From a virus: a stretch of 64,000 nt of DNA. Shown one piece after another: positions 1-64,000 of this stretch; position 1 is the first letter of the stretch, and each line of letters starts with the position of its first letter. Made by a program: the position numbers and the translations under genes. The stretch is from the IMG/VR virus record IMGVR_UViG_3300045534_000133, positions 8,326-72,325 of that record; one strand, 5' to 3'. The notes under the pieces are model-generated. The model worked only from the letters and a program-made list of their open reading frames with translations, did no database searches and was not told the origin of the DNA.

Positions 1-298
1 ACGCCTTCGCCCATAGGCTTCCGTGCACCGTGGAGCGCCCCCACGCATGCAGGAGGCCATTGCGCAGCCCGATGGGCGTGGAGCCCTCTGGCAGGCCCTC
101 CAGCGGCTCTCTCTGGGCATCTGTGGTGAAGATGGCCGGGTCGATGCCGAAGCCCGCCTGCAGCATGCGCTCGGCCGGTGTGGCCATGTGGAGCGGGGTG
201 AACCCGTATTCCCTGACCAAATAGGCCACAGCCATCGACGCCCCGGAGCCTGTGATGCCCGAGACGGCGATGACCGGCCGTCGGTTTTGCCTTGTCAT
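1..298 (-). CDS. dNMP kinase-like protein (runs off left edge), degenerate P-loop
   Basis: Hand translation from ATG at 298: MTRQNRRPVIAVSGITGSGASMAVAYLVREYGFTPLHMATPAERML...EPLEGLPEGSTPIGLRNGLLHAWGRSTVHGSLW. Layout matches phage deoxynucleoside monophosphate kinases. Not in the supplied ORF track. Confidence 0.6.
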   Translation of the reverse strand, partial: MTRQNRRPVIAVSGITGSGASMAVAYLVREYGFTPLHMATPAERMLQAGFGIDPAIFTTDAQREPLEGLPEGSTPIGLRNGLLHAWGRSTVHGSLWAKA

Positions 299-316
299 TG
301 ACAGGTGAGCGCCAGA

Positions 317-745
317 TCAGGGTGCGACAGGCTGCGGTGCAGGGTTCGGCATGATGGGCGACACCGGTTCTGCCGCGACAAAGACGAACTCCGGGTCCAG
401 TTCCGGTCCGGCAACGCCGCCAGCTTCCTCGTCCAGCAGCCCTGCCGCCCACGCCGCGATCTGGTAGTGGCGCCCCGCGCGGCCCCACAGATTGATCTGG
501 TAGGTGTGCATGGCCAGCGTGCCCATGACCGAAAGGGCCTCGACGCGGCCGGGCAGGTCTTCGTCCTCCGAACAGGCCCGGTACAGATACTCCACCGCCT
601 CAATGTGGGCGCGGGCAGCCTCGTCGAGGCGGTTCAGGTAGCGCATCTTTTCCTTGATGGGCTCCGACAGCAGGGCGGCGTGGTCGACCACCCAGTCGTA
701 GAAGCGGCTCATCGCGCCGACGGGGCCTTGGGAAAGATCGAACAT
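317..745 (-). CDS. hypothetical protein downstream of tail fibre
   Basis: 142-aa ORF, GGAG RBS upstream, co-oriented with the tail operon. Confidence 0.6.
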   Translation of the reverse strand: MFDLSQGPVGAMSRFYDWVVDHAALLSEPIKEKMRYLNRLDEAARAHIEAVEYLYRACSEDEDLPGRVEALSVMGTLAMHTYQINLWGRAGRHYQIAAWAAGLLDEEAGGVAGPELDPEFVFVAAEPVSPIMPNPAPQPVAP

Positions 746-769
746 TAGTGGTCTCCTAGATGATTGTGG

Positions 770-3700
770 TTACGCGGGGTTGCGTTGGATTTGGACGAGC
801 AGATTCAAGCCAACCGACAGAAGGTTCTCGCCGGAGTTTGTCTTCATGCGCAGCTTCCATGTACGCGAGCCGCCAGCCCGGACGCGCCAGCTTCGGCTCA
901 CGTCACTGTTGGGCTCGCCGATACCGTCAACGATGAAACTTTCAATGTTGTCCGCACCGCCACCGCTGCCGATTCTGTTAGCCTCCCAAGTTCCAGAGAG
1001 GAGAATCTTGCTGCTGCTTCCGCCGGTCGCGTCCTCGACGATCTCCCATGTGCCCTCGGGATTGATACCCGGCGAGCCGCCGCTCTTTCTGGTGCGGGAG
1101 GGCGTCAGTTCAACGTCCATAGCCATCCAGACCACCATGTAGGAGTTGGCTTGAATGTTCGTAAGGTTCAGCGTCACCTTGTCGGTCATGGTGGTGCTGT
1201 TCACATCCACCTGTGTGGAAAAGCCCCTGAAGAGTCCCGAGGTGTCGACCTCTTTGATCACACCCCCGCTTTGCACCTTGAAGCCGTAGGGCGTCAGCGA
1301 GGTGTCAACGTAGGTGTCACCGTTCTGGATGCCCGCCGTGACGGCGGCAGCGTTGCCCGCGTGTTCGCCAAGGTAGCGGCCTTGGACCTTCACCTCTGTC
1401 AGCGTGGAGGTAGCCAGCGGGCCCTGATTGATGACATTAAGCGCGGTGCCAGCCGCCGTCCTGATAAGATTCTCCGCGTACTGGCTGGCGCCGTCGGTTG
1501 ACCAGAGTTCATCGACGCGGGCCACCCGGTTGAAAGGTGTAAACCGCAGGTCTTCGACCCCAGAACTGATGTTGTCAGCGCCGGTTGTGGCGACATGAAC
1601 CCTGAACGCTCGGGATGCCGTCGTGGCAACGGTTCGCAACAGCGTCGAGACCCCCGCCGACTCCCGATAATACCTGACGTTCACCCCGTCATAAGTGACC
1701 GTAAACAGATCGCCCATGGCCACAAGGATGGCCGCCCCCTGTGGAGCCCCACCTTCGTATAGCTGGATGTGCGGCAGGCTTGAACTTGAGAACAAGTAGA
1801 AGGCGTAGTCGATGTGGATGTAGCCCGCGTCGCCCAGCGTGTAGCTGTCCGACAGGCCGAACATCGTCTCGGCGAGGCCGCCGCTCTGGAGACGGCGAGC
1901 CGAGGCCGAGGCGCCGCCCACATACCACTGGCGCGAATACGCACTGCCGGTCGTCCATGTGTAACCGCCGCTCGCTTTGCCAATCCGGTTTCCTTGGATG
2001 GTCACATGCGCGTCAGCCGCGATCATAGAGAGGTCGCTTGTCGCCCTGTCGCTCGGGCGAGTTGCGCCCGTCACGACGGCAAAATCAGACGAGGTCGCCG
2101 TGGGCGCTTGGCTGACGATGTTCAGGGCGGTGCCCTGATCGGTCCGGTGGGAGGCCCGCGTGGCGATCACATTGTCACCGGGAAGACCGCTGCCCGGAGG
2201 GGCTTCATAGATGCCCTCACCAAAGACCTGATCGCCGCTGCGCGGAACGCCGACCATGTGCACCCAGTAGGGCGTCGTCATGTTGACAGCAGTGCCAGAG
2301 ATGGCGGTGTTGTTCAGCGAGACGGACCAGCCGTTCTCCCATGCAAGCGATTGCGAGGTGTAGCCGATCTGCACGTTCCGAATGGTGACGTTCGGATACT
2401 GCCAGAGGTCACCGACAGACCCAATCCAGACGGTCGCCTTGCCTGCCGCGTTATAACCAAACTTAACCGGACGAGAGAAGGCTCGGGGGCCGTTGAATGT
2501 TGCAGTGACGTTCGCCCACCAGCCGCCGCTCCCAGTATTGTAGTGGTGACCGGCGACCGTGTAGGTGCTGGTGCGCCCGGTGGTGTAGTCGTGAACAACC
2601 ACGTCGAACGTGATCATCGGGCTCGCCACGTTCCAAGCGAACGGCAGAACGATCTCAAGCTGGCCGACTTGGTTTGAGGAACTGACATTGAACTGCCCGC
2701 CGTCGGGCTGCTGAACCAGTTTGACGCCACCCTCGAAGCGATCGTTCAGGACGCGGTTTGCGAGAGCCGTGGCCCCCGGGCCTTGGTTCACCACAAGGTT
2801 TGCGGTGCCCAAGCTGGTGACGAGGGCAGCCTCCGTTGCGACGGTTCCGTCCGCCCGCCGGAGGCTGCCGCCCACGGTCGTCACCTCAACGATGCGCCAG
2901 CCCGAAAACCAGTGGTTTGCGTTCGCCACGTTTCCGTAGTTGGGGAAGCCGATGATCTTCATACGCATGGCGTTTGTCGGGATTGGCCGCCCCGTCCCCG
3001 CGCCGAACACCGCGCTAAAATACTGGGTCTCGTTGTGGGCGATAGTCACCGCTGCCGGGTTATAGAGCCAGTAGGTTCCGTCACCACTAATGTTAGTGCC
3101 ATTTACAGTCTCAAGAGCAACGCCGCCGTAGCAATGCGAGACGGCGCTAGTCGAAGACCAGCTATAGACGTAACCTTCCACCATATAGGTTTTCGTGCGG
3201 TCAACAGGCACACTACGAGCACCACTGAAGAAACCGCTAAGACCGGTGATATTCTTTATCGCGGTGCCCGCTGGGGGCAGGTCGATGGCTTGGAACTCTG
3301 CATTGCTGAGAGTCCAAGCCGCCGGGTCGGCCATCGCCGTGTCTTCTGTCAGGCTGTCGCCTTGCGTGACGGCGGGGCGGTTATCCAGCGCCGACCATGG
3401 CGCGGCAATGTCAGCATCAGCGGTGGAGAGCGAGGTCGCCGTCGCAAAGCGAGTCTGGTTCACCACAAGGTTCGCGGTGCCCAGTGAGGTGATCAGATTG
3501 GTGCGACCGACCAGTGTTCCATCGCTGTCGTCAAAGGTGTTCTGGCCGATGCGTGGCACCTGCAGCGCCGGGCCCACCTGAATGTCGATCAGGTTGTTTC
3601 CGATATAGACCTGCGAAGCCGCGAACCCGAGAACCTGACCAGCGGCTGCCGCGTAGGTGGCCCTCAAAACACCGTTCTGGAACCACCGAGTCCTCACGCC

Positions 3701-6700
3701 GTCGTAAACGATAGTCAGAACATCGGTCAGGGCCCAAGTTCCGGCGGCTCCTTCCCACACAATCCCGTGGCCCCCAACGTAAGCGCGGATTGGGGTGGTT
3801 GCAGGTAGGCCCTCCACATACCACGAGTAGTTGATGGTGCTGTAGATGCCATCGAAGGCGGAGGACGCGAGGCCCGCCATGAAATAGGGCTGGGCGCTGG
3901 TTCCGACGCGGAACGCGCAGTAGGCTGACCCTGTGAAGCGATCGCGCGAATAGACGCCCGCGCCCCAGCCTCCGTTCGAGCCCCCTACCTTCGTGGCCGT
4001 GCTGCCGGTGACGGAGGTCTCCGCGTTGTAGGGCACCAGCGTGACTGTCGAGACCGTATTCTCGGTCCATGCGCCATATTGGATATCGACGATGGCCGAC
4101 GGGAAAACGGAGTCGATCGAGTTGTAAAAGTCGATGACCTTGGGCCACAGGGTCAGCCCGGCCGGAGCAGGTGCAGAGCAGTATCGGATGCCGTCAATGT
4201 CCACGAACACCGACGAGCCGTCGTAGCCCAGCGTCATGCGCGAAGTGAGATACATCAGCGGAGTGGAAACAGCGGCAACAAGCGTGTCGTTTTGGCTGTA
4301 AAGTTGAACGGTTCCTGCCGAACCGCCGTTGGTGATGTAGCGGCACCAGTATTTCAGGTTGCCTGCAGCAAAGCTGGTGGCGTCGTCATCGAGCGCAAAC
4401 TGCGTGTACCAGCCGCCGCCCGCTGACGCCGAAAGAAGGCTGCCGCGAATGTAGGCGGAGCCACGCTGCGGCGACCCGACAGCGCCCCCCTGAAAGGTTC
4501 CGTGTGTTCCGCCTGTCGCCTTAAAGACGCTGTTGCCGACCACCGAAGAAAACGAGCCGATAGGCGTCAGGACGCCGCTCGTGCCTGCGTAAGGGCTGGG
4601 CCGAGTGGCACCCTCGATGTAGGCGAAGTCGATCTGCCCGGCCGAGGTCAGCCGCTGCGTACGGTTGGTGACGGTGCTGGGCGTGATCGAGGTGTCGGTC
4701 ACCCACGGGGACTGACCGTTGACGAAGGCGGCCGTGCCGTCGCCAGTCACCAGCAGCGTGTCGCTAAGAGCCGCGCCGTTGTTCACACGACGCAGATTGC
4801 CCGTGAAAGCGCTGACGCCAGACGTTATGTCCACCTGCTCGTATTTGGCGATGTCCCACGAGAAAGCGACGTTAGTGCCCCCGGCGACATACATGTGGCC
4901 GATGCTGGAGAACGTGCCGGTCGTGCCGATGTAATAGATCAGTTCATAGAGCGCCCAGTTTCCAGTGCCCGCTTGAGAGGTCAGCCACGTTACAGTGCCC
5001 TCGTTTCCGTAGGAGTTAGCGGCAGTTTCGAGGGTGCGACCGACCGGGATTTTGGCCCAAATCTTGTAGAGGATTTTCGTGTTCTTGGCGTACAGACCCG
5101 GACGCGACGGGTTGCCGTCCCCCGTGTACTGCAGGCCCTGATAAATACCCCCAAAGCCCGGTGTCGGGTTGCTGTTTGGCGTGCCCGTGCCGTCGTAGGC
5201 AATCGTCAGCTTGAAGCCGGAGGCGTTCGGGGCCGTCGCGTCGGCGACACGGGTGATCGTGACCTTGGTGCCGCCCGCGTTATTGTAGATGCCGGTGTCT
5301 GCAGGAGGCCAAGCCAGATGGAACTCGGGGTCACGAGCAAGCTGCGTCCCCACGGCGCCGTTCATCATCTGGGCCGGGTTGAAGTGCGTGTTCAAGCCCG
5401 AGGTCAGATAGCTGTTGGTGTCGATGGCGTTGGCAAGGTGCGTTGTCGTGCGCCCGGTATAGGTCGCCCAGTCCTGTTGGTTCTGGACGTTCAGGGCGGT
5501 GCCATACTGGGTGACCAGCACGGGGTCCGTGCTGCTAACGTCCCCACCGGCCACGCTCACGAACACCGGAATGGCGTTACCGAGGAAGGTGGCCGTGGCC
5601 GCTTCGTTCCCAGTGCGATCGACGGTGCGACCGTAGTACCGGTAGTTGGTGCCGACCGTGACGTTAACGTCAACGAACTCCTCGTCAGTCGCGACCGTGT
5701 AAACCGACTGGGGAACGTCGTCCGGGCTCAAACCGTTTGTGTTGCGGTAGATCAGCGTGTGCAGGTAGTCGGTCATCGCCGGGCGCTTCTGCACCACGCG
5801 AACCCTGCGGCCCCCGATAGCAGTCGCCGAACCCGAAGTGATTGCGGGTGGCAACGTGGTTTTGCCTGTGGCTACGAGGGTCGCCGTAGAGTTGGCGGTG
5901 CTGACGTTGCCCAGCTTATCGACAGCCCAGACGCGGACTTGGTAAGAGACCCCAGACCGAACCCGGATGGTGTCTTGGCTGATGGAAACCGGATAGCGCC
6001 CAAGAGAGGTGCCGCCCTCCAACCACTCGACTTGGTAGCCGTCCAGATCGCTCTCGGCGTTATCGGGCCAGTTAGCGGTCATCAGGGTGACAGAGGTGCC
6101 ATCCGTGTTCAGCGTTGTCGCTTGCGACATGGTGACGGTGCCGGGCGTGGCCGGAGGGGTGGTGTCAAGATCGCCTGCGATGACGGCGCGCGTCTCCCCC
6201 AGCACCCCGGAGGTAGCCCCGGCCGGGAAATACGCCGTGGAATAGTTGCCGGACAGGTCGCGCGTGCGCACCCAGTAGTAGCGGCTGACAGTGCCAGCCA
6301 GCGCGTGTTCGTAGGTCTTGCCGGGGTCGGCAATCGAGTCGACCAGTGTGGCCAGCGCGCGGTTGTTCGTGGTGGCCGCCCACACCTCTGTCGCCCAGAG
6401 GTCGATATCGGTCGGCAGCCCCCAGTTCAGGACAATCTTGCCCACCTGCGCGCCGACGCCGTTGGTGGCCGTCAGGGACGTGGGAGCGTCGGGTGGGGCC
6501 GTCTTGCCAGCCGCCTCAATCTGAGCCGTCACCCACTCGCTGGTGAGGCCGTAGGGGCTGATCGAGCGGGCTCTGACCTCGTACTCGGCACCGGCATAGA
6601 CAGGGTCGATGAAAAACCCTGCCGTGTCGCGCGGCTGGCGCGGCAGCGGGGTGAAGTTGGGGCTCTCCAGATCGCGGTACTGCACCTCGACCGTCTCCAC

Positions 6701-9274
6701 CGGAATCTCGGCAGATGGCCAAGCGTCAAAAGAGACCGCAATGCGCTCGATGATCGTGCTGTCGGCGGTGTAGCGGGCCGTGTTGCTGTCGCTGGTGAGC
6801 CGCATGACGGGCACGGGCGGCTGCGCCCGCTCGAACGGCCGGGGCGTGGTGATGTAGCTGTTGAAGGCCGGGATAGTGCCCTGATCGGCCGTCCAGATGC
6901 CCGGCTGCGCGTTCGTGAGCGACAGAACCGCCGTCAGATCAGGGCCCGGCGCGATGCGCTTGACGATCATGGGCGCGGTTTCGAGGTCGCGGATTCCGTA
7001 CTGGAACAGGTCGCCGACTTCCGGCCCGCTGGCGATCGCGACGGGCGTGACCAGTTGCAGGGTGTCGGTCAGAACCGGTGAGGCACCGGCCGGGTTCACA
7101 ACCGGCAGGGCTGCAGTCGCAAAGTTGGCCTTGCGGCATCGTAGGCCCAGTAGTTGACCCGGGTCGCACTGCACCTCCGAGTCCAGCACGACGTGGGTGA
7201 TGTTCGGGCCGGAGATCGTGACCGCAGTGACGCGGCCATGGGCAAGCCCCACACTGATCGCGTCGTGGCTGAACTGGACGAGGCTGCCCAGCGTGCAGCG
7301 CAGGTTCTCCACGTCCATGCTGACCGTGTGCGTCTCCATCCGAAGCTGGAGAACCGCGAAGTGGTACATGCCCTCGCGCCACGCCTGCGCCGCCCGGGAG
7401 ATGCCGGGCATATCCAGCGTCTCGAAGGTGACTGCAGGGTCGGTGGCGCCAGCACCGTCGGCGCTGTAGCCCGGCGCATAGACCACGACCTCGTCATCCG
7501 CGTACAGTTTGTCCTCGTTCGAGAACCGGACCCGAAGGGCATGCGGAATCTCGGCGAAAACCTTGCTGCCAGCATAGCCCCACGAGTTCCGGGGGCTGAT
7601 GTGCTGAACAGGGACAGTTTGCACAACGTCGCGAACGACCGAGTATTTTCCGTCCCTGATCGTGAAGTTGGCCCGGCCGTGGCTGGCAACGGTGCGCAGG
7701 GCGGTGAAGATCGAGCCGCCCTCCAGAACCCCATCGAACGTCCAGTAGGGCGCCGGGCCGTTGGCTGGCGTGCTGGCGCAGGCGTTGGCCCAGTCCACGA
7801 TCGCGGTGAGGTCAATCCGGCTGTCAGCATTGATGGTGGCCGTGCCGCGACGGCGCAGCAGGTCAGCAAAGGCCCACGCCGGGTTTCTGGTGATCTGGTA
7901 GGCCCAAGTCCCGGGGCCCGGAGAGTAGACCGGCAGGTAGGATTCCGCGACGCAGTTAATCTGGTCCGGCACGCCGTTAAGCTGGCCAGACGCCTTCATG
8001 CGCAGTGCGATCAGGGCCATGCCGTCAGTCGGCAGAAACTCCTCGTCCACGATCGAGCGCAGGGTCGTGAAGATAGCGAAGCCCACCTCGCCCATCGGCT
8101 CGATCGGCGAGGTGCGTGTGATCTTGACCTCGTATTGGCCCGGCGAAACCGTCCAGCGGCCAGAACGCCGGAGACCGGCCTGCGTCTTGTCGCGAACGAA
8201 CAGCACGCCGTCGGTCTGGGTGCCGTATTCAGAACTGGGCTCAAGCCAATCGGCGTTTATCCATGCCCCGCCGGAGCCCGCCACACGATACTGGACCGTG
8301 AACGAAACCTCATGGAAACGGAGTTCACCCTTGACCACCCGGTTCACGCCGGACGGGAAGCCGATCTCGACGCTGATTTCCTTGGTGTTGAGCCGGGTGG
8401 TCTTGGTTGTCGTGGAGCCTGCCGCATCCAGCACGACAGCGTAGCTGTCCTCCTTGATGGCCTTCTGGTAGAGAGTCACGTCGGCATCGCCAACCCAGCC
8501 CTCGCGCGTCTCGATCTCGATGCCCGGGTAGGCGCTGATCGGCGTCTCGCCCAGCTTGATATCGCTGATCTTGAGCGGGCCCAGTCCCACCAGAAGCAGC
8601 AGGCGCAGGTACTGATCGTTGCCTTGCGTCTCGGTGTAGGGGCGCCCGGCCAGCATCGGGTACATCCGGCGCTTGCCCAGCACGCGCGGGATGGGCCCAT
8701 AGGGGGCCATCTGGTTGCGGAGGCCGGTGATCTGGCCGTAGGGGTTGCCTAGTTCCTGATCGAACCCCCACTGATTTTTCGCACCGGGCGGCGGGATAAG
8801 GGCCTGCACCAGCATCATGCCAGCAGTCGCGACCGCTATCTGCGCAAGACCCGTGACGACTCCCAAGGTGGTAGCGCCGACGCCGATCGGGGCCAGAAAA
8901 CCGAGGGCCATGCCAGCCAGCGGTCCAGCAACCGCCATGGCCACGACCATGACAGCGATCATGGCGATCGCGCGCAGGGTGTCCTTGCCCCCGCCGCCGC
9001 CGTGAAGCTGGTATCGAACATTGACGACCGCGCCCAGCTTGGGCTTCACGAGGTGCCACAGGGCAGGCTCGATCTGTTGGTCGTCGATGAAAACTTGGAC
9101 GTGGGCCGACATGGCGGGCGTAGCGCCAGTCGATCGAACGATATCCTCGACCGTTGACCCGAAGCCGACATGGAGAACGCGGGGCGCGACAAAGGGGCTC
9201 GACTGCAGGACCACGTCCGTCAGCGGCGGCAGAACCTCGCCCTCAATGGGCTCAAGCCGTTCCCCATCAGCCAT
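770..9274 (-). CDS. tail tip/host-specificity protein (gpI-like N-terminus fused to gpJ-like region) with FN3 and multiple lectin-like modules
   Basis: N-terminal 'GGGGKDTLRAIAMIAV' gpI-like segment; 'PYGPIPRVLG', 'TRNPAW' gpJ-type motifs; FN3-like segments ('GKTAPPDAPTSL', 'RYYWVRTRDLSGN'); long beta-rich C-terminus. Start is at 9274 or 9286. Confidence 0.85.
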   Translation of the reverse strand: MADGERLEPIEGEVLPPLTDVVLQSSPFVAPRVLHVGFGSTVEDIVRSTGATPAMSAHVQVFIDDQQIEPALWHLVKPKLGAVVNVRYQLHGGGGGKDTLRAIAMIAVMVVAMAVAGPLAGMALGFLAPIGVGATTLGVVTGLAQIAVATAGMMLVQALIPPPGAKNQWGFDQELGNPYGQITGLRNQMAPYGPIPRVLGKRRMYPMLAGRPYTETQGNDQYLRLLLLVGLGPLKISDIKLGETPISAYPGIEIETREGWVGDADVTLYQKAIKEDSYAVVLDAAGSTTTKTTRLNTKEISVEIGFPSGVNRVVKGELRFHEVSFTVQYRVAGSGGAWINADWLEPSSEYGTQTDGVLFVRDKTQAGLRRSGRWTVSPGQYEVKITRTSPIEPMGEVGFAIFTTLRSIVDEEFLPTDGMALIALRMKASGQLNGVPDQINCVAESYLPVYSPGPGTWAYQITRNPAWAFADLLRRRGTATINADSRIDLTAIVDWANACASTPANGPAPYWTFDGVLEGGSIFTALRTVASHGRANFTIRDGKYSVVRDVVQTVPVQHISPRNSWGYAGSKVFAEIPHALRVRFSNEDKLYADDEVVVYAPGYSADGAGATDPAVTFETLDMPGISRAAQAWREGMYHFAVLQLRMETHTVSMDVENLRCTLGSLVQFSHDAISVGLAHGRVTAVTISGPNITHVVLDSEVQCDPGQLLGLRCRKANFATAALPVVNPAGASPVLTDTLQLVTPVAIASGPEVGDLFQYGIRDLETAPMIVKRIAPGPDLTAVLSLTNAQPGIWTADQGTIPAFNSYITTPRPFERAQPPVPVMRLTSDSNTARYTADSTIIERIAVSFDAWPSAEIPVETVEVQYRDLESPNFTPLPRQPRDTAGFFIDPVYAGAEYEVRARSISPYGLTSEWVTAQIEAAGKTAPPDAPTSLTATNGVGAQVGKIVLNWGLPTDIDLWATEVWAATTNNRALATLVDSIADPGKTYEHALAGTVSRYYWVRTRDLSGNYSTAYFPAGATSGVLGETRAVIAGDLDTTPPATPGTVTMSQATTLNTDGTSVTLMTANWPDNAESDLDGYQVEWLEGGTSLGRYPVSISQDTIRVRSGVSYQVRVWAVDKLGNVSTANSTATLVATGKTTLPPAITSGSATAIGGRRVRVVQKRPAMTDYLHTLIYRNTNGLSPDDVPQSVYTVATDEEFVDVNVTVGTNYRYYGRTVDRTGNEAATATFLGNAIPVFVSVAGGDVSSTDPVLVTQYGTALNVQNQQDWATYTGRTTTHLANAIDTNSYLTSGLNTHFNPAQMMNGAVGTQLARDPEFHLAWPPADTGIYNNAGGTKVTITRVADATAPNASGFKLTIAYDGTGTPNSNPTPGFGGIYQGLQYTGDGNPSRPGLYAKNTKILYKIWAKIPVGRTLETAANSYGNEGTVTWLTSQAGTGNWALYELIYYIGTTGTFSSIGHMYVAGGTNVAFSWDIAKYEQVDITSGVSAFTGNLRRVNNGAALSDTLLVTGDGTAAFVNGQSPWVTDTSITPSTVTNRTQRLTSAGQIDFAYIEGATRPSPYAGTSGVLTPIGSFSSVVGNSVFKATGGTHGTFQGGAVGSPQRGSAYIRGSLLSASAGGGWYTQFALDDDATSFAAGNLKYWCRYITNGGSAGTVQLYSQNDTLVAAVSTPLMYLTSRMTLGYDGSSVFVDIDGIRYCSAPAPAGLTLWPKVIDFYNSIDSVFPSAIVDIQYGAWTENTVSTVTLVPYNAETSVTGSTATKVGGSNGGWGAGVYSRDRFTGSAYCAFRVGTSAQPYFMAGLASSAFDGIYSTINYSWYVEGLPATTPIRAYVGGHGIVWEGAAGTWALTDVLTIVYDGVRTRWFQNGVLRATYAAAAGQVLGFAASQVYIGNNLIDIQVGPALQVPRIGQNTFDDSDGTLVGRTNLITSLGTANLVVNQTRFATATSLSTADADIAAPWSALDNRPAVTQGDSLTEDTAMADPAAWTLSNAEFQAIDLPPAGTAIKNITGLSGFFSGARSVPVDRTKTYMVEGYVYSWSSTSAVSHCYGGVALETVNGTNISGDGTYWLYNPAAVTIAHNETQYFSAVFGAGTGRPIPTNAMRMKIIGFPNYGNVANANHWFSGWRIVEVTTVGGSLRRADGTVATEAALVTSLGTANLVVNQGPGATALANRVLNDRFEGGVKLVQQPDGGQFNVSSSNQVGQLEIVLPFAWNVASPMITFDVVVHDYTTGRTSTYTVAGHHYNTGSGGWWANVTATFNGPRAFSRPVKFGYNAAGKATVWIGSVGDLWQYPNVTIRNVQIGYTSQSLAWENGWSVSLNNTAISGTAVNMTTPYWVHMVGVPRSGDQVFGEGIYEAPPGSGLPGDNVIATRASHRTDQGTALNIVSQAPTATSSDFAVVTGATRPSDRATSDLSMIAADAHVTIQGNRIGKASGGYTWTTGSAYSRQWYVGGASASARRLQSGGLAETMFGLSDSYTLGDAGYIHIDYAFYLFSSSSLPHIQLYEGGAPQGAAILVAMGDLFTVTYDGVNVRYYRESAGVSTLLRTVATTASRAFRVHVATTGADNISSGVEDLRFTPFNRVARVDELWSTDGASQYAENLIRTAAGTALNVINQGPLATSTLTEVKVQGRYLGEHAGNAAAVTAGIQNGDTYVDTSLTPYGFKVQSGGVIKEVDTSGLFRGFSTQVDVNSTTMTDKVTLNLTNIQANSYMVVWMAMDVELTPSRTRKSGGSPGINPEGTWEIVEDATGGSSSKILLSGTWEANRIGSGGGADNIESFIVDGIGEPNSDVSRSWRVRAGGSRTWKLRMKTNSGENLLSVGLNLLVQIQRNPA

Positions 9275-9288
9275 AAAGGCCCCCATCG

Positions 9289-9702
9289 TCAGACGTGACG
9301 GTAGAACCCCACGATTCGGTTCTCCCACATCATCGACGGACGGTAGCGCTCAACGCACGAGTCTGCACCCCTGATCGAATGAATCATCTGTCCATCACCG
9401 ACGACCATGCCGACGTGCATGGGGTGGCCGGAGAGGCGAATGATGATGCCGTCGAAAACCTGCTCCTGCCCGGGCAGCACGGGCATGAACCGTTCGGCGA
9501 ACGCACTGCAGGCTTTTCCAATGTCGCGGCTTGTAGCCCCCTCCCCGCCCCAAACAGGGCCATCATACGATGGGATGGTGCGGCCGGACTGTTCGTTGAA
9601 GATCAGTTCAAAAAGACCGTAACAATCGAGCCCATCCCTAGAGCGCCCCCCAATACTATACGGCAGACCAACATAATCGGCCACCCACGCAGGAATAGTC
9701 AC
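9289..9702 (-). CDS. NlpC/P60 tail tip assembly protein (gpK-like)
   Basis: 'YVGLPYSIGGRSRDGLDCYGL' and 'HVGMVVGDGQMIHS' Cys/His motifs; GTGA overlap with upstream stop. Confidence 0.9.
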   Translation of the reverse strand: MTIPAWVADYVGLPYSIGGRSRDGLDCYGLFELIFNEQSGRTIPSYDGPVWGGEGATSRDIGKACSAFAERFMPVLPGQEQVFDGIIIRLSGHPMHVGMVVGDGQMIHSIRGADSCVERYRPSMMWENRIVGFYRHV

Positions 9703-10187
9703 AACGTGCACCCTTCGTGAAGACGGCGCTTTATCAGAACGTAGGCCTCGTGGGCCTCCGCTGCTGATGGGAAACGCGGGGTCTTGTACTGGCGGCCGTT
9801 GCTCCAGACGACGCCGACAAACTTGCCGTTCCGGGTTTTCTGGACGCCCAGATACCCCGTTGTGTTTTGTTTGCGGGGGCGTCGTTCGTTCTGCTGATTT
9901 TGCTTGCGCGGCACGTCACGAAGGTTGGACCAGCGACAGTCTGCAGGATTTTGGTTGAGGTGATCGACTTGACCTTTGGGCCACTCACCGGTCATGTAAA
10001 GCCAGATCAGAACGGCGATCTGGCACCGCTTCCCCATGAACTGCGTGCGTTTGCGCCCGTCGGGGTCTTCCCACCTGCCGCCAACAGCATAACCCGGACG
10101 GCCCCGGCCTACCGACTTCACCCACAAAAACTCGCCGGTGAGCGGGTTGTAGCTGGTGGCTGCCCGGATAGCGTCGGCTTCTGTCAT
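9699..10187 (-). CDS. HNH/AP2-type homing endonuclease
   Basis: 'YNPLTGEFLW', 'WLYMTGEWPKGQVDHLNQNPADCRWSNL', 'NTTGYLGV', 'AAEAHEAY'; ATGA overlap at 10184-10187. Confidence 0.85.
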   Translation of the reverse strand: MTEADAIRAATSYNPLTGEFLWVKSVGRGRPGYAVGGRWEDPDGRKRTQFMGKRCQIAVLIWLYMTGEWPKGQVDHLNQNPADCRWSNLRDVPRKQNQQNERRPRKQNTTGYLGVQKTRNGKFVGVVWSNGRQYKTPRFPSAAEAHEAYVLIKRRLHEGCTL

Positions 10188-10714
10188 GCCCCCAAATGGG
10201 GCGCCGCAAGGCTCACGGTCAAGCCTATCGACAGCAGGGCCGCAAACAAGCCCGGGAAACGCTCTGGTGTGATCGTCAACGTGCAGGGCTCGGTGACGAT
10301 CGACTCGAAAATCAAACGCCCTCGCACCGTGGACGCATCCCATTTCAGTTCCCGCATCGTCAATCCGGGGTACTGAATCTCGATGACGTTGGGTTGGGAC
10401 GCCAGCACCACCGTGATGGTGCAGGATGCGGGCCCGGAGAGTTCACGACCGGCCGCCACGATTGCCCGGTCCACGTTCGGGATTGCGATAGATGCAAAGC
10501 CCGGCGCCTCCGCGCTGTCGCCCGGGAGGTCAAGGTCGAACGGCAGCCCCTGATACAGCACGCCGTTCGAGGTGCAGTCCTGATTGTCGTTCACGACGCG
10601 AATAGGGGTCACCATCGACGGGTGAGTGATCTCCAGCAAGACCAGCCAAATCTCGTCTGTGTTTTCAGCGGTCAGGCTGGCGATCGCCGCCGCAGAAAGC
10701 GTGCGAACGGTCAC
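10184..10714 (-). CDS. DUF1833-type tail tip protein
   Basis: 'LLEITHP...IRVVND', 'PFDLDLP', 'IPNVDR', 'TPERFPGLF'; position between distal tail and NlpC. Confidence 0.8.
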   Translation of the reverse strand: MTVRTLSAAAIASLTAENTDEIWLVLLEITHPSMVTPIRVVNDNQDCTSNGVLYQGLPFDLDLPGDSAEAPGFASIAIPNVDRAIVAAGRELSGPASCTITVVLASQPNVIEIQYPGLTMRELKWDASTVRGRLIFESIVTEPCTLTITPERFPGLFAALLSIGLTVSLAAPHLGA

Positions 10715-11067
10715 GGTTTAATCTCCACCTTGAAGTTGACGTAGTAGTTGTCGCCGTCAGCCGGAGTAATCTTCACCTTGGAGATGATCTGCATGGTGGC
10801 AGCCACCTGTTTTCGGGGGTGCGTCCAGTCGAACACCACCACACCACCGTCGAGCGTGGTGAAATAGAACGTCTCGAACGTGGCGACCTGCGCGGCCGAC
10901 ATGATCAGCCGAATGTCGATCTGGTCAAACCGGGCGGAGAACCGACGGCGCGACTTCATCGTGCCGCCCTCCATGGGCGTGCGCAGGACTTGATCGGGTA
11001 GGTCTTCCCCATAGCCCTGCTGCAGGACGTATGACGGAAGGGTGCCGGGCCATGTCGGGTTTGGCAT
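10711..11067 (-). CDS. minor/distal tail protein
   Basis: 'WPGTLP', 'RTPMEGGTMKSRRRFS', 'FETFYFTTLDGGVVVFDWTHP'; immediately follows tape measure. Confidence 0.8.
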   Translation of the reverse strand: MPNPTWPGTLPSYVLQQGYGEDLPDQVLRTPMEGGTMKSRRRFSARFDQIDIRLIMSAAQVATFETFYFTTLDGGVVVFDWTHPRKQVAATMQIISKVKITPADGDNYYVNFKVEIKP

Positions 11068-14000
11068 TAGCGCCTCGCGATCTGACGGGAGAGGCCGTAG
11101 GTGTCTCGCATCGGGCCGTCCATGTCACCCTCCCGCAACGCGCTTCTGGTTTCGTCGCGGATGAGCATGCTGATCATGCGCCGCCCGTCCGGGCCCTTGC
11201 TCTCGCTCGTTTCGACAGGGGCCGCCGCGCCAGAGCGCTGATCAATGACGGTGATCTGCACGCCGCCGCCGTCGCCACTGCCGCCGACACCCAGACGCCC
11301 ATCAGGGCCCCGCTTGAGCGGCAGCACAGCTTCGGGGCCTGCCTCGAAGGCCAACCCCATGCCGCCCGCCATCGGGAACAGCACCGGAGAGGCGCCCACG
11401 CCACCAAAGGTGTCTCCGAAGGCCGCTCCCTTGACGATCGTACCGACCGCCGTCGCCGCAACCTTGGTCAAGGTGTCGCCGCCCCCGACTTGGGCCAAGG
11501 CTGCGGACGCTGCCATAGCGGACCTCGTCAGGGTCGTCATGGCGCCGGTAGCAGCGGTGGTCGCAACAGCCGCCCGGGCATCAGCAGTCGATCGAGCCGC
11601 TGTGGCAGCGGCATCCCTCGTTGCCTCGGCGATAACAGCGCCAGCCCCGCCGCCACGCGCAGAAGCACGATCGCCACGCATGCCGCCCACGGTGTTCTGC
11701 AGGAAATCAGTTGCCTGCTCGGCGAACTGCTCTGTGGCCCGCTCCAGAGGACGGACCAGCAGAACGTCGGCGATGTTGGTGCCGATGCGGGAGACGACGC
11801 CTTGGATGACCGACACGAACTTCTCGGCCTCAACCTTGCCGTCTTCAAACAGGTCCGCAAACAGGCTACGGGCGCCTCCGCCAACCGCGTCTGCCGTGTT
11901 GGCGGCGATGCTGGCGATCTCCTCCATAGACTGGGCCTGCTGCTGGATGAGGCGCAGCCGCTCGCTGTTGGCGCGTACGGACCGCTCCTCCTCCTCGGCG
12001 AGTTTGGCACCGGCAGGCAGGAGCCCGTCCCGCACCAGTTCCTCCTCGCGCTGGATGACGGCCGCCTCCTCGCGACGGGCGCGACCAACGAGGCCCCGTA
12101 GTTCAAGTTGGCGCTCGGCAACGCGCACGCTCTCGGCGTCGGCGTCGCGCCGGTCCTTGGTGATGCGGGCGTCCTCGTTCGCCTGATCGGCCACCACCCG
12201 CGCAATCGCCAGCATGGGGTTTGACGAGCCCTCGGCGGCCTGCCGCCCCTCCTCCATCCGGCCGAACTGTCGGCGGCTGAACGCATCGCTACCGATGCTG
12301 GCGTACCGACCGGCCGCACCCATCGCGTCAACAGACTCGGCGTTGGCGGCAGCTTCCCGGGCAGCGTTTCGGCTGTTGAACCGGATACGGGCTCCGGTCA
12401 CGTCTCCGCCGTCGCTGGCCAGCACCGCCTCCTCTGCCCGCTGCCGGGCGAGATCGACGGCATAGCCGCGCTGGCCCGACACAAGGGCAGCAGACGCCGC
12501 CGCCTCGACCCCGGCCTCATTCTGGGCGTTCAGCAGGCTCTGCGCATTGGCAGTGGCCCGTTGGGCGACAATCAGGCGCTCCAGCGCTTGCCGGTACTTC
12601 TCGGTCGCCTCGGTGATCTTGTCGTCTTGTATCGTGCCGAAGTTCTGGAACCGGAACTGGGCGGTCTGCTCTGCGATGCGCGCATTGTCCATGGCGAGGC
12701 GCCCGCGCCCAGCCGCAACCGTCCGGCCTTCCTCTGCTGTCGCCTGCTGGCCAAGAGTCTCGATTGAACCTTGAGTTTGGGCAACCGCGCCAGCGACGCC
12801 GATGTTAACAAAATCCTGCTCTGTGGCGCCGGTGTAGCCAGCTTCATCGAACGCGCGGAAGGCGCGTGCCGCCGCCGTGCCGATGGCAGTACCACCCCCC
12901 CCGCCGCCGATCTCGCGGCCACGGAGAGCGTCCTGCGCAGAGTCCTGCATGCGCGTGTATGGGGTGCGGGAAAGGCTCTCCTGTGCCGCCACGGCCGCGC
13001 GCCGTCGATCGCGCAGTTCCGCCAAGCGTTCAGCCTTGCGGGGCGTCCCGTCTGGCAGGCTTTCCACGTCGCGGATATCAGCATCAATGTCTGCGATCTG
13101 AGCAGAACTTCCCGATGTGAGAAGCGCCTGCCCTCGCTGCACCATACCAGAAGTGTTTGGGTCCGAAGCAGGAGTGGCAGGAGCGTCTGGCAGGGGGCGA
13201 CCTTGAGAATCCACTGGGCGGCGCGTGACCGGGTCCAGAAGGCGGCCTTGGCTGTCCCGGCTTGTTATGTGCAGGTGAGGCCCGGTAGTCGAGTTCCCGC
13301 TATTGCCTGTCCGGGCCAGCATTTCCCCGGCTCTGAACTCCTGCCCCCGTCTCCAGTTGTCCCCCTCGATATTCTGGAGGTGGGCGTAGTAGTCAGTGGA
13401 GCCGTCTTCGTAGCGAACGGTCAAGGCGTTGCCGCCGGGCGTGCGGTTGAACGGGTCGGAATTAAAGTCCGTGACTACGCCGTTGGCAAGGGCACGCAAC
13501 GGGGTGCCTACCGGCGCGGCATAATCGTAGCCAGTATGGACCCTGTTGCCGGGACGGGCTGCACCGGGCCGACCTTCGGGACCGGGCATGCGTCCACCAG
13601 CGATCGGAAGCCCGCCTCGCAAACCCCGGGGGCCGCCATTAGCCCGGTCTTGCTCCTCTTGATCAATAGACCGCTGGACCAGATCGTTGTATTGGTCGCC
13701 CATCCCACCGGGCGCCGTACGCAAAAGCAGATACTCAAGGCCGCGCGCTTCGATGCCGCGCTTGGCGTCATCGAAACCCTTGGCAATGGCATTAGATATG
13801 GCCGCAGAGAACTTGTTCAGACCGGACTCCTCGGCCAGCGAATCGAAGAAATCGCCAGCGGCCCGCCCCATGTTGGTGAAGGCAGCCTCCGAGGTCTGCT
13901 CCATGTCGCCGATATCTTTCCGAACCTGCTCTGAGGTGCGATTGATTGCGGCGATGAAGTCGTCTGAAAACAGGTTCCCGTCAGCGGCCATCTGCTTGAT

Positions 14001-15125
14001 AGCTTCGATCGGAAGGTTCAGCCCGTCAGCAAGGCGGCTTGCCAGTTCGGGTGACTGATCGAGAAGGGTGTTGAGTTCTCCAAGTTCGACGCGACCGTCC
14101 TTGAAGGCCGAAGCGACCTTGTTGCCCAGTTGCTCAAAATCTGCCGCTCTGGCACCGCCGATCTGGTCAATCAGGGCAAGCGTGGAACCAAAGGTGTCCA
14201 TGTCCTGTGCCGACGAGTCGAGCGGGGCCCTTTCGAGCCCCACGCGCAGGGCCCGCTGATCACCGCGCTCTGAACCACTAAACCGGGCCGCTCGACTGAC
14301 GCCCTCGATCGCCTCGGCGGCTGCAGCGCTGGACCCGGTGATCGAAACCAGTCGGCGCTCCAGCAGTTCCGCGTCGTCGGCAGCCTTGATGGCAGCCTCC
14401 GCAGTGGCCTTCAAAACCATGACGAGGCCAACGCCCAGCGCGGCCCCTGCAGAGCGACCAACGATCGAGAGTAGGTTCATGCCGCTCGCGGCCCGGCCTA
14501 CCGCCGTGCTGGCCGCCCCTGCGGCTTGGGTGGTGTCGTCAAGGGCGTCCGTGATGCCGCCGCGTCCCTGTGAGTTACCAGCCGCTCCGGTAATGGCGCC
14601 AGCCACCGCGTTACCAGTGACCCCCGCACCGATCGCAGCGACAGGGTTCTGTCGAACGGCAGCAGCTTGCAAAGCAGCCTGCTCTGCCGCCGATGCCGAC
14701 GCTCTGCGCGCCACCTGACCGTCAGCCCAGTCGGCCATGGCCTGATCAGCGTACCAGCCCCCAGACTTGGCCTGAACAGGCATTGGGGCAGACGGGATAT
14801 TGACGGGCGACACCGCGCCCGGCGTAGCGGCAGCAGGTGTCGGCTTCGGCGCCGTCGCCAGCATAGTCTGGGCTTGTTGAGCCTTGGCGGCGCTCTCGGC
14901 GACACGCTCGTTGGCCTTGGCCAGCGCTTCGGCGGCCTGCGCCGTCTGGTTCAGCTTCTGGGCATCCGATGACGCGCCCTGCGCCATGCCGGAAGTGGCC
15001 TGTTGGGCCTGCCCGGCGGCCGTACCGACACCCTTGAGGCTTTCGGCAACCGCCTCTGCGGCCTCCTGAGCCTTGAGTAGCGGGCCCGTGTCGATCGCAA
15101 AGCCCAGCGGGGCAATATCAGCCAT
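11067..15125 (-). CDS. tape measure protein with internal M23 peptidase
   Basis: Ala-rich helical ~1350 aa; tape-measure N segment 'ELNTLLDQSPELASRLADGL'; C-terminal 'EAGPEAVLPLKRGPDGRLGV'; HTGYD...HLH M23 motifs. Confidence 0.9.
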   Translation of the reverse strand: MADIAPLGFAIDTGPLLKAQEAAEAVAESLKGVGTAAGQAQQATSGMAQGASSDAQKLNQTAQAAEALAKANERVAESAAKAQQAQTMLATAPKPTPAAATPGAVSPVNIPSAPMPVQAKSGGWYADQAMADWADGQVARRASASAAEQAALQAAAVRQNPVAAIGAGVTGNAVAGAITGAAGNSQGRGGITDALDDTTQAAGAASTAVGRAASGMNLLSIVGRSAGAALGVGLVMVLKATAEAAIKAADDAELLERRLVSITGSSAAAAEAIEGVSRAARFSGSERGDQRALRVGLERAPLDSSAQDMDTFGSTLALIDQIGGARAADFEQLGNKVASAFKDGRVELGELNTLLDQSPELASRLADGLNLPIEAIKQMAADGNLFSDDFIAAINRTSEQVRKDIGDMEQTSEAAFTNMGRAAGDFFDSLAEESGLNKFSAAISNAIAKGFDDAKRGIEARGLEYLLLRTAPGGMGDQYNDLVQRSIDQEEQDRANGGPRGLRGGLPIAGGRMPGPEGRPGAARPGNRVHTGYDYAAPVGTPLRALANGVVTDFNSDPFNRTPGGNALTVRYEDGSTDYYAHLQNIEGDNWRRGQEFRAGEMLARTGNSGNSTTGPHLHITSRDSQGRLLDPVTRRPVDSQGRPLPDAPATPASDPNTSGMVQRGQALLTSGSSAQIADIDADIRDVESLPDGTPRKAERLAELRDRRRAAVAAQESLSRTPYTRMQDSAQDALRGREIGGGGGGTAIGTAAARAFRAFDEAGYTGATEQDFVNIGVAGAVAQTQGSIETLGQQATAEEGRTVAAGRGRLAMDNARIAEQTAQFRFQNFGTIQDDKITEATEKYRQALERLIVAQRATANAQSLLNAQNEAGVEAAASAALVSGQRGYAVDLARQRAEEAVLASDGGDVTGARIRFNSRNAAREAAANAESVDAMGAAGRYASIGSDAFSRRQFGRMEEGRQAAEGSSNPMLAIARVVADQANEDARITKDRRDADAESVRVAERQLELRGLVGRARREEAAVIQREEELVRDGLLPAGAKLAEEEERSVRANSERLRLIQQQAQSMEEIASIAANTADAVGGGARSLFADLFEDGKVEAEKFVSVIQGVVSRIGTNIADVLLVRPLERATEQFAEQATDFLQNTVGGMRGDRASARGGGAGAVIAEATRDAAATAARSTADARAAVATTAATGAMTTLTRSAMAASAALAQVGGGDTLTKVAATAVGTIVKGAAFGDTFGGVGASPVLFPMAGGMGLAFEAGPEAVLPLKRGPDGRLGVGGSGDGGGVQITVIDQRSGAAAPVETSESKGPDGRRMISMLIRDETRSALREGDMDGPMRDTYGLSRQIARR

Positions 15126-15500
15126 CGGTCGCCCCTCCATCCTTGTCATCGCCCCGACGCATAGAATCGAGCGCCCGGATGGTCCTTATCTCCCACGGAG
15201 AGAGCGGGTCGTCCATGTTCTGGCAGCGGGCCGCGATTTCCATGTGCGATATCGCCTGCCCGCCACTGAAACCGGCCTCGCGGCCCTGATCTAGGTCAAC
15301 GAAAACAGACCAGAGGTGGAACGCCTCGACAGGCAGCACCGCCTCCTCCTCGGGCACAACCGCCTTGTGCTTCCCGGCGGCGATGAGAGCCTTTTTGGCA
15401 ACCGCCCAGTGGTCGTTGACCGAAGCCCCGTCCGAGGTCGCAACGCGCGCCCTGAACTTCTGGCGGCCGTAGGCAAGGGTGCGGCCTACGACGCCTTCAT
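15118..15500 (-). CDS. tail assembly chaperone, -1 frameshift extension (gpGT-like)
   Basis: The -1 frame is open from the GCT TTT ATG site (~15500) to the stop at 15118; 'LWSVFVDL', 'PWEIRTIRALD'. Confidence 0.6.
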
Positions 15501-15923
15501 AAAAGCGACCCGGCGGGCGATGAACTGGTCAGCCTGATCGCGGCTGATCGGGTAGGCGCGCAGGAACCGGGAGATGGTGGCCGCATCGCAGGGCGCCTCG
15601 GTGCCGTCGGAAAGCTGCACATTCCAGCCCTTGATCATGCCAGCGAGGAACAGCACGGCGTCCTCGTCGGCATCGTCCGCGCGCTGCTCGTCGGTGCGCT
15701 CACCAAGGCTGGAGCGCTCGATCTGACGCTTGCGCTGCAGGCGGTTCTGGGTGCGGTAGGCCTTGCTGTCAGGGCCATAGAGGGTGAAAACGACGGGCTT
15801 TCCGTCCTGCCGCTTGAGCGGCGTGCCGTCGGCGCGAATGACGGGCATGTCCACGCCAGATTCTGACATGGTGACCGTGTCGAGGCCGGGCGCGTGGAAT
15901 CCGAGTTCGGTGGGTTTCGTCAT
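15486..15923 (-). CDS. tail assembly chaperone (gpG-like)
   Basis: 'GPDSKAYR', 'IKGWNV', 'DQADQFI'; between tail tube and tape measure. Confidence 0.75.
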   Translation of the reverse strand: MTKPTELGFHAPGLDTVTMSESGVDMPVIRADGTPLKRQDGKPVVFTLYGPDSKAYRTQNRLQRKRQIERSSLGERTDEQRADDADEDAVLFLAGMIKGWNVQLSDGTEAPCDAATISRFLRAYPISRDQADQFIARRVAFMKAS

Positions 15924-16008
15924 GGTGGTCCTGTTTCCTAAACGGTTGAGTGGCGGGTCTGGCCCCCCGCCACTCCATAATCCCCCACGCGCGGCCAGCG
16001 CGGTTCGG

Positions 16009-17253
16009 TTACGTCAGGTTGCTGCGCTGGATGACCAGCGTGCTGGTGTCGAAGCCGGTCCCCGACTTAACGGTTGCCTGATACGGGAACTGGACGATCA
16101 CGCCGCCCTCGGGCCCGATCTGCTTTTGAGCGCCCATCAGCTTGACGCGCTGCATGTTGAACGCGAGGAAGTCCGAGTTGGCCACGGCGCCCGGGACGAG
16201 CGCGGCGATCTCGACTTCGGTTTCGTTGAGGAAGGCGGCGATCAGGCTCTGGCTTTCGAGGAAGGCCGTAACCATGCCGGTCACGGTCGTGCGGCCGTAG
16301 AAAATGTCGGGCACAAAGCGTGGGCCGATCACAGGCGGGGCCGACAGGTTGAGGTTCACGTTCACGTCGAAGCCGGTGATGATGGCCTGATCGACACCGG
16401 CGACACGGATGCTGCCGCCGATACCGTTGACGATGCCGGTCGAGCCTGCAGCCACCGGTGCCGTGAAGTAGGGCGCAGAGGCCCCGGTCAGAATCTCGGG
16501 CTTGCGGCCCGCAAAGTCGAAACCGACAGTGGCGTTGCCGTTCGGCGCAACACGGAAGCTGCCCCCGCCCACGCGCACGCCGGTGAACAGTTCCGACACG
16601 TCGATATCGTCGTAGGACTGCTCGATCGTGAACGACGGCTTGAGAACGCCGTTGGTGATCTTGAGGCCGACGACCTCCATGGTGAAAGTGGCATGCGTCG
16701 GGGCCGCCAGCATGGTCAGTTCCGCATTGCAGAACGTGAAGTCCATGGTCGTCGCGGTGATCGCCGTGATGCGCAGGTAGTTGTTCAGCAGTGAAGTCGC
16801 CGCCGGACCGGCTGGCAGAGCCGTGAACCGGACGATATCGCCAACCCGGAAGCCCACAGTGATCAGAGAGCCGCCCGACGCACCAAAGGTGGCGCGGAAA
16901 ACCCCGCCGCCCGACACAGTGAAGGCGACGTTCGGGGTGGTCCAGACCGTCTGGGTCATCGACAGGGCAGTGCCCCACGTCGAGCGCATCAGCGCTGCCA
17001 GCAGGAGATCGTAGCTGACGGTCGAGAGTTCGCCTTGGATGCCACCGGCGACGCCGAAAGTGCCGTGGCGCACGTCGGAAACCTGCTGATCAGCCCGCAC
17101 CTCGTTGGACGCGAAGGCGGCCTTGGTGCCAGCCAGCGACGAGGACACACGACGGGTGCGCTGCGCGGTTACAAGACCGGTTGCGGCGGCCGTGCCAAAG
17201 GTGGTTTCAGCGCCGACAGTGATAGTCGCGCCAACATTCGGTTGGATGGGCAT
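16009..17253 (-). CDS. major tail tube protein
   Basis: 'ETTFGT', 'SNEVRADQQVSDVRHG', 'SFTIEQSYDDI', 'DIFYGRTTVTG'. Confidence 0.85.
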   Translation of the reverse strand: MPIQPNVGATITVGAETTFGTAAATGLVTAQRTRRVSSSLAGTKAAFASNEVRADQQVSDVRHGTFGVAGGIQGELSTVSYDLLLAALMRSTWGTALSMTQTVWTTPNVAFTVSGGGVFRATFGASGGSLITVGFRVGDIVRFTALPAGPAATSLLNNYLRITAITATTMDFTFCNAELTMLAAPTHATFTMEVVGLKITNGVLKPSFTIEQSYDDIDVSELFTGVRVGGGSFRVAPNGNATVGFDFAGRKPEILTGASAPYFTAPVAAGSTGIVNGIGGSIRVAGVDQAIITGFDVNVNLNLSAPPVIGPRFVPDIFYGRTTVTGMVTAFLESQSLIAAFLNETEVEIAALVPGAVANSDFLAFNMQRVKLMGAQKQIGPEGGVIVQFPYQATVKSGTGFDTSTLVIQRSNLT

Positions 17254-17266
17254 GGTGGCAAGCCTC

Positions 17267-17908
17267 CTAGTTCTCGGTCCATGCCGTCACCGATGCAGTG
17301 ACGGCGCATGCTGTCCAGACCGATTCCTCATTCAGGGGGGCCTGATCAGCAGACGCCACCTTCCCTACGTTCCCCCCGAACGAAAGTCCGGTGCCGGGGC
17401 GGTAGAGTTCCAAGAGTCGGCCTGCCATAGATTCGATGCCCAGAGTGCCTTGACCGGACGGCCATTGCAATGTCAGCGACAGAAGCAGGTCATGGCGCCA
17501 TTGACCGCCAAACAGAACGGGCTGTCCGCCGATGCGCCGGAACACCTCACTGATGAAAGGCACGCCCTCGACCGGGTGGAAAGTCTCGCGCTCCCACGCC
17601 ACCTGCGGCATGTAGGCGGTCACGCTGCCGCCTGTCACGCTTTGGTTGGTCAGGGCCCGGCCGAACGTCAGCGTGTTGCCAGCCACACCCTCCAGCCGAT
17701 GAAGGCCGTTATTTGCCGCAGAGAAGCCCGCCAGAACCACATAATCGCCCGGCGCGTGCCCATCAGCCCCAAAGTCCTTCCCTGCCGCTGTGAGCGTGTC
17801 TCCGGCGATTACAGCGCTGCCCGGGATAGCCGACACCGGAAGGGACAGCGTCAACAGCCGGGCCCGGGCCGCCGCACGCATGTTTGGAATGATCTTGCGC
17901 GCCGTCAT
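17267..17908 (-). CDS. tail terminator-like protein with inserted beta domain
   Basis: Synteny; 'VAWERETFHP', 'WPSGQG', C-terminal 'VTASVTAW'. Confidence 0.6.
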   Translation of the reverse strand: MTARKIIPNMRAAARARLLTLSLPVSAIPGSAVIAGDTLTAAGKDFGADGHAPGDYVVLAGFSAANNGLHRLEGVAGNTLTFGRALTNQSVTGGSVTAYMPQVAWERETFHPVEGVPFISEVFRRIGGQPVLFGGQWRHDLLLSLTLQWPSGQGTLGIESMAGRLLELYRPGTGLSFGGNVGKVASADQAPLNEESVWTACAVTASVTAWTEN

Positions 17909-18339
17909 GCCGCCAGCCCCTTCGCAGTAGCCTCAACGATTGCGGGCCAGCGCTTCACATTGTTCGTGACGTAAAACCGACCGGCCTGATTGTAGTTTCG
18001 CCCCAGACTGTCCATGCCCACAAAGCCATACTCGATGCGGCGGGCATAGACGCAGGCGTTGGTGTAATAGATCGTCGAGCCCAGTTCCAGCGTCTCGACC
18101 TGAACCGCGAAATCGGCCATGGCCAGCGCGCCACCCGGGTCCAGCGAAACATCAGCCTTGGCCGGGGGTATGTCGCCGATGCTCGGCTGCCAGCTTCCGC
18201 GCAGGAACCCCGTGTCGACCGGCGTCGAGGTCACCACGTCAAAGGCCAGAGTGTAGGCAGACTGACGAGCGACCGCCTTGAGATCGGCCTCGACTTGCGA
18301 AAGCCACTTTTGGATACCGGCGTTGTACTCGACCGTCAC
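17905..18339 (-). CDS. HK97 gp10-like neck protein
   Basis: 'TPVDTGFLRGSW', 'YARRIEYG'. Confidence 0.85.
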   Translation of the reverse strand: MTVEYNAGIQKWLSQVEADLKAVARQSAYTLAFDVVTSTPVDTGFLRGSWQPSIGDIPPAKADVSLDPGGALAMADFAVQVETLELGSTIYYTNACVYARRIEYGFVGMDSLGRNYNQAGRFYVTNNVKRWPAIVEATAKGLAA

Positions 18340-18713
18340 TTGCCGATCAGGACGCGGAAATAAATCACGGCGTCGCCATCAGGGTCGTAAACCACGGCGT
18401 CCACGATCTTCCAGTCCTGCCCCTTCCAGCGCACACGATCTCCCCCCATCGGCGTGTAGCCTTCGGGGAAGACGTGCAGTTCCTCCATGCCCGCCGTGAT
18501 CTGCGTGCCGTCGCGAAACGACCACGATCGGCCCGGGGGCAAGCCGACCGCCCAGCGAACCCACGAGCCCGAAGCCGACGCTGTGGTCCGTTGCTGCGTG
18601 ACCGGGTCTTTGCCGGTTTGGCCAGCCTGCCGGGTGAACGTCGCCTGTACGCCTTTGGACTTGATCAGGCGGCCGGTCGTCGCACGCAGGCGGTCATACA
18701 GGGCAACCATCAC
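18336..18713 (-). CDS. head closure/head-tail joining protein
   Basis: 'YDRLRATTGRLIKSKG', 'PMGGDRV'; synteny. Confidence 0.65.
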   Translation of the reverse strand: MMVALYDRLRATTGRLIKSKGVQATFTRQAGQTGKDPVTQQRTTASASGSWVRWAVGLPPGRSWSFRDGTQITAGMEELHVFPEGYTPMGGDRVRWKGQDWKIVDAVVYDPDGDAVIYFRVLIGK

Positions 18714-19273
18714 TCCACCTCATCGAGCGGCGCCGTGGCAAAATCGTGCATGCCGATCGAGAAGGCGTTGTCACCCTCCGGCGGAGACCAGCCGGGGACA
18801 GCGATCGCTTGATTGTCTGGGCGGACATACTGGGCCACCAGCCTGTCGAAGGTGGTGAAAGCCTTGTGCCGGTTTGAGCCTGCCACATAGGAGACGCTGA
18901 TCGCCCCCACAGACTCGCTGGCCACTTCCGGCGCCGTGATGTTCTCGTACAAGGCCTCGCCCGCCAGAACCTGTGAGGCGAGGAACAAGACCCCGTTTTT
19001 GAGCCGGACGGGCACGCCGGTGATGACGTGCCCGCTCCAGTCAGTCAGGCCCTCTCGCGGAAACATGAAGGCCTGACTGGGCGACAGTGTGGTCCCTTTG
19101 TAGCGCCGGACCGTGTCCGCATATTCAGAGGCGAGGCGCAGGGCCACCTCTTTGGTCGTCACGTCAGCGACCGCCGCAAGGCCGTGCGCCGACAGGTAGG
19201 CGTCAAGTTCGGCCACAGAGGCCATCGAGTCCGCGTTTACGAGCCCGGTCCCGTTTTCAACAATCAGCGCCAC
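18710..19273 (-). CDS. head-tail adaptor (DnaT-like family)
   Basis: 'MALIVENGTGLVNADSMASV', 'FPREG', 'ESVGAISVSY'. Confidence 0.8.
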   Translation of the reverse strand: MALIVENGTGLVNADSMASVAELDAYLSAHGLAAVADVTTKEVALRLASEYADTVRRYKGTTLSPSQAFMFPREGLTDWSGHVITGVPVRLKNGVLFLASQVLAGEALYENITAPEVASESVGAISVSYVAGSNRHKAFTTFDRLVAQYVRPDNQAIAVPGWSPPEGDNAFSIGMHDFATAPLDEVE

Positions 19274-19285
19274 ATTGCCCTCCCG

Positions 19286-19852
19286 TTATTTCGGCGGAAG
19301 CCCAGCCGCTACGATCGCATCGGCCTCGTCTTTCGACTTGATGCCCTTGGCGACCACATACCCGTTCTCGGCCACAACGTCATGGCCGTCGAAGCCACGG
19401 TAGTGGCGCTTTAGCGCTCCCACGGGCTGATCGGGAGCCGCACCTGCTCCATCGGCGTCAGCATCGGCGGCAGGTTCGCTGCCACCTGCAGCGCGATCAC
19501 CGATGTTGTCAGCAGCATCATCTGCCTGTGCGTCAGCGGTATGCGGTTCATCGTTCTCGTCCTCCAGCGGGGCCTGCTCGACTTGATCGGATTCGACGGG
19601 AGCGGCCAGCGCGGCCTCCCGATCGGCCTTGGACACAGCCTTGACGCCACCGATGGGCTGCGCTGGCGCCTCGGCGACCACGATCATTTTCTGGCGGTAC
19701 AGCTTCTCCAGCATGGACGCGCCCGGCTTCTCCACGCCCTCGGCCGGGAACGGGTCACCATTGATGTAATCCACGCCCTCATACTTGAAGGCCCGCCAGC
19801 AGGCGAAGCTGTATTGGGGGCTGAACGGAAGCGGGTCTGTACGGCGGCGCAT
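19286..19852 (-). CDS. hypothetical virion-associated protein with acidic linker
   Basis: 188-aa ORF with AGGAG RBS, directly after the capsid gene. Confidence 0.65.
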   Translation of the reverse strand: MRRRTDPLPFSPQYSFACWRAFKYEGVDYINGDPFPAEGVEKPGASMLEKLYRQKMIVVAEAPAQPIGGVKAVSKADREAALAAPVESDQVEQAPLEDENDEPHTADAQADDAADNIGDRAAGGSEPAADADADGAGAAPDQPVGALKRHYRGFDGHDVVAENGYVVAKGIKSKDEADAIVAAGLPPK

Positions 19853-19870
19853 CGGCGCTCTCCTGATAAG

Positions 19871-19903
19871 AAAAACGGCGGGGGACTCGGAGCCCCCCGC
19901 CGC
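19871..19903 (-). terminator. intrinsic terminator after major capsid gene
   Basis: Minus strand CGGCGGGGGG-CTCCGAGT-CCCCCGCCG followed by TTTTT. Confidence 0.7.
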
Positions 19904-19933
19904 AAACTGTCACGGTTTCCGCCCGCTGTCGCG

Positions 19934-20917
19934 TTAGGAAACGGCGTCCTTGAAGAAGTAGCCCAGCTTGTTGCCGATCAGCTTCTGGGCAAAAGCCATC
20001 TCGATCTCGACGCGGTCGGACTTGAGTTGTTCCATGCGGAACGAACGGATACGGCCGCCGCGCGCACCGGCACCGAGGTGGCCAGTCCACGAGAAAGTGT
20101 AGCCAGCCGACGCGGTTTCGAGACCGGGCTCCGGCGCGCAGTAGGCGAACATGGCATGCTTGCCGCCGATGAAGGCGTGGACGGCCGTTTGGCCTTCCTT
20201 GGCCGTGTTCTCCACCGCGTTCATCACCTCGATCGTTTCGATCTCGAACAGGGCAGCCAGAGCAGCCTTGCTGGCCATGGCCGGGGCACCCGGGGTCTGG
20301 CCGTACTTCACGCGGTCGATCACATCGGGGTGGTCCAGCAGGGCGTCATAGACGGCCCGGCCCAGAACCAGCTTGTTGGGCTCGAAGCCGGTTTCCTGCA
20401 TCATCTCGCGCTTGGCGCGGCGCACGTCCTCGATCGGAGTCGAGGCGGCGTCATCCCAGCGACGGAACTGGGTGCCGGTTTCGCCGGACGCGACACCGGC
20501 CCGCTCGAATCCCCAGACGCCGGTTGCGAAGAAGCTGGTAACGAACAGTTTCTCGCGCTTGATCAGCGCCTTGTTGGTCACGAAGATCGTGGCGTGACGA
20601 TCGGGGGCCAGAACGCTGTCGGCGTTGGCGCGAACTTGGTCGTCGATATCCTTGTGGAAAGCGTAGACCGGCGCGTAGTACTGATCGGTCCCCAGACGGA
20701 AGCCGCCACCCTCGGACTCGGTGCCGGGCGCCCGCACTTTCATTTCGTCGCGGTTGAAGTCGCCCTGATTGAAGGTCCAGAACAAGTCCGACTGCTTCTG
20801 GACCGGAATGTTCGGGAAAATGCTGTCAGCGACGAAGTTGGTCGCGTTCTGCATGTAGGCGACGCTGATGTTGGTCAGCGGAGTGTTGACGTGCACGTCA
20901 CCGGGAGTCGGGTTCAT
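19934..20917 (-). CDS. major capsid protein
   Basis: 'DVHVNTPLTNISVAY', 'PNKLVLG', 'LLDHPDVIDRVKY', 'SAGYTFSW', 'GYFFKDAV'. Confidence 0.9.
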   Translation of the reverse strand: MNPTPGDVHVNTPLTNISVAYMQNATNFVADSIFPNIPVQKQSDLFWTFNQGDFNRDEMKVRAPGTESEGGGFRLGTDQYYAPVYAFHKDIDDQVRANADSVLAPDRHATIFVTNKALIKREKLFVTSFFATGVWGFERAGVASGETGTQFRRWDDAASTPIEDVRRAKREMMQETGFEPNKLVLGRAVYDALLDHPDVIDRVKYGQTPGAPAMASKAALAALFEIETIEVMNAVENTAKEGQTAVHAFIGGKHAMFAYCAPEPGLETASAGYTFSWTGHLGAGARGGRIRSFRMEQLKSDRVEIEMAFAQKLIGNKLGYFFKDAVS

Positions 20918-20991
20918 CGTAGGTGCCCCCCTTCGGGCTAATCTTGGGCCAGCGCCCGGTTACGTTTCAGTTGAGGCCGTCAGACTCCCGC

Positions 20992-21357
20992 TTACGCGGG
21001 AAGCTGCTTGCCGGAGGTGGTGGTGACGAGGACTTGGAAAATGTCGCCAGCGGCGGCGGCCTCCATGGCCCGGGCGACAACCCAGACGCTGGCACCGGTG
21101 GCCGTGACGAGCGCGCCAGAGCCGTTGCTCATCAGATCAGCGTCCTTGGCGATGTTGCCGCCAGCGACAGCCTTGGACAGGTGTTCGGTGCAGACGGTGG
21201 CGGCTTGGCCGCTGGCCGGGTTGTTCTGCAGGATGCCCAGCGCCTTGGCACCGTTGGCGCACACGGCACCAGCGTTGGTGACGGCGCGGAACTGCTGCGC
21301 GGCCAGATCGGCCGAGGCGATGACGGTGATGTTGCCCTTGGGATTGGCGGTGGTCAT
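20992..21357 (-). CDS. capsid decoration/cement protein
   Basis: Small Ala/Gly beta protein ending 'AMEAAAAGDIFQVLV', just upstream of the capsid gene. Confidence 0.75.
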   Translation of the reverse strand: MTTANPKGNITVIASADLAAQQFRAVTNAGAVCANGAKALGILQNNPASGQAATVCTEHLSKAVAGGNIAKDADLMSNGSGALVTATGASVWVVARAMEAAAAGDIFQVLVTTTSGKQLPA

Positions 21358-21401
21358 GGGTCCGTTCCTTAAAAATCAGAGAGATGAGGGCGGAGCCCGG
21401 G

Positions 21402-22454
21402 TTATTGGCCAGCCATCGCGGCGCCAGCGCGGCGCTTGGCCACGATCTGGCCGTACAGGGCGGGGTTGGCGTCGAGCGCGAGGTCGTAGGCTTGGGCTGC
21501 CGAGAGTTCCGGGCGAGCCTTGCGAACTTCGTCCGCCTTGGCCTGCAGGGCAGCCTCGGGGTCGTCCTCGCCGTCAGTACCCTCGGCGACGGCGACACCG
21601 TAGGACTTCATCAGCCCCTTGGCCGCCTTGTTCGTGTCGGCGGCGGAGTACATCGCCTTCTCGACGATGGCGAGCGCATCAGCATCGGCCGCGCGCAGGG
21701 TGCGCAGAGCCTTGCCGACGGCCTCCGGGTCCGCCAAGCCCATCTTGCGGGCCTTGGCCACCTCGGCCTCGTTGTCGCGGGCCTCGCGATCGGCGCGGTT
21801 CTGGACGAACTCGGCGCGCAGGTGTTCCGGCAGGCCCTTGAGAACGACCTCGTCCTGCTCGGCTTGCGTCGGGGCGGGCTTCGACTTGGCGATCTGCTCG
21901 TCCTTGGCGGCCAAAGCGGCGTTGGCCTCGGCCAGAGCGGCCTCGGCAGCCGCAGCACGGCCCTTGGCCACGTTCGTTTCGCCGTTCAGGACTTCAACGC
22001 GGGCCTCAAGGGCGGCGTAGGCGGTGTTCAGTTCCTTGAGGTCCACGACGCTCTCCATAACCATCGACGCGACAGTGTTTGCCGCTGATTTCGCAACCGG
22101 AGAACCGCCGGTTTCGGCTTCGGTCATCAGGCTCGCCACCATGGCATCGCCTTGGGCCAGAAAGTCAGAGACGCTGATCGAGGAGGCTTCAAGCTGTTCG
22201 ACCAGATCGGCGTAGGGCTTGAGTCCCTTCTCGATCAGTTCGGCTTCCGAAACTTGGGCGCCCCCGGGGTGCCACTGACCTTCACTTCGGTCCCGGTTGT
22301 CATACGATTCGTGCGTCTCGGACAGACCCCCTTTGCGAGCCTTGATCACCACAACGTCGGAACCGGGCACGCAGGCCTCGTCCACCAGCGACAGTTCGCC
22401 GATACGCAGGCGCTTGAACACGCGCTTGATTTTCGTCGGAAGTTCCTCGGTCAT
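21402..22454 (-). CDS. capsid scaffolding protein
   Basis: N-terminal 'LRIGELSLVDEAC', coiled-coil body with many [VIL]-x-K sites, C-terminal 'AQAYDLALDANPALY'. Confidence 0.7.
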   Translation of the reverse strand: MTEELPTKIKRVFKRLRIGELSLVDEACVPGSDVVVIKARKGGLSETHESYDNRDRSEGQWHPGGAQVSEAELIEKGLKPYADLVEQLEASSISVSDFLAQGDAMVASLMTEAETGGSPVAKSAANTVASMVMESVVDLKELNTAYAALEARVEVLNGETNVAKGRAAAAEAALAEANAALAAKDEQIAKSKPAPTQAEQDEVVLKGLPEHLRAEFVQNRADREARDNEAEVAKARKMGLADPEAVGKALRTLRAADADALAIVEKAMYSAADTNKAAKGLMKSYGVAVAEGTDGEDDPEAALQAKADEVRKARPELSAAQAYDLALDANPALYGQIVAKRRAGAAMAGQ

Positions 22455-22876
22455 TTCGCCACCGTTGGGTGAAAGCTGCCCCTGCCGCCAAGGCTGAACC
22501 CCTTGAGTTCGCCCCGGACAACCCTGCTTTTGGCGACCGGGCAGTGCACCTCCATGCCCGCCCACCAGCCGCGTTTCTTGTGCGTGATGCCCATGGCCTT
22601 GGCAAAATCATCGTCGATCAGGACGGACTCAACGATCGCGCCGGTCTGCTTGCCGTCGTGCATCACCTTGGCGACGCGTTCTCCAGCCATGAACTCATGC
22701 ACGGCAGTTCGCAGGACCGGCATCGGGCAGACCTCGCCATCCCAGTCCACGTTCACCGGGCGGCCATCGTCGGAGGTTACACAGGCCCAGCCGCGCACGA
22801 ACGAACCGTCCGGCGCAGCCTTCTCGATCTCAAAGTAGAGATGCAGGTCGTCGTCGGTGTCGGTGCCGTCAGTCAT
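22451..22876 (-). CDS. XkdF-like prohead serine protease
   Basis: 'VRGWA', 'VDWDGE', 'KVMH', 'IVES', 'GELKGFSLGG'. Confidence 0.8.
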   Translation of the reverse strand: MTDGTDTDDDLHLYFEIEKAAPDGSFVRGWACVTSDDGRPVNVDWDGEVCPMPVLRTAVHEFMAGERVAKVMHDGKQTGAIVESVLIDDDFAKAMGITHKKRGWWAGMEVHCPVAKSRVVRGELKGFSLGGRGSFHPTVAK

Positions 22877-22938
22877 GCCGCCCCCGGCCGTAGCTACGGG
22901 GACAGACCCCGATTCAGGGGGCGACTATGGCACGGGAT

Positions 22939-23439
22939 TCAGTCGGCGGACAGAGGCAGGCGGAGGATGGCGTAGACCGACTCCTCAATCATCACGTCGA
23001 GGGCGAACTGGGCTTGCTCGTCGTCCATGCCGTTTTCATGCTTCACCATCAAGTCGAACATGTCACCGGCCAGCCTCGACCAGTAGGCCTGCATGGCCTC
23101 CTCGGGCTCACCAGCGATGCCCACGCTGTCGCCAAAGCCGTACCCCATCTGGTCGGGGCTGTTCCATGGCGTCGTGGCGTAGTCCGGGTTCCGGCCATAG
23201 AAAATGTCGGTCATGGCCTTGGCTTCGGCCTCCACGAACGCCTCGGGGGCCTCGGCTTTGCCTGTTTCGAGATACTTGCGGCGGTAGCCCACCAACCGCG
23301 TTCCAAACGCCCGGACGACAGACTCCACACCCTCGATCGTGTTGAGGGCAGGCCTGTCATCCCCAAGGACCGGCAAGTCCTTGAGGATGATATCGGGCCG
23401 CACTTCGGCGCTGCCGCCGGGATTGGACGAGTCTGTCAT
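22939..23439 (-). CDS. acidic hypothetical protein (candidate immunity or partner of the upstream effector)
   Basis: 166-aa D/E-rich ORF with GAGG RBS, 32 nt after the giant gene. Confidence 0.55.
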   Translation of the reverse strand: MTDSSNPGGSAEVRPDIILKDLPVLGDDRPALNTIEGVESVVRAFGTRLVGYRRKYLETGKAEAPEAFVEAEAKAMTDIFYGRNPDYATTPWNSPDQMGYGFGDSVGIAGEPEEAMQAYWSRLAGDMFDLMVKHENGMDDEQAQFALDVMIEESVYAILRLPLSAD

Positions 23440-23471
23440 GGCCTCAACGTAACCCCTGCCGCTTCAAATAG

Positions 23472-26400
23472 CTATAGCTTGGTGAGAAGGCTGTTTTTGT
23501 GCGGCGGCAGCAGCGTCACCTCGATCTCAAAGTGGTTGCCCATTTTCTTTGTCCCCAGCAGCACCATGCGAGCGCCGGGCAGAGAAGTCAGTTCCGCCTC
23601 GCTGTCGTAACTGTAGCCGGAGCCCTTGTAGGTCGGCATCATCTTGGCCCCCTTGGCCGCGCGATAGACGATGCGGGCCCGGGTTTTGGGGTCGGAGCCC
23701 GCAAAGCCGGAGGTAGACGTTGGCGACATGCTGTTGCAAGCGCTGCCCGGGTTCTGCAGCACAGTCCCTACTGGCGCTGACAGCAGGGCCGCCTGCATGT
23801 TCGGCTCGACGCGCAGCCACTTGTAGACCGTCGAGCCCTCCGGCAGTTCCACGGCGTCCTTGTGCATGGCGACGTTTGCGGCAACGAGGTCAATGCTGCC
23901 GTGCGTCGTCTTGCCCTGATTGTAGGCATCATTGATGGCGCCAGAGCCCTGCACCGAGTTCATAAATTGCTTGGACAGGGGTGAGGCCTTTTCGCGCAGA
24001 CCCGGGATGCTGTTTTTGAACGAGGCGGGCACCGTCTCGGTGATCGGAGCCTTGGGCAGAAAGTCGGCGCGCTCGCCCTGAACCTGCCCAAGGGCCATCC
24101 AGAAGCCGACGCGCTGGTTCATCGGCATCTGCTTCACCGTCGTCAGCAGGGGCGCCGTCGGGAACGCCTCTGCAATCTTGGCCAGAGAGGCTTTCTTGAT
24201 CGTCTTGGCAGGGACCAGCGGTTTGGGCGGGTTGAACTTGTCGTCCACCGCCTTCATCGTGTCGGACCAGTACCCCTGCATCTTCATTGAGGGGTGAGCC
24301 GAAAACTCTAGCTGCTTGCCCGTCAGTGTGCCCTCGGCGTCGTCAATATGCTCCGGGTACGTCAGGCCTTTCAGCTTGGTCAGGTTGCCTTCGAGGGCAG
24401 CAGCCTCAATCGCATCGACGCTCTGTTGGTTGACCGTGTTTTTCCACGCCTTGGAGGACTTGTCGAAAGTGGGCTTGGGAGGCAGATCGGCCTTCGTGAT
24501 CACCACCTTTTTCGGCTTGGCGGGCGTCGGCTCGACAACCTCAACCACCTCCTCGATCTCGTCGGCGGCAGCAGCGTTCTCGGCAGCACCGGTTAGGGCC
24601 GGGTGGGCCAGCTTTTTCTGCCCCGGGACCACCTTGTGCGGAGAGCCCAGCGCGGCCAGCGCATTGTTCGCCAGCGCAGCCTGCTTTTTGCCGTAGGTGT
24701 TGGTGCCGTAGTTCAGACCGAGGATGCCGGACTTGTTGCCGACATTGGCCAGCTTCTCGATCAGGTCGACCTTGGCGTTGTGGCTGGACGCGTTTGAGTT
24801 CGAGGCGTCCAGCTTGGCCGCCGCGAAGTCGGGCAGGGCGGGCTTCACGGTGTCTGCCGTCAGTTCCGCATACAGGGCGTCGGTGTCGACCGCGCCTTTC
24901 GCCTTTTTCCCGGTGGCGATCTCCCAGTTGGTGGCCATCGCCTTCGCGTAAGCGTTTATGGCCGTGGTGTTCGGCATGCCCGCATCGAGTTCGGTGCCAT
25001 ACAATGTCCCGGCGAGCGCCTTGGCATGTGTCGAGGCCACCGCTCCCGGCCCGCCCGGCCCGTACTTGCTTTGCAGCCACGAAATGCCTTCGGAATAAGC
25101 GTCACCCGGCAGGGTCGGAGGCAGCGGCTGGATGCCATTGCTGCCCAGACGGACAGCCTGCTTGGCGTAGTACTCCGCGCTGATCATGTCGAAGACCACA
25201 GAGGGGGCACCCGACGCGGTCTTTTCGCCCCACTTCGGCGTCACACCGGCCAGCACGTCATGATAGGTGGCCAGCGCCTTGCCGTAGCCGCCCAGAGCAA
25301 CACCTTGCGTGCTGGCTTTGTCGTAAAGATTGTCATTCAAAATGAGTTCGTGAGTGCTTTTTGACGGCGGGAAACCCTCTATGTATTTCTTTTTCAGCCA
25401 GTTCACGTCTTCCGTGTTGCCGTGCATCCCGGGCCCTTTGGGCGCGGTTGGCATCAATCCGTCCTGCGCATCCATGACCGCCAGTTCGGCGTATTCTTGG
25501 GCCGACTTCATGTCGGTGATCTCGGGGTAGCCGGATGATGCGGCCGAAGGTGTGCTGGCCAGCGAGACGCCAGCCGCCATCGTGGTAACGCCGGGCTTGC
25601 CGGTGCCGAACTTGTTGTTGGCCTCCTCAAACTCGCTGGCGGTGTAGAGGTACTTCGCGATGGCGTCTGGTATCTGGGCGATGCTCGCCGGGCTGATGCC
25701 GTCGTGAAACGCCGCAAGCTGGCCGTAGTAGGCCGCCACCTTCATGGCATCCCACTTCGTCTTCCCGTCGGTGTTCATGGCGTTCGTCAGCCATGTGTTG
25801 TTCAGCATGCTCAACATCGGCTTGGCGGCCAAGGTCGCCTTGCCCATGGCCTGCTCGTCGGCCTGTATCGTCGCGATCGACTCGGCGGCCTTCCCGCCGG
25901 GCGACACCACTGGCGGCTCGGCGACGAACGCGCCAGTCTTGGCCGCCACGTCGTACATCGTGCTGGACGCAGCCTGCGGGGCGTCGCTCGCGGCCGGAAG
26001 GTTCATCGGGGCGAGGTTGGCCTTGGCCAGAATCTGGTCCCGGCGTGCCATCAGTTTCGAGGCCAGCTTCTGCTTGGTGTTCTGGCCGTCGTCCACCCAG
26101 TAGGCATCCACCAGCGCGGTGATCTTCTCGTCGGTCATGCCCTTGAGCGCTTCGGCGGAGTCCTGCAGGCCGGTGGCGTTCATGCTGCCAAACAGACCAG
26201 CCGCATCCGCGTTTTTGGCCGGGTCGCGCATCGTTTCCCAGTCCGGTGCACCGGCAGTGAACTCCATGGCCGTCTTCGGTTGGCCTTGGGCGCGGTACAG
26301 CAGGGCGCCGCCCGGGTCGATGTTCACCACCTCGCCGTCTGGCGTCACCAGCAGGTTGTCGCCGCCCATGCCCACCACATCCCAGTTCCCCAGCCACGCA

Positions 26401-29400
26401 TGGACCGCGAACTGCTGCTTGGCCTTGGACCGTTGGCCGGGGGTGCTGATCTTCTGCAGCCCCTCAACCCACTTTGTGGCCACACCCAGACCGCCACCAT
26501 ACTTGCCGCCGAGATCGACCAGCTTGTACTCGGGCGCGGGGATGCCAGCAGCCTCCATCAGTTTGGACGCCAGCACCTCGTTGCGGGCCCGGGCGTCGTC
26601 CTTGCCCTGCAGGTTGCCTTTCACCAGCCACTTCTGGCCGTCGGCGTCCTCGTAGAGGCCCTTGGGAGCCGTGCCGCCGATGCCGTCGCTCTTGATCAGG
26701 GTCCAGCCCGAGATGGACTGCGGCCCCAGCTTGCCGTCGATCACTTTGGCCGACTGGGCCGCCATGCCTTTCCCTTGCCACACGAACATCAGTTCCATGG
26801 CGTACTGCCCGACCTGCGCCTTCCACTTCGTGTGGGAGTTCGTCTTCACGTTCGGATTGAAGGCATCCATGATCGCGAAGTTCTTTTTGTAGAGCGCTGC
26901 AGCCGGGGCAATATCGCCCTTCACAGCAGCATCGAAGACCGCCTTCATCTGGTTATAGTAGGTCGCGTTCGCGCCCGGGCCGGAGCCGTCCTTTTTCCAG
27001 CCGATCTTGGGCGGAGCCGGGTAGCCCCCGGAACCGCCACCTTGGTCCTTGAACTGGCCGCCCAGCGGCGTGCCCTTGGGCCAGCGGTCAACCTTGCTCT
27101 CGTCGAACTTTTTGCGGACCTTCACTCCAGTGAGGTCTTCAAGCGCCTCTACAATCGGGTGGTCCGTGTATCCGTTGTTCAGCCATGTGCGCAGCGTCGA
27201 GACGGGCGCCAGCCGGACAGCCTGCGACTCCCAGCCCATGCGGGCAGGGCTGCCGCCGACGCGCTTGGCCAGATACATGCGGGCCGTTGACGTGGTGCGC
27301 TCGAAGTCGCCCAGAACGCCGGTGATCTCCACCTGCAGACCAGACTCCTCGAACGCTTCCTTGATGGCGTTCGCCTGCAGGCTCGGCACGTCGTCTTCGT
27401 AGGTGCCCTTGGGGAACGTCTGGCGGTAGCCGCCAAAGCCGTTCGTGGGGCTCACAATCCAGACCCGGCCGTCCTCCTCCTGCACGATCACGCCAGCGCC
27501 GATGTTTTTCCCCTTTGGGGCCGTCAGTTCTGGCAGCATGGCTTCAACGGCCGGGTTCTGGCCCGGCACCTTCACCCACTCGGCCGCCGTCTGGGGCGGC
27601 TTGTAGGCCAGCTTCGTGGGGATGCCCTGCAGCACGGCAGGGGCCGGGCTGTTTGGGGTAAACGTCGCCGTGGCGTCCGGGTCGTTCCACACCACCTCGG
27701 GGCTGGCCTTGGACGGGTATTTGACCCAGACCTCGCCACCGTCATCATCGGTGTGCGGGTGCTTCACAGCGCTCGACGGCAGAGAGTACGACTTGTCGGC
27801 ACCAGTGTCGGTTTTCCCGGTCCACTTCGGGCCGGTCTTCGGGCCGTCGAACGGCTTCGTGATGCCGTTGAAATCAAGCGGGTGCTTTGCCTTCGGCTTC
27901 GGCGTGTCGAACAGCGGACCGCTGCTCCACGTCACCTTGGGCTTCGGCGCAGCATCAGACCCGGGCTTCGGCTGGAACTTGCCACCGTCCGGGTGGCCCT
28001 TTGGGGCCCGGGGGTGCATCCACGACTGCCACAGGCCCTTGATGCCCTTGCGCACGCGCTCGATCGCGCTCGGCTCGACGGCAGGCTCAACGGGCTCGCT
28101 GGCCATCGAAAGGGCCATAGCGAAGGCGTCCATCTCGGCACGCAGAGTGCCGGGCTTGGCCTTGGTGATGCCTACGCCTTGGGGGCGGCGGGCTTTGCGC
28201 CCTTCGGCTCGGGCGAGGTATTTGCCGACGAGGGTGGTCGCTTCACTCCGAAGACGACCAGCGGCTTGGCGAAGGGGTGCGGCCCCTTCCGTGGCACCAC
28301 TGGCATAGTCGTATTCCTTTTTGTCAGGGAAGGCCGAATAGGCCTCGTCGGTCGAAATGTCGTATTTACGCTCAAGCTGTGCGTCGATCAAGTCCGCCAG
28401 CTTATCCGTCGGCACACCGCTGTAGTTCAGCACGATCATCTGCCCGTCAGCAGTCGAGTGACCGCCAATCAGGGGTTCGCCATCCTCGCCCTTAATCGCC
28501 CAGAGGCGGTCATACAGGGTGGAAACAGAGGCCAGATCGCGCTCGCTTTCCGGCAGTTCGATCGTGACGATGCCGACCGGCTCCATGCCTTCGGCGGCGG
28601 TTTCGGAAACCACCATCATGCTGTCCTGTGACAGCGCGAAGCCCAGCACCTTGGAGAGTTCGATGGCCTTGGCCGGGTCATCGACGCGAACCGACAGGCT
28701 CGGGTTCGTCGCACCCAGATAGCCGCCGATCTGCTCCGAAAACTCACCCTTGCTGCCGACAGCCTCCAGCGCTTTCGGGACCAGATCGGCCGAAACCGAC
28801 TGGCTGATCTCGAACTTGTCGGCGTCGTCCAGAGCGTTCCAACGTGCCGTCAGACCCGCATCGTTCGGGTCCGGCGCCACCTCGAAAAACACCTTGGCGT
28901 CAGGGTTGCCCCCTATGCCTTGGGAGCCTCCAGCGGTCGTTTGCGGAGCGACACCTGCCCCTCCCGCATCCATTTGGCCCGGGCCTCCATCCGTTCCTCC
29001 GCCGCCGGGCCGTAGGGCCCGTCCCGCCACGAGGTTTTTGACGCCGATGGATTCGGTGATGCGCTCGGAGCCTTGGGGTCCGTTAACGTCGATTTCGGCA
29101 TAGCCGTCCGCCTCTCCCTTGATGGTCTGATATGTGGTTTTGGGCTTGTCGCCGATCGAGGCGAAGTAGCCGGGGTCGATCAGCCGCCCGGTTTTCAAAT
29201 AGCGCGCGGCCATGCGGCGCGCAGCCTCGTCAGGAGTCACCATGACGTGCAACAGCTCGACCGTATAGCCTTCGGATTGGTAGTCGTCAATAAGCCCGGC
29301 CAGTTTTTCTCGGTTGTGGCCGACGACCGGGTAAATGATGTTGGCGCCGCTGGCGCGCAGTTCCATCCCGACAGCATCGCTGATGAACTTGGACTCTTCG

Positions 29401-30086
29401 TGAACGGCTGCAGCGCCAAGACCACCGGCGAACTCGGGCACCAGTTTTTTGGCGTCATCGCTGTCCCAGATCGCGGCGCCCTGCTGCTCGGCCAGCAGTT
29501 CAGACACGGTGGATTTACCGGCGGCCGGAGGCCCCACCACGACCGTCATTTTCCGATCGTAGGCCAGCTTGCCCTTGGCGTAGCCCTTCGCCGTGGCCAC
29601 CAGATCGTCAAGGGTTTCGTCGATATCCTTGCCGCCCGCGTAGGTGCGCCCACCCACGAAGGCCTGCATCTGCTCGTTCGTCATGTCCGGCGTGACCGTC
29701 GGCGTGATCAGCCGCATCTTCTCGGCGGCAGGCTCCAGAGCCGCCATCAGTTCAGCAGCGGGGGCTTTGTCTGCGATCTTCGCCCAGACCGCATCAGCAG
29801 CTTCCTGCCCGATATCCTTGAGGACCGTAGGGTGAGGCTCGCCCGGCATAACCTTGGCAGGGTTGGTCTTGCTTCCGACGAACCCGACCGATGCCATGGC
29901 CTTGCCCTCGCTGCCGTGGCCGCCGGGCTTTTCGACAGCGCCCAAGGCCGGGCCTTCGTTGGGCTTGCCGTCATTGATCTTTCCGTCGCCGTCGCCGTCG
30001 CGAGGGTCGCGCGCCTTGGCGACGCTCTCCTCAACCCGGGCCATCAGGGCGGCTATGCGCTGTCCGAGTTGTTCGCCGTCTGCCAT
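23472..30086 (-). CDS. 2204-aa polyvalent protein: zeta-toxin-like kinase, NUDIX, HipA/PI3K-like kinase, ADP-ribosyltransferase-like
   Basis: GPPAAGKST/DSDDAK/HEES; FPKG...AIKEAFEESGL; WLVK...RNEVLASKL...WLGNWDVVG...NLL...IDPGGAL; VYKW...CNSMS...SEAEL. Confidence 0.8.
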   Translation of the reverse strand: MADGEQLGQRIAALMARVEESVAKARDPRDGDGDGKINDGKPNEGPALGAVEKPGGHGSEGKAMASVGFVGSKTNPAKVMPGEPHPTVLKDIGQEAADAVWAKIADKAPAAELMAALEPAAEKMRLITPTVTPDMTNEQMQAFVGGRTYAGGKDIDETLDDLVATAKGYAKGKLAYDRKMTVVVGPPAAGKSTVSELLAEQQGAAIWDSDDAKKLVPEFAGGLGAAAVHEESKFISDAVGMELRASGANIIYPVVGHNREKLAGLIDDYQSEGYTVELLHVMVTPDEAARRMAARYLKTGRLIDPGYFASIGDKPKTTYQTIKGEADGYAEIDVNGPQGSERITESIGVKNLVAGRALRPGGGGTDGGPGQMDAGGAGVAPQTTAGGSQGIGGNPDAKVFFEVAPDPNDAGLTARWNALDDADKFEISQSVSADLVPKALEAVGSKGEFSEQIGGYLGATNPSLSVRVDDPAKAIELSKVLGFALSQDSMMVVSETAAEGMEPVGIVTIELPESERDLASVSTLYDRLWAIKGEDGEPLIGGHSTADGQMIVLNYSGVPTDKLADLIDAQLERKYDISTDEAYSAFPDKKEYDYASGATEGAAPLRQAAGRLRSEATTLVGKYLARAEGRKARRPQGVGITKAKPGTLRAEMDAFAMALSMASEPVEPAVEPSAIERVRKGIKGLWQSWMHPRAPKGHPDGGKFQPKPGSDAAPKPKVTWSSGPLFDTPKPKAKHPLDFNGITKPFDGPKTGPKWTGKTDTGADKSYSLPSSAVKHPHTDDDGGEVWVKYPSKASPEVVWNDPDATATFTPNSPAPAVLQGIPTKLAYKPPQTAAEWVKVPGQNPAVEAMLPELTAPKGKNIGAGVIVQEEDGRVWIVSPTNGFGGYRQTFPKGTYEDDVPSLQANAIKEAFEESGLQVEITGVLGDFERTTSTARMYLAKRVGGSPARMGWESQAVRLAPVSTLRTWLNNGYTDHPIVEALEDLTGVKVRKKFDESKVDRWPKGTPLGGQFKDQGGGSGGYPAPPKIGWKKDGSGPGANATYYNQMKAVFDAAVKGDIAPAAALYKKNFAIMDAFNPNVKTNSHTKWKAQVGQYAMELMFVWQGKGMAAQSAKVIDGKLGPQSISGWTLIKSDGIGGTAPKGLYEDADGQKWLVKGNLQGKDDARARNEVLASKLMEAAGIPAPEYKLVDLGGKYGGGLGVATKWVEGLQKISTPGQRSKAKQQFAVHAWLGNWDVVGMGGDNLLVTPDGEVVNIDPGGALLYRAQGQPKTAMEFTAGAPDWETMRDPAKNADAAGLFGSMNATGLQDSAEALKGMTDEKITALVDAYWVDDGQNTKQKLASKLMARRDQILAKANLAPMNLPAASDAPQAASSTMYDVAAKTGAFVAEPPVVSPGGKAAESIATIQADEQAMGKATLAAKPMLSMLNNTWLTNAMNTDGKTKWDAMKVAAYYGQLAAFHDGISPASIAQIPDAIAKYLYTASEFEEANNKFGTGKPGVTTMAAGVSLASTPSAASSGYPEITDMKSAQEYAELAVMDAQDGLMPTAPKGPGMHGNTEDVNWLKKKYIEGFPPSKSTHELILNDNLYDKASTQGVALGGYGKALATYHDVLAGVTPKWGEKTASGAPSVVFDMISAEYYAKQAVRLGSNGIQPLPPTLPGDAYSEGISWLQSKYGPGGPGAVASTHAKALAGTLYGTELDAGMPNTTAINAYAKAMATNWEIATGKKAKGAVDTDALYAELTADTVKPALPDFAAAKLDASNSNASSHNAKVDLIEKLANVGNKSGILGLNYGTNTYGKKQAALANNALAALGSPHKVVPGQKKLAHPALTGAAENAAAADEIEEVVEVVEPTPAKPKKVVITKADLPPKPTFDKSSKAWKNTVNQQSVDAIEAAALEGNLTKLKGLTYPEHIDDAEGTLTGKQLEFSAHPSMKMQGYWSDTMKAVDDKFNPPKPLVPAKTIKKASLAKIAEAFPTAPLLTTVKQMPMNQRVGFWMALGQVQGERADFLPKAPITETVPASFKNSIPGLREKASPLSKQFMNSVQGSGAINDAYNQGKTTHGSIDLVAANVAMHKDAVELPEGSTVYKWLRVEPNMQAALLSAPVGTVLQNPGSACNSMSPTSTSGFAGSDPKTRARIVYRAAKGAKMMPTYKGSGYSYDSEAELTSLPGARMVLLGTKKMGNHFEIEVTLLPPHKNSLLTKL

Positions 30087-30116
30087 GGTGGCCCCCTGAT
30101 TCCGTGCAGCGAGCCT

Positions 30117-30293
30117 ATGCGAACGACGGACGACTTGACAGCCTACCGTCGCCTCACCGGTCTCGCTCGCGCGCTTGGCGAGGAGGCTGACGACTGCATG
30201 TCGCCGATCACCGCCGCCGCGTTCAGGGCAGCGTCTCACTTCCTCACCCGTCTGGCCAGCGCCGTTTACACCAAGGGGCTCAAGCTGGACTGA
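30117..30293 (+). CDS. possible 58-aa antisense ORF
   Basis: MRTTDDLTAYRRL...KGLKLD fills the gap between MuF and the giant gene; weak RBS. Confidence 0.3.
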   Translation: MRTTDDLTAYRRLTGLARALGEEADDCMSPITAAAFRAASHFLTRLASAVYTKGLKLD

Positions 30294-31416
30294 CAGGCTT
30301 CGGCGGCTCGATCGTGCGAATAAACTGGGTGCAACGACAGTTGGGATGAATAGGCGGCATCATCACCGGCCCCACGGGCGTGGCGAAGGGCTGGGCGAAC
30401 TTCACACCCTGTGGCGGGTTCATGCCCGGGACCGGCGCGCACACCTCGCACAGGCGCTCGTCGGCGGCCACCACCCACCGGCGGCGGACCAAGTCCTCCG
30501 ACAGCAGGCCCTTCTCGATCGCCTGCCTGAAAGCCTCCTGAATCCCCATGTTGGTGGCGCGCAGGCTCTCCGTGCGGGCAATCGTGCGGGACCGGAACTG
30601 CAGGTATTTGCGCTTGTAGGCCGCCACCATCTTGTCGATCTGGGCAGGCGTCAGGGGCTTTTTCGTTGCCTGCGCCTTCGCGAGCGCGGCGTCGTACCGG
30701 AAATCGCGCAGGCGGCGGTTCAGGATGCCGTCTTTCGGGTCGCCGTCGATACCGGGCTTGAACACCTGCCGCCCGTTCACCCGGTCGATCTGCTGGCCCA
30801 ACCCCCAACTTGCTGCAGACCGTTTCAGGTGAAAGGTTTCGAGTTCTTTTCGGAAGTTCCCGATCGCGTTGGCTTGTCGTGTGGTGAGCCCAATGGCTTC
30901 TCTGATTTTTTGGGCCTGCTTAATGGGGCCCTGACCGACACGCATGTTTTCCACCAGCACATCACGGATGGTCTCGCGCGTCGTGCCGCTGATCTGTTTG
31001 ATGAGGCCAAGGTCATACTCCTGCAGCCAACGGGTGAGAGCGGGATTGATGCGATCGAAGTGGAACTCTGCCCGGCCGATGAACGGTGCCGTCCCGGGGG
31101 CCGCCAAGGCCTCAATCCCGGCCGCCCAGACCGCATCCTGCAGGGCGTCTTTCATCTTGCCCGCCATCATGGCTTCGGCCTGATCGGCGGCGGCTCCCAC
31201 TACGGCCAGAACCTTGTCGCCCTGCCCAGATAGCAGCGCCTCTAACAGGGCATCCATATCCAGCATGTCGCCGTGCGCCTGCAGGAGGTCGAGAACGGCC
31301 TTGGCGATCTGCGGCTCAAACTTCTCGGCCAGCTTCTCGGCCAGCGACAGGTCTTCCGGCTTGACCTTGGCTACGGCGTGATCGTGCCCGCACAGTCTGG
31401 AAAATGTCAGCTTCAT
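30280..31416 (-). CDS. MuF / SPP1 gp7-like head morphogenesis protein
   Basis: 'RSRTIARTE', 'RRWVVAADERLCEVC', 'PPIHPNCRCT'. Confidence 0.9.
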   Translation of the reverse strand: MKLTFSRLCGHDHAVAKVKPEDLSLAEKLAEKFEPQIAKAVLDLLQAHGDMLDMDALLEALLSGQGDKVLAVVGAAADQAEAMMAGKMKDALQDAVWAAGIEALAAPGTAPFIGRAEFHFDRINPALTRWLQEYDLGLIKQISGTTRETIRDVLVENMRVGQGPIKQAQKIREAIGLTTRQANAIGNFRKELETFHLKRSAASWGLGQQIDRVNGRQVFKPGIDGDPKDGILNRRLRDFRYDAALAKAQATKKPLTPAQIDKMVAAYKRKYLQFRSRTIARTESLRATNMGIQEAFRQAIEKGLLSEDLVRRRWVVAADERLCEVCAPVPGMNPPQGVKFAQPFATPVGPVMMPPIHPNCRCTQFIRTIEPPKPVSPA

Positions 31417-31486
31417 AATATCTGCCCTTGACGCCAGAACACTGCTCGCTTACCCATGCTCTAGCTTTATTCGCTTGGGAGGCGAC

Positions 31487-31600
31487 ATGACACAGAAACC
31501 TAACCGGCGCGGCCCCGCTGCGCCATCCCTCGCATGGGCGCCTCTGCAGGCGTTCGTGATCTTCGGCTTTATTGCCGCCATCTGGGCCATTCTGGCCTGA
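31487..31600 (+). CDS. 37-aa membrane peptide
   Basis: GGGAGG RBS; MTQKPNRRGPAAPSLAWAPLQAFVIFGFIAAIWAILA; first gene of the + strand block. Confidence 0.55.
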   Translation: MTQKPNRRGPAAPSLAWAPLQAFVIFGFIAAIWAILA

Positions 31601-31623
31601 CCCCTTCACAGGAAACCACCACG

Positions 31624-32376
31624 ATGAGCAAGCAACCGAACCTGCCCGGAACGGCGCCGGTCAAAAAGAAGCAGTACACCGAATATCCGGGGCGCCGCTG
31701 CCCGCATGCGGTGAACCGCCCTCTGCCCCACATCAAATATCAGATTGAAAACCTGCCGGGGTTCCGCACTGTCCTGCAGCAAACCGGCCTTAGTGTCGCC
31801 TCAACCGGCCACTCCGCTGCGCGTCGCATTTTGGGGGCTCACGTCAAACACGGGACCGACTACGCGGTGTTTGTTGACGAGAACGGTTACGGCGGTTTCG
31901 TGCCGAAACCGGGCACCATTCCCGAGGGCGCACGCCTGACGAACCCAAACATTTGCCAATGGGCCTTGCCCAAGCCGGTCCCCACCGCTGTGGTGCACGG
32001 GGTGGTGCATGGGAATGACTCGACCTTCCCTCCCACCTGCACCGGCGCAATCCGGCCTGATCGCCCCGACCTGAAACCGTCGGAGTGGGCCAAAGCCCTG
32101 ACAGCGGTGGTGGGCGCGATCAATCCGGTGACGTTCCGCTATGGCCGGAACGTCACCGACGAGACGGTGGCCGAGAGCGTTGGACTTCCGGTCGCCGCCA
32201 TCACCTTGACCCGCCTTGAGGAATACGGCGAGCCGGTGCCCACGGTTAGCCCGGCCGAGTTAATCGCCCTGCGCAATGAGGCTACCTCACGGGCCGAGGC
32301 GTTCCTGAAATACGCCGCTGACGAGGAAACCTTCGCCGCCCGCATGAACGCCGCCCTCGCGAAACTGGGAGCCTGA
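31624..32376 (+). CDS. hypothetical protein
   Basis: AGGA RBS; MSKQPNLPG..., 250 aa. Confidence 0.65.
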   Translation: MSKQPNLPGTAPVKKKQYTEYPGRRCPHAVNRPLPHIKYQIENLPGFRTVLQQTGLSVASTGHSAARRILGAHVKHGTDYAVFVDENGYGGFVPKPGTIPEGARLTNPNICQWALPKPVPTAVVHGVVHGNDSTFPPTCTGAIRPDRPDLKPSEWAKALTAVVGAINPVTFRYGRNVTDETVAESVGLPVAAITLTRLEEYGEPVPTVSPAELIALRNEATSRAEAFLKYAADEETFAARMNAALAKLGA

Positions 32377-32378
32377 TC

Positions 32379-32771
32379 ATGGCCAACACTCCCATCAGAG
32401 ACGCCAAGCGCGCCGCCACCCGGGCGAAGATCGAGACGGCAGCCAAGGCCGTGTTCGACGCCAAAGGCTGGGAGGGCGGCGGCATCCGCCTGATCGCCGA
32501 GACGGCTGGCGTGTCCATCGGTGCCATCTTCGCCATCTGGCCTGACGGCAAGCGGGCCCTCTGGAGCGAGATTATCAAGACCGAGCCGCCGGTGGACGGA
32601 GCGCTCTGGCGCTCCGCCCCGGGCATGCTGGCCATCCTTCGGGCCCTGCAGGCAGCGGAGGACATGAATCAGGCCGTCGGGCTCAAGGCTATGACTACTG
32701 AAACCCGCGTGGCGATTGACGCCATCGTGGCCAGCGCCACCACCCCCATGCCGTTCGAGGTGGGCCGATGA
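32379..32771 (+). CDS. TetR-family HTH regulator
   Basis: 'TRAKIETAAKAVFDAKGWEGGGIRLIAETAGVSIGAIFAIWPDGKRAL'. Confidence 0.8.
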   Translation: MANTPIRDAKRAATRAKIETAAKAVFDAKGWEGGGIRLIAETAGVSIGAIFAIWPDGKRALWSEIIKTEPPVDGALWRSAPGMLAILRALQAAEDMNQAVGLKAMTTETRVAIDAIVASATTPMPFEVGR

Positions 32772-33130
32772 ACCCGGCCCCCGAGAGCGCATCCTACCCC
32801 GTCGCGGGCGCCGCCGTGGCGTGCGGCGTCGATATCGGCATGGCGCAGCGCTACTGCTGGGCCAACCGGGTGTGGCTGCTGAACCCTTCCGGGCCGACGC
32901 GCCGGGCTTTGGAGGGGGCCTACAATGCCATCCTGCAGGTGTACGGCGACCAGACCACGGCCGCCCTGCAGGAGCGGCTGGAGGCGGCTATCATGGAGGA
33001 CCGCATCTACTGGCCGGTCCCGGGCTGGAAAGAGGCGATGGCCGGGCAGCCTGATCGGCCCCTGCCCGACGTGGACCGCACTGATGACGACGGCGTGGAG
33101 CCGCCGGAGCAGCCGGAGCCGATCGAGTAG
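32768..33130 (+). CDS. hypothetical protein
   Basis: ATGA-coupled ORF with acidic tail. Confidence 0.6.
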   Translation: MNPAPESASYPVAGAAVACGVDIGMAQRYCWANRVWLLNPSGPTRRALEGAYNAILQVYGDQTTAALQERLEAAIMEDRIYWPVPGWKEAMAGQPDRPLPDVDRTDDDGVEPPEQPEPIE

Positions 33131-33199
33131 CGAAGCCGGGGCTGTCCATTTTTGTCAGCTATGCTATGGAGGGCCCCCGGCTCTGCAACAGGTGAACCC

Positions 33200-33397
33200 G
33201 TGACTGAATCCGCCAAACCCAAGGCCCGCCGTGGCTTCGCCTGCATGGACCCGGCCCGCGTCGCCGAGATCGCAGCCAAGGGTGGTCGCTCTGTGCCGGA
33301 CGAGAAGCGTTCATTCTCGAAAGACCGCACACTGGCCGAGACCTCCGGCCGCAAGGGAGGCCTCGCTGGGGCCGGGAAAACGAAAAAGCCGGTCTGA
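33200..33397 (+). CDS. KGG-repeat stress protein (YciG/con-10-like)
   Basis: 'RGFACMDPARVAEIAAKGG', 'RSFSKDRTLAETSGRKGG'. Confidence 0.85.
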   Translation: MTESAKPKARRGFACMDPARVAEIAAKGGRSVPDEKRSFSKDRTLAETSGRKGGLAGAGKTKKPV

Positions 33398-33475
33398 TCA
33401 TTTTCCCGCTTGCTATATCAGTTCTCTGATATATGTTCCTCCCATAGCCTAGCTATCACTTGGGAGTGAAACGAC

Positions 33476-33679
33476 ATGATCACCTACGAAAAGCGAACCT
33501 TCGGGAAGGTTCCGGCCAAGACCGAGTATGTGGTGCGCCTTGATCGCCGCATGGTGGGCCGCATCCGGCCGTTCGAGGGCGGCTACCGCTACGAGCCCAA
33601 GGGCGCGCTCAACAGCATGATGGGCGCAACCTTCCCCACTGTCGCCGCCGCCAAGGCCTCGATCGAGGGCACCGACTGA
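33476..33679 (+). CDS. hypothetical protein
   Basis: GGGAG RBS, 67 aa. Confidence 0.6.
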   Translation: MITYEKRTFGKVPAKTEYVVRLDRRMVGRIRPFEGGYRYEPKGALNSMMGATFPTVAAAKASIEGTD

Positions 33680-34101
33680 TGGACGCCCTGAATACCCTTT
33701 CCATCACTGACCAGTTCGTTGTGCTGCGTCAGTTCATCGGCACCGACAAACAGCCCTACAGGGGCCTCCCGGGGCCTGTGATGGTCTTCCGGGTTAACGC
33801 GCTGCAGGCCAAGCCCAGTGAGCCCGAGGACGCCCTGTTTGAGCCCCCGGTGCGCCGCATCGACCTGCGCTCCGACGATCGCATCCGCTTCACCGAGCAA
33901 GGTGCCGACGTGAAAACCGAACCGCGCGGCGCAAGGCCTTGGCTGCAGGCTCACCCGGCTGCCATGGGCCGCGCCAACGGCGCCTGCATCGTGCGCCTCA
34001 CGTCGGAGGGGCGGCGTCGGCTGGCCCTGCTGAACGACCTGATCGAGACACATCAGGCAGCCCCATCATCCGTCCACGAACTGATATCTGCATTGTCGTA
34101 A
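33679..34101 (+). CDS. hypothetical protein
   Basis: TGATG-coupled ORF. Confidence 0.55.
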   Translation: MDALNTLSITDQFVVLRQFIGTDKQPYRGLPGPVMVFRVNALQAKPSEPEDALFEPPVRRIDLRSDDRIRFTEQGADVKTEPRGARPWLQAHPAAMGRANGACIVRLTSEGRRRLALLNDLIETHQAAPSSVHELISALS

Positions 34102-34145
34102 CAGCTAGAGCGTGCCACCGTATCACTTCACAGAGGAACAACCCC

Positions 34146-34343
34146 ATGATCGACATGCAAGACCCTCGCGACCACCGCCGTGTGGCCGCCATGACTACCG
34201 ACCAAGCCAGCCACAGAGGCTGGGACTTCCGCCCGTGCGACGAGCCGCCGCTGTGGTTCAGGGCCGTGGCCGAGGTGCTGCGTCCGCGCAGCCTCATCAT
34301 CTTGGCTGCAATGGCCGGGGTTATCAGCCTGTGGTTTCTGTGA
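34146..34343 (+). CDS. small membrane protein
   Basis: GAGGA RBS; hydrophobic C-terminal helix. Confidence 0.55.
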   Translation: MIDMQDPRDHRRVAAMTTDQASHRGWDFRPCDEPPLWFRAVAEVLRPRSLIILAAMAGVISLWFL

Positions 34344-34549
34344 TGGAAAAAGTTCAGTTGCAGTTACCGACGACGCCATACCCGCTCGCCACCGCGCCGG
34401 TTTACGACCGGACCCGCGATGAGTTTGCAATGGCCGCACTGACGGGGCTTTTGGCGGCTCGCTCATACGACACCACTGACGGTCTTGTTTATGCAGCAAC
34501 CGCCTACACCCTTGCCGACGCCATGCTTAAGCAGAGAGAAGCATCATGA
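34343..34549 (+). CDS. small phage protein with 'RDEFAMAAL...AYTLADAML' motif
   Basis: Motif widespread in small phage early proteins. Confidence 0.7.
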   Translation: MEKVQLQLPTTPYPLATAPVYDRTRDEFAMAALTGLLAARSYDTTDGLVYAATAYTLADAMLKQREAS

Positions 34550-34755
34550 CCTCGGATGCCACATACACCACGTCGGGCGCCAGCATGACGTTGACGCCGG
34601 GCCAGACCATTTTCATCAACGGAAAGCGCCATGTGGTCCGCGAGGTCTTCACGCACACGTTCACGGCGGACCCCGACACTCGCAATCACCAGACACGGCG
34701 GGTTGATCGCGCGAAAGCCCGCGCCGCCGCCAAGTCCAAGAGGAAAGCATCATGA
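34546..34755 (+). CDS. hypothetical basic protein
   Basis: ATGA-coupled ORF. Confidence 0.55.
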   Translation: MTSDATYTTSGASMTLTPGQTIFINGKRHVVREVFTHTFTADPDTRNHQTRRVDRAKARAAAKSKRKAS

Positions 34756-35414
34756 CCCCCGACGAACTCCCCGCTGATATGGAGGGGCGCACCCCTGCAC
34801 CAGAGGGGGAGGCCCTTTTGTGTCGCCTGTGTTCAATGGGTTTGAAGGAGTGCGATTGCATCTCCGAACCCCGCTACGCATCCCCTGTCGTTCCTGCACC
34901 AGAGGGGGTGTTTGTTAGCGAGACTTGCGAAGGTGAAGTCTGCTGGTGCGGAAAGCCTGCGGTCCGAAAGGTCGGGGAGGAGTTTGCGGATGACGAGCCG
35001 AACCCTAACCGCCACAACCTCACTCGGTATATCTGCGCCCACCACTTCGCTGAACTCATGGGGCCAGCGGGGGCGCGGTCTGTCGGCATTGCCCCTGTCG
35101 TTCCGGTAGGGAGCGGGGAGGCGGTGGCGCGAGCCACCTGTCAAGACTGCGGTGGCCATATCGAGGGCTGGATTTGCCAATCGTGCGACCGTCAGTTCCG
35201 GGAAAACGACGCGGGCAAACTCGTTTTTGAGGACCAGCCTGTCGTTCCGGTAGGGGTGAGCAGGGAGGAGATTATCAAGGCCGTTCGTCCGGTTCTAGAC
35301 CGGCACCCAATGATCGACAGCAGCCAGTCGCACAAGCTGGACATTCAAGCCGGGTGGGTGGCCGACGCCGTCCTCGCAGCCCTTACAGGAGAAGACCCCA
35401 GAGGGGCAGGGTGA
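34752..35414 (+). CDS. modular Cys-rich protein with PVVP linker repeats
   Basis: Three Cys clusters separated by CCTGTCGTTCC repeats. Confidence 0.65.
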   Translation: MTPDELPADMEGRTPAPEGEALLCRLCSMGLKECDCISEPRYASPVVPAPEGVFVSETCEGEVCWCGKPAVRKVGEEFADDEPNPNRHNLTRYICAHHFAELMGPAGARSVGIAPVVPVGSGEAVARATCQDCGGHIEGWICQSCDRQFRENDAGKLVFEDQPVVPVGVSREEIIKAVRPVLDRHPMIDSSQSHKLDIQAGWVADAVLAALTGEDPRGAG

Positions 35415-35611
35415 CCAGCCGCGTCGCGCGCTGGTACGCCACCGACGGCGAACTGGACTTCCTCTGGGAGGCCTACGTCCATGAGGGCCAGCACAGGGCC
35501 CGGCTGACGGTGATCTGCAGCTACCCCGGGGACTCTGCAACCGGCACCGGGGCGAACGACAACGAGGCCCTATGGAGCGCGTGGGCCGCTTATCAGGACA
35601 GACCACAATGA
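35411..35611 (+). CDS. hypothetical protein
   Basis: GTGA-coupled ORF. Confidence 0.5.
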   Translation: MTSRVARWYATDGELDFLWEAYVHEGQHRARLTVICSYPGDSATGTGANDNEALWSAWAAYQDRPQ

Positions 35612-35994
35612 AGCGGTGCGAGCGAGAAGCCGTCGATATCATCCGGTCCATGCTGGAACCTCACGGCATCACATGCCGGACAGAACCGGGCGGCAAGCAC
35701 CTTGCCGTCCACGTCGATCACAACGGCGGCCACCACAAGTTCGCCATCTCCAGCAGTCCCCTGAATCGGGACCACCAGCTTACAAACGTGCGTCAGCAGG
35801 TGACCGGCTGGATGGAGGCACAAGGCCTCGTCCCCGCGCGCGGGAGGGCTGCACAGAGGCCTAACAAGCGGAGGCGACAAACCCGGGTAAAGTCCACCAT
35901 CTATCGCTACGAGGTGTCCATCGACGAAGCCGATCACGGCCCGTCCAGCGACCCTTGGCGGGCGTTGCGGGCCCTACAGGGGCAAGAGGCATGA
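35608..35994 (+). CDS. HicA-like fold protein
   Basis: helix, then 'GITCRTEPGGKHLAV', 'ISSSP', helix. Confidence 0.45.
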   Translation: MKRCEREAVDIIRSMLEPHGITCRTEPGGKHLAVHVDHNGGHHKFAISSSPLNRDHQLTNVRQQVTGWMEAQGLVPARGRAAQRPNKRRRQTRVKSTIYRYEVSIDEADHGPSSDPWRALRALQGQEA

Positions 35995-36728
35995 CCCGGC
36001 CCCTTCTGATTGATCTGTTCTGTGGCGAGGGCGGAGCCGGTGAAGGCTACCGCCGCGCGGGCTGGAGCGTCATCGGCGTGGACACGGCGCCCCTGATGAA
36101 GCGCTACCCGGCCGGGCCGTACCTGCGCATGGACGTGCTGGGCATCGACCCGCGCCTGCTGGCCATGGCCGACGCCATCCATGCCAGCCCGCCCTGCCAG
36201 TTCGGCAGCGAGATCACCCCCGAGGAAGCCCGCCACCGGCACGTCAACCTCATTCCCCAGACCCGGAAGCTGCTGCAGGCCAGCGGCAAGCCCTACATCA
36301 TCGAGAACGTGCGCGCCGTCCGGCCGCACCTGATCGACCCGGTGTCGCTGTTCGGCACGATGTTCGGTTGCCGAATGATGACCAGCAAGTTCGAGACGTT
36401 CGTGCTGTCGAGGGAGCGGCTGTTCGAGACGAACTGGGGGCTCACCGCGCCCCATGATCATGGCCGGGGCATCCACCCGATCGCCAACGTCTATGGGGGC
36501 CACCTGCGCGCCCGGGGCGGCGACAACCGCACCGGCGGCAAGACTGGCCGCACCGTGGACTTCCCCGGGGAAGACCGGCAGGCCCTCGCCCGCGAACTGA
36601 TGGGCATGCCATGGGCGACGATGAAGGGGATGAGCGAGGCGGTCCCACCGGCCTACACCGAGTTCATCGGTCGGCGGCTGCTGGAGAAGATCGGGGCCCG
36701 ATGGGAGCCCCTGCGCCTTACCGCCTAA
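35991..36728 (+). CDS. DNA cytosine-C5 methyltransferase
   Basis: 'IDLFCGEGG', 'ASPPCQ', 'IIENV', 'EAVPPAYTEFIG'. Confidence 0.9.
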   Translation: MTRPLLIDLFCGEGGAGEGYRRAGWSVIGVDTAPLMKRYPAGPYLRMDVLGIDPRLLAMADAIHASPPCQFGSEITPEEARHRHVNLIPQTRKLLQASGKPYIIENVRAVRPHLIDPVSLFGTMFGCRMMTSKFETFVLSRERLFETNWGLTAPHDHGRGIHPIANVYGGHLRARGGDNRTGGKTGRTVDFPGEDRQALARELMGMPWATMKGMSEAVPPAYTEFIGRRLLEKIGARWEPLRLTA

Positions 36729-36826
36729 AATATCAGGGTTGCAATATATCTCAAGGTGTGTTATAATAGCCTCACTGGCCAATCGGGCCAGCGACTGTTC
36801 TTTCATACCGTGAATAGGAATACACG

Positions 36827-37060
36827 ATGGTAAAGCTGCCAAAGGTTATTGCACGCCCGGACGATCACTACATGATCATCTGCCCCGGCTACTGGGGTAA
36901 GGGCGAAACCCTCGCCGCCGCCCGCAAGGCCTTGCCGTTCTCTCTTGACGAGGACCGCTGGGTTATTCAGTCGGTGCACCCCAGCACTAGGCTCGATGGA
37001 GACGGCTACCTCGTGCGCGACGGCGGCACTCACGCCCCGCTCGAACTGGCCCGCTCCTGA
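36827..37060 (+). CDS. hypothetical protein
   Basis: AGGA RBS; preceded by an AT-rich promoter-like stretch (TTGCAA...TATAAT, ~36740-36768). Confidence 0.6.
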   Translation: MVKLPKVIARPDDHYMIICPGYWGKGETLAAARKALPFSLDEDRWVIQSVHPSTRLDGDGYLVRDGGTHAPLELARS

Positions 37061-37066
37061 CGGCCC

Positions 37067-37095
37067 GGCCCCCGGCTCACCCCGGGGGCCATTTT
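37067..37095 (+). terminator. intrinsic terminator
   Basis: GGCCCCCGG-CTCAC-CCGGGGGCC then ATTTT. Confidence 0.6.
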
Positions 37096-37162
37096 CGTCC
37101 TTGACGCCATATCAGACGCCTGACATATCACGCTCTAGCTATCCCCTTCACGGAGACCTGAC

Positions 37163-37372
37163 ATGCCCACACCCAAAAAAGCGAAGCCGCGCCGCAAGGT
37201 GGTCTTCCTCACCATCGCCGTGTCGCTCCGGCCCGGCATCACCGTGGCCCACGCCAAGCGCGAGGTCCGCACCCGCGTCAACGACCTGACCGAGCATCAC
37301 TGCTTCCGGCCCGATCGTTCGCAGGCCGAGGAGTCGGACGTTCGCATCAAGCGCGTCGCGAGCGCCCGCTGA
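37163..37372 (+). CDS. hypothetical basic protein
   Basis: GGAG RBS after a promoter motif. Confidence 0.6.
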   Translation: MPTPKKAKPRRKVVFLTIAVSLRPGITVAHAKREVRTRVNDLTEHHCFRPDRSQAEESDVRIKRVASAR

Positions 37373-37830
37373 TGGCCGACCCTGCCTTCTACCGGGCCAT
37401 CGCCCGCCTCGCCGAGGTCGCCAACACGGACGACGCCTCGTGCCTCACCCCTCAAGAGGTCACCACCGTTCTGGTGACCACCTTACGCGACGCCGCCTCT
37501 GATCTGGACCGGGTGCAAGAGGACCGCCAGCGCGGCACCCTGCTGACGCCCGGTGAGATCGGGGCCTACATCGGTGTGGAGGTGCCTGCCGGTGTCGTCA
37601 TCGCCGACTGGCTGCGCGAACAGGTGCAGGCCGGAGTGGCCTCACACATGGAGCCGGTGAAAATCGGCCCGCGCCCGCTTCGGTATGAGGAGATCAGCGT
37701 GCACCTCGAACACAAGGCTGGGCGGGGCCTCAACGGCATGACCGTCCAGCCCCTTGTGGCCATCCTCGTACCCGCTGACGATCTGGCCACATGGACGCGG
37801 CAGGGCAAGGCGTTGCGGGTTCCGTCGTGA
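37372..37830 (+). CDS. hypothetical protein
   Basis: coupled ORF. Confidence 0.55.
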   Translation: MADPAFYRAIARLAEVANTDDASCLTPQEVTTVLVTTLRDAASDLDRVQEDRQRGTLLTPGEIGAYIGVEVPAGVVIADWLREQVQAGVASHMEPVKIGPRPLRYEEISVHLEHKAGRGLNGMTVQPLVAILVPADDLATWTRQGKALRVPS

Positions 37831-38186
37831 CCGCCGCTGCCCCCACCGCGCTCGATCGCTACCGGGCCGCCAAGCTGGCGCTGGACACGTTCGACGCCTT
37901 CACGAAGCGGCTGCAGGGCGATGCGCCCCGGACGTTCAGGGTGACCACCGAGGCCAGCATCACGGCCGCGACAAAGCACCCCCAAGCCAACACCTACGAC
38001 GCCCCGACCTACGTCAACGGCGGCGCCCATCAGGGGTTCAGTAGGTTCTGCGCCGACTGGATTATGACCGAGCGACTGGGCCTCGCCGCCGAGTACCGCG
38101 CCACGCTGGTTGAGAAGCTGAAAGCGGCCAAGTTCGCCGCCGACGCCGAAGCCCGCGCCCTCCTCATAGAGAACCCGCCGACATGA
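37827..38186 (+). CDS. hypothetical protein
   Basis: GTGA-coupled ORF. Confidence 0.55.
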   Translation: MTAAAPTALDRYRAAKLALDTFDAFTKRLQGDAPRTFRVTTEASITAATKHPQANTYDAPTYVNGGAHQGFSRFCADWIMTERLGLAAEYRATLVEKLKAAKFAADAEARALLIENPPT

Positions 38187-38497
38187 CCGCCGATTACGAA
38201 CACTTCTGCGCTCGCACTTTGGCGGCCTACGGCGTGTCGTGGGCTGACGTGATAGGCCCCGATCGGCGGCCAACAACAAGGGCAGCCCGGGACGCCGTCT
38301 GCTGGATGCTGCACCAGCGGCAGGAAAAGCCCTATTCGCATGAGTACAGCTACAGCCACATCGGCCGCATCATCGGCGGCCGGAGTGAAACCACCGTGCG
38401 GGACTCGATCGTGCGCCACGAGGGCCGGATAGACCTGCTTGACCGTGCCGCTAACGCCCGCCACGCTTATCTGTCATCAATGGAGGCCCACCCATGA
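38183..38497 (+). CDS. stand-alone DnaA domain IV-like HTH protein
   Basis: 'YGVSWADVIGPDR...ARDAVCWML...SYSHIGRIIGGRSETTVRDSI' resembles DnaA C-terminal 'S...IG..FGGRDHTTV'. Confidence 0.7.
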   Translation: MTADYEHFCARTLAAYGVSWADVIGPDRRPTTRAARDAVCWMLHQRQEKPYSHEYSYSHIGRIIGGRSETTVRDSIVRHEGRIDLLDRAANARHAYLSSMEAHP

Positions 38498-38703
38498 AAC
38501 TCGTGCTTCAAATCGCCGCTGGCCTCGTTCTGGCCGTCCTGATCATCTCCTTGCTGCCCTCGATGGGCTACGTCTTCGGCTACGCAGTCGGCATCCTCGT
38601 TTTCGCGGGCATCCCTCTGGCCATGTGTGGGCTGCTGATCTGGGGCATGGTGGCGGCCTACCGCTACCTGAAACGCCAGAAAGCGACCCCCGACCGCCGC
38701 TAA
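38494..38703 (+). CDS. two-TM small membrane protein
   Basis: Two hydrophobic helices and a basic tail; GGAGG RBS. Confidence 0.6.
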   Translation: MKLVLQIAAGLVLAVLIISLLPSMGYVFGYAVGILVFAGIPLAMCGLLIWGMVAAYRYLKRQKATPDRR

Positions 38704-38783
38704 CCAGACGGGGCGAATCCGCCTATGCGAGATTCCCAGAACCTCTGACTTGGAGGTGTCCGTGTTGCTTGGGGCGAAAACCG

Positions 38784-39272
38784 ATGGACCCTACCGTTCA
38801 GACGGCTCTCATAGGGGCTGCAGCCACCGTCCTGACCCTCGTGATCGCCGAGGCCGGGAAACGGTGGAAAACGGCACATGACAGGCGGGCCGCCGAGGCT
38901 GCAACAAGGGTCACCGACGCTGACGCCGAGGTGCGCACCACCGACGCTCTCGGTGCCGCCTTCCGAACGATTACCGAGTCCCTGACCATCATCCACGACC
39001 TTCGCGCACGACTTGGGAAAGTCGAGACAGACCTGATGGCGGCCCGATCAGAGATCGAAGCACTGCAGCGCGCCAACACGAATCTGAAAGACGAGAAGAT
39101 CAGCCTGACGACGCAGCTTGAACTGGCGCGGCAGGAAAAGGCCTTGGCCCGAAACCATCTTGAACTGGCGCGTGGCGACATTCGGACCCTCAAGGATGTT
39201 CTCTCGTCGCACCCGGCAGTCGTGATGCCCAAGCTGGCGTCAGAGCGCAGGCTTGACGGCAAGGAAGCGTAA
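38784..39272 (+). CDS. N-terminal TM plus coiled-coil protein
   Basis: MDPTVQTALIGAAATVLTLVI..., then heptad-rich region. Confidence 0.6.
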   Translation: MDPTVQTALIGAAATVLTLVIAEAGKRWKTAHDRRAAEAATRVTDADAEVRTTDALGAAFRTITESLTIIHDLRARLGKVETDLMAARSEIEALQRANTNLKDEKISLTTQLELARQEKALARNHLELARGDIRTLKDVLSSHPAVVMPKLASERRLDGKEA

Positions 39273-39357
39273 GCGTAACCAGCGCTCGCCCCGGGACGAA
39301 ACAGGCCCGGGGGTTGCGTCACACGCTGGGCTGACAGCGCGGAAGGTGGATGCCAGA

Positions 39358-39393
39358 AGGCCCCGGGGGACGACCCCTCTCCGGGGCCTTTTT
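39358..39393 (+). terminator. intrinsic terminator
   Basis: AGGCCCCGG...CCGGGGCCT then TTTT. Confidence 0.65.
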
Positions 39394-39480
39394 GTTGCCC
39401 CCCTGACATTTCCTCCTTGCCCGTTTGGACCTAAACAGCTAAAGCATGGGAGCCGCACTGACGCGGCCTTGGGAGACGAC

Positions 39481-39672
39481 ATGCACAAGATTTTTGGATG
39501 GAGCGCCAAGCGCTCCGGCGCCACACAGACGATCAAGGGCCGCGACGTTCAGAACAAGGGCGTGCGCGTCACTGACGTGGTGTCGATCGAGGCCACTACC
39601 GGAGACGGCCGCGTCGTCGCCACCACGGCCAACGGTGCCCAGTTCGCCCTGATCGCCGGGCCTGCAGCCTGA
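39481..39672 (+). CDS. hypothetical protein
   Basis: GGGAG RBS; MHKIFGWSAKRSGA... Confidence 0.6.
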   Translation: MHKIFGWSAKRSGATQTIKGRDVQNKGVRVTDVVSIEATTGDGRVVATTANGAQFALIAGPAA

Positions 39673-39794
39673 TGGCCGCCGTCCGCCTATTTTTCCGGCG
39701 CCTGTTCTGCCGCCACCAGTTTCAGTGGTCCCGGCGCTTCGGCAGCACGTTGACCTGCCGCAAGTGCGGCCACCGCACCCGGGCGCGCGACTGA
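39672..39794 (+). CDS. 40-aa Zn-ribbon-like peptide
   Basis: MAAVRLFFRRLFCRHQFQW...CRKCGH; TGATG-coupled at both ends. Confidence 0.55.
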   Translation: MAAVRLFFRRLFCRHQFQWSRRFGSTLTCRKCGHRTRARD

Positions 39795-40042
39795 TGGGCT
39801 TTCAACACATAGAGCCGGAGCGCCTGCGTACCTTCGCCCGGGCCAACGGCGTGCGCCGCCGGGCGATGACGGATGCGCAGGTGAAGCGCCTGCGTGAGTG
39901 CACCGACGGGACGGACGATCTGACGTTTGCGGTGGAGTTCGGTGTGGATATCCAGACCGTTTTTTCCGCCCGCGTGGGAAACAGCTACAAGGACCACCCG
40001 TCGGCACCACGCCGCATTTACGCGAAGCGAGCCCGGTCGTGA
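39794..40042 (+). CDS. small HTH protein
   Basis: 'MTDAQVKRLR...FAVEFGVDIQTVFSARVGNSYK'. Confidence 0.6.
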   Translation: MGFQHIEPERLRTFARANGVRRRAMTDAQVKRLRECTDGTDDLTFAVEFGVDIQTVFSARVGNSYKDHPSAPRRIYAKRARS

Positions 40043-40341
40043 TCGCGGGGACGGAGATCGTCGCCTACAAGCGGTGGCAGGCCGACGGCACAGCGCTGGA
40101 CATGTTTACATGGCCCATGGGCCCGAACGGTTGCAAAGCCTTGGCCGCGATCTGGACCGCCCGCCTGCAGAGCGGTCGATACAGCCGCATCGAACTGCGA
40201 ATGGCCAACGGTCAGACCGTCGTCGTTAAGGCGAAGCGCGCCAAGGTGCCCCATGTGGAGGGAGTCTACATCGGCGACATGCCCTATCACGAATGGCTGG
40301 ACACCCTGCAGCCCCGGCCGGAAGCTGGAGACGCGACATGA
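40039..40341 (+). CDS. hypothetical protein
   Basis: GTGA-coupled ORF. Confidence 0.5.
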   Translation: MIAGTEIVAYKRWQADGTALDMFTWPMGPNGCKALAAIWTARLQSGRYSRIELRMANGQTVVVKAKRAKVPHVEGVYIGDMPYHEWLDTLQPRPEAGDAT

Positions 40342-40760
40342 CCGACAAACCAGTTTCCGGCCCAACGCTGTGGGTTTTGGAGGACATGATCAAACGGCGA
40401 GACCAGCGCATCATGGCGCTGGAGCGCTTGCTGGCCACCGTCGCTAAAGACGCTCTTGCCCTTCTCGATCGCCGCCTAGATCACGGGCCTGTCATCTACG
40501 ACTCGACCATCCTCAACGGTGAGGTTTCTGAACTGCTGTTCTCAACCCGCACCGCGCGGGCACTGGAGGGGGCAGGTATTATCCGCGTCGGCGACCTTAC
40601 CAAAACGACACGCGCCTACTTGTTGGGGCTGCCCAACATGGGGGCCAAGTCCGTCAATGAGATCGAGGAGGCTCTGGGCCACATGGACCTGTCACTGGCA
40701 GGTGGCCGCTCTCCTCACATTGAGGCGTACCTGCAGCGGCACAGGGAAGCCCGCCCATGA
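40338..40760 (+). CDS. RNA polymerase alpha-CTD-like protein
   Basis: 'VSELLFSTRTARALEGAGIIRVGDL...LLGLPNMGAKSVNEIEEALGHMDLSL' follows the RpoA CTD pattern. Confidence 0.85.
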   Translation: MTDKPVSGPTLWVLEDMIKRRDQRIMALERLLATVAKDALALLDRRLDHGPVIYDSTILNGEVSELLFSTRTARALEGAGIIRVGDLTKTTRAYLLGLPNMGAKSVNEIEEALGHMDLSLAGGRSPHIEAYLQRHREARP

Positions 40761-41014
40761 TCGCTACCCACTTCACCGCCAACCCGTTCTACCCAAACGA
40801 CGGCACGCTGGTCTTCACTGACACGGCCACCGGGCGGCGCCAGCACATGCCCATCCATGCCACCACGACGCGGACCGAGTTCCTGCGTCTGGCCCGCTAC
40901 CACATGCGGCAGGTGCTGGTGCCCTACGACGCGGTGGAACCGAGGACAGCATCTCGCGTGCGCCTGCAGTTCCGGGGCGATCGGCGGCGCAACGGGGGCA
41001 GGTGGACGGAGTGA
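40757..41014 (+). CDS. hypothetical protein
   Basis: ATGA-coupled ORF. Confidence 0.5.
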   Translation: MIATHFTANPFYPNDGTLVFTDTATGRRQHMPIHATTTRTEFLRLARYHMRQVLVPYDAVEPRTASRVRLQFRGDRRRNGGRWTE

Positions 41015-41223
41015 AGCCTGACGCCCGGCGCTTCCCCTTGTCGGCCGAGGCCGAGGCTTTGCTGGCCCGGCCGGACTGGGAGCGTGTAAGCCTCGCTGAC
41101 GGGGATGCTGCACAGGCTTTGGCACCCGGCATACCGGCGAGGGCTCCGATGCCGCTCCACGAGCCGGAATCTGGCCCTGCTGACGATGTTGAGGTGGGTG
41201 ACGCCTCTGGCGATCTGTTCTAG
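41011..41223 (+). CDS. hypothetical acidic protein
   Basis: GTGA-coupled; ends 'GDLF'. Confidence 0.45.
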   Translation: MKPDARRFPLSAEAEALLARPDWERVSLADGDAAQALAPGIPARAPMPLHEPESGPADDVEVGDASGDLF

Positions 41224-41288
41224 TAGCCCGAAGCTGCCCCGGCCCCGACTCGACGGGGCTGCACCGAAGGCCCGGTGGCGAGGCGTCT

Positions 41289-41365
41289 TGGGAGCGAGAG
41301 AGGGATTTGAACCCTCGACCTTCCGGGTATGAGCCGGACGCGCTACCGGACTGCGCCATCTCGCA
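41289..41365 (-). tRNA. tRNA with CAT anticodon, initiator-like
   Basis: TGCGAGA-TG-GCGC AGTCCGGTA GCGC-G-TCCGG CTCATAC CCGGA-AGGTC-GAGGG TTCAAAT CCCTC-TCTCGCT-C-CCA; full cloverleaf, encoded CCA, 1:72 mismatch. Confidence 0.92.
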
Positions 41366-41373
41366 TCAAAAAG

Positions 41374-41672
41374 GTGCCGGGGTTCTGTTGCCAAGCCCCC
41401 GGCGGGCTCCGCTTAGGCCGCTTGGGCCATGGGCTGGTAGTCGTTGTCGTTCAGTTTTATTTCGTGCCGACTGGTTACGGCGTCCTATGGCAAATCGAGT
41501 CTATTCGCCCCCATCATGGCCGCACCGCACAGGTCAGTTACGGAAGCCTTCGCAGGAACTCCCGGCCCTCCCATCTCCCGCGCTATGAACCCGGTCTGTG
41601 GAGGCCTGCCGATGCGGCTATGGTGGAGGCGCCGGGATTCGCACCCGGGTCTTTACCAGAACCCAGCCTGTG
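41374..41672 (-). ncRNA. ssrA: two-piece (circularly permuted) tmRNA
   Basis: Acceptor piece ends GACCCGGGTGCGAATCCCGGCGCCTCCACCA (41621). Coding piece starts GGGGGCGAATAG (41512), giving a G3.U70 pair. Tag ORF 41454-41413 encodes LNDNDYQPMAQAA*. GGCAACAGAA hairpin at the 3' end. Confidence 0.88.
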
Positions 41673-41823
41673 TGCCCCACAGAAGCTAGAGCGTCAAGCC
41701 TTTACGACGGCTCGACCGGGTGCCACTCGGTTGAGGTGTACCCGTTCTCGTCAACGAAGGAGCAGGCCTCCCAGAGAGCCCCGTCCTCCGCCAAGAAAAA
41801 GACCTGCCCTGTCTGGGTCATGG

Positions 41824-44352
41824 CTAATCATGCGCTTTGATCAGAACGTAGCCGAGGGTCGCACCGGAGCCTGCCGTGGAGACACGGGCACGGAGAGCGG
41901 CAGCGTTTACGTCCGGCACGGTGACCTGAACGGTCGAAGATGCGACGCCGGTAAGCGGAGAGCCGATGGCGTACCACGTCGCGCCGAAGTCGTCCGAACC
42001 TTCAAGCTGGAACGCCGGGGCGGTCGTGGTGATCGCACCCATATTGACGACAAGCTGGGTGGCGTTGCCGCAGTCACGGGCCAGCAGAACAGGCGTGGTG
42101 CTGTTGCCGGTGTTCGGCGCGATAGAGCGGTCGATCAGTTGGCGCGTGTTGGGGAACGGCGCGTTCGATTGCAGACGGTTGATCGCGCGGGTGAACGAAG
42201 GCGTCGTGCCACCGATAGTCTGCACATAGCGGATGCGGTTGCCGGTCACAGGCAGGAACGGGCTGCGATAAATGCCCGTCGCCGTGATGCGCGGGAAGTC
42301 ATACACCGTGAACCAGTTGGTGCCCGCGTCGTCGCTTTCCTCGATACGAACATCCAGCGTCGGGTTCGTGCCGCTGACAACCGTGACCGGAATGTTCACC
42401 TGATAGGAAATGCCGAAGCCGGGCGTGACAGCGGCAACCGTGGCGGTCGTGGTAATGGCCGCAGAGGCAACGTCGGCCACTGAAGCCATCAGAGCAAGGT
42501 TGGCGGCACCGATGGTGTTCGCACCAGCCGGAAGCGCGTTTGTGATTCCGGTCACCGCCGTGATCGTGCCAGAAGACACCGTAACAGCCGGGACGTTCTG
42601 GACCGCCACAGGGGCCGCGCCCGAGATATCGCCGGTCGGGCGGGCCAGCACCTCAACGCGCTGGCGTTCGTAGTCGAAGATGCGAACGAACGACATGCGG
42701 AAGCATGACCGCTTGATAACAGCGCCAGCCGAGTTGGTCAGGGCGAAATCAGCAGGGAGGGTGGCTGCAAACGCCGCCGTGCCGGGCACAAGGGTCAGAG
42801 CCGTGGTGGCCGAGTTGGCCACCTTCCACACCCCGTCAACGCCGAGGGTGGCCCCGTTGGTCACGTTGGTGATGCCTTCGGCGTTCACATAGTCGCCGAT
42901 CAGCAGACCAGCCCACGCAGCAGCACCGGTGATCACCAGTTGCCGGGTGCCGTTCGTCAGGGTGGACAGGGTGACGTTGACGCCGGAGTTGTTGATGACC
43001 CCGAGGGCCGACAGAAGGTTGCCGCCTTGCACCTTGGCGATGACGCCGCCGTAACCAGTGACCGTCGAGGCCGTGCCTATCACCATAGTGAAGGTGGTCG
43101 CGTCAACAACCGTGACAGCCGTGGCCGCGACGACGTTCGGGAAGGCAGCCGCCGCCGTGTTGCTGTTGCCGTAATAGACGATCAGATCGCCAGTCGTCAG
43201 GCCGTGTGCCGTCGCCGTCGTGAAAGTGCCGGTCGTCGTGCCGGTCTTGACGACGCTAACCACCTTGGCGGTCAGCACAGTCAAGGACTTCGAGTTGTTC
43301 GCGCGGATGCGGAGCCGGTAGTTCACAGACGGGTCCGGGCACACCTGCGTCCGCAGCACTCGACCGACGGCCTGCACCAAGCTGTCCACCGGGCTGTCAG
43401 CCGTCTGAACGCGGTCAGCTTGGAGGTTGAACCGGTATTCGGAAGTCGGCGAGAAGGCGTAGGCGTACGGGGAGTTGACCAGTTGCACCGACGCAGCCGT
43501 AGCAACCGTGATCGCGTGGTTGCCCAAGATCGTGCCCGAGGGCAGTACGTCGCCGCTCTCCGACCGAAGATAGAAACTGGCGTTCGTGATCGTGGCGTTC
43601 TCGAAAATCTGCGACACGCCGTTCTGGGCGCGTCCAAGACGCTCGCGAGCAAAGACCGAGCCTTTCGCGCCGACCGGGTTCGTGATGGTCTGCGAAGGGA
43701 TGGTGCCGCCCGGTCCTGCGGTGCAGGTAAACTGGCGCGGCGTCGGGGTTGAAGCCACCACCAGCGCCGGATAGTTGGCCAGTTGGTTCGAGCAACCGAC
43801 GATGCCAATGGACTGACCGGGCACCAGCCCGTGATCTGCTGAGGTATCGACAGTCAGGATGGTCGTGGTTTGCGTGATCGACGAAATCGCAATGTCAGCC
43901 ACGGCAGCCAGAGGCGTCTGTGTGTCCACAATTTCGACGGAGAACTCTTGCCCGAGCGTGGCCTGCGAACGGCTTGCCCCGTACGCGAGTTCAAGCGGCA
44001 TCCCGAAGGTGTCGATGGTTTCGAGCGTGGTCTGGTTTCCTGCGTCCCAAGGGGACTTGGAGATCATCAGATACGATGCGCTCGCCGCATTACCGTCAGT
44101 CTGGACAATATCGCCCGTGCCCGTGGTGCGCGTCCAGTTCGCCAGCGACGGGTCTTCAAACGCATCCCGGAACTTCGTCTTGATGTTTGAGGCGACCACA
44201 TCAATCGGCGACGGGGCGACAATCGGAACAGGAGCGTGATCGGAGGCCAGAACAACCGAGCGCGAGTTTGCGCTGGCCAGAGGGCCATCAGCGTTCGGGA
44301 TGTTGATGGCGACGACGTTTCCAGCGGCGTCCAGTACGTTCATGGTGGTCAT
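41824..44352 (-). CDS. Thr/Ala/Val-rich beta protein, probable virion appendage or fibre
   Basis: 842 aa; repeated 'T...HGL..G..I' segments; C-terminal jelly-roll-like repeats 'EESDDAGTNW' and 'EGSDDFGATW'. Confidence 0.6.
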   Translation of the reverse strand: MTTMNVLDAAGNVVAINIPNADGPLASANSRSVVLASDHAPVPIVAPSPIDVVASNIKTKFRDAFEDPSLANWTRTTGTGDIVQTDGNAASASYLMISKSPWDAGNQTTLETIDTFGMPLELAYGASRSQATLGQEFSVEIVDTQTPLAAVADIAISSITQTTTILTVDTSADHGLVPGQSIGIVGCSNQLANYPALVVASTPTPRQFTCTAGPGGTIPSQTITNPVGAKGSVFARERLGRAQNGVSQIFENATITNASFYLRSESGDVLPSGTILGNHAITVATAASVQLVNSPYAYAFSPTSEYRFNLQADRVQTADSPVDSLVQAVGRVLRTQVCPDPSVNYRLRIRANNSKSLTVLTAKVVSVVKTGTTTGTFTTATAHGLTTGDLIVYYGNSNTAAAAFPNVVAATAVTVVDATTFTMVIGTASTVTGYGGVIAKVQGGNLLSALGVINNSGVNVTLSTLTNGTRQLVITGAAAWAGLLIGDYVNAEGITNVTNGATLGVDGVWKVANSATTALTLVPGTAAFAATLPADFALTNSAGAVIKRSCFRMSFVRIFDYERQRVEVLARPTGDISGAAPVAVQNVPAVTVSSGTITAVTGITNALPAGANTIGAANLALMASVADVASAAITTTATVAAVTPGFGISYQVNIPVTVVSGTNPTLDVRIEESDDAGTNWFTVYDFPRITATGIYRSPFLPVTGNRIRYVQTIGGTTPSFTRAINRLQSNAPFPNTRQLIDRSIAPNTGNSTTPVLLARDCGNATQLVVNMGAITTTAPAFQLEGSDDFGATWYAIGSPLTGVASSTVQVTVPDVNAAALRARVSTAGSGATLGYVLIKAHD

Positions 44353-44364
44353 GTCAGGGCGTCC

Positions 44365-44685
44365 CTAGAGTTCGTCGATGATAAGGGCGACGTATTGCGA
44401 GTTGGCCGCCACGTTGAAGGCCGTTTTGGGTGGGGCGTATTCCCCAAGCCCGACCGCCGCCAGTCGGGCCTCCCAACCGCCTTTGAAGCCAGCGTTGTCA
44501 CCGGCCGTGCGACGTTCCCAAGACCCCTTCACGCTTCTCGGAAAGAGATTTGCGACGCGCCGAGGCCAGCTACCCTGACCAGCCGTGCTGGTGCCGACTG
44601 CAATGGCCGCCCGGCGCCGCCAAGAGCCTTTTCCAGCAGCCCCGGCCCCTGCATTTTCCGCGATCTGCCGCCAATAGCTTTTCAT
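44365..44685 (-). CDS. small protein with G[SG]W.[RA]R repeats
   Basis: GSWRRR, GSWPRR, GSWERR, GGWEAR; ends 'NSQYVALIIDEL'. Confidence 0.6.
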   Translation of the reverse strand: MKSYWRQIAENAGAGAAGKGSWRRRAAIAVGTSTAGQGSWPRRVANLFPRSVKGSWERRTAGDNAGFKGGWEARLAAVGLGEYAPPKTAFNVAANSQYVALIIDEL

Positions 44686-44782
44686 GTCGCCACGGTCCCC
44701 GAACCTGCAGGTCTTTGACCGGGCTTACCGGCGTTCGCGCGTCTCGTCTAGGCTTCCGTTTGAAACGAGACGCCCGTTTTCC

Positions 44783-45094
44783 TCACCCCACCGAGCCCAT
44801 ACTGGCGACGATCTGGGCCCGAAAATCTTCCCACTGCGATGCTGACATGACGACGCGCTGGGTGAGCCCCGGCTTGACGTGCTTGTGGCGCTGGGGTTTG
44901 ACGGCCGTGCCCCTACAGAACCCGCTGCAGGTGTCGCTGGAGGGGTAGCAGGTGACGCCGCACTGGCGGGATTCGTCCATATCCTCCCCCGCCGGGCGCA
45001 TCGTGATCGCCACCTCTCCGCTCTCAAGGACGGTGATGTTGACGAACGCCGGGAACTCTCCGGGCGCCGTGTAGGACGACACGCAACCGCTCAT
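44783..45094 (-). CDS. hypothetical Cys-containing protein
   Basis: TGATG-coupled to the portal stop. Confidence 0.55.
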   Translation of the reverse strand: MSGCVSSYTAPGEFPAFVNITVLESGEVAITMRPAGEDMDESRQCGVTCYPSSDTCSGFCRGTAVKPQRHKHVKPGLTQRVVMSASQWEDFRAQIVASMGSVG

Positions 45095-46656
45095 CACTCC
45101 CCCCAATCGGCAATGCCGTTCATGTCGCTGTCGGTCTGCGGAACCGACATGCCAGCGCCGCGCTCTGGGGATGCAGCAGCGGCAGCAGCGGCCTTTTGCT
45201 GTTCCTGCTGCTGCTGCCACGCCGTGGATGGCAAGGGCTTGCCGTCCGGCCCGAGCGTCATGCCGGGCATGCCCCCGCCGCGCAGGTTGAAGTCCTCGCT
45301 GCCCTCCTCCGGCGCCTGCGGCAGGTTCGCCATCTCGCGCAGCTTGTTCTCCAGTTCCCGGTCGGGGAACATCGGGGCGCCAGCACCGGCCAGAGAGGTG
45401 ATGAAGCCCGCCAGCATGGTGAGGTCCGGGCGCTCCACATCCTCAACGTGGAACTTGGGCATGGTCGTCTGGTCCATACCGTTGACGGCCCACAGGGCAG
45501 GCAGAACCGTGCGGTTGAGTTCGGCCACCGTCATTTTGAGGAAAGCGCCGAGCGCCTGCCCGAACAGGGCCGTCTTGTCGCTCGACAGGGCGAACGACCC
45601 GACCGCCGACTGACCGAGGAAAATGAAATCGGCGAGCGCGGACATGGCGATCTGCCGGTCATACCGCTCCAGCACCTTCGTGGTGTCGGTGCGAGCGGAG
45701 CCGCCGGTGGACAGCAAGGTGAAGTCGAACCGGTATTTGCCCTGTGCGTCGGTTTCTGACGGCAGGACGAGGCCTTCGTTGGTGTCGCGGCGGACACCCT
45801 TCACAAGGGCCTGATAGGCGGCAAACACGGCCTTCTCTGCCGGGTCCGCGTCGGCGTCCATGTACTCGACCGGGATGCGCGCGAGCGGCAGGCCCGCCAT
45901 GTCGCGCTCAACCCCGACCGCCTCGATCTCCTCGATACGCCGCTTGAAGTACCACGGGCGGTAGGCGTTCCGCAGGATGGACCGGCCCTCTGGATTGTTC
46001 ATCGCATCCGAGGTGCGGAACAGGACCATCTTCTCCATGGGGATGTAAAGCTGGACGCCGGTGTAGGGCTGCTGCCATGCGCCCAAAATCCGCCCGCTGG
46101 CGTCGTCGATATCCCACCGGACGATCGTGGCCTGTGCCCGGCCGGGAAGGCCGCGCAGGCCGATCTTGTTGTCATTGAAGCGACTGTGGCGTGTCGGGTC
46201 CGCCTCATCCGGGCCCACGCGCTTTTTCCAAAGCATCTCGTGTAGGGAGAAGCCATAGATGAACATGGTGCTGATCTCGGTCATCAGGCTCTCGACCGGC
46301 CGTTCCATGTCGTCGAACACCTCCTCGACGAACTTGGCCGCATCCTCCGCCTCTGGCGTCTCGTCAGCAGGCTGAACGGTGTATGCAACGGACCGGAAAA
46401 GGGCCTGCAGCGCAAAGAGCAGACTGCCGACGACCGGGCAGTTGTCGCTCATCTCTTTGTAAACGCGACGGCCGCGCTGGCCACGCAGTTCGGCCAGCAG
46501 TTCCTCGTCAACATAGCCGGACGACTGGCGCAGGCCGGTCTGGCCCATCACAGAGGTGTCGAATCGGGTCACGCCCGGCTTGCGCGCGGCGCCCGGGGCC
46601 ATGCCCTTGATATCAGGGTCTCGTCCAGTGGTGGCCTTATTCGTTGCCATTACCAT
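45094..46656 (-). CDS. portal protein
   Basis: 'YGFSLHEMLWK', 'NPEGRSILRNAYRPWYFK', 'GVERDMAGLP', 'GSFALS'; follows terminase. Confidence 0.9.
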   Translation of the reverse strand: MVMATNKATTGRDPDIKGMAPGAARKPGVTRFDTSVMGQTGLRQSSGYVDEELLAELRGQRGRRVYKEMSDNCPVVGSLLFALQALFRSVAYTVQPADETPEAEDAAKFVEEVFDDMERPVESLMTEISTMFIYGFSLHEMLWKKRVGPDEADPTRHSRFNDNKIGLRGLPGRAQATIVRWDIDDASGRILGAWQQPYTGVQLYIPMEKMVLFRTSDAMNNPEGRSILRNAYRPWYFKRRIEEIEAVGVERDMAGLPLARIPVEYMDADADPAEKAVFAAYQALVKGVRRDTNEGLVLPSETDAQGKYRFDFTLLSTGGSARTDTTKVLERYDRQIAMSALADFIFLGQSAVGSFALSSDKTALFGQALGAFLKMTVAELNRTVLPALWAVNGMDQTTMPKFHVEDVERPDLTMLAGFITSLAGAGAPMFPDRELENKLREMANLPQAPEEGSEDFNLRGGGMPGMTLGPDGKPLPSTAWQQQQEQQKAAAAAAASPERGAGMSVPQTDSDMNGIADWGE

Positions 46657-48052
46657 AGCCCTCTTGCGCCACGCCGAACCACGGGACAGCGCGCACTATG
46701 CCAGCGGGCGCGACTCGTTTCACCCCTGTGGGATAGAGACGCCGATACTGCTCTTGCGCAAGAGCAAGGGCCATCACGCAGTCGTCGTGAAAACCTTCGG
46801 GAGCCGTGTAGCGTGTGCCGGTCCGGGTATGCTCGAACTCGAAAATCTCCAGTTCCTCGACAAGGTGCTGACCGGCGCCCTCTTTCACGATGCCAATGAG
46901 GCCGCCTTGGATGGCGTTGGCCAAGCCCTCCATCAGGTGCTGCTTTGACTTCATGGAGAACAGGTAGCCCTCCGCGCGGCTGGCCTTGGCCACGATGTTC
47001 TGGACGACGACAGAGCCGAGGCCGGTGGAGTCGACCAGCGCTGGCCTGCGGCCGATGATCTGGGTGACGCGCTCCTGTGTGAAGGGCCAGCCCGTCTTGT
47101 TCCAGCGCTCGATACCCGTCATGTCGCCGAAGCGATCGAGCCCCACCACGACCGTGTAGTCCCGCGTGTCGCCGAGATCGACGCCAAAAACAACGGTCTT
47201 TTCCTCGCTTAGGGACGGCATGATGCAGCGCTGGATGTTGGCGATGCCGAAGGGGTTTTCCCCGTCCTCGCTGCCTTCGGCGAGGTAGAGTTCAAGAAAG
47301 ACCGCGTCGGGCAACATGGACTTGGCCTGCCGCACCTCGTCAAAGCTGATCACCCCGCCCTTGGCCGCGTCCCACGCGGTGATCTTGCGGTAGGACATAT
47401 CCGGGGCGCCCATCTGGGCCTTCCGGCTCATCTTGTAGAACCAGTTCCCCCGGCCCTTGACGTTCCCAATGATGCGGACCGGGCCGCGCGTGGCCGTCAG
47501 CGTTGACCGGATGGCGAAAAAGGCGGCCTCTCGCATGCGGGATGCCTCGTCGATCACGACCGCGTAAACGTCGTCCCCATACAGGTTGTCCGGTTTTTCT
47601 GCAGACCGGAAACGCATCACTGCATCGTGGAAAAGCACGATGACGTTGTCCGTGTCGTTCGTGGACTTGATCATCCACGGCTTCAACGCCCGCTTCATCC
47701 GGCTGTAGGCGATCTTGGCTTGGGCATAGACCGGGGCCACCCACCAATACTCTCGACCCGCGCCAACGCCGAGGACCGCCTGCTCTGCCAGCCACGCCAT
47801 GCAGCCGACGGTCTTCCCCGCCTTTGTGGACGCCTCACACAGGCCGAAGCGTGCGGTTCGTCCATTCAGGTCAGGGCACAGGAACAAGGCTTCCCACTGG
47901 GCCGTGTAAAGCGGCGGTCGGCGCCACCGATATCGTTTGCCGTTATGCTCGACGATCTGGGTGAACTCCGGCGCCTTTTGCAGGTCGCCCGGCGGGTTCA
48001 GCCCGCTGTCGATCTCCGCGAGCAGAATCTCGGTCTCGGGTGAAGCCGTCAT
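46637..48052 (-). CDS. terL: terminase large subunit
   Basis: 'ASTKAGKT', 'WWVAP', Walker B 'VVIDEAS', nuclease 'GVDLG', 'HDDCVMALALA'. Confidence 0.93.
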   Translation of the reverse strand: MTASPETEILLAEIDSGLNPPGDLQKAPEFTQIVEHNGKRYRWRRPPLYTAQWEALFLCPDLNGRTARFGLCEASTKAGKTVGCMAWLAEQAVLGVGAGREYWWVAPVYAQAKIAYSRMKRALKPWMIKSTNDTDNVIVLFHDAVMRFRSAEKPDNLYGDDVYAVVIDEASRMREAAFFAIRSTLTATRGPVRIIGNVKGRGNWFYKMSRKAQMGAPDMSYRKITAWDAAKGGVISFDEVRQAKSMLPDAVFLELYLAEGSEDGENPFGIANIQRCIMPSLSEEKTVVFGVDLGDTRDYTVVVGLDRFGDMTGIERWNKTGWPFTQERVTQIIGRRPALVDSTGLGSVVVQNIVAKASRAEGYLFSMKSKQHLMEGLANAIQGGLIGIVKEGAGQHLVEELEIFEFEHTRTGTRYTAPEGFHDDCVMALALAQEQYRRLYPTGVKRVAPAGIVRAVPWFGVAQEGYGNGNE

Positions 48053-49038
48053 GCCAGACCAGTTTCTCGCGCCAACTTTTCAGCAGCAATCTGCTCATCG
48101 GTCAGTTCATAACCGTCAGCACTCAACGGCCGCTCTGGCACTCCCAACACCATCTCCATCTCGATGATGCCGTCCTCATCCGGCTCCGGCTCGCGCGTCT
48201 GGCGACGGTTGGCGATCGCTGCAGCCGACTGGCCCATCACACCCCGCGCGGTCACGGACAAGTCGAGTGGGCCGGAGTTGTCACGCACCGCCGTGAACGG
48301 CTTGTCAGCAGACCCGAACCCCCGCAACCGCTTCTCCGCGATGAACTTGGCCGCCTTGAAGTCTCCGGCCAGCCCCATCGTGGCCATGCGGATGGCCAGC
48401 TTTCCGCTCATCTGGGCGTGGGCCTCGGCCATCGTCACCCTGTAGCACCGGTACAGGGTCTCCATGCTCACCCGGAGATACAGGGCGATCTCCTCATCAT
48501 TCTGACCGGCATAGCGCAAAGCCATCACCTGCGCCTCTGTGGCTGGCGTGGCCTCGTGGTGCAGACCGCGATAGCGGGCCGTGGCTGGCGTGTCGAAAGG
48601 GACCGGCGCATCCATCAGACCGGCAAACTCCGCCTTATCAAGGACCACCCCTTCGTGCGCGCGTGCGTGCGCGTGCGTGGGCGCCTGCGCTGTGTGCGCC
48701 TGCGAAGCACCGGGAGGCGCGGCGGCTGGGGGGGCTTCGGTGATGAGGTGCGCCATTCCAGACGGGCTGACGATCTGGGCGGCGACGCCGGGCGAGGCGA
48801 GGCGTGCGGGTTCCTCGATCATTTGGGTGGTGTCACCGATATGATCGGGCCGGGCAAGGACGGTTTCGAGCGGGGCGTTGCGGAGTGCTTCGCGCTTGGC
48901 GGCTTCGGCGGCGACCATGGCGGCGTGTTCTGCTTTTTTCCGGGCGGAGCGCTGGGCCCGTGTTTCCTTGACGGGCGGCTGGGCAGGAGCAGGACTTGCC
49001 GTACCCACCTTTGTCGCCTTTGCCTTTCTCGTAGCCAT
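48049..49038 (-). CDS. terminase small subunit-like HTH protein with long low-complexity N-terminus
   Basis: 'QVMALRYAGQNDEEIALYLRVSMETLYRCY...GDFKAAKF'; ATGA-coupled to terL. Confidence 0.65.
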   Translation of the reverse strand: MATRKAKATKVGTASPAPAQPPVKETRAQRSARKKAEHAAMVAAEAAKREALRNAPLETVLARPDHIGDTTQMIEEPARLASPGVAAQIVSPSGMAHLITEAPPAAAPPGASQAHTAQAPTHAHARAHEGVVLDKAEFAGLMDAPVPFDTPATARYRGLHHEATPATEAQVMALRYAGQNDEEIALYLRVSMETLYRCYRVTMAEAHAQMSGKLAIRMATMGLAGDFKAAKFIAEKRLRGFGSADKPFTAVRDNSGPLDLSVTARGVMGQSAAAIANRRQTREPEPDEDGIIEMEMVLGVPERPLSADGYELTDEQIAAEKLARETGLA

Positions 49039-49278
49039 GCCTGATCTCCCCCGGCTTCGCCTCTCCCGCCCCCCCGCTGCGCGGTGATCATGGGAGTCGC
49101 GCGTTCCTGTGTGTTCTCTCATATCGCACAGGCTTGAGCGCGCGTCATGGCTTAGGTGTGGGAAGCGGGCGCAAAGAAAATGTTGGTGGGTTGATAAAAA
49201 GCGCTTGCGGGCTTCCCACGCTCTAGCTATAAACGGTCTGTAGCCCGGGAAGCGGGCCGAAACCTTGGGAACCGAAAA

Positions 49279-49488
49279 ATGCAAATCGAACTGACAGAAG
49301 GCGAACTGGGCACCCTGCAGATGGGCCTCGCCGCCTACCATGACTGGCTGAAAACGCAGCTTCGCAAAGGCGTGACCGGCGATCAGGAGTACTTCATGGC
49401 GGAGGTGGGCCGCGTAAGCCGCGCTGGCGCCACCCTGAACGCGGCGGCGAGAAAGCTGCAGCCTGCTTGGGCCGTCGAGGCCGCCTGA
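49279..49488 (+). CDS. hypothetical protein
   Basis: Follows a promoter-like region and the GCTCTAGCT motif. Confidence 0.6.
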   Translation: MQIELTEGELGTLQMGLAAYHDWLKTQLRKGVTGDQEYFMAEVGRVSRAGATLNAAARKLQPAWAVEAA

Positions 49489-49540
49489 ACCCGGGGGCTC
49501 CGGCCCCCACCCTTCCCTTCCCCTTCACAGGAAAACAAAC

Positions 49541-49831
49541 ATGACCGCTATCACCCTTCAAGCCACCGCGTGCGAGTTCGAGAACACCGCGACGGGGTTC
49601 CGCGTCACGCGGTTCGAGATGATGAAAATGGGCCGCCTTGCTCGCGAAGACCACGAGATCACCAAGGCCGCCGAAGTGCAGCCGCTGGCCAACGCCCTGC
49701 GCGCCCGGCTGGAGGCCGAACACCCGGGCCAATCGTTCTTCGTGTCGCACTCGCTGCGCCGGGGGGAGCGGGCACCTGCAGGGTATCGCAAGCTGCCGCA
49801 CCGGCTGGCCGAAGTCGATTGCCACGCCTGA
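49541..49831 (+). CDS. hypothetical protein
   Basis: AGGA RBS. Confidence 0.6.
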   Translation: MTAITLQATACEFENTATGFRVTRFEMMKMGRLAREDHEITKAAEVQPLANALRARLEAEHPGQSFFVSHSLRRGERAPAGYRKLPHRLAEVDCHA

Positions 49832-50085
49832 TGAAACGCACCCTTGAAAACGCCCTCCGCTACGACGCCCGCTCCGGCTCTCTGCTGGACGACATGATCG
49901 CTCACGGGCTGCTGTATGACGCGGCCCGGGGCGGCGATCAGGCTGCCGCAGACAAGCTGCGCGAAGTCGAGGGCTTTATGCGGTGCGAAACCATCAGCCG
50001 CAAGGCGGTGCCCGGCGATGACGACTGGGGCACGCCCGTCGGCGACACCTTCGCCCCGCGCGGCATCACCAGAGTCCACGCCTAA
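49831..50085 (+). CDS. hypothetical protein
   Basis: TGATG-coupled ORF. Confidence 0.55.
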   Translation: MKRTLENALRYDARSGSLLDDMIAHGLLYDAARGGDQAAADKLREVEGFMRCETISRKAVPGDDDWGTPVGDTFAPRGITRVHA

Positions 50086-50151
50086 CCCCCCCCTTTTCGT
50101 GCCTACCCGGCCGGGCGGGTTTCCCGGACCACCTTTTCACAGGACACCAAC

Positions 50152-51147
50152 ATGACCACCAATCGCAAACTGAAAATCGGCGGTGAGGCCCGCGACGGCA
50201 TAGTCGTGGTGCGCGAGAACGGCAACGCCATCGCCATTTTCCTGCCGGGCGGCACGCGCGACAGTACGCCCCTGCAGGACGCTCACGCCTTTGTGGAGGC
50301 GGTGAAGGCCGCCCACACGGCGGAGCCGGGCGGGCACCCGGCATGGGTGGCGGGCACCACCTATCGGACTGGCGACCGGGTTAGCCACAAGGGCTTTATC
50401 TGGGAGATAACGATTGACGTGGCCTACGCGAGCATCCCCCCGGCCGTTGGGACAATGGGTGACGGCAGGCTGGACGAGTCCCTCTGGCGCAAGATCGGCC
50501 CGGCCGTGGCTGGCCCCACCCCCGACGCGCTGGACAAAGTGCTGGCCGAGATTCCGCCCGAGGAACTGTCGGTTAAGCTGGACGCGGCCATGAAAGCCCC
50601 CCAGCCCAAGCCCAAGCCCGGAGAGACCTTTACGGACTACATGCGCCGCGTGTCGGAGACGCAGGGCCTGCCGAAAGGCATCACCGAGATTCTGACGGGC
50701 ATGGCTGGCAAGGTTGACACTGGCGAGCCGTTCCCCGGCCGCCGGGACGACGAGGTGCGCATCCGGTCCTTTGACAATCTGGAGGACATGCTGGAGGCCA
50801 TTGGTGCCACGGAAAGCGATGAAGACGCCGACGACTGTGACTGCGGCATCTGCATGCTTCGCCGCCACTGGTACACTGACGACGGCGAACTGCGCCAAGG
50901 CCGGTCGCTTGCTGCCCTGATCAAGGGCATGGCGATCGTGACCCGTAAGGGCTCCGAGGACCGCGAGGTGGAGACCGCCGCCCGCCGCGTCGCCGCCAGC
51001 CTTTACATTGCAGGCATCAGCACCGATGCCGACGTTGGGGTCGTTGGTTTGGAACTGCCGATCAGCTTGGACCAAAAAGCCGTGCTGGCGGCCGTCGCCA
51101 TCAAGATGGACGGCTTTTCCGACGTAGAGCAAGTCGCGGTTCACTAA
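50152..51147 (+). CDS. protein with a CBM5/12 (ChtBD3)-like module
   Basis: 'PAWVAGTTYRTGDRVSHKGFIWE...W.KIG'. Confidence 0.6.
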   Translation: MTTNRKLKIGGEARDGIVVVRENGNAIAIFLPGGTRDSTPLQDAHAFVEAVKAAHTAEPGGHPAWVAGTTYRTGDRVSHKGFIWEITIDVAYASIPPAVGTMGDGRLDESLWRKIGPAVAGPTPDALDKVLAEIPPEELSVKLDAAMKAPQPKPKPGETFTDYMRRVSETQGLPKGITEILTGMAGKVDTGEPFPGRRDDEVRIRSFDNLEDMLEAIGATESDEDADDCDCGICMLRRHWYTDDGELRQGRSLAALIKGMAIVTRKGSEDREVETAARRVAASLYIAGISTDADVGVVGLELPISLDQKAVLAAVAIKMDGFSDVEQVAVH

Positions 51148-51233
51148 ATGCAAGAGCGGTCTGGACTCTTGGCTAAAGCCAAGCTACAGACCGCTCATTG
51201 CTCTAGCTTCTCCCTTCAACAGAAAGACCTGAC

Positions 51234-52232
51234 ATGACTGATCACGCCCCCATCACGAGCCCGGCCGACTACGGCTTGGACGACGCCGCCCTTGAAACGA
51301 TCGAGGCTGTCGGCGCCGCAAACACCCCGGAACCCAAGCGCAAAGGGCCCCGGGCGAACTCCCTGACGCCCGCACGGGCCTGCCTGATCGGCGGAACCTC
51401 CATTCCCTACCTCGAACTGGGCTCTGCCCAGAACCCCGCTGCGACCGACAAGGGCTGGGCCCTGTGGAAACTGTACGCAGGCACCGACGCGGCAGGCCTG
51501 CAGGCGTTCGTCATCGGCGGCAGCAACACCTATTCCAAGCTGCTCAAGGGCTACCGGGATATCCTGCTGGCCAGCACGGCGGCCGGTATCGAGCCCGACG
51601 GCGAGACGATCGCGGCGTATCAGGCCGCATGGGACCGGAAGCAGGAACTCAAGGCTGCCGCCAAGATGGGCGCCCGGGCCGCCCGAAAGGCCGCGAAGGC
51701 GCCGACGCCTGCCGAACCGGGCCCCTATGCTGCCGTGCCGACGCCCGATCTGGAGGCCACCGCCAAGGGGCTGGAGGAACTGATCAGCGCCGAACGCACG
51801 ACGGCAGACCGGGAACTGCAGGACGACCGCCGGGCGCGGGCCAAGGCCATGCGAAAGGAACTGGCCAGCCGCCTTACCCCCGAGGACAAGGCCGCGACTG
51901 CCAAGGTGGCTGCCAGCCTAAAGGCTGCGGTGGCGCCGAAGGCAAAACCCACCCCAACGGCCGCTGACACCGCTCTGGTCGCCCGGGGTGGCAAAGCACC
52001 CAAGGTGCCCGAGAAGGCCCCAGAGAAGGCCGTGGAGGCCCCTGCAGCCGCCTCGGCAGCCAAGGCACCCGACAAACCGAAGGTGGCGGTGTTCGCCTCC
52101 CTGATGGGCGCCCGCAAGGCCGCCCGGGACGCTCTCGGCGCCGAGGCGATCGAGGGTGTGGACTTCAAGATCGCGGGCAAAGGCAAACGCCTTTCGTGGA
52201 TTCCCATTGGCATGAACGCGCCGAAGGCGTAA
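51234..52232 (+). CDS. Ala/Lys/Pro-rich hypothetical protein
   Basis: 332-aa ORF after the GCTCTAGCT motif. Confidence 0.65.
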   Translation: MTDHAPITSPADYGLDDAALETIEAVGAANTPEPKRKGPRANSLTPARACLIGGTSIPYLELGSAQNPAATDKGWALWKLYAGTDAAGLQAFVIGGSNTYSKLLKGYRDILLASTAAGIEPDGETIAAYQAAWDRKQELKAAAKMGARAARKAAKAPTPAEPGPYAAVPTPDLEATAKGLEELISAERTTADRELQDDRRARAKAMRKELASRLTPEDKAATAKVAASLKAAVAPKAKPTPTAADTALVARGGKAPKVPEKAPEKAVEAPAAASAAKAPDKPKVAVFASLMGARKAARDALGAEAIEGVDFKIAGKGKRLSWIPIGMNAPKA

Positions 52233-52376
52233 ACAGAAGCCCTTCTGTGAAGGGAAGGTGCCAGCGTGTGGATGCGCGGTGGCACGGAGGGGCGGCCCGG
52301 GTATCAGACCCTCGGGCCGCCCTTTTCATGTCTGGCGAGCAGCGCTAGGCTTGCCGCTCCAGAACAGGAGAACCCC

Positions 52377-52664
52377 ATGAACGACAAGACCGACAAAGCC
52401 ACCCTGAAAAAGGCTCTGGCAGCCCTGCGGCCCTTCGCTCACCTGCCGATCAGCGACATGCAGCCAGACGAGGCACACCCGGCGTTTCAGGTGCAGGTCG
52501 GCTTCGTCCGGGCCGCTCGCGCCCTGTTCGACCCGGCCGACTTCGGAGCCCCGGCCAACCCCGCCAGCCCGGAGCCCACGATCGAGGCGGAACCGGAAAT
52601 CCCGGTCGCTGAACCAGAGCCTGCCTCTGAACCGGAAGCCCCGGTCGCTGAACCGGAAGCCTAG
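52377..52664 (+). CDS. hypothetical protein with EP-rich tail
   Basis: AGGAG RBS; PVAEPE occurs twice. Confidence 0.55.
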   Translation: MNDKTDKATLKKALAALRPFAHLPISDMQPDEAHPAFQVQVGFVRAARALFDPADFGAPANPASPEPTIEAEPEIPVAEPEPASEPEAPVAEPEA

Positions 52665-53476
52665 TCCGATTTGATCGGGGCAGGCTTCGGCTGGCGCGGC
52701 CAAGCGTCGTCCAATCGGGCCTGCCCCATCTTCGTGTAGTCGTGGCCGTCGAACAGACGCAGGGCGTTGTGGGCAGCCTCGACCCGGCGGCAGGCGAGGT
52801 CAAACCACTGCTGCTGCATCTCGATGCCCGTGAACGGCCGCCCCAGAGCGGCGCAGGCCACGCCAGTCGTGCCGCTCCCCATGAACGGGTCCAGCACCGT
52901 GTCGCCCGGCTTCGTGAAGTCGGAGACCAGTTCTTTCATCAGCCCCAAGGGCTTCTCGGTCGGGTGGCCGCCTTTGGATGTGGGAAGGCGAGACGAAGGG
53001 TTCACCATGTGGGTATAGACCCCGCGCTTCCCTCCCGCGTTCCAAGACCGATTGCCGGAACCGCACCACGCCGCAACAAAGTTCTCGAACCCCCGCGCCG
53101 GGCCCTGCCCGTTCATGCGGGGCGTGCTGTCGGGCTTAATCCAGACGCAGGTGGTGTCCCACTTGCCCCCGGCCGCCTGTATGGGGTCGCGCCATGCCCG
53201 GACGCCCTCTGCCAGCGTGAACGCCAGCAGCCAACCATCCGAGGCTTCCACCATCAGCCGGGCGAACTCGTCCCGGTCGGCATTGATGCCCTCGAACGTC
53301 ATCTCGTCATTGGTGCGCTGCCCGTCATTGCGCAGACGATTGATCTTGCCCACACCGGCGTGCAGTTCGTCCTCGTAGGGCGGGTCCGTGATGATGTGCT
53401 TCGCCCGCTCGGTCAGCAGCAGTTCGCGGCTGTCGCCCAGTATCAGGGTGTGAGGCCCGATGCGCTCAACCTGCAT
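52661..53476 (-). CDS. DNA N6A/N4C methyltransferase (beta class)
   Basis: 'ITDPPY', 'HPTEKP', 'VLDPFMGSGTT'. Confidence 0.9.
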   Translation of the reverse strand: MQVERIGPHTLILGDSRELLLTERAKHIITDPPYEDELHAGVGKINRLRNDGQRTNDEMTFEGINADRDEFARLMVEASDGWLLAFTLAEGVRAWRDPIQAAGGKWDTTCVWIKPDSTPRMNGQGPARGFENFVAAWCGSGNRSWNAGGKRGVYTHMVNPSSRLPTSKGGHPTEKPLGLMKELVSDFTKPGDTVLDPFMGSGTTGVACAALGRPFTGIEMQQQWFDLACRRVEAAHNALRLFDGHDYTKMGQARLDDAWPRQPKPAPIKSD

Positions 53477-53693
53477 GACCAGCCAAGGTATAGACGTTGG
53501 CCTTGCCGCCGGTGGCTTCGCGATCTGTAACGATCTGGTAGCCGCGATGACGCAGGCTTTTGATCGACTCTTTCAGCGTCGTCGGCGAGACGCGAACCTC
53601 GTTGCTGGCCTTCAGCCGGAGCGGACCCCGCTCAAGCCGGACCAGAACATCCGCGTCAATGGTGCCCTGTGAGGGGCGCTTCGGTTCTGCCAT
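53466..53693 (-). CDS. small winged-HTH-like protein
   Basis: 'VSPTTLKESIKSLRHRGYQI...YTL'. Confidence 0.55.
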   Translation of the reverse strand: MAEPKRPSQGTIDADVLVRLERGPLRLKASNEVRVSPTTLKESIKSLRHRGYQIVTDREATGGKANVYTLAGHAG

Positions 53694-53752
53694 GTTCGTT
53701 CCCAAGGTTGCCCCCGCCGGATGCCCGACGGGGGCGGATTGGTCAAGCTGTT

Positions 53753-54304
53753 TCAGAGCGCGGTGGCCACATCGAAGGACGGGCAGGCCTTGGCCACGCC
53801 GGGCCAGTCGCGGTGGCCGCGCACGATGATGCCGGGATACTTGGCCTTGTACTCCGCCACCAGCTTGCGCAGCGTCGTCTTCTGGGCATCCGTGCGGGTG
53901 TCAGCGGGCTCCATGTCGGCCTCGACCCCGCCGACGTAGCAGATGCCGATGTTGCCGGTGTTGTGGCCGCCGACGTGGGCGCCCTTCTGGTTATCGAGGA
54001 GGGTGCGGACGGCAGAACCGTCCAGTTCGATGACGTGGTGGTAGCTGGGCTGGCCGAAGCGGGCCATGCCGATACTGACGATGCCTGCAGCCTTTACGTC
54101 TCGGCCGCGCGGCGTCGCGGCGCAATGGATGGTCAGGTAACTGATGCCAGCGGCAGCCGGGGTGGCCGCAGCCGAAACCGGTGCCGGGACCAGCTTGTTC
54201 AGATCGTCTGTCGTGACGGCGCCTGCGTGCCCGTCAGCCTTGAGGCCGCGCCGGGCCTGATAGGACCGGACGAACGCTTCGTTGGCTTCTGCTTTGGTGG
54301 TCAT
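53753..54304 (-). CDS. endolysin: PG-binding segment plus T7-lysozyme-type amidase
   Basis: 'YQARRGLKADGHAG', 'IHCAAT', 'GAHVGGHNTGNIGICYVGG', 'GHRD...KACPSF'. Confidence 0.9.
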   Translation of the reverse strand: MTTKAEANEAFVRSYQARRGLKADGHAGAVTTDDLNKLVPAPVSAAATPAAAGISYLTIHCAATPRGRDVKAAGIVSIGMARFGQPSYHHVIELDGSAVRTLLDNQKGAHVGGHNTGNIGICYVGGVEADMEPADTRTDAQKTTLRKLVAEYKAKYPGIIVRGHRDWPGVAKACPSFDVATAL

Positions 54305-54316
54305 GGTCGCCTCCTG

Positions 54317-55624
54317 CTAGTGTTTGACGCCTCGTGCGCCGGTAATTGTCTCGGGTACGCGCTCGGCCAGAACTTCGGCGAACGTCTGGCCGGTGGCCAT
54401 CAGGATGGCCGTCTGGCCAGTGAACTTCTCCCACCGGGTGATGGCCACGTCCACATAGGCCGGTGACAGTTCCACGGCATAGCAGATGCGGCCCTCGCGC
54501 TCGGCGGCGATGAGGCAGGTGCCGGACCCAGAGAACGGCTCATAGATGGCCTGCCCGGGGTTGCTGTTGTTTCGGATGGCCCGGGCAAACAGTTCGACCG
54601 GTTTCTGGGTGCCGTGGCCGGTCTTTTCGTCACCCTTCTGCTCGCCGCCCTTGCGGCCGACAGGGTTAAGCGTCGGGACATCCCAGATCGTGGACTGGGT
54701 CCGATCTCCGCCCCAGTGGTGCGTCTTGGCCTTCCCCCGGACAACGTACCACGCCGCCTCGTGCTGCCAGTGGTAGTCGGAGCCCCCGAGGGCGTAGTGC
54801 TGCTTTTTCCAGATGATCTGGGACTTCACCTCGAACCCAACCTCCCGCAGGGAGAAGTCCACCTCGCTGGCGTACAGGCCCGCATGCCAGACGTATGCCA
54901 CGTCGCCCGGGAACAGGGCCCACGCCTCCGTCCAGATGGCGTTGTCATCGTTCTCGACCTTGCCGGTCCCGCGCTTGGCGAAGCTGGAGGTGGCCTTGTC
55001 GCGGAAACCCGGGTCGTACTTCACGCCGTAGGGCGGGTCTGTAACCATCAAGTGCGGCTTCACGCCCCCCAAAACGGCGGCCACCGTGTCGGCGTCCGTG
55101 CTGCTGCCACAGGCGATGCGGTGGCCGCCCAGTTCCCAGATATCCCCAAGCACCGACACGGGGTGCACAGGGGCGTCCGGCACGTCGTCGGCTTCGCTCT
55201 CGCCCTCGTTCGGCTGGTGCAGCAGCTTGAGGAGTTCGTCCTCGTCGTGCCCGGTCAGAGACAGGTCGAAACCTGCCTCCTCCAGTTTGCGCAGTTCGGC
55301 GATCAGGGCGGCGGTGTCGGTATCGGAGTCCTCCGCCGACCGGTTGTCGGCGATGCGGTAGGCCATCTTTTGCTCCGCCGACAGGCCGAGAACCTGAATC
55401 ACCGGCTTCTCGGTTAGGCCGAGGTTTCGAGCGGCATGGCGGCGGCGGTGGCCAGCCAAGATCACCCCGTCCTCGTCAACGATCACCGGATTGATGAAGC
55501 CGTACTCGTCGATCAGTTTTTCCATCTTCGCGATGGTGGCGGGCGTGTGAGCCTTGTGATTGTCGGGATAGTCCTTTGCCCCGTCGATCGGCCACATGGC
55601 CGTGGGCAGCACCTTCACCGTCAT
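54317..55624 (-). CDS. ParB-like N-domain fused to DNA methyltransferase
   Basis: 'YGFINPVIVDEDGVILAGHRR', 'YRIADNR'; 'TDPPYGV', 'HGTQKPV', 'EPFSGSGT'. Confidence 0.9.
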   Translation of the reverse strand: MTVKVLPTAMWPIDGAKDYPDNHKAHTPATIAKMEKLIDEYGFINPVIVDEDGVILAGHRRRHAARNLGLTEKPVIQVLGLSAEQKMAYRIADNRSAEDSDTDTAALIAELRKLEEAGFDLSLTGHDEDELLKLLHQPNEGESEADDVPDAPVHPVSVLGDIWELGGHRIACGSSTDADTVAAVLGGVKPHLMVTDPPYGVKYDPGFRDKATSSFAKRGTGKVENDDNAIWTEAWALFPGDVAYVWHAGLYASEVDFSLREVGFEVKSQIIWKKQHYALGGSDYHWQHEAAWYVVRGKAKTHHWGGDRTQSTIWDVPTLNPVGRKGGEQKGDEKTGHGTQKPVELFARAIRNNSNPGQAIYEPFSGSGTCLIAAEREGRICYAVELSPAYVDVAITRWEKFTGQTAILMATGQTFAEVLAERVPETITGARGVKH

Positions 55625-55799
55625 CGCATCCCTCCGCGCTCGCGGGGCAGCTATGCCATGAACCGGCGGAAAGCGACACCCCCCTGTTTTTGCTGGTCTA
55701 TCAGAAAAGTTCTGGAGTGGGGTTGACGCCGTATCAGTTCACCAATAACTTGGCCTTGTTCCCCGGGGATAACCGGGACCGCACTTGGGAGCCTTCGCT

Positions 55800-56417
55800 A
55801 TGCAGATCGACTTTCAAACCGTCGCACCGCCCGTCGCCGCCGAACACCTCGCGGCCAACATCAAGGCGCTTTCGGACAAGGACCAGTCATTCGCCGCTTC
55901 CCTGCTCAGGAGCCGGGTCGATGGCAAAACCTCCGCAAAGCAGTGGGTGTGGATTCGCACCCTCGCCGCTCGCGCCACCAACCCGGCGCCCGCCCCCGTC
56001 ACAATGACCGTCAAGGGCGTGTTCGCCGCGTTCCAGACGGCCGCCGCCAACCTGAAAAAGCCCAAGGTGATCATCGCCGACAACGGCGTCACCCTGCGCC
56101 TCTCGGTGCTGGGCAAGGGCTCGAAAAACTGCGGCGATATCGCGGTGACCGACACCAACCCGGTCTGGGAAGACCGCCGCTACTTCGGCCGCATCACCCA
56201 CGACGGCATCTTCATCGCCTCGCCGAAAGAAGACGCCAGCCGCTTCGCCGTTTGGGACACCCTCATGGCTTTCGGCGACAACCCAGCCGGAACCGCCGCC
56301 GCCTATGGCAAGGCCACCGGCTCCTGCTGTTTCTGCAGCCGGGAACTGACCGACACCACCAGCGTGGAACTGGGCTACGGCCCGATCTGCGCAAAGAACT
56401 GGGGCCTGCCGCACTAG
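55800..56417 (+). CDS. DUF6011-type Zn-finger protein
   Basis: 'CCFCSRELTDTTSVELGYGPICA'. Confidence 0.75.
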   Translation: MQIDFQTVAPPVAAEHLAANIKALSDKDQSFAASLLRSRVDGKTSAKQWVWIRTLAARATNPAPAPVTMTVKGVFAAFQTAAANLKKPKVIIADNGVTLRLSVLGKGSKNCGDIAVTDTNPVWEDRRYFGRITHDGIFIASPKEDASRFAVWDTLMAFGDNPAGTAAAYGKATGSCCFCSRELTDTTSVELGYGPICAKNWGLPH

Positions 56418-56462
56418 GCGGCCCCGGACGTGCTTACCAACCTTTCACTGGAGAATACCAAC

Positions 56463-57626
56463 ATGACCGCTCACGCAATCGACGTTTCCAAGGGCGCCTG
56501 CATCAGCACGGTGTCGAACCAATGGGCCACCCGGGCCGATGACGAGAAGTTCACCTCGCTCGGCGCCCTGCGCGATCAGGTGGCAAGCTGGAAAGACGCC
56601 AGCTTCACCAAGGATTTCGCCCCGCGCTCGGTGTCGCTGATCACCGACAAGGACGACACCAAGGCCCTGCGCTGCCGTATCGGCGACGGCCCCGAGACGA
56701 ACCTGACGCCCTACGCCTTCGACCGGCTGGCCCAAGTCGCCAGCAGCCCCGCCAGTTACCTGCGCAAGCTGCCTGCCGCCCTCGCGGCTGCCAACCTGCG
56801 CTACGGCCTGCTGACGGCCGATCAGGACGACCAGTCGGCTTACCTGATGGACGACGGCGAAACCTCGCTGCGCGGCATCACCAGCACCAAGTACGGCCGC
56901 ATCCATGATGTGGACGTGGTGGACGAGGTGATGAAGCTGGCCGGGCAAGGGACCGGCGACACCCGCTGGAAAGTCCCCGGCACGATCGACTGGGCAGGCG
57001 CTGGCATCAGCTACAACCCGGCGGTGGATATCACCACCCAGAACACCACCCTGTACGCCTCCGACCGGGACATTTTCCTGTTCCTTGTGGACGACATGAA
57101 CCCGATCGAGGTGGGCAAGCTGGACAACGGCGACCCGGACCTGATGTTCCGGGGCTTCTACGCATGGAACAGCGAGGTGGGCTGTCGATCGTTCGGGCTG
57201 GCCACGATGTACCTGCGCGGGGTGTGCCAGAACCGAAACCTCTGGGGTGTCGAGGGCTTCAACGAAGTCACCTTCCGCCACACCGCCGGGGCACCCAACC
57301 GCTTCATGGCCGAGGCCGCGCCTGCCCTGCAGTCGTTTGCCGAGGGCGACTCCAAACTGGTGATCGCGGGCGTCAACGCCGCCAAGACGGCCATCGTCAG
57401 CAAGGACACCGACGAGCGGGTGGACTTCCTGCAGGGCTTCGGGTTCAGCCGCAAGCAGGCCATGGCGCTCATCGGTATCGGTGAGGCCGAGGAAGGCCAC
57501 GCCCCGACCTCGGTGTGGGACCATGCGCAGGCCGTCACCGCTCTGGCCCGGCGCCAGACGCTGAACGAAACCCGGATGGCGCTGGAGGTGACGGCGGGCA
57601 AGATGCTCGACAAGGTGACCGCCTAA
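56463..57626 (+). CDS. DUF932-family protein
   Basis: 'LYASDRDIFLFLVD', 'RGFYAWNSEVG', 'RGVCQNRNLWG'. Confidence 0.8.
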   Translation: MTAHAIDVSKGACISTVSNQWATRADDEKFTSLGALRDQVASWKDASFTKDFAPRSVSLITDKDDTKALRCRIGDGPETNLTPYAFDRLAQVASSPASYLRKLPAALAAANLRYGLLTADQDDQSAYLMDDGETSLRGITSTKYGRIHDVDVVDEVMKLAGQGTGDTRWKVPGTIDWAGAGISYNPAVDITTQNTTLYASDRDIFLFLVDDMNPIEVGKLDNGDPDLMFRGFYAWNSEVGCRSFGLATMYLRGVCQNRNLWGVEGFNEVTFRHTAGAPNRFMAEAAPALQSFAEGDSKLVIAGVNAAKTAIVSKDTDERVDFLQGFGFSRKQAMALIGIGEAEEGHAPTSVWDHAQAVTALARRQTLNETRMALEVTAGKMLDKVTA

Positions 57627-57769
57627 GCGTTGGCCACGGGGCTCGGCTCCACGCCGGGCCCCACTTTTCGCGCTGGACTTTCAGACCGCGTTTTTCTGTT
57701 GCAACCGGTCCAGTTCTATGGTTTAGCTATTCATGCGGGGCCAGCCGGTCCCGCCTTGGGAGAAAAAAG

Positions 57770-58024
57770 ATGAAAACCACCACCTTCTACCGTCACCGGA
57801 ACCTTGGCGGCTCTTGGACGATCACCACGGCCCCGCGCTACCCGGACAGCGGCAAGCTGGCCCCGGAGTTCGACACGGTGGCCACCTTCTCCGGCTCGGA
57901 AGCCGGGAAGATCGGCCTCGGCGCCTTCATCGCCGGGCTCCGGGTTCTGATCGGAGCCAGCCTCTACAACGAGGAAACCCGGCAGTTCGACGTGGGCACA
58001 GTTGCCCAGCTTGACGCCGCCTGA
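57770..58024 (+). CDS. hypothetical protein
   Basis: GGGAG RBS; MKTTTFYRHR... Confidence 0.55.
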   Translation: MKTTTFYRHRNLGGSWTITTAPRYPDSGKLAPEFDTVATFSGSEAGKIGLGAFIAGLRVLIGASLYNEETRQFDVGTVAQLDAA

Positions 58025-58084
58025 CGTGCCTACCGGCCCGGGCATCCCGCCCGGGCCACCTCCCCCTTCACATGGAGAAGCCCC

Positions 58085-58627
58085 ATGTGGGTGATGCTCA
58101 ATAATGCCTTCCTGTCGATCGTCAGCCCGTCCGCGCGGAGCCCCACGCTCGACGTGCGAGCCCGCGCCCGGGGCGATATCGAGCGGGTCTTTCCCGGTGC
58201 CAAGGTGATCTGCCTGCCGAACAGAGACTACGCCTTCCGCGCCCACCTGCCGCGCAATGACGTGGCCGCCGCGATCGAGCGCGAGGTGGCAGGCATCCGC
58301 TACCCCAACTTCAAGGGCTCCACGGTGCAAAACGACCGGCACGATGCTTACGTCCGGTGCTGGCAGGCCATGGCCGATTTTCAGGAGAGCCGGGGTCATG
58401 GCCGCCCCTACCAGACGACGGCCACCGGCAAGGGCCGCAAGCAGCCCAAGGGGCGCAAGGGCGGCTACGGCAGCCTGCAGTCGGGCCTCTACGACATGTT
58501 CGACGATCTGCCCTTCCCGCCGCTCCCCGGCGACACCATGGCCGATCTGGACGAGGCCGAGGCCAAATGGCTGGCCGATCGCGAAGACACCATGGACTTT
58601 GATGGCCCGGCGCACCGTAAGGGTTGA
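58085..58627 (+). CDS. conserved-type phage hypothetical protein
   Basis: 'MWV...FLSIV', 'VRAR', 'DYAFRA', 'YPNFK'. Confidence 0.65.
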   Translation: MWVMLNNAFLSIVSPSARSPTLDVRARARGDIERVFPGAKVICLPNRDYAFRAHLPRNDVAAAIEREVAGIRYPNFKGSTVQNDRHDAYVRCWQAMADFQESRGHGRPYQTTATGKGRKQPKGRKGGYGSLQSGLYDMFDDLPFPPLPGDTMADLDEAEAKWLADREDTMDFDGPAHRKG

Positions 58628-58699
58628 CGGAGCGCAAAAGCCAAGCCATAACGATCTCGCTGCAGCCCAAGGGCTCTGGCGTTTCCTCCCAAGGACTCT

Positions 58700-58735
58700 G
58701 GCCCCGGCGGGCTTGCTCGCCGGGGCCTCTTTTTG
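58700..58735. terminator. terminator between convergent units
   Basis: GGCCCCGGCGGG...CTCGCCGGGGCC then TCTTTTT. Confidence 0.6.
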
Positions 58736-58743
58736 CCCGGCGC

Positions 58744-59556
58744 TCACGTCAGCAGTTCCGGCGGGCACAGGCAGCCCGGCTCGCCCGGACGCGGGCCCCA
58801 GTCCACCCGGTTCCAGTTCTGGTCCTCTTTCCACTCCCGCACACGGGATGGCCAGCGGTCGATGGTGTCGGGCTTCGGCCCGGCCGACGACAGAGGCGGT
58901 GCCTTCTCGATCGCCATGACAATCCAGTTCCGCCACGCGGCTGCCCAGTCCCGGGCCCTCCGGTCGTTCGTCATGGCGTGGTTGCGGAAGCGCTCGGCCT
59001 CCATGGTGATCTTCACGGCTGCACCGGCGTCGGCCACCTGCACCTTGGCGGCCTGCAGGGCGGGCAGATCGGGGAAGCCGTCGGGGATGGCCACCTCGGG
59101 CTTTCGAGCCTTCGGCTTCGCCTTCGCGTGCGAGGAATCTACTCTTGTAGATTCCTTCTCTGTATCTGTGTCTGTATGGCTAACTTTTGGCTGCGGTATC
59201 CCTTTGTTTTTCCTTGGTTTCGCTGCGATTTCGGCCTGATTATCCCGGTATTTTCTCGTTTCTTCCCCGAGATAATCCGCGCGAGGGTTCGTGATGAAGC
59301 CGGATTTGATCGTGATTTTACCGACGGTCCCGTTGGCGTTCGGCCACGTCTGGAGCGCCAGTTTGATTACCCGCCACTTGCGGACGCTGCAGCCAAGCTG
59401 CCCGGCAATATAGCCGTCATCCTCCTGCAGAAGCCCGCCCCGATAGTAGATCAGGTCCAGCAGGATGGCGTAGGCGCCCTTCGTCTCAAGGTCCATGCCT
59501 ATGGTGCCGTCGAGGAAGTCCCGGGGAAACCGCTTGTAGTAGGGCAGGGCGCTCAC
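58744..59556 (-). CDS. DUF1376 (YdaU-like) replication initiator
   Basis: 'LPYYKRFPRDFLDGTIGMDLETKGAYAILL'; C-terminal 'DWAAAWRNW'; adjacent to DnaB. Confidence 0.8.
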   Translation of the reverse strand: MSALPYYKRFPRDFLDGTIGMDLETKGAYAILLDLIYYRGGLLQEDDGYIAGQLGCSVRKWRVIKLALQTWPNANGTVGKITIKSGFITNPRADYLGEETRKYRDNQAEIAAKPRKNKGIPQPKVSHTDTDTEKESTRVDSSHAKAKPKARKPEVAIPDGFPDLPALQAAKVQVADAGAAVKITMEAERFRNHAMTNDRRARDWAAAWRNWIVMAIEKAPPLSSAGPKPDTIDRWPSRVREWKEDQNWNRVDWGPRPGEPGCLCPPELLT

Positions 59557-60980
59557 GAGACGGGCTCCCATGGCATGATCTGCTCTCCCTCATTGATGAC
59601 GATATCGAACGCCGGGCTGTAGCGCTGCATGTCGTTCCCGATGGCGCCGCCACGGAACTTTGCGGTCATCACCTCCATCTTGTTTTTCATCGTCTCAATG
59701 CGCGCCTCGTACACCAGCGGGTCGGTGTCCTTCGGGCAACCCTGCCGTTCGAGGTAGTAGCTTTCGCGGTACGGGAACATCACCACGTCGGCGTCCTGCT
59801 CGATCGAGCCGGAGTCGCGAAGATCGGAAAGCTGGGGTCTCTTGTCCTCTCGCTTCTCCACGTCCCGGGAAAGCTGCGACAGGGCGACGATGCCGCACCC
59901 GAGGTCTTTGGCCAGACGCTTGAGGGTGCTGGTGATCTCGCCGATGGCCTCGTTGCGGCTGTTATTGAAGCCGCGCGGCATCTCCATGATCTGGATATAG
60001 TCGATGAAAATGGCGGCCAGCTTGCCCTTTTTGGCCAGCGAGTGGCTGCGCCGGACGACGTGATCGAGCGACAAGGTGCTGCTGTCGTCCAGTATGAAGT
60101 TCGGCGGGACTTCCTCGGCCGCCGCTGCCAGCCGATCAAGCTGGGAGTGCGAGAGTTCGTCGCCCTGCATGTCGAAATAGGGGATGCCGTGGCCGCGCTC
60201 GCGGGTGATCTGGGCCAGCGTGCGCTCGCTCATCTCCTCCCGGTCCATCTCGACGCAGTAGTAGGCCACGATCTCGTCCGGGTTCCGCCGGGCGCATCCG
60301 ATCGCGGCCGCGCGAGCGAGCGAGGTCTTGCCCATACTCGGGCGACCGGCGACCACGATCAGCTTGGCGGGCCGGATGCCGTGCAGGCGCTGGTCGAAGC
60401 AGCGCAGCCCTGTCAGGCGCCCGTTCTTTTTGCCGGTGTCCTTCTCGTGGTTGAGGCGCACCACCGTGCCCCGGGCGGCCTCCAGAGCGCTCACCATCGT
60501 GATCGAGGCAGGCGCGCTGGCGTGCATCATGCTTGTGATGGCCCCAGAGGTGGCCGTGAGCGTGCTGTAGGCCGCAACAGTGGGGTCGTTGGCCCCATCC
60601 CTCACCCCACCGGCCAGTTCCACCAGCATGCGTCGCTGGGCAGCGTCTATGATGGTGCTGGCGGCCGTAATGGCCCACGCCGTTGGCGGTGCCCTCTCCA
60701 CCAGAGACAAGAAAAACAGATGAATGTTCGGTGCCGGACCGCCCGGATGTTCTGGCAAAAAGGACGGGTCTGTCGAAAAAAGGCTTGCCAGTGTCGAGGG
60801 CTCCGGCGCCTCATTGGCGGCCACGCGCTCTCGGATGGCCTCAAAGATGCGCGCGTGCAGCGGCTCGTAGAAGTGGGCAGGTTTCAGGTCGGCGATGCTG
60901 TCGAGCATCGTAGGGTCGAAGATGGCCGCGCCAAGCACGTCCAGTTCGGCCTCCAGATTGATCAGAGCAGTAGCGGTCAT
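59553..60980 (-). CDS. dnaB: replicative DnaB helicase
   Basis: 'AGRPSMGKT', 'IDYIQIM', 'LSQLSRDVEKREDKRPQLSDLRDSGSIEQDAD'. Confidence 0.95.
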   Translation of the reverse strand: MTATALINLEAELDVLGAAIFDPTMLDSIADLKPAHFYEPLHARIFEAIRERVAANEAPEPSTLASLFSTDPSFLPEHPGGPAPNIHLFFLSLVERAPPTAWAITAASTIIDAAQRRMLVELAGGVRDGANDPTVAAYSTLTATSGAITSMMHASAPASITMVSALEAARGTVVRLNHEKDTGKKNGRLTGLRCFDQRLHGIRPAKLIVVAGRPSMGKTSLARAAAIGCARRNPDEIVAYYCVEMDREEMSERTLAQITRERGHGIPYFDMQGDELSHSQLDRLAAAAEEVPPNFILDDSSTLSLDHVVRRSHSLAKKGKLAAIFIDYIQIMEMPRGFNNSRNEAIGEITSTLKRLAKDLGCGIVALSQLSRDVEKREDKRPQLSDLRDSGSIEQDADVVMFPYRESYYLERQGCPKDTDPLVYEARIETMKNKMEVMTAKFRGGAIGNDMQRYSPAFDIVINEGEQIMPWEPVS

Positions 60981-61426
60981 CGACGGCCCCACCGATCGGG
61001 CGTTAGCTTGAGGGCAATGCCGTTGCCGAAGGCAAACTTGACCGTTTCGGTGCGCGAGCGGAGCGGCACACCCCACCGCGTCAGGATATCCAGCACCTCG
61101 TCCAGAGACTCGGCCACTTCCCAGTTGTGGCCGCACGCGGCCATGTCGCCGCCGAAGGCCACCTGCTCGGCCGACAGGCCGCCGACGCCGCCGGGCGGCT
61201 TCATCTCGATCGTGCCAAAGCCGGAGCGCACCACGTTGTCTCCGCGAGGCCAGATGAAGTGCAGATCGTGGACGCCCTTCGTGAGCCCCATGGCCTTGTA
61301 GATACCGCCCTGTACGGCGCTGCCGCCCATATTGTTCGGCACATGCCAGACGCGGGCAGGTGCGATCAGCGCAGCACGAAGCCATGCCACGACGCCGATT
61401 TGCAGGTCTTGTTCCAGTCTTTTCAT
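60977..61426 (-). CDS. VRR-NUC-like nuclease
   Basis: 'EQDLQ', 'HVPN', 'GVHDL', 'IEMKPP...LSAEQ'. Confidence 0.75.
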   Translation of the reverse strand: MKRLEQDLQIGVVAWLRAALIAPARVWHVPNNMGGSAVQGGIYKAMGLTKGVHDLHFIWPRGDNVVRSGFGTIEMKPPGGVGGLSAEQVAFGGDMAACGHNWEVAESLDEVLDILTRWGVPLRSRTETVKFAFGNGIALKLTPDRWGRR

Positions 61427-61606
61427 GCCGCTTACCGTTCGCTCCCAAGCTGGATTCGGGACTGGCCCGTGTCCGCCTTACCGTCAAGCTGAAAAGTCTT
61501 AACAGCCACAGCCGGGAGCGTTTTGTGGATGCCCTGATATTTTTCTGGTGTTCCTGTTGGTGGCTTGATATGCACCGCTCAAGCTATCCCTTCACCGAGA
61601 GTTTCA

Positions 61607-62641
61607 ATGGCAAACATCAAGTTCAAGACCGAAGACGAGTGGCACGCTCTACGCGACAGCCACATTGGCGGCTCCGACGTGGCCGCCTTGTTCAATCTCT
61701 GGCGCGACGCCGACGGGGTTGAGCGCGTCCGCCACCTGTTTGAGGCCGTGCCCGAGGACAGCCTATGCCTCGGCAGCCTGTCGCCCTACAAGAGCGGCTA
61801 CCGGCTCTGGATGGAGAAGGCCGGGCGTCTCGCGCCGGATGACCTGTCGGAGGTCGAGCGCGTGCTGGCCGGGCAGTTCATGGAGCCCGCCATCGCGGCA
61901 TGGGCAAACCGGCGCTGGCCCGACTGGAAGCTGCTCAAAAGCAGGGTCTACCACGTCCACCCGTCGATCGACGGGTTCGGTGCCAGCCTCGACTACTTCA
62001 TCCAGAAGGGCGTCGAGCCGGTCGATATCAAAAACGTCGATGGGCTGCAGTTCAAACGCAAATGGCTGCTGGACGACGACACCGGCGAGATCGTGGACTT
62101 CCCCATGGCCATCGTGCTGCAGATTCAGCACCAGATCGCCTGCACCGGGGCCGACCGGGGATGGGTTCTGGCCTGCGTCGGCGGCAACGAACTGCGCCGG
62201 GGCTCGATGCCCCGGCACCAGCCGACGATCGACAAGATCGAGACGGCCGTGCGCGCGTTCTGGGCGGCCGTTGCTGCCGGTATCGAGCCCATGGACGCTG
62301 ACTTTGGCACGGTGAAGGAGGTCTATTCCTTCGGCGACGCCAAGGACACCGACAACCCGCCGGTGGACTGGACGGGCACCACCACCGAGGCCGAGGACGC
62401 CGATCGCGCCGTGCGCCGCTACCTGCGCTGGAGTGATCACCTCAAGTTCGTCACGCAGCAGGTGGACCTACTCAAGGGCCGCGTCGGCCAGCACGTCGGC
62501 GCGGCCTACAAGGCCAAGTTCAACAGCGCCAACGTGACGTGGCCCACCATTCACCGGGAGGCCAAGACCGTCTCCTACAACGTCGATGCCAAAACCTACC
62601 GGGGCGGCATGACCGTCACCCGCATCAAGGAAACCGCCTGA
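61607..62641 (+). CDS. YqaJ-like recombination exonuclease
   Basis: 'WHALRDSHIGGSDVAA', 'LWMEKAG', 'ASLDY', 'DIKN', 'QIQHQI'. Confidence 0.85.
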   Translation: MANIKFKTEDEWHALRDSHIGGSDVAALFNLWRDADGVERVRHLFEAVPEDSLCLGSLSPYKSGYRLWMEKAGRLAPDDLSEVERVLAGQFMEPAIAAWANRRWPDWKLLKSRVYHVHPSIDGFGASLDYFIQKGVEPVDIKNVDGLQFKRKWLLDDDTGEIVDFPMAIVLQIQHQIACTGADRGWVLACVGGNELRRGSMPRHQPTIDKIETAVRAFWAAVAAGIEPMDADFGTVKEVYSFGDAKDTDNPPVDWTGTTTEAEDADRAVRRYLRWSDHLKFVTQQVDLLKGRVGQHVGAAYKAKFNSANVTWPTIHREAKTVSYNVDAKTYRGGMTVTRIKETA

Positions 62642-62642
62642 T

Positions 62643-63692
62643 ATGACCGATACTGCCCCCTCTACCGCTCTGGCCATGCCAGCGGAAACCTCGCCCACCG
62701 CGTTCTCCAGCTTGATGGACGCGGCCAATGCGTTCGATGCCGCCATGAAGATGGCGGGCTCGATCGCCGCTGCCGGGTGGGCCCCGAACAGCTATCGCAA
62801 GGACGTGCCGAAAAACCACGCGGGCGCTCGCATCGGGCGCCCCGAAGATCAGGACTTGGACACCAACAAAATCGCCATCGGCATCATGCAGGGCGCTGAA
62901 CTGGGCCTGAAACCCATCCAGTCCCTGCAGTCGATCGCGGTGGTGAACGGAATCCCGTCTCTGTATGGCGACGCCATGCTGGCGGTCGTCAACGCCACAG
63001 GGCAGGTTGAGGACTTCGCCGAGGAGCCTGTCGTCAACAACGAGGGAGTGGTGACCGGCTGGAAAGCCACGATGAAGCGCAAGAGCCGCGCGACGCCCAC
63101 CGTTCGATTCTTTACAGTCGAAGATGCCAAGGGTGCAGGCCTGCTCAACAAGTCTGGACCGTGGACGCAGTACCGCTCGCGCATGCTGCAGATGCGCGCC
63201 CGGGGCTGGTGCCTTCGCGACAGCTTCCCCGACACCCTCAAGGGCCTGATGATTGCCGAGGAGGCGCAGGACATTGTGATCGTCACCAACGAGCCGGTCC
63301 CGGCCATCGCCGCACCCAAGTCGGTCAAGGGTAAGCTGAAAGCCTTTACCGAGGGCAACAAGGCCCCGGAGGTGCAGGAGCCGGTGGACGCCGATTTTAC
63401 CGAGGACGCCCACGACCCGGTCACAAGTGAGGTTACGCAGGAGGAAGCAAGTGGCCTGCCTAACGAGATTCAGGCAGCCTTCGACAACGCCAAGTTCACC
63501 CCGTTCCTCCAGTGGCTGGACGTGGAACTGCAGAAACTGGCCGACGCGCCCGAGGTGAAGCAGGGGCTGGTCGATCGCCATGCCGCGCGCCTGCGCACCG
63601 TCTATGCCAGCGGCAAGGCCGCCGAGGCTGCCGTCAACAAGCTGGTCACCGCGTTTGGTGTCGAACTGTCGCTTGAAGGGCTGGAAAACTGA
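62643..63692 (+). CDS. RecT-like ssDNA annealing protein
   Basis: 'GAELGLKPIQSLQSIAVVNGIPSLYGD', 'GPWTQYRSRMLQMRAR...FPDTLKG'. Confidence 0.8.
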   Translation: MTDTAPSTALAMPAETSPTAFSSLMDAANAFDAAMKMAGSIAAAGWAPNSYRKDVPKNHAGARIGRPEDQDLDTNKIAIGIMQGAELGLKPIQSLQSIAVVNGIPSLYGDAMLAVVNATGQVEDFAEEPVVNNEGVVTGWKATMKRKSRATPTVRFFTVEDAKGAGLLNKSGPWTQYRSRMLQMRARGWCLRDSFPDTLKGLMIAEEAQDIVIVTNEPVPAIAAPKSVKGKLKAFTEGNKAPEVQEPVDADFTEDAHDPVTSEVTQEEASGLPNEIQAAFDNAKFTPFLQWLDVELQKLADAPEVKQGLVDRHAARLRTVYASGKAAEAAVNKLVTAFGVELSLEGLEN

Positions 63693-64000
63693 TGGGAACG
63701 TCGGTCCCTATTCCGCGCGGTGAACTGGAGGTGGCGCTGGGCGCCGCTTTCAGGGACGCCCGCACCGCCAAGCGCTGGACGCTAAAGGAGATGGCCGATG
63801 GCCTTGGCGTCGGCGTCAACACCATCCGCTGGCACGAAGCTGGTGACACCATCATGGCGCCGGACAAACTGATAAAGGCGGCCGGGTTGCTGGGAGCGGC
63901 CCCCAACGCGCTGGGAGCCTCCTACAGGGCCGCACAGGCGCTGGCCGCACTGACGGAAGCCGCGACAGCCGAAGGCCTGCAGGTGGCTGTCTCGCGGCTT
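63692..64000 (+). CDS. XRE-family HTH regulator (runs off right edge)
   Basis: 'FRDARTAKRWTLKEMADGLGVGVNTIRWHEAG'. Confidence 0.75.
   Translation, partial: MGTSVPIPRGELEVALGAAFRDARTAKRWTLKEMADGLGVGVNTIRWHEAGDTIMAPDKLIKAAGLLGAAPNALGASYRAAQALAALTEAATAEGLQVAVSRL

Follow-up and report, generated by a model that had tools for sequence, protein, structure and literature searches.

Phage T4 packages Alt, an effector of about 70 kDa whose single domain is an R-S-E ADP-ribosyltransferase (ART), in its head and injects it with the DNA. P1 DarB has methyltransferase and helicase domains. T4 Alt was cited by Iyer, Burroughs, Anand, de Souza and Aravind (2017, PMC5512222) in their account of the "polyvalent" proteins of phages and conjugative elements, which lists zeta-toxin-like kinases and a kinase family among the polyvalent domains. 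Iyer et al. (2022, PMC9503650) described fusions of Nudix domains to MuF, portal or capsid protease and of Alt/VIP2 ARTs to MuF, with packaging and injection predicted for both. Descriptions of the class and of its predicted mode of delivery were already available in these two sources. ARTs accounted for 14% of the 191 MuF toxins reported by Jamet et al. (2017, PMC5576092), and proteomics showed abundant gp47, a large polyvalent protein of phi24B, in virions (bioRxiv 10.64898/2026.04.10.717836).

Gene content of the locus

The DNA studied here (the window) encompassed 64,000 nt, positions 8,326-72,325 of IMG/VR record IMGVR_UViG_3300045534_000133. The labels BIG (a 2204-aa gene) and p166 (a 166-aa gene) were coined here. 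The head module contained the following genes:

30280..31416, minus strand: MuF head-morphogenesis gene, separate from and upstream of BIG (phrog_3517, Phage_Mu_F)
30117..30293, plus strand: 58-aa gene in the MuF/BIG interval (conservation in contig L001; GC3 0.80)
23472..30086, stop codon included, minus strand: BIG, polyvalent protein gene, 2204 aa (open reading frame and start; GC3 0.81)
22939..23439, minus strand: p166, conserved 166-aa partner gene directly downstream of BIG (linkage and homologs)
22451..22876, minus strand: prohead protease, Peptidase_S78_2, XkdF type (Pfam PF14550, 30.2 bits vs 24; kept in related loci)
21402-22565, minus strand: 387-aa protein, p387 (PHROGs; synteny in IMG/VR loci and phage KPP23)
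20992-21357, minus strand: scaffold-like 121-aa protein (same evidence as p387)
19934-20917, minus strand: major capsid protein, MCP (same evidence as p387)

The 2204-aa reading frame at 23472-30086 given in the preliminary description is real, a single frame being open across 23472..30239 on the minus strand. Its likely start was the ATG at 30086, with GGGGG ahead, and the start region was kept in the related contig L001. Near-full-length relatives of BIG (P0003, P0004 and P0005) showed 71-79% identity by BLAST.

Genes were ordered MuF, antisense 58-aa gene, BIG, p166, S78 protease, p387, scaffold, MCP and tail genes, all except the antisense one sharing a strand. The MuF assignment was clear (phrog_3517, 8.3e-51; Pfam Phage_Mu_F, 40.9 bits vs 29.6). 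This order was kept in IMG/VR loci, with a same-strand MuF upstream in 20 of the 29 loci whose upstream sequence reached 1500 nt or more. Pfam MuF was found in none of five records of other backbones carrying the BIG-type C-terminal module. BIG had been placed between MuF and the prohead protease; MuF does lie upstream, but p166 (22939-23439) separates BIG from the protease. The 58-aa product shared 55 of 58 residues with its L001 counterpart despite about 13 nucleotide differences, and relatives with 40-43% identity were likewise antisense (L012, L024, L025, L026, L031 and L034).

In phage KPP23, whose MCP was 59% identical, MuF was followed by a protease-like gene and no BIG-type gene was present. 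Because this related phage goes directly from MuF to the protease-like gene, BIG was considered an accessory insertion.

Domain architecture of BIG

BIG encoded several unrelated domains, all on the minus strand:

29112..29552 (residues 179-325): zeta-toxin-type P-loop kinase domain (Pfam PF06414, Zeta_toxin)
28191..28814 (residues 425-632): module B, alpha/beta domain without assigned function (BLAST and AF2)
27942..28067 (residues 674-715): junction motif copy 1, a helix and HPRAPKGHPDGGKF (N-terminal profile)
27192..27506 (residues 861-965): NUDIX hydrolase domain (Pfam PF00293)
26988..27125 (residues 988-1033): junction motif copy 2, RWPKGTPLGGQF then a Gly-rich run (N-terminal profile)
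26022..26723 (residues ~1122-1355): atypical protein-kinase-like domain, nearest HipA/CtkA (fold and invariant residues)
24873..25520 (residues 1523-1738): tandem pair of ~108-aa repeat units (Smith-Waterman)
23475..24854 (residues 1745-2204): conserved C-terminal module (alignment of homologs)
~23487-24029 (residues ~2020-2200, last ~180 of the module): VIP2/Alt-type ADP-ribosyltransferase domain (family profile)

Profile and structure searches with BIG recovered the zeta toxin, the alpha/beta domain, NUDIX, the kinase and the ART, so that all testable domains of the preliminary description were found at the nucleotide coordinates it gave. The zeta-toxin-like kinase exceeded the Pfam cut-off (PF06414, E 5.4e-16, 59.1 bits vs 22.3), and its family profile matched zeta toxin 1gvn (E 0.0011, positions 18-155). 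Its Walker A (GPPAAGKST), DSDDAKK and HEES motifs were invariant in all five aligned sequences. The NUDIX domain was likewise above its cut-off (PF00293, 32.6 bits vs 21.1) and aligned to Ap4A hydrolase 3i7u (E 2.9e-4); its Nudix box (G-x..-KEAFEESGL) retained the glutamates and had Lys instead of Arg.

Module B, noted earlier as an unknown alpha/beta domain, gave a confident AF2 fold (pLDDT 86.5) and no match to Pfam families or, at E <= 0.001, to PDB structures. At the same threshold it had 14 matches in BFVD (best TM 0.87), several of them bearing the name "Large polyvalent protein associated domain". It resembled P0049-P0078 (34-48% identity by BLAST) and was shared with phage polyvalent proteins of 2000-3400 aa. 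The N-terminal parts of 34 short homologs gave a profile that matched both copies of the junction motif (i-E 2.8e-10 and 7.5e-12 for copies 1 and 2, respectively), and for copy 2 a regular expression for the motif was found in 42 of 94 homologs vs 0 of 94 shuffles.

The earlier suggestion of a HipA/PI3K-like kinase was backed by fold and by a catalytic set (K1156, E1170, D1236, N1244, D1257) invariant in 21/21 aligned sequences. HipA_C scored 20-23.8 bits on this domain, below the Pfam cut-off of 30.5, and was seen in just 4 of 21 family members; the family profile gave no significant PDB match. The AF2 model (pLDDT 85.9) had H. pylori CtkA as top PDB fold match (TM 0.56-0.58, E 1.8e-6); HipT, LepB, PI4KIIalpha, actin-fragmin kinase and eukaryotic-type kinases ranked next.

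Helical repeats, as previously proposed, were supported for one tandem pair only, within a helical region of low conservation. Units 1523-1630 and 1631-1738 aligned with a Smith-Waterman score of 126, reached by none of 300 shuffles (29.6 +/- 5.5; z = 17.7), while BLAST self-comparison gave no repeats. P0003 and P0004 differed in length at this site.

The C-terminal ART matched no Pfam or PDB entry as a single sequence, and the ART-like call was upheld by a profile of 22 family sequences, which matched Vip2 (3.7e-14), then Vis, CdtA, C2-I, iota Ia and C3. Of 11 homologs scanned, 7 had PF03496 in the corresponding part of the alignment. In the family alignment the ExE glutamates E2163 and E2165 were invariant and S2119 almost invariant, while Lys (K2089) occupied the usual catalytic Arg position. 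Together, the Arg-to-Lys changes in the ART and the NUDIX box make enzymatic activity uncertain. Among the 6 closest relatives listed, 5 likewise had the ART Lys, and such retention argues against decay of the domain.

These substitutions, the large size, the long low-complexity Pro/Lys/Gly linkers and the helical repeat region could fit a mainly structural protein, an internal head or ejection protein aiding DNA exit or forming an envelope conduit (as phi24B gp47 has been interpreted), with enzyme-like domains secondary or partly inactive; this is improbable given the invariant kinase catalytic set, ExE, Walker A and Asp motifs and the conserved Nudix glutamates, and KPP23-type phages, whose head and tail genes are the same, lack BIG, so that the protein is not an essential structural component.

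Proposed packaging and injection

BIG is probably a polyvalent effector that is produced late alongside the head proteins, enters the procapsid and passes with the DNA into the next host cell, where its enzyme domains would be active during the first minutes of infection. Delivery of packaged enzymes at infection, as the preliminary description had proposed, was the best-supported reading because of the conserved head-operon slot, the fusions of related modules to head proteins and a particle-associated relative. Counted against it were the MuF gene, separate rather than fused, the intervening opposite-strand gene, the lack of Pfam MuF in the five records of other backbones, the Lys replacements in the ART and NUDIX box, and the failure of the BIG ART to match Pfam or PDB as a single sequence.

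Head-protein fusions included Phage_portal_3 with NUDIX, kinase and ART (P0047), MuF with NUDIX and kinase (P0051), and DUF2213 with NUDIX, kinase and ART (P0046). Precomputed Pfam entries listed MuF PF04233 for P0080, P0082 and P0084. As a link to anti-defence, Acb1 (anti-CBASS) was inserted in the same cassette of P0035 (2.6e-35), and PF23474 was also listed for P0041-P0043 in precomputed entries. In the genome of Yersinia phage fHe-Yen8-01, gene 129 (2146 aa) and the next two genes (matching BIG residues 764-1422) carried the GenBank annotation "phage particle associated protein", for which our literature search found no underlying paper.

BIG could instead be an unpackaged set of late cytoplasmic enzymes that remodels metabolism or blocks defence signalling in the producing cell, its operon place reflecting timing only. 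The sole link of BIG itself to the capsid is gene position, and in cultured phages the relatives were distributed over several genes in the vicinity of terminase and tail fibre genes, outside a MuF slot. The portal, MuF and DUF2213 fusions and the fHe-Yen8-01 annotation make this quite unlikely; in addition, an Alt-like ART and Acb1-type counter-defence would be needed at entry, and late-only action would make little sense.

As a packaged effector, BIG may be processed by the nearby S78 protease at its two junction motifs. The zeta-type kinase might phosphorylate a nucleotide-sugar or NAD-type small molecule, and the NUDIX domain might hydrolyze an NDP-X compound (e.g., ADP-ribose, NAD-derived or other nucleotide signals). 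Host proteins would be phosphorylated by the HipA/CtkA-like kinase and ADP-ribosylated by the VIP2/Alt-type transferase, as by T4 Alt, in a putative anti-defence or host takeover role.

The p166 partner family

p166 was tightly linked to BIG. Among loci with 600 nt or more of sequence beyond the big gene on its downstream side, a p166 homolog followed the big gene in 27 of 35, starting -19 to +574 nt from the stop, and the linkage extended to other phage backbones (L020, L022, L038, L041 and L044). The family encompassed 920 representatives at E <= 0.001, without match in Pfam or PDB.

A small conserved gene at this place, where MuF toxins have their immunity gene (PMC5576092), together with the MuF locus, the toxin-type C-terminal ART and the zeta-toxin domain, could suggest a MuF-type polymorphic toxin against competitor bacteria, with p166 (and perhaps the 58-aa antisense gene) as immunity protecting lysogens. 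The probability of this is low: the BIG polypeptide lacks MuF, p166 was retained while the ART subtype changed, and its fusion to a same-family NUDIX domain (4 of 10 longer representatives examined) suits a working partner better than an ART inhibitor. No integrase or repressor was found among the window ORFs scanned, which covered part of the window (8.3 kb of the record lie outside it).

Comparison with known systems

BIG belongs to the known polyvalent class, and the statement that its domain combination was not recognised overstated its novelty, given PMC5512222 and the head-associated Nudix/ART fusions of PMC9503650. Like the proteins of PMC5512222, BIG combines many unrelated enzymatic domains in one polypeptide among late/virion genes, and it shares module B with 2000-3400-aa proteins bearing ART-PolyVal and LPD38; unlike them, it had no MPTase (metallopeptidase) hub domain in a Pfam scan. 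By its description, the PMC5512222 kinase misses the whole C-terminal subdomain and is reported from phages of Verrucomicrobia-Chlamydia and Bacteroidetes. CtkA and HipA/HipT kinases (PDB 3akl, 3akk, 8ezr) share the fold (HipT TM 0.42-0.45) and the K/E/D/N/D set with the BIG domain, at an identity of only 12-15%.

T4 Alt has the same ART fold class and may serve as a functional model for the C-terminal domain, although the ART of BIG has Lys at the Arg position and ends a 2204-aa protein. P1 DarB and phi24B gp47 are, as BIG would be, very large capsid-carried proteins. The earlier parallel with DarB holds as a functional analogy but not at the domain level: no domain shared by BIG and either protein was detected, the methyltransferase and helicase of DarB and the LPD5, LPD1, LPD38 and MuF-C of gp47 being absent from BIG in the Pfam scan.

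MuF toxins, as presented in PMC5576092, occupy the same locus and also have a toxin-type C-terminal domain and a small downstream ORF. BIG differs in standing apart from the MuF gene, in having at least five domains vs one toxin domain, and in its downstream gene, which occurs also fused to NUDIX. No mention of the Nudix, kinase and ART core or of the 166-aa partner was found in the passages of PMC9503650 consulted, and the terms "HipA", "WGR" and "protein kinase" are absent from its text. The conserved junction motif on both sides of NUDIX and the p166 partner family are new here.

Gene model and domain architecture of BIG

BIG, the gene for the 2204-residue polyvalent protein, was found in a single uninterrupted frame with its start at the ATG at 30086. 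This ATG was preceded by a GGGGG ribosome-binding site, while the 51 codons after the upstream GTG were Arg-rich and non-coding in appearance, and the start region was conserved in the related viral contig L001. GC3 of BIG (0.81) was similar to that of the adjacent phage genes, and the window comes from a virus record of 72,325 bases. A search of genome contigs with the whole of BIG gave 32 pattern matches, none of which was confirmed.

The preliminary description had listed, from N- to C-terminus, a zeta-toxin-like kinase, an unassigned alpha/beta domain, a NUDIX domain, a HipA/PI3K-like kinase, helical repeats and a C-terminal ADP-ribosyltransferase (ART)-like domain. This observation was confirmed, each domain being recovered at the coordinates originally proposed through Pfam, family profiles and fold models.

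Features of BIG and its protein product
30239 down to 23472, minus strand: open frame of BIG
Residues 179-325: zeta-toxin kinase (Pfam PF06414, 59.1 bits against a cut-off of 22.3)
Residues 425-632: module B, an alpha/beta domain (AF2 pLDDT 86.5)
Residues 674-715 (27942-28067, minus strand): junction motif, first copy, before the NUDIX domain
Residues 861-965: NUDIX domain (Pfam PF00293, 32.6 bits against a cut-off of 21.1)
Residues 988-1033 (26988-27125, minus strand): junction motif, second copy, after the NUDIX domain
Residues about 1122-1355: kinase-like domain (AF2 pLDDT 85.9)
Residues 1523-1738: tandem pair of 108-residue units in the helical region (Smith-Waterman with shuffles)
Residues 1745-2204: C-terminal module, its last ~180 residues being the ADP-ribosyltransferase

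The above-cut-off Pfam match of the zeta-type kinase was accompanied by a Walker A motif and a downstream Asp motif. A five-sequence profile of the domain matched the zeta toxin 1gvn across 140 positions (E 0.0011), and GPPAAGKST (Walker A), DSDDAKK and HEES were invariant in all five aligned sequences.

Module B belonged to no Pfam family, had no usable match in the protein atlas and gave no fold match in the PDB at E <= 0.001. In the fold database BFVD it obtained 14 matches, the best of which (TM 0.87) was part of an uncultured-phage protein, and some of the others were named 'Large polyvalent protein associated domain'. It was also 34-48% identical to internal stretches of proteins of 2000-3400 residues carrying PF18760 (ART-PolyVal) and PF18857 (LPD38). 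Weak S-AdoMet_lyase matches were obtained for two of 11 members (E 0.032); an assignment as SAM lyase was rejected because the 50 PDB fold matches listed included no such enzyme. A marginal match of the module B profile to 63 residues of the UG15 reverse transcriptase in the PDB (E 0.0017) was treated as chance.

The Nudix box has the general form GX5EX7REUXEEXGU. Aligned to the Ap4A hydrolase 3i7u, the box of BIG reads GTYEDDVPSLQANAIKEAFEESGL, retaining the EE pair and the Glu preceding it, with Lys in place of Arg and the first Glu shifted by a one-residue insertion.

The kinase-like domain was recognised by its predicted fold and its invariant residues. Pfam HipA_C (PF07804) scored 20 to 23.8 bits, below its cut-off of 30.5, with sub-threshold matches in four of 21 family members, and a profile built from 21 sequences of the family yielded chance-level matches only in the PDB (best E 0.081). 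The closest fold to the model was that of Helicobacter pylori CtkA (TM 0.56-0.58), followed by HipT, LepB, PI4KIIalpha, actin-fragmin kinase and many eukaryotic-type kinases; 197 PDB matches were found at E <= 0.001 and, among the matches listed, nearly all were kinases. K1156, E1170, D1236, N1244 and D1257 were invariant (21/21 aligned sequences). As modelled, the domain has the bilobal protein-kinase-like fold of the HipA/CtkA/PI3-4K branch, with the Lys, the Glu, the catalytic Asp..Asn pair and the metal-binding Asp in place. Three homologs of about 1530 aa (P0062-P0064) carried two copies of the kinase-like domain each, two of them (P0062 and P0063) together with a DRAT domain (PF07357). 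In the helical region that follows the kinase in BIG, BLAST self-comparison of residues 1380-1760 detected no repeat, and the tandem pair emerged only by Smith-Waterman alignment with shuffles.

When searched alone, the ART sequence of BIG had no match in Pfam or the PDB, and homology to the Alt/VIP2 group (PF03496) was obtained at the profile level. A C-terminal profile of 22 sequences matched Vip2 in the PDB (3.7e-14), then Vis, CdtA, C2-I, iota and C3, and PF03496 was found at the aligned C-terminus of seven of the 11 homologs scanned. In the 22-row alignment the ExE glutamates (E2163, E2165) were invariant and the Ser (S2119) nearly so. The Arg column held Arg in 18 rows and Lys in the window sequence and three others, so that BIG departs by this Lys from the Arg-Ser(-x-Ser)-Glu-x-Glu signature of Alt/VIP2 ARTs; Lys also stood at this position in five of the six closest relatives printed. 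Because the Lys is shared with other rows and with close relatives, it was filed as a K-S-E variant signature. Judged from its sequence, the BIG domain is a predicted enzyme, a stable variant of the Alt/VIP2 fold rather than a one-off lesion.

A junction motif on both sides of the NUDIX domain

The two junction motif copies consisted of a helix, then (R/H)(W/H)PxGxPxGG(Q/K)F, then a Gly-rich run. As a regular expression, the motif matched 42 of 94 homologs and none of 94 shuffles. Shorter homologs (including P0006-P0045) usually had one copy close to the N-terminus and another separating NUDIX from the kinase. A profile made from the N-termini of 34 shorter homologs matched residues 674-715 of BIG (i-E 2.8e-10) and 988-1033 (7.5e-12), and found nothing significant at the N-terminus of BIG itself (2.5 bits), a score that does not support a packaging signal shared by the N-termini of BIG and its short homologs. 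Because the motif at the N-termini of the short homologs recurs inside it, BIG can be read as a complete protein of the type of the shorter homolog P0007, preceded by an added N-terminal part (leader, zeta kinase and module B). The motif itself may be a processing or docking site.

The partner gene p166

The 166-aa partner p166, encoded directly downstream of BIG, had no Pfam family and no relative in the PDB by profile (best E 0.13). Its profile nevertheless recovered, among 1.84 billion clusters, 920 representatives at E <= 0.001 and 535 at 1e-10, most of them stand-alone proteins of 150-190 aa. Its neighbourhood was recurrent: among the 40 IMG/VR loci retrieved with the C-terminal-module profile, 27 of the 35 with enough downstream sequence had a p166 homolog starting -19 to +574 nt from the stop of the BIG-type gene (24 by a strict script filter, plus three overlapping the stop by 3-19 nt). 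Homologs of p166 were also seen behind the C-terminal module on different phage backbones (L020, L022, L038, L041, L044), and Pfam MuF was found in none of five loci searched (including L020, L022, L038 and L044). Among ten longer representatives picked from 150 listed, four (P0102, P0125, P0149, P0224) were fusions of p166 with a homolog of the NUDIX domain found in the BIG family. Since neighbourhood and fusion agree, p166 is part of the system and tied to NUDIX. The predicted complex of p166 with the C-terminal module scored 0.29, 0.32 and 0.52, with the top control at 0.14, and did not reach the required margin, a result that weighs on neither side of the question of binding.

Head operon context

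The genes were ordered on one strand as MuF, BIG, p166, S78_2 protease, a 387-aa protein, a scaffold-like protein, the major capsid protein, tail genes and tape measure.

Genes flanking BIG
30280-31416, minus strand: MuF, a separate gene upstream of BIG
30117-30293, plus strand: 58-aa antisense gene, located after MuF and ahead of BIG, with a 14-nt overlap at the MuF stop
22939-23439, minus strand: p166, 166 aa
22451-22876, minus strand: Peptidase_S78_2 protease

Of the 29 loci with enough upstream sequence, 20 had MuF upstream in the same orientation. In the related Pseudomonas phage KPP23, whose capsid protein is 59% identical, MuF directly adjoins a protease-like gene; BIG and p166 are therefore an accessory insertion in the head operon. 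In locus L017, about 4 kb of extra sequence (about 9907-13876) lay between p166 and the protease, where additional cargo genes appear to be accommodated.

The 193-nt spacer between MuF and BIG holds the opposite-strand gene. This 58-codon ORF is a real gene; in L001 about 13 of its bases differed and only 3 residues, and six more loci had relatives with 40-43% identity at the corresponding antisense position. Its product is helical-looking and could be a regulator or an antitoxin; as an epsilon/PezA-type antitoxin paired with the zeta kinase it is a candidate only, with no antitoxin family assigned.

Several other features of the window were recorded. The protease ORF and the 387-aa ORF (21402-22565, minus strand) overlapped by 115 nt in different frames, which reflects either a start further in for the 387-aa gene or a protease-scaffold frameshift. 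The head module was split, about 14 kb (31416-45094) separating MuF from the Mu-type portal (45094-46656), a gap of about 7 kb in L001. This block consisted mostly of small plus-strand genes, including a DNA methyltransferase (35955-36728), and also held an 842-aa minus-strand ORF (41824-44352) without family match. The 2852-aa tail protein (770-9328, minus strand) matched gpJ FNIII-A, Fn3 and Phage-tail_3 and corresponds to a central tail fibre or host-specificity protein of very large size, and the tape measure (11067-15149, minus strand) contained a metallo-endopeptidase-like segment at residues 531-646 (phrog_7767, 1.1e-17). The minus strand also encoded a DNA methyltransferase with a fused ParB-like domain (54317-55624) and another methyltransferase (52661-53476), and a RecE/RecT-like recombination pair lay on the plus strand (61565-63692). 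Neither integrase nor repressor was seen among the ORFs scanned, which covered part of the window.

Predicted packaging, significance and relation to known systems

The preliminary description had proposed that BIG is packaged and delivered at infection, and this stands as the best reading: BIG is predicted to be packaged and injected with the DNA, as read indirectly from fusions to head proteins and from the annotation of one relative. NUDIX-kinase(-ART) modules were fused to portal (P0047), MuF (P0051) and DUF2213 (P0046) in homologous proteins, and three others (P0080, P0082, P0084) were MuF fusions by precomputed Pfam. Within the cassette, some relatives had either Acb1, an enzyme acting against CBASS, or a WGR domain. 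In the phage collection, 27 records matched parts of BIG and none covered 80% of it. Cultured relatives were found in phages of Pseudomonas putida (for example Dolphis and Jeremy) and Aeromonas (for example ST4) and in enterobacterial phages. In the Yersinia phage fHe-Yen8-01, a particle-associated annotation is given to a matching 'ADP-ribosyltransferase toxin' of 2146 aa and to the next two genes; a literature search found no published paper behind it. A 2026 preprint reports that proteomics detected a polyvalent protein of 2811 aa at high abundance in phi24B virions.

A broader reading was considered doubtful. The core (junction motif, NUDIX, junction motif, HipA/CtkA-like kinase and VIP2-type ART) and p166 would form an undescribed, widespread injected counter-defence cassette against NAD+/ADP-ribose- or nucleotide-signal immunity, in which p166 would load or regulate the NUDIX module and the S78 prohead protease would cut the giant precursor at the two RWPxGxPxGGQF motifs into separate effectors in the capsid.

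Proteins that enter the cell along with phage DNA are active ahead of all phage gene expression and therefore set the outcome against host defences. Very few are known to have been characterised experimentally, among them T4 Alt, the P1 Dar proteins and the N4 virion RNA polymerase. BIG offers a compact and clearly bounded test case, with four enzyme domains, one confidently folded domain without solved relative and one linear motif at which processing may occur, while p166 brings an unannotated partner family of about 900 representative clusters. Since cultured relatives exist, packaging, substrates and counter-defence roles are directly testable. The p166 family, module B, the junction motif, the K-S-E transferase and the Pfam-less kinase family merit further study.

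Strictly defined, MuF polymorphic toxins (Jamet et al. 2017) have an N-terminal MuF domain and a toxin domain in one polypeptide; BIG falls outside this definition, since MuF is a separate gene here. Toxins of that class are encoded by temperate phages or prophages. A survey of viral NAD+/ADP-ribose systems (PMC9503650) reports fusions of Nudix domains and of Alt/VIP2 ARTs to MuF, portal or capsid protease; the terms 'HipA', 'WGR' and 'protein kinase' were absent from the text of this 2022 survey. Polyvalent proteins, according to Iyer et al. 2017 (PMC5512222), are late-gene products of phages in which numerous unrelated enzymatic domains share one chain and which are predicted to reach the host together with the DNA. 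BIG matches this anatomy: it joins domains of disparate activity (zeta kinase, module B, NUDIX, protein-kinase-like kinase and ART) within the range of two to fifteen, occurs in a virus record in a head-module context, as expected for a phage or conjugative element protein among virion or late genes, and shares domains with recognised polyvalent proteins through module B. The polyvalent-protein concept, laid out from 2017 to 2022, is left unchanged by BIG.
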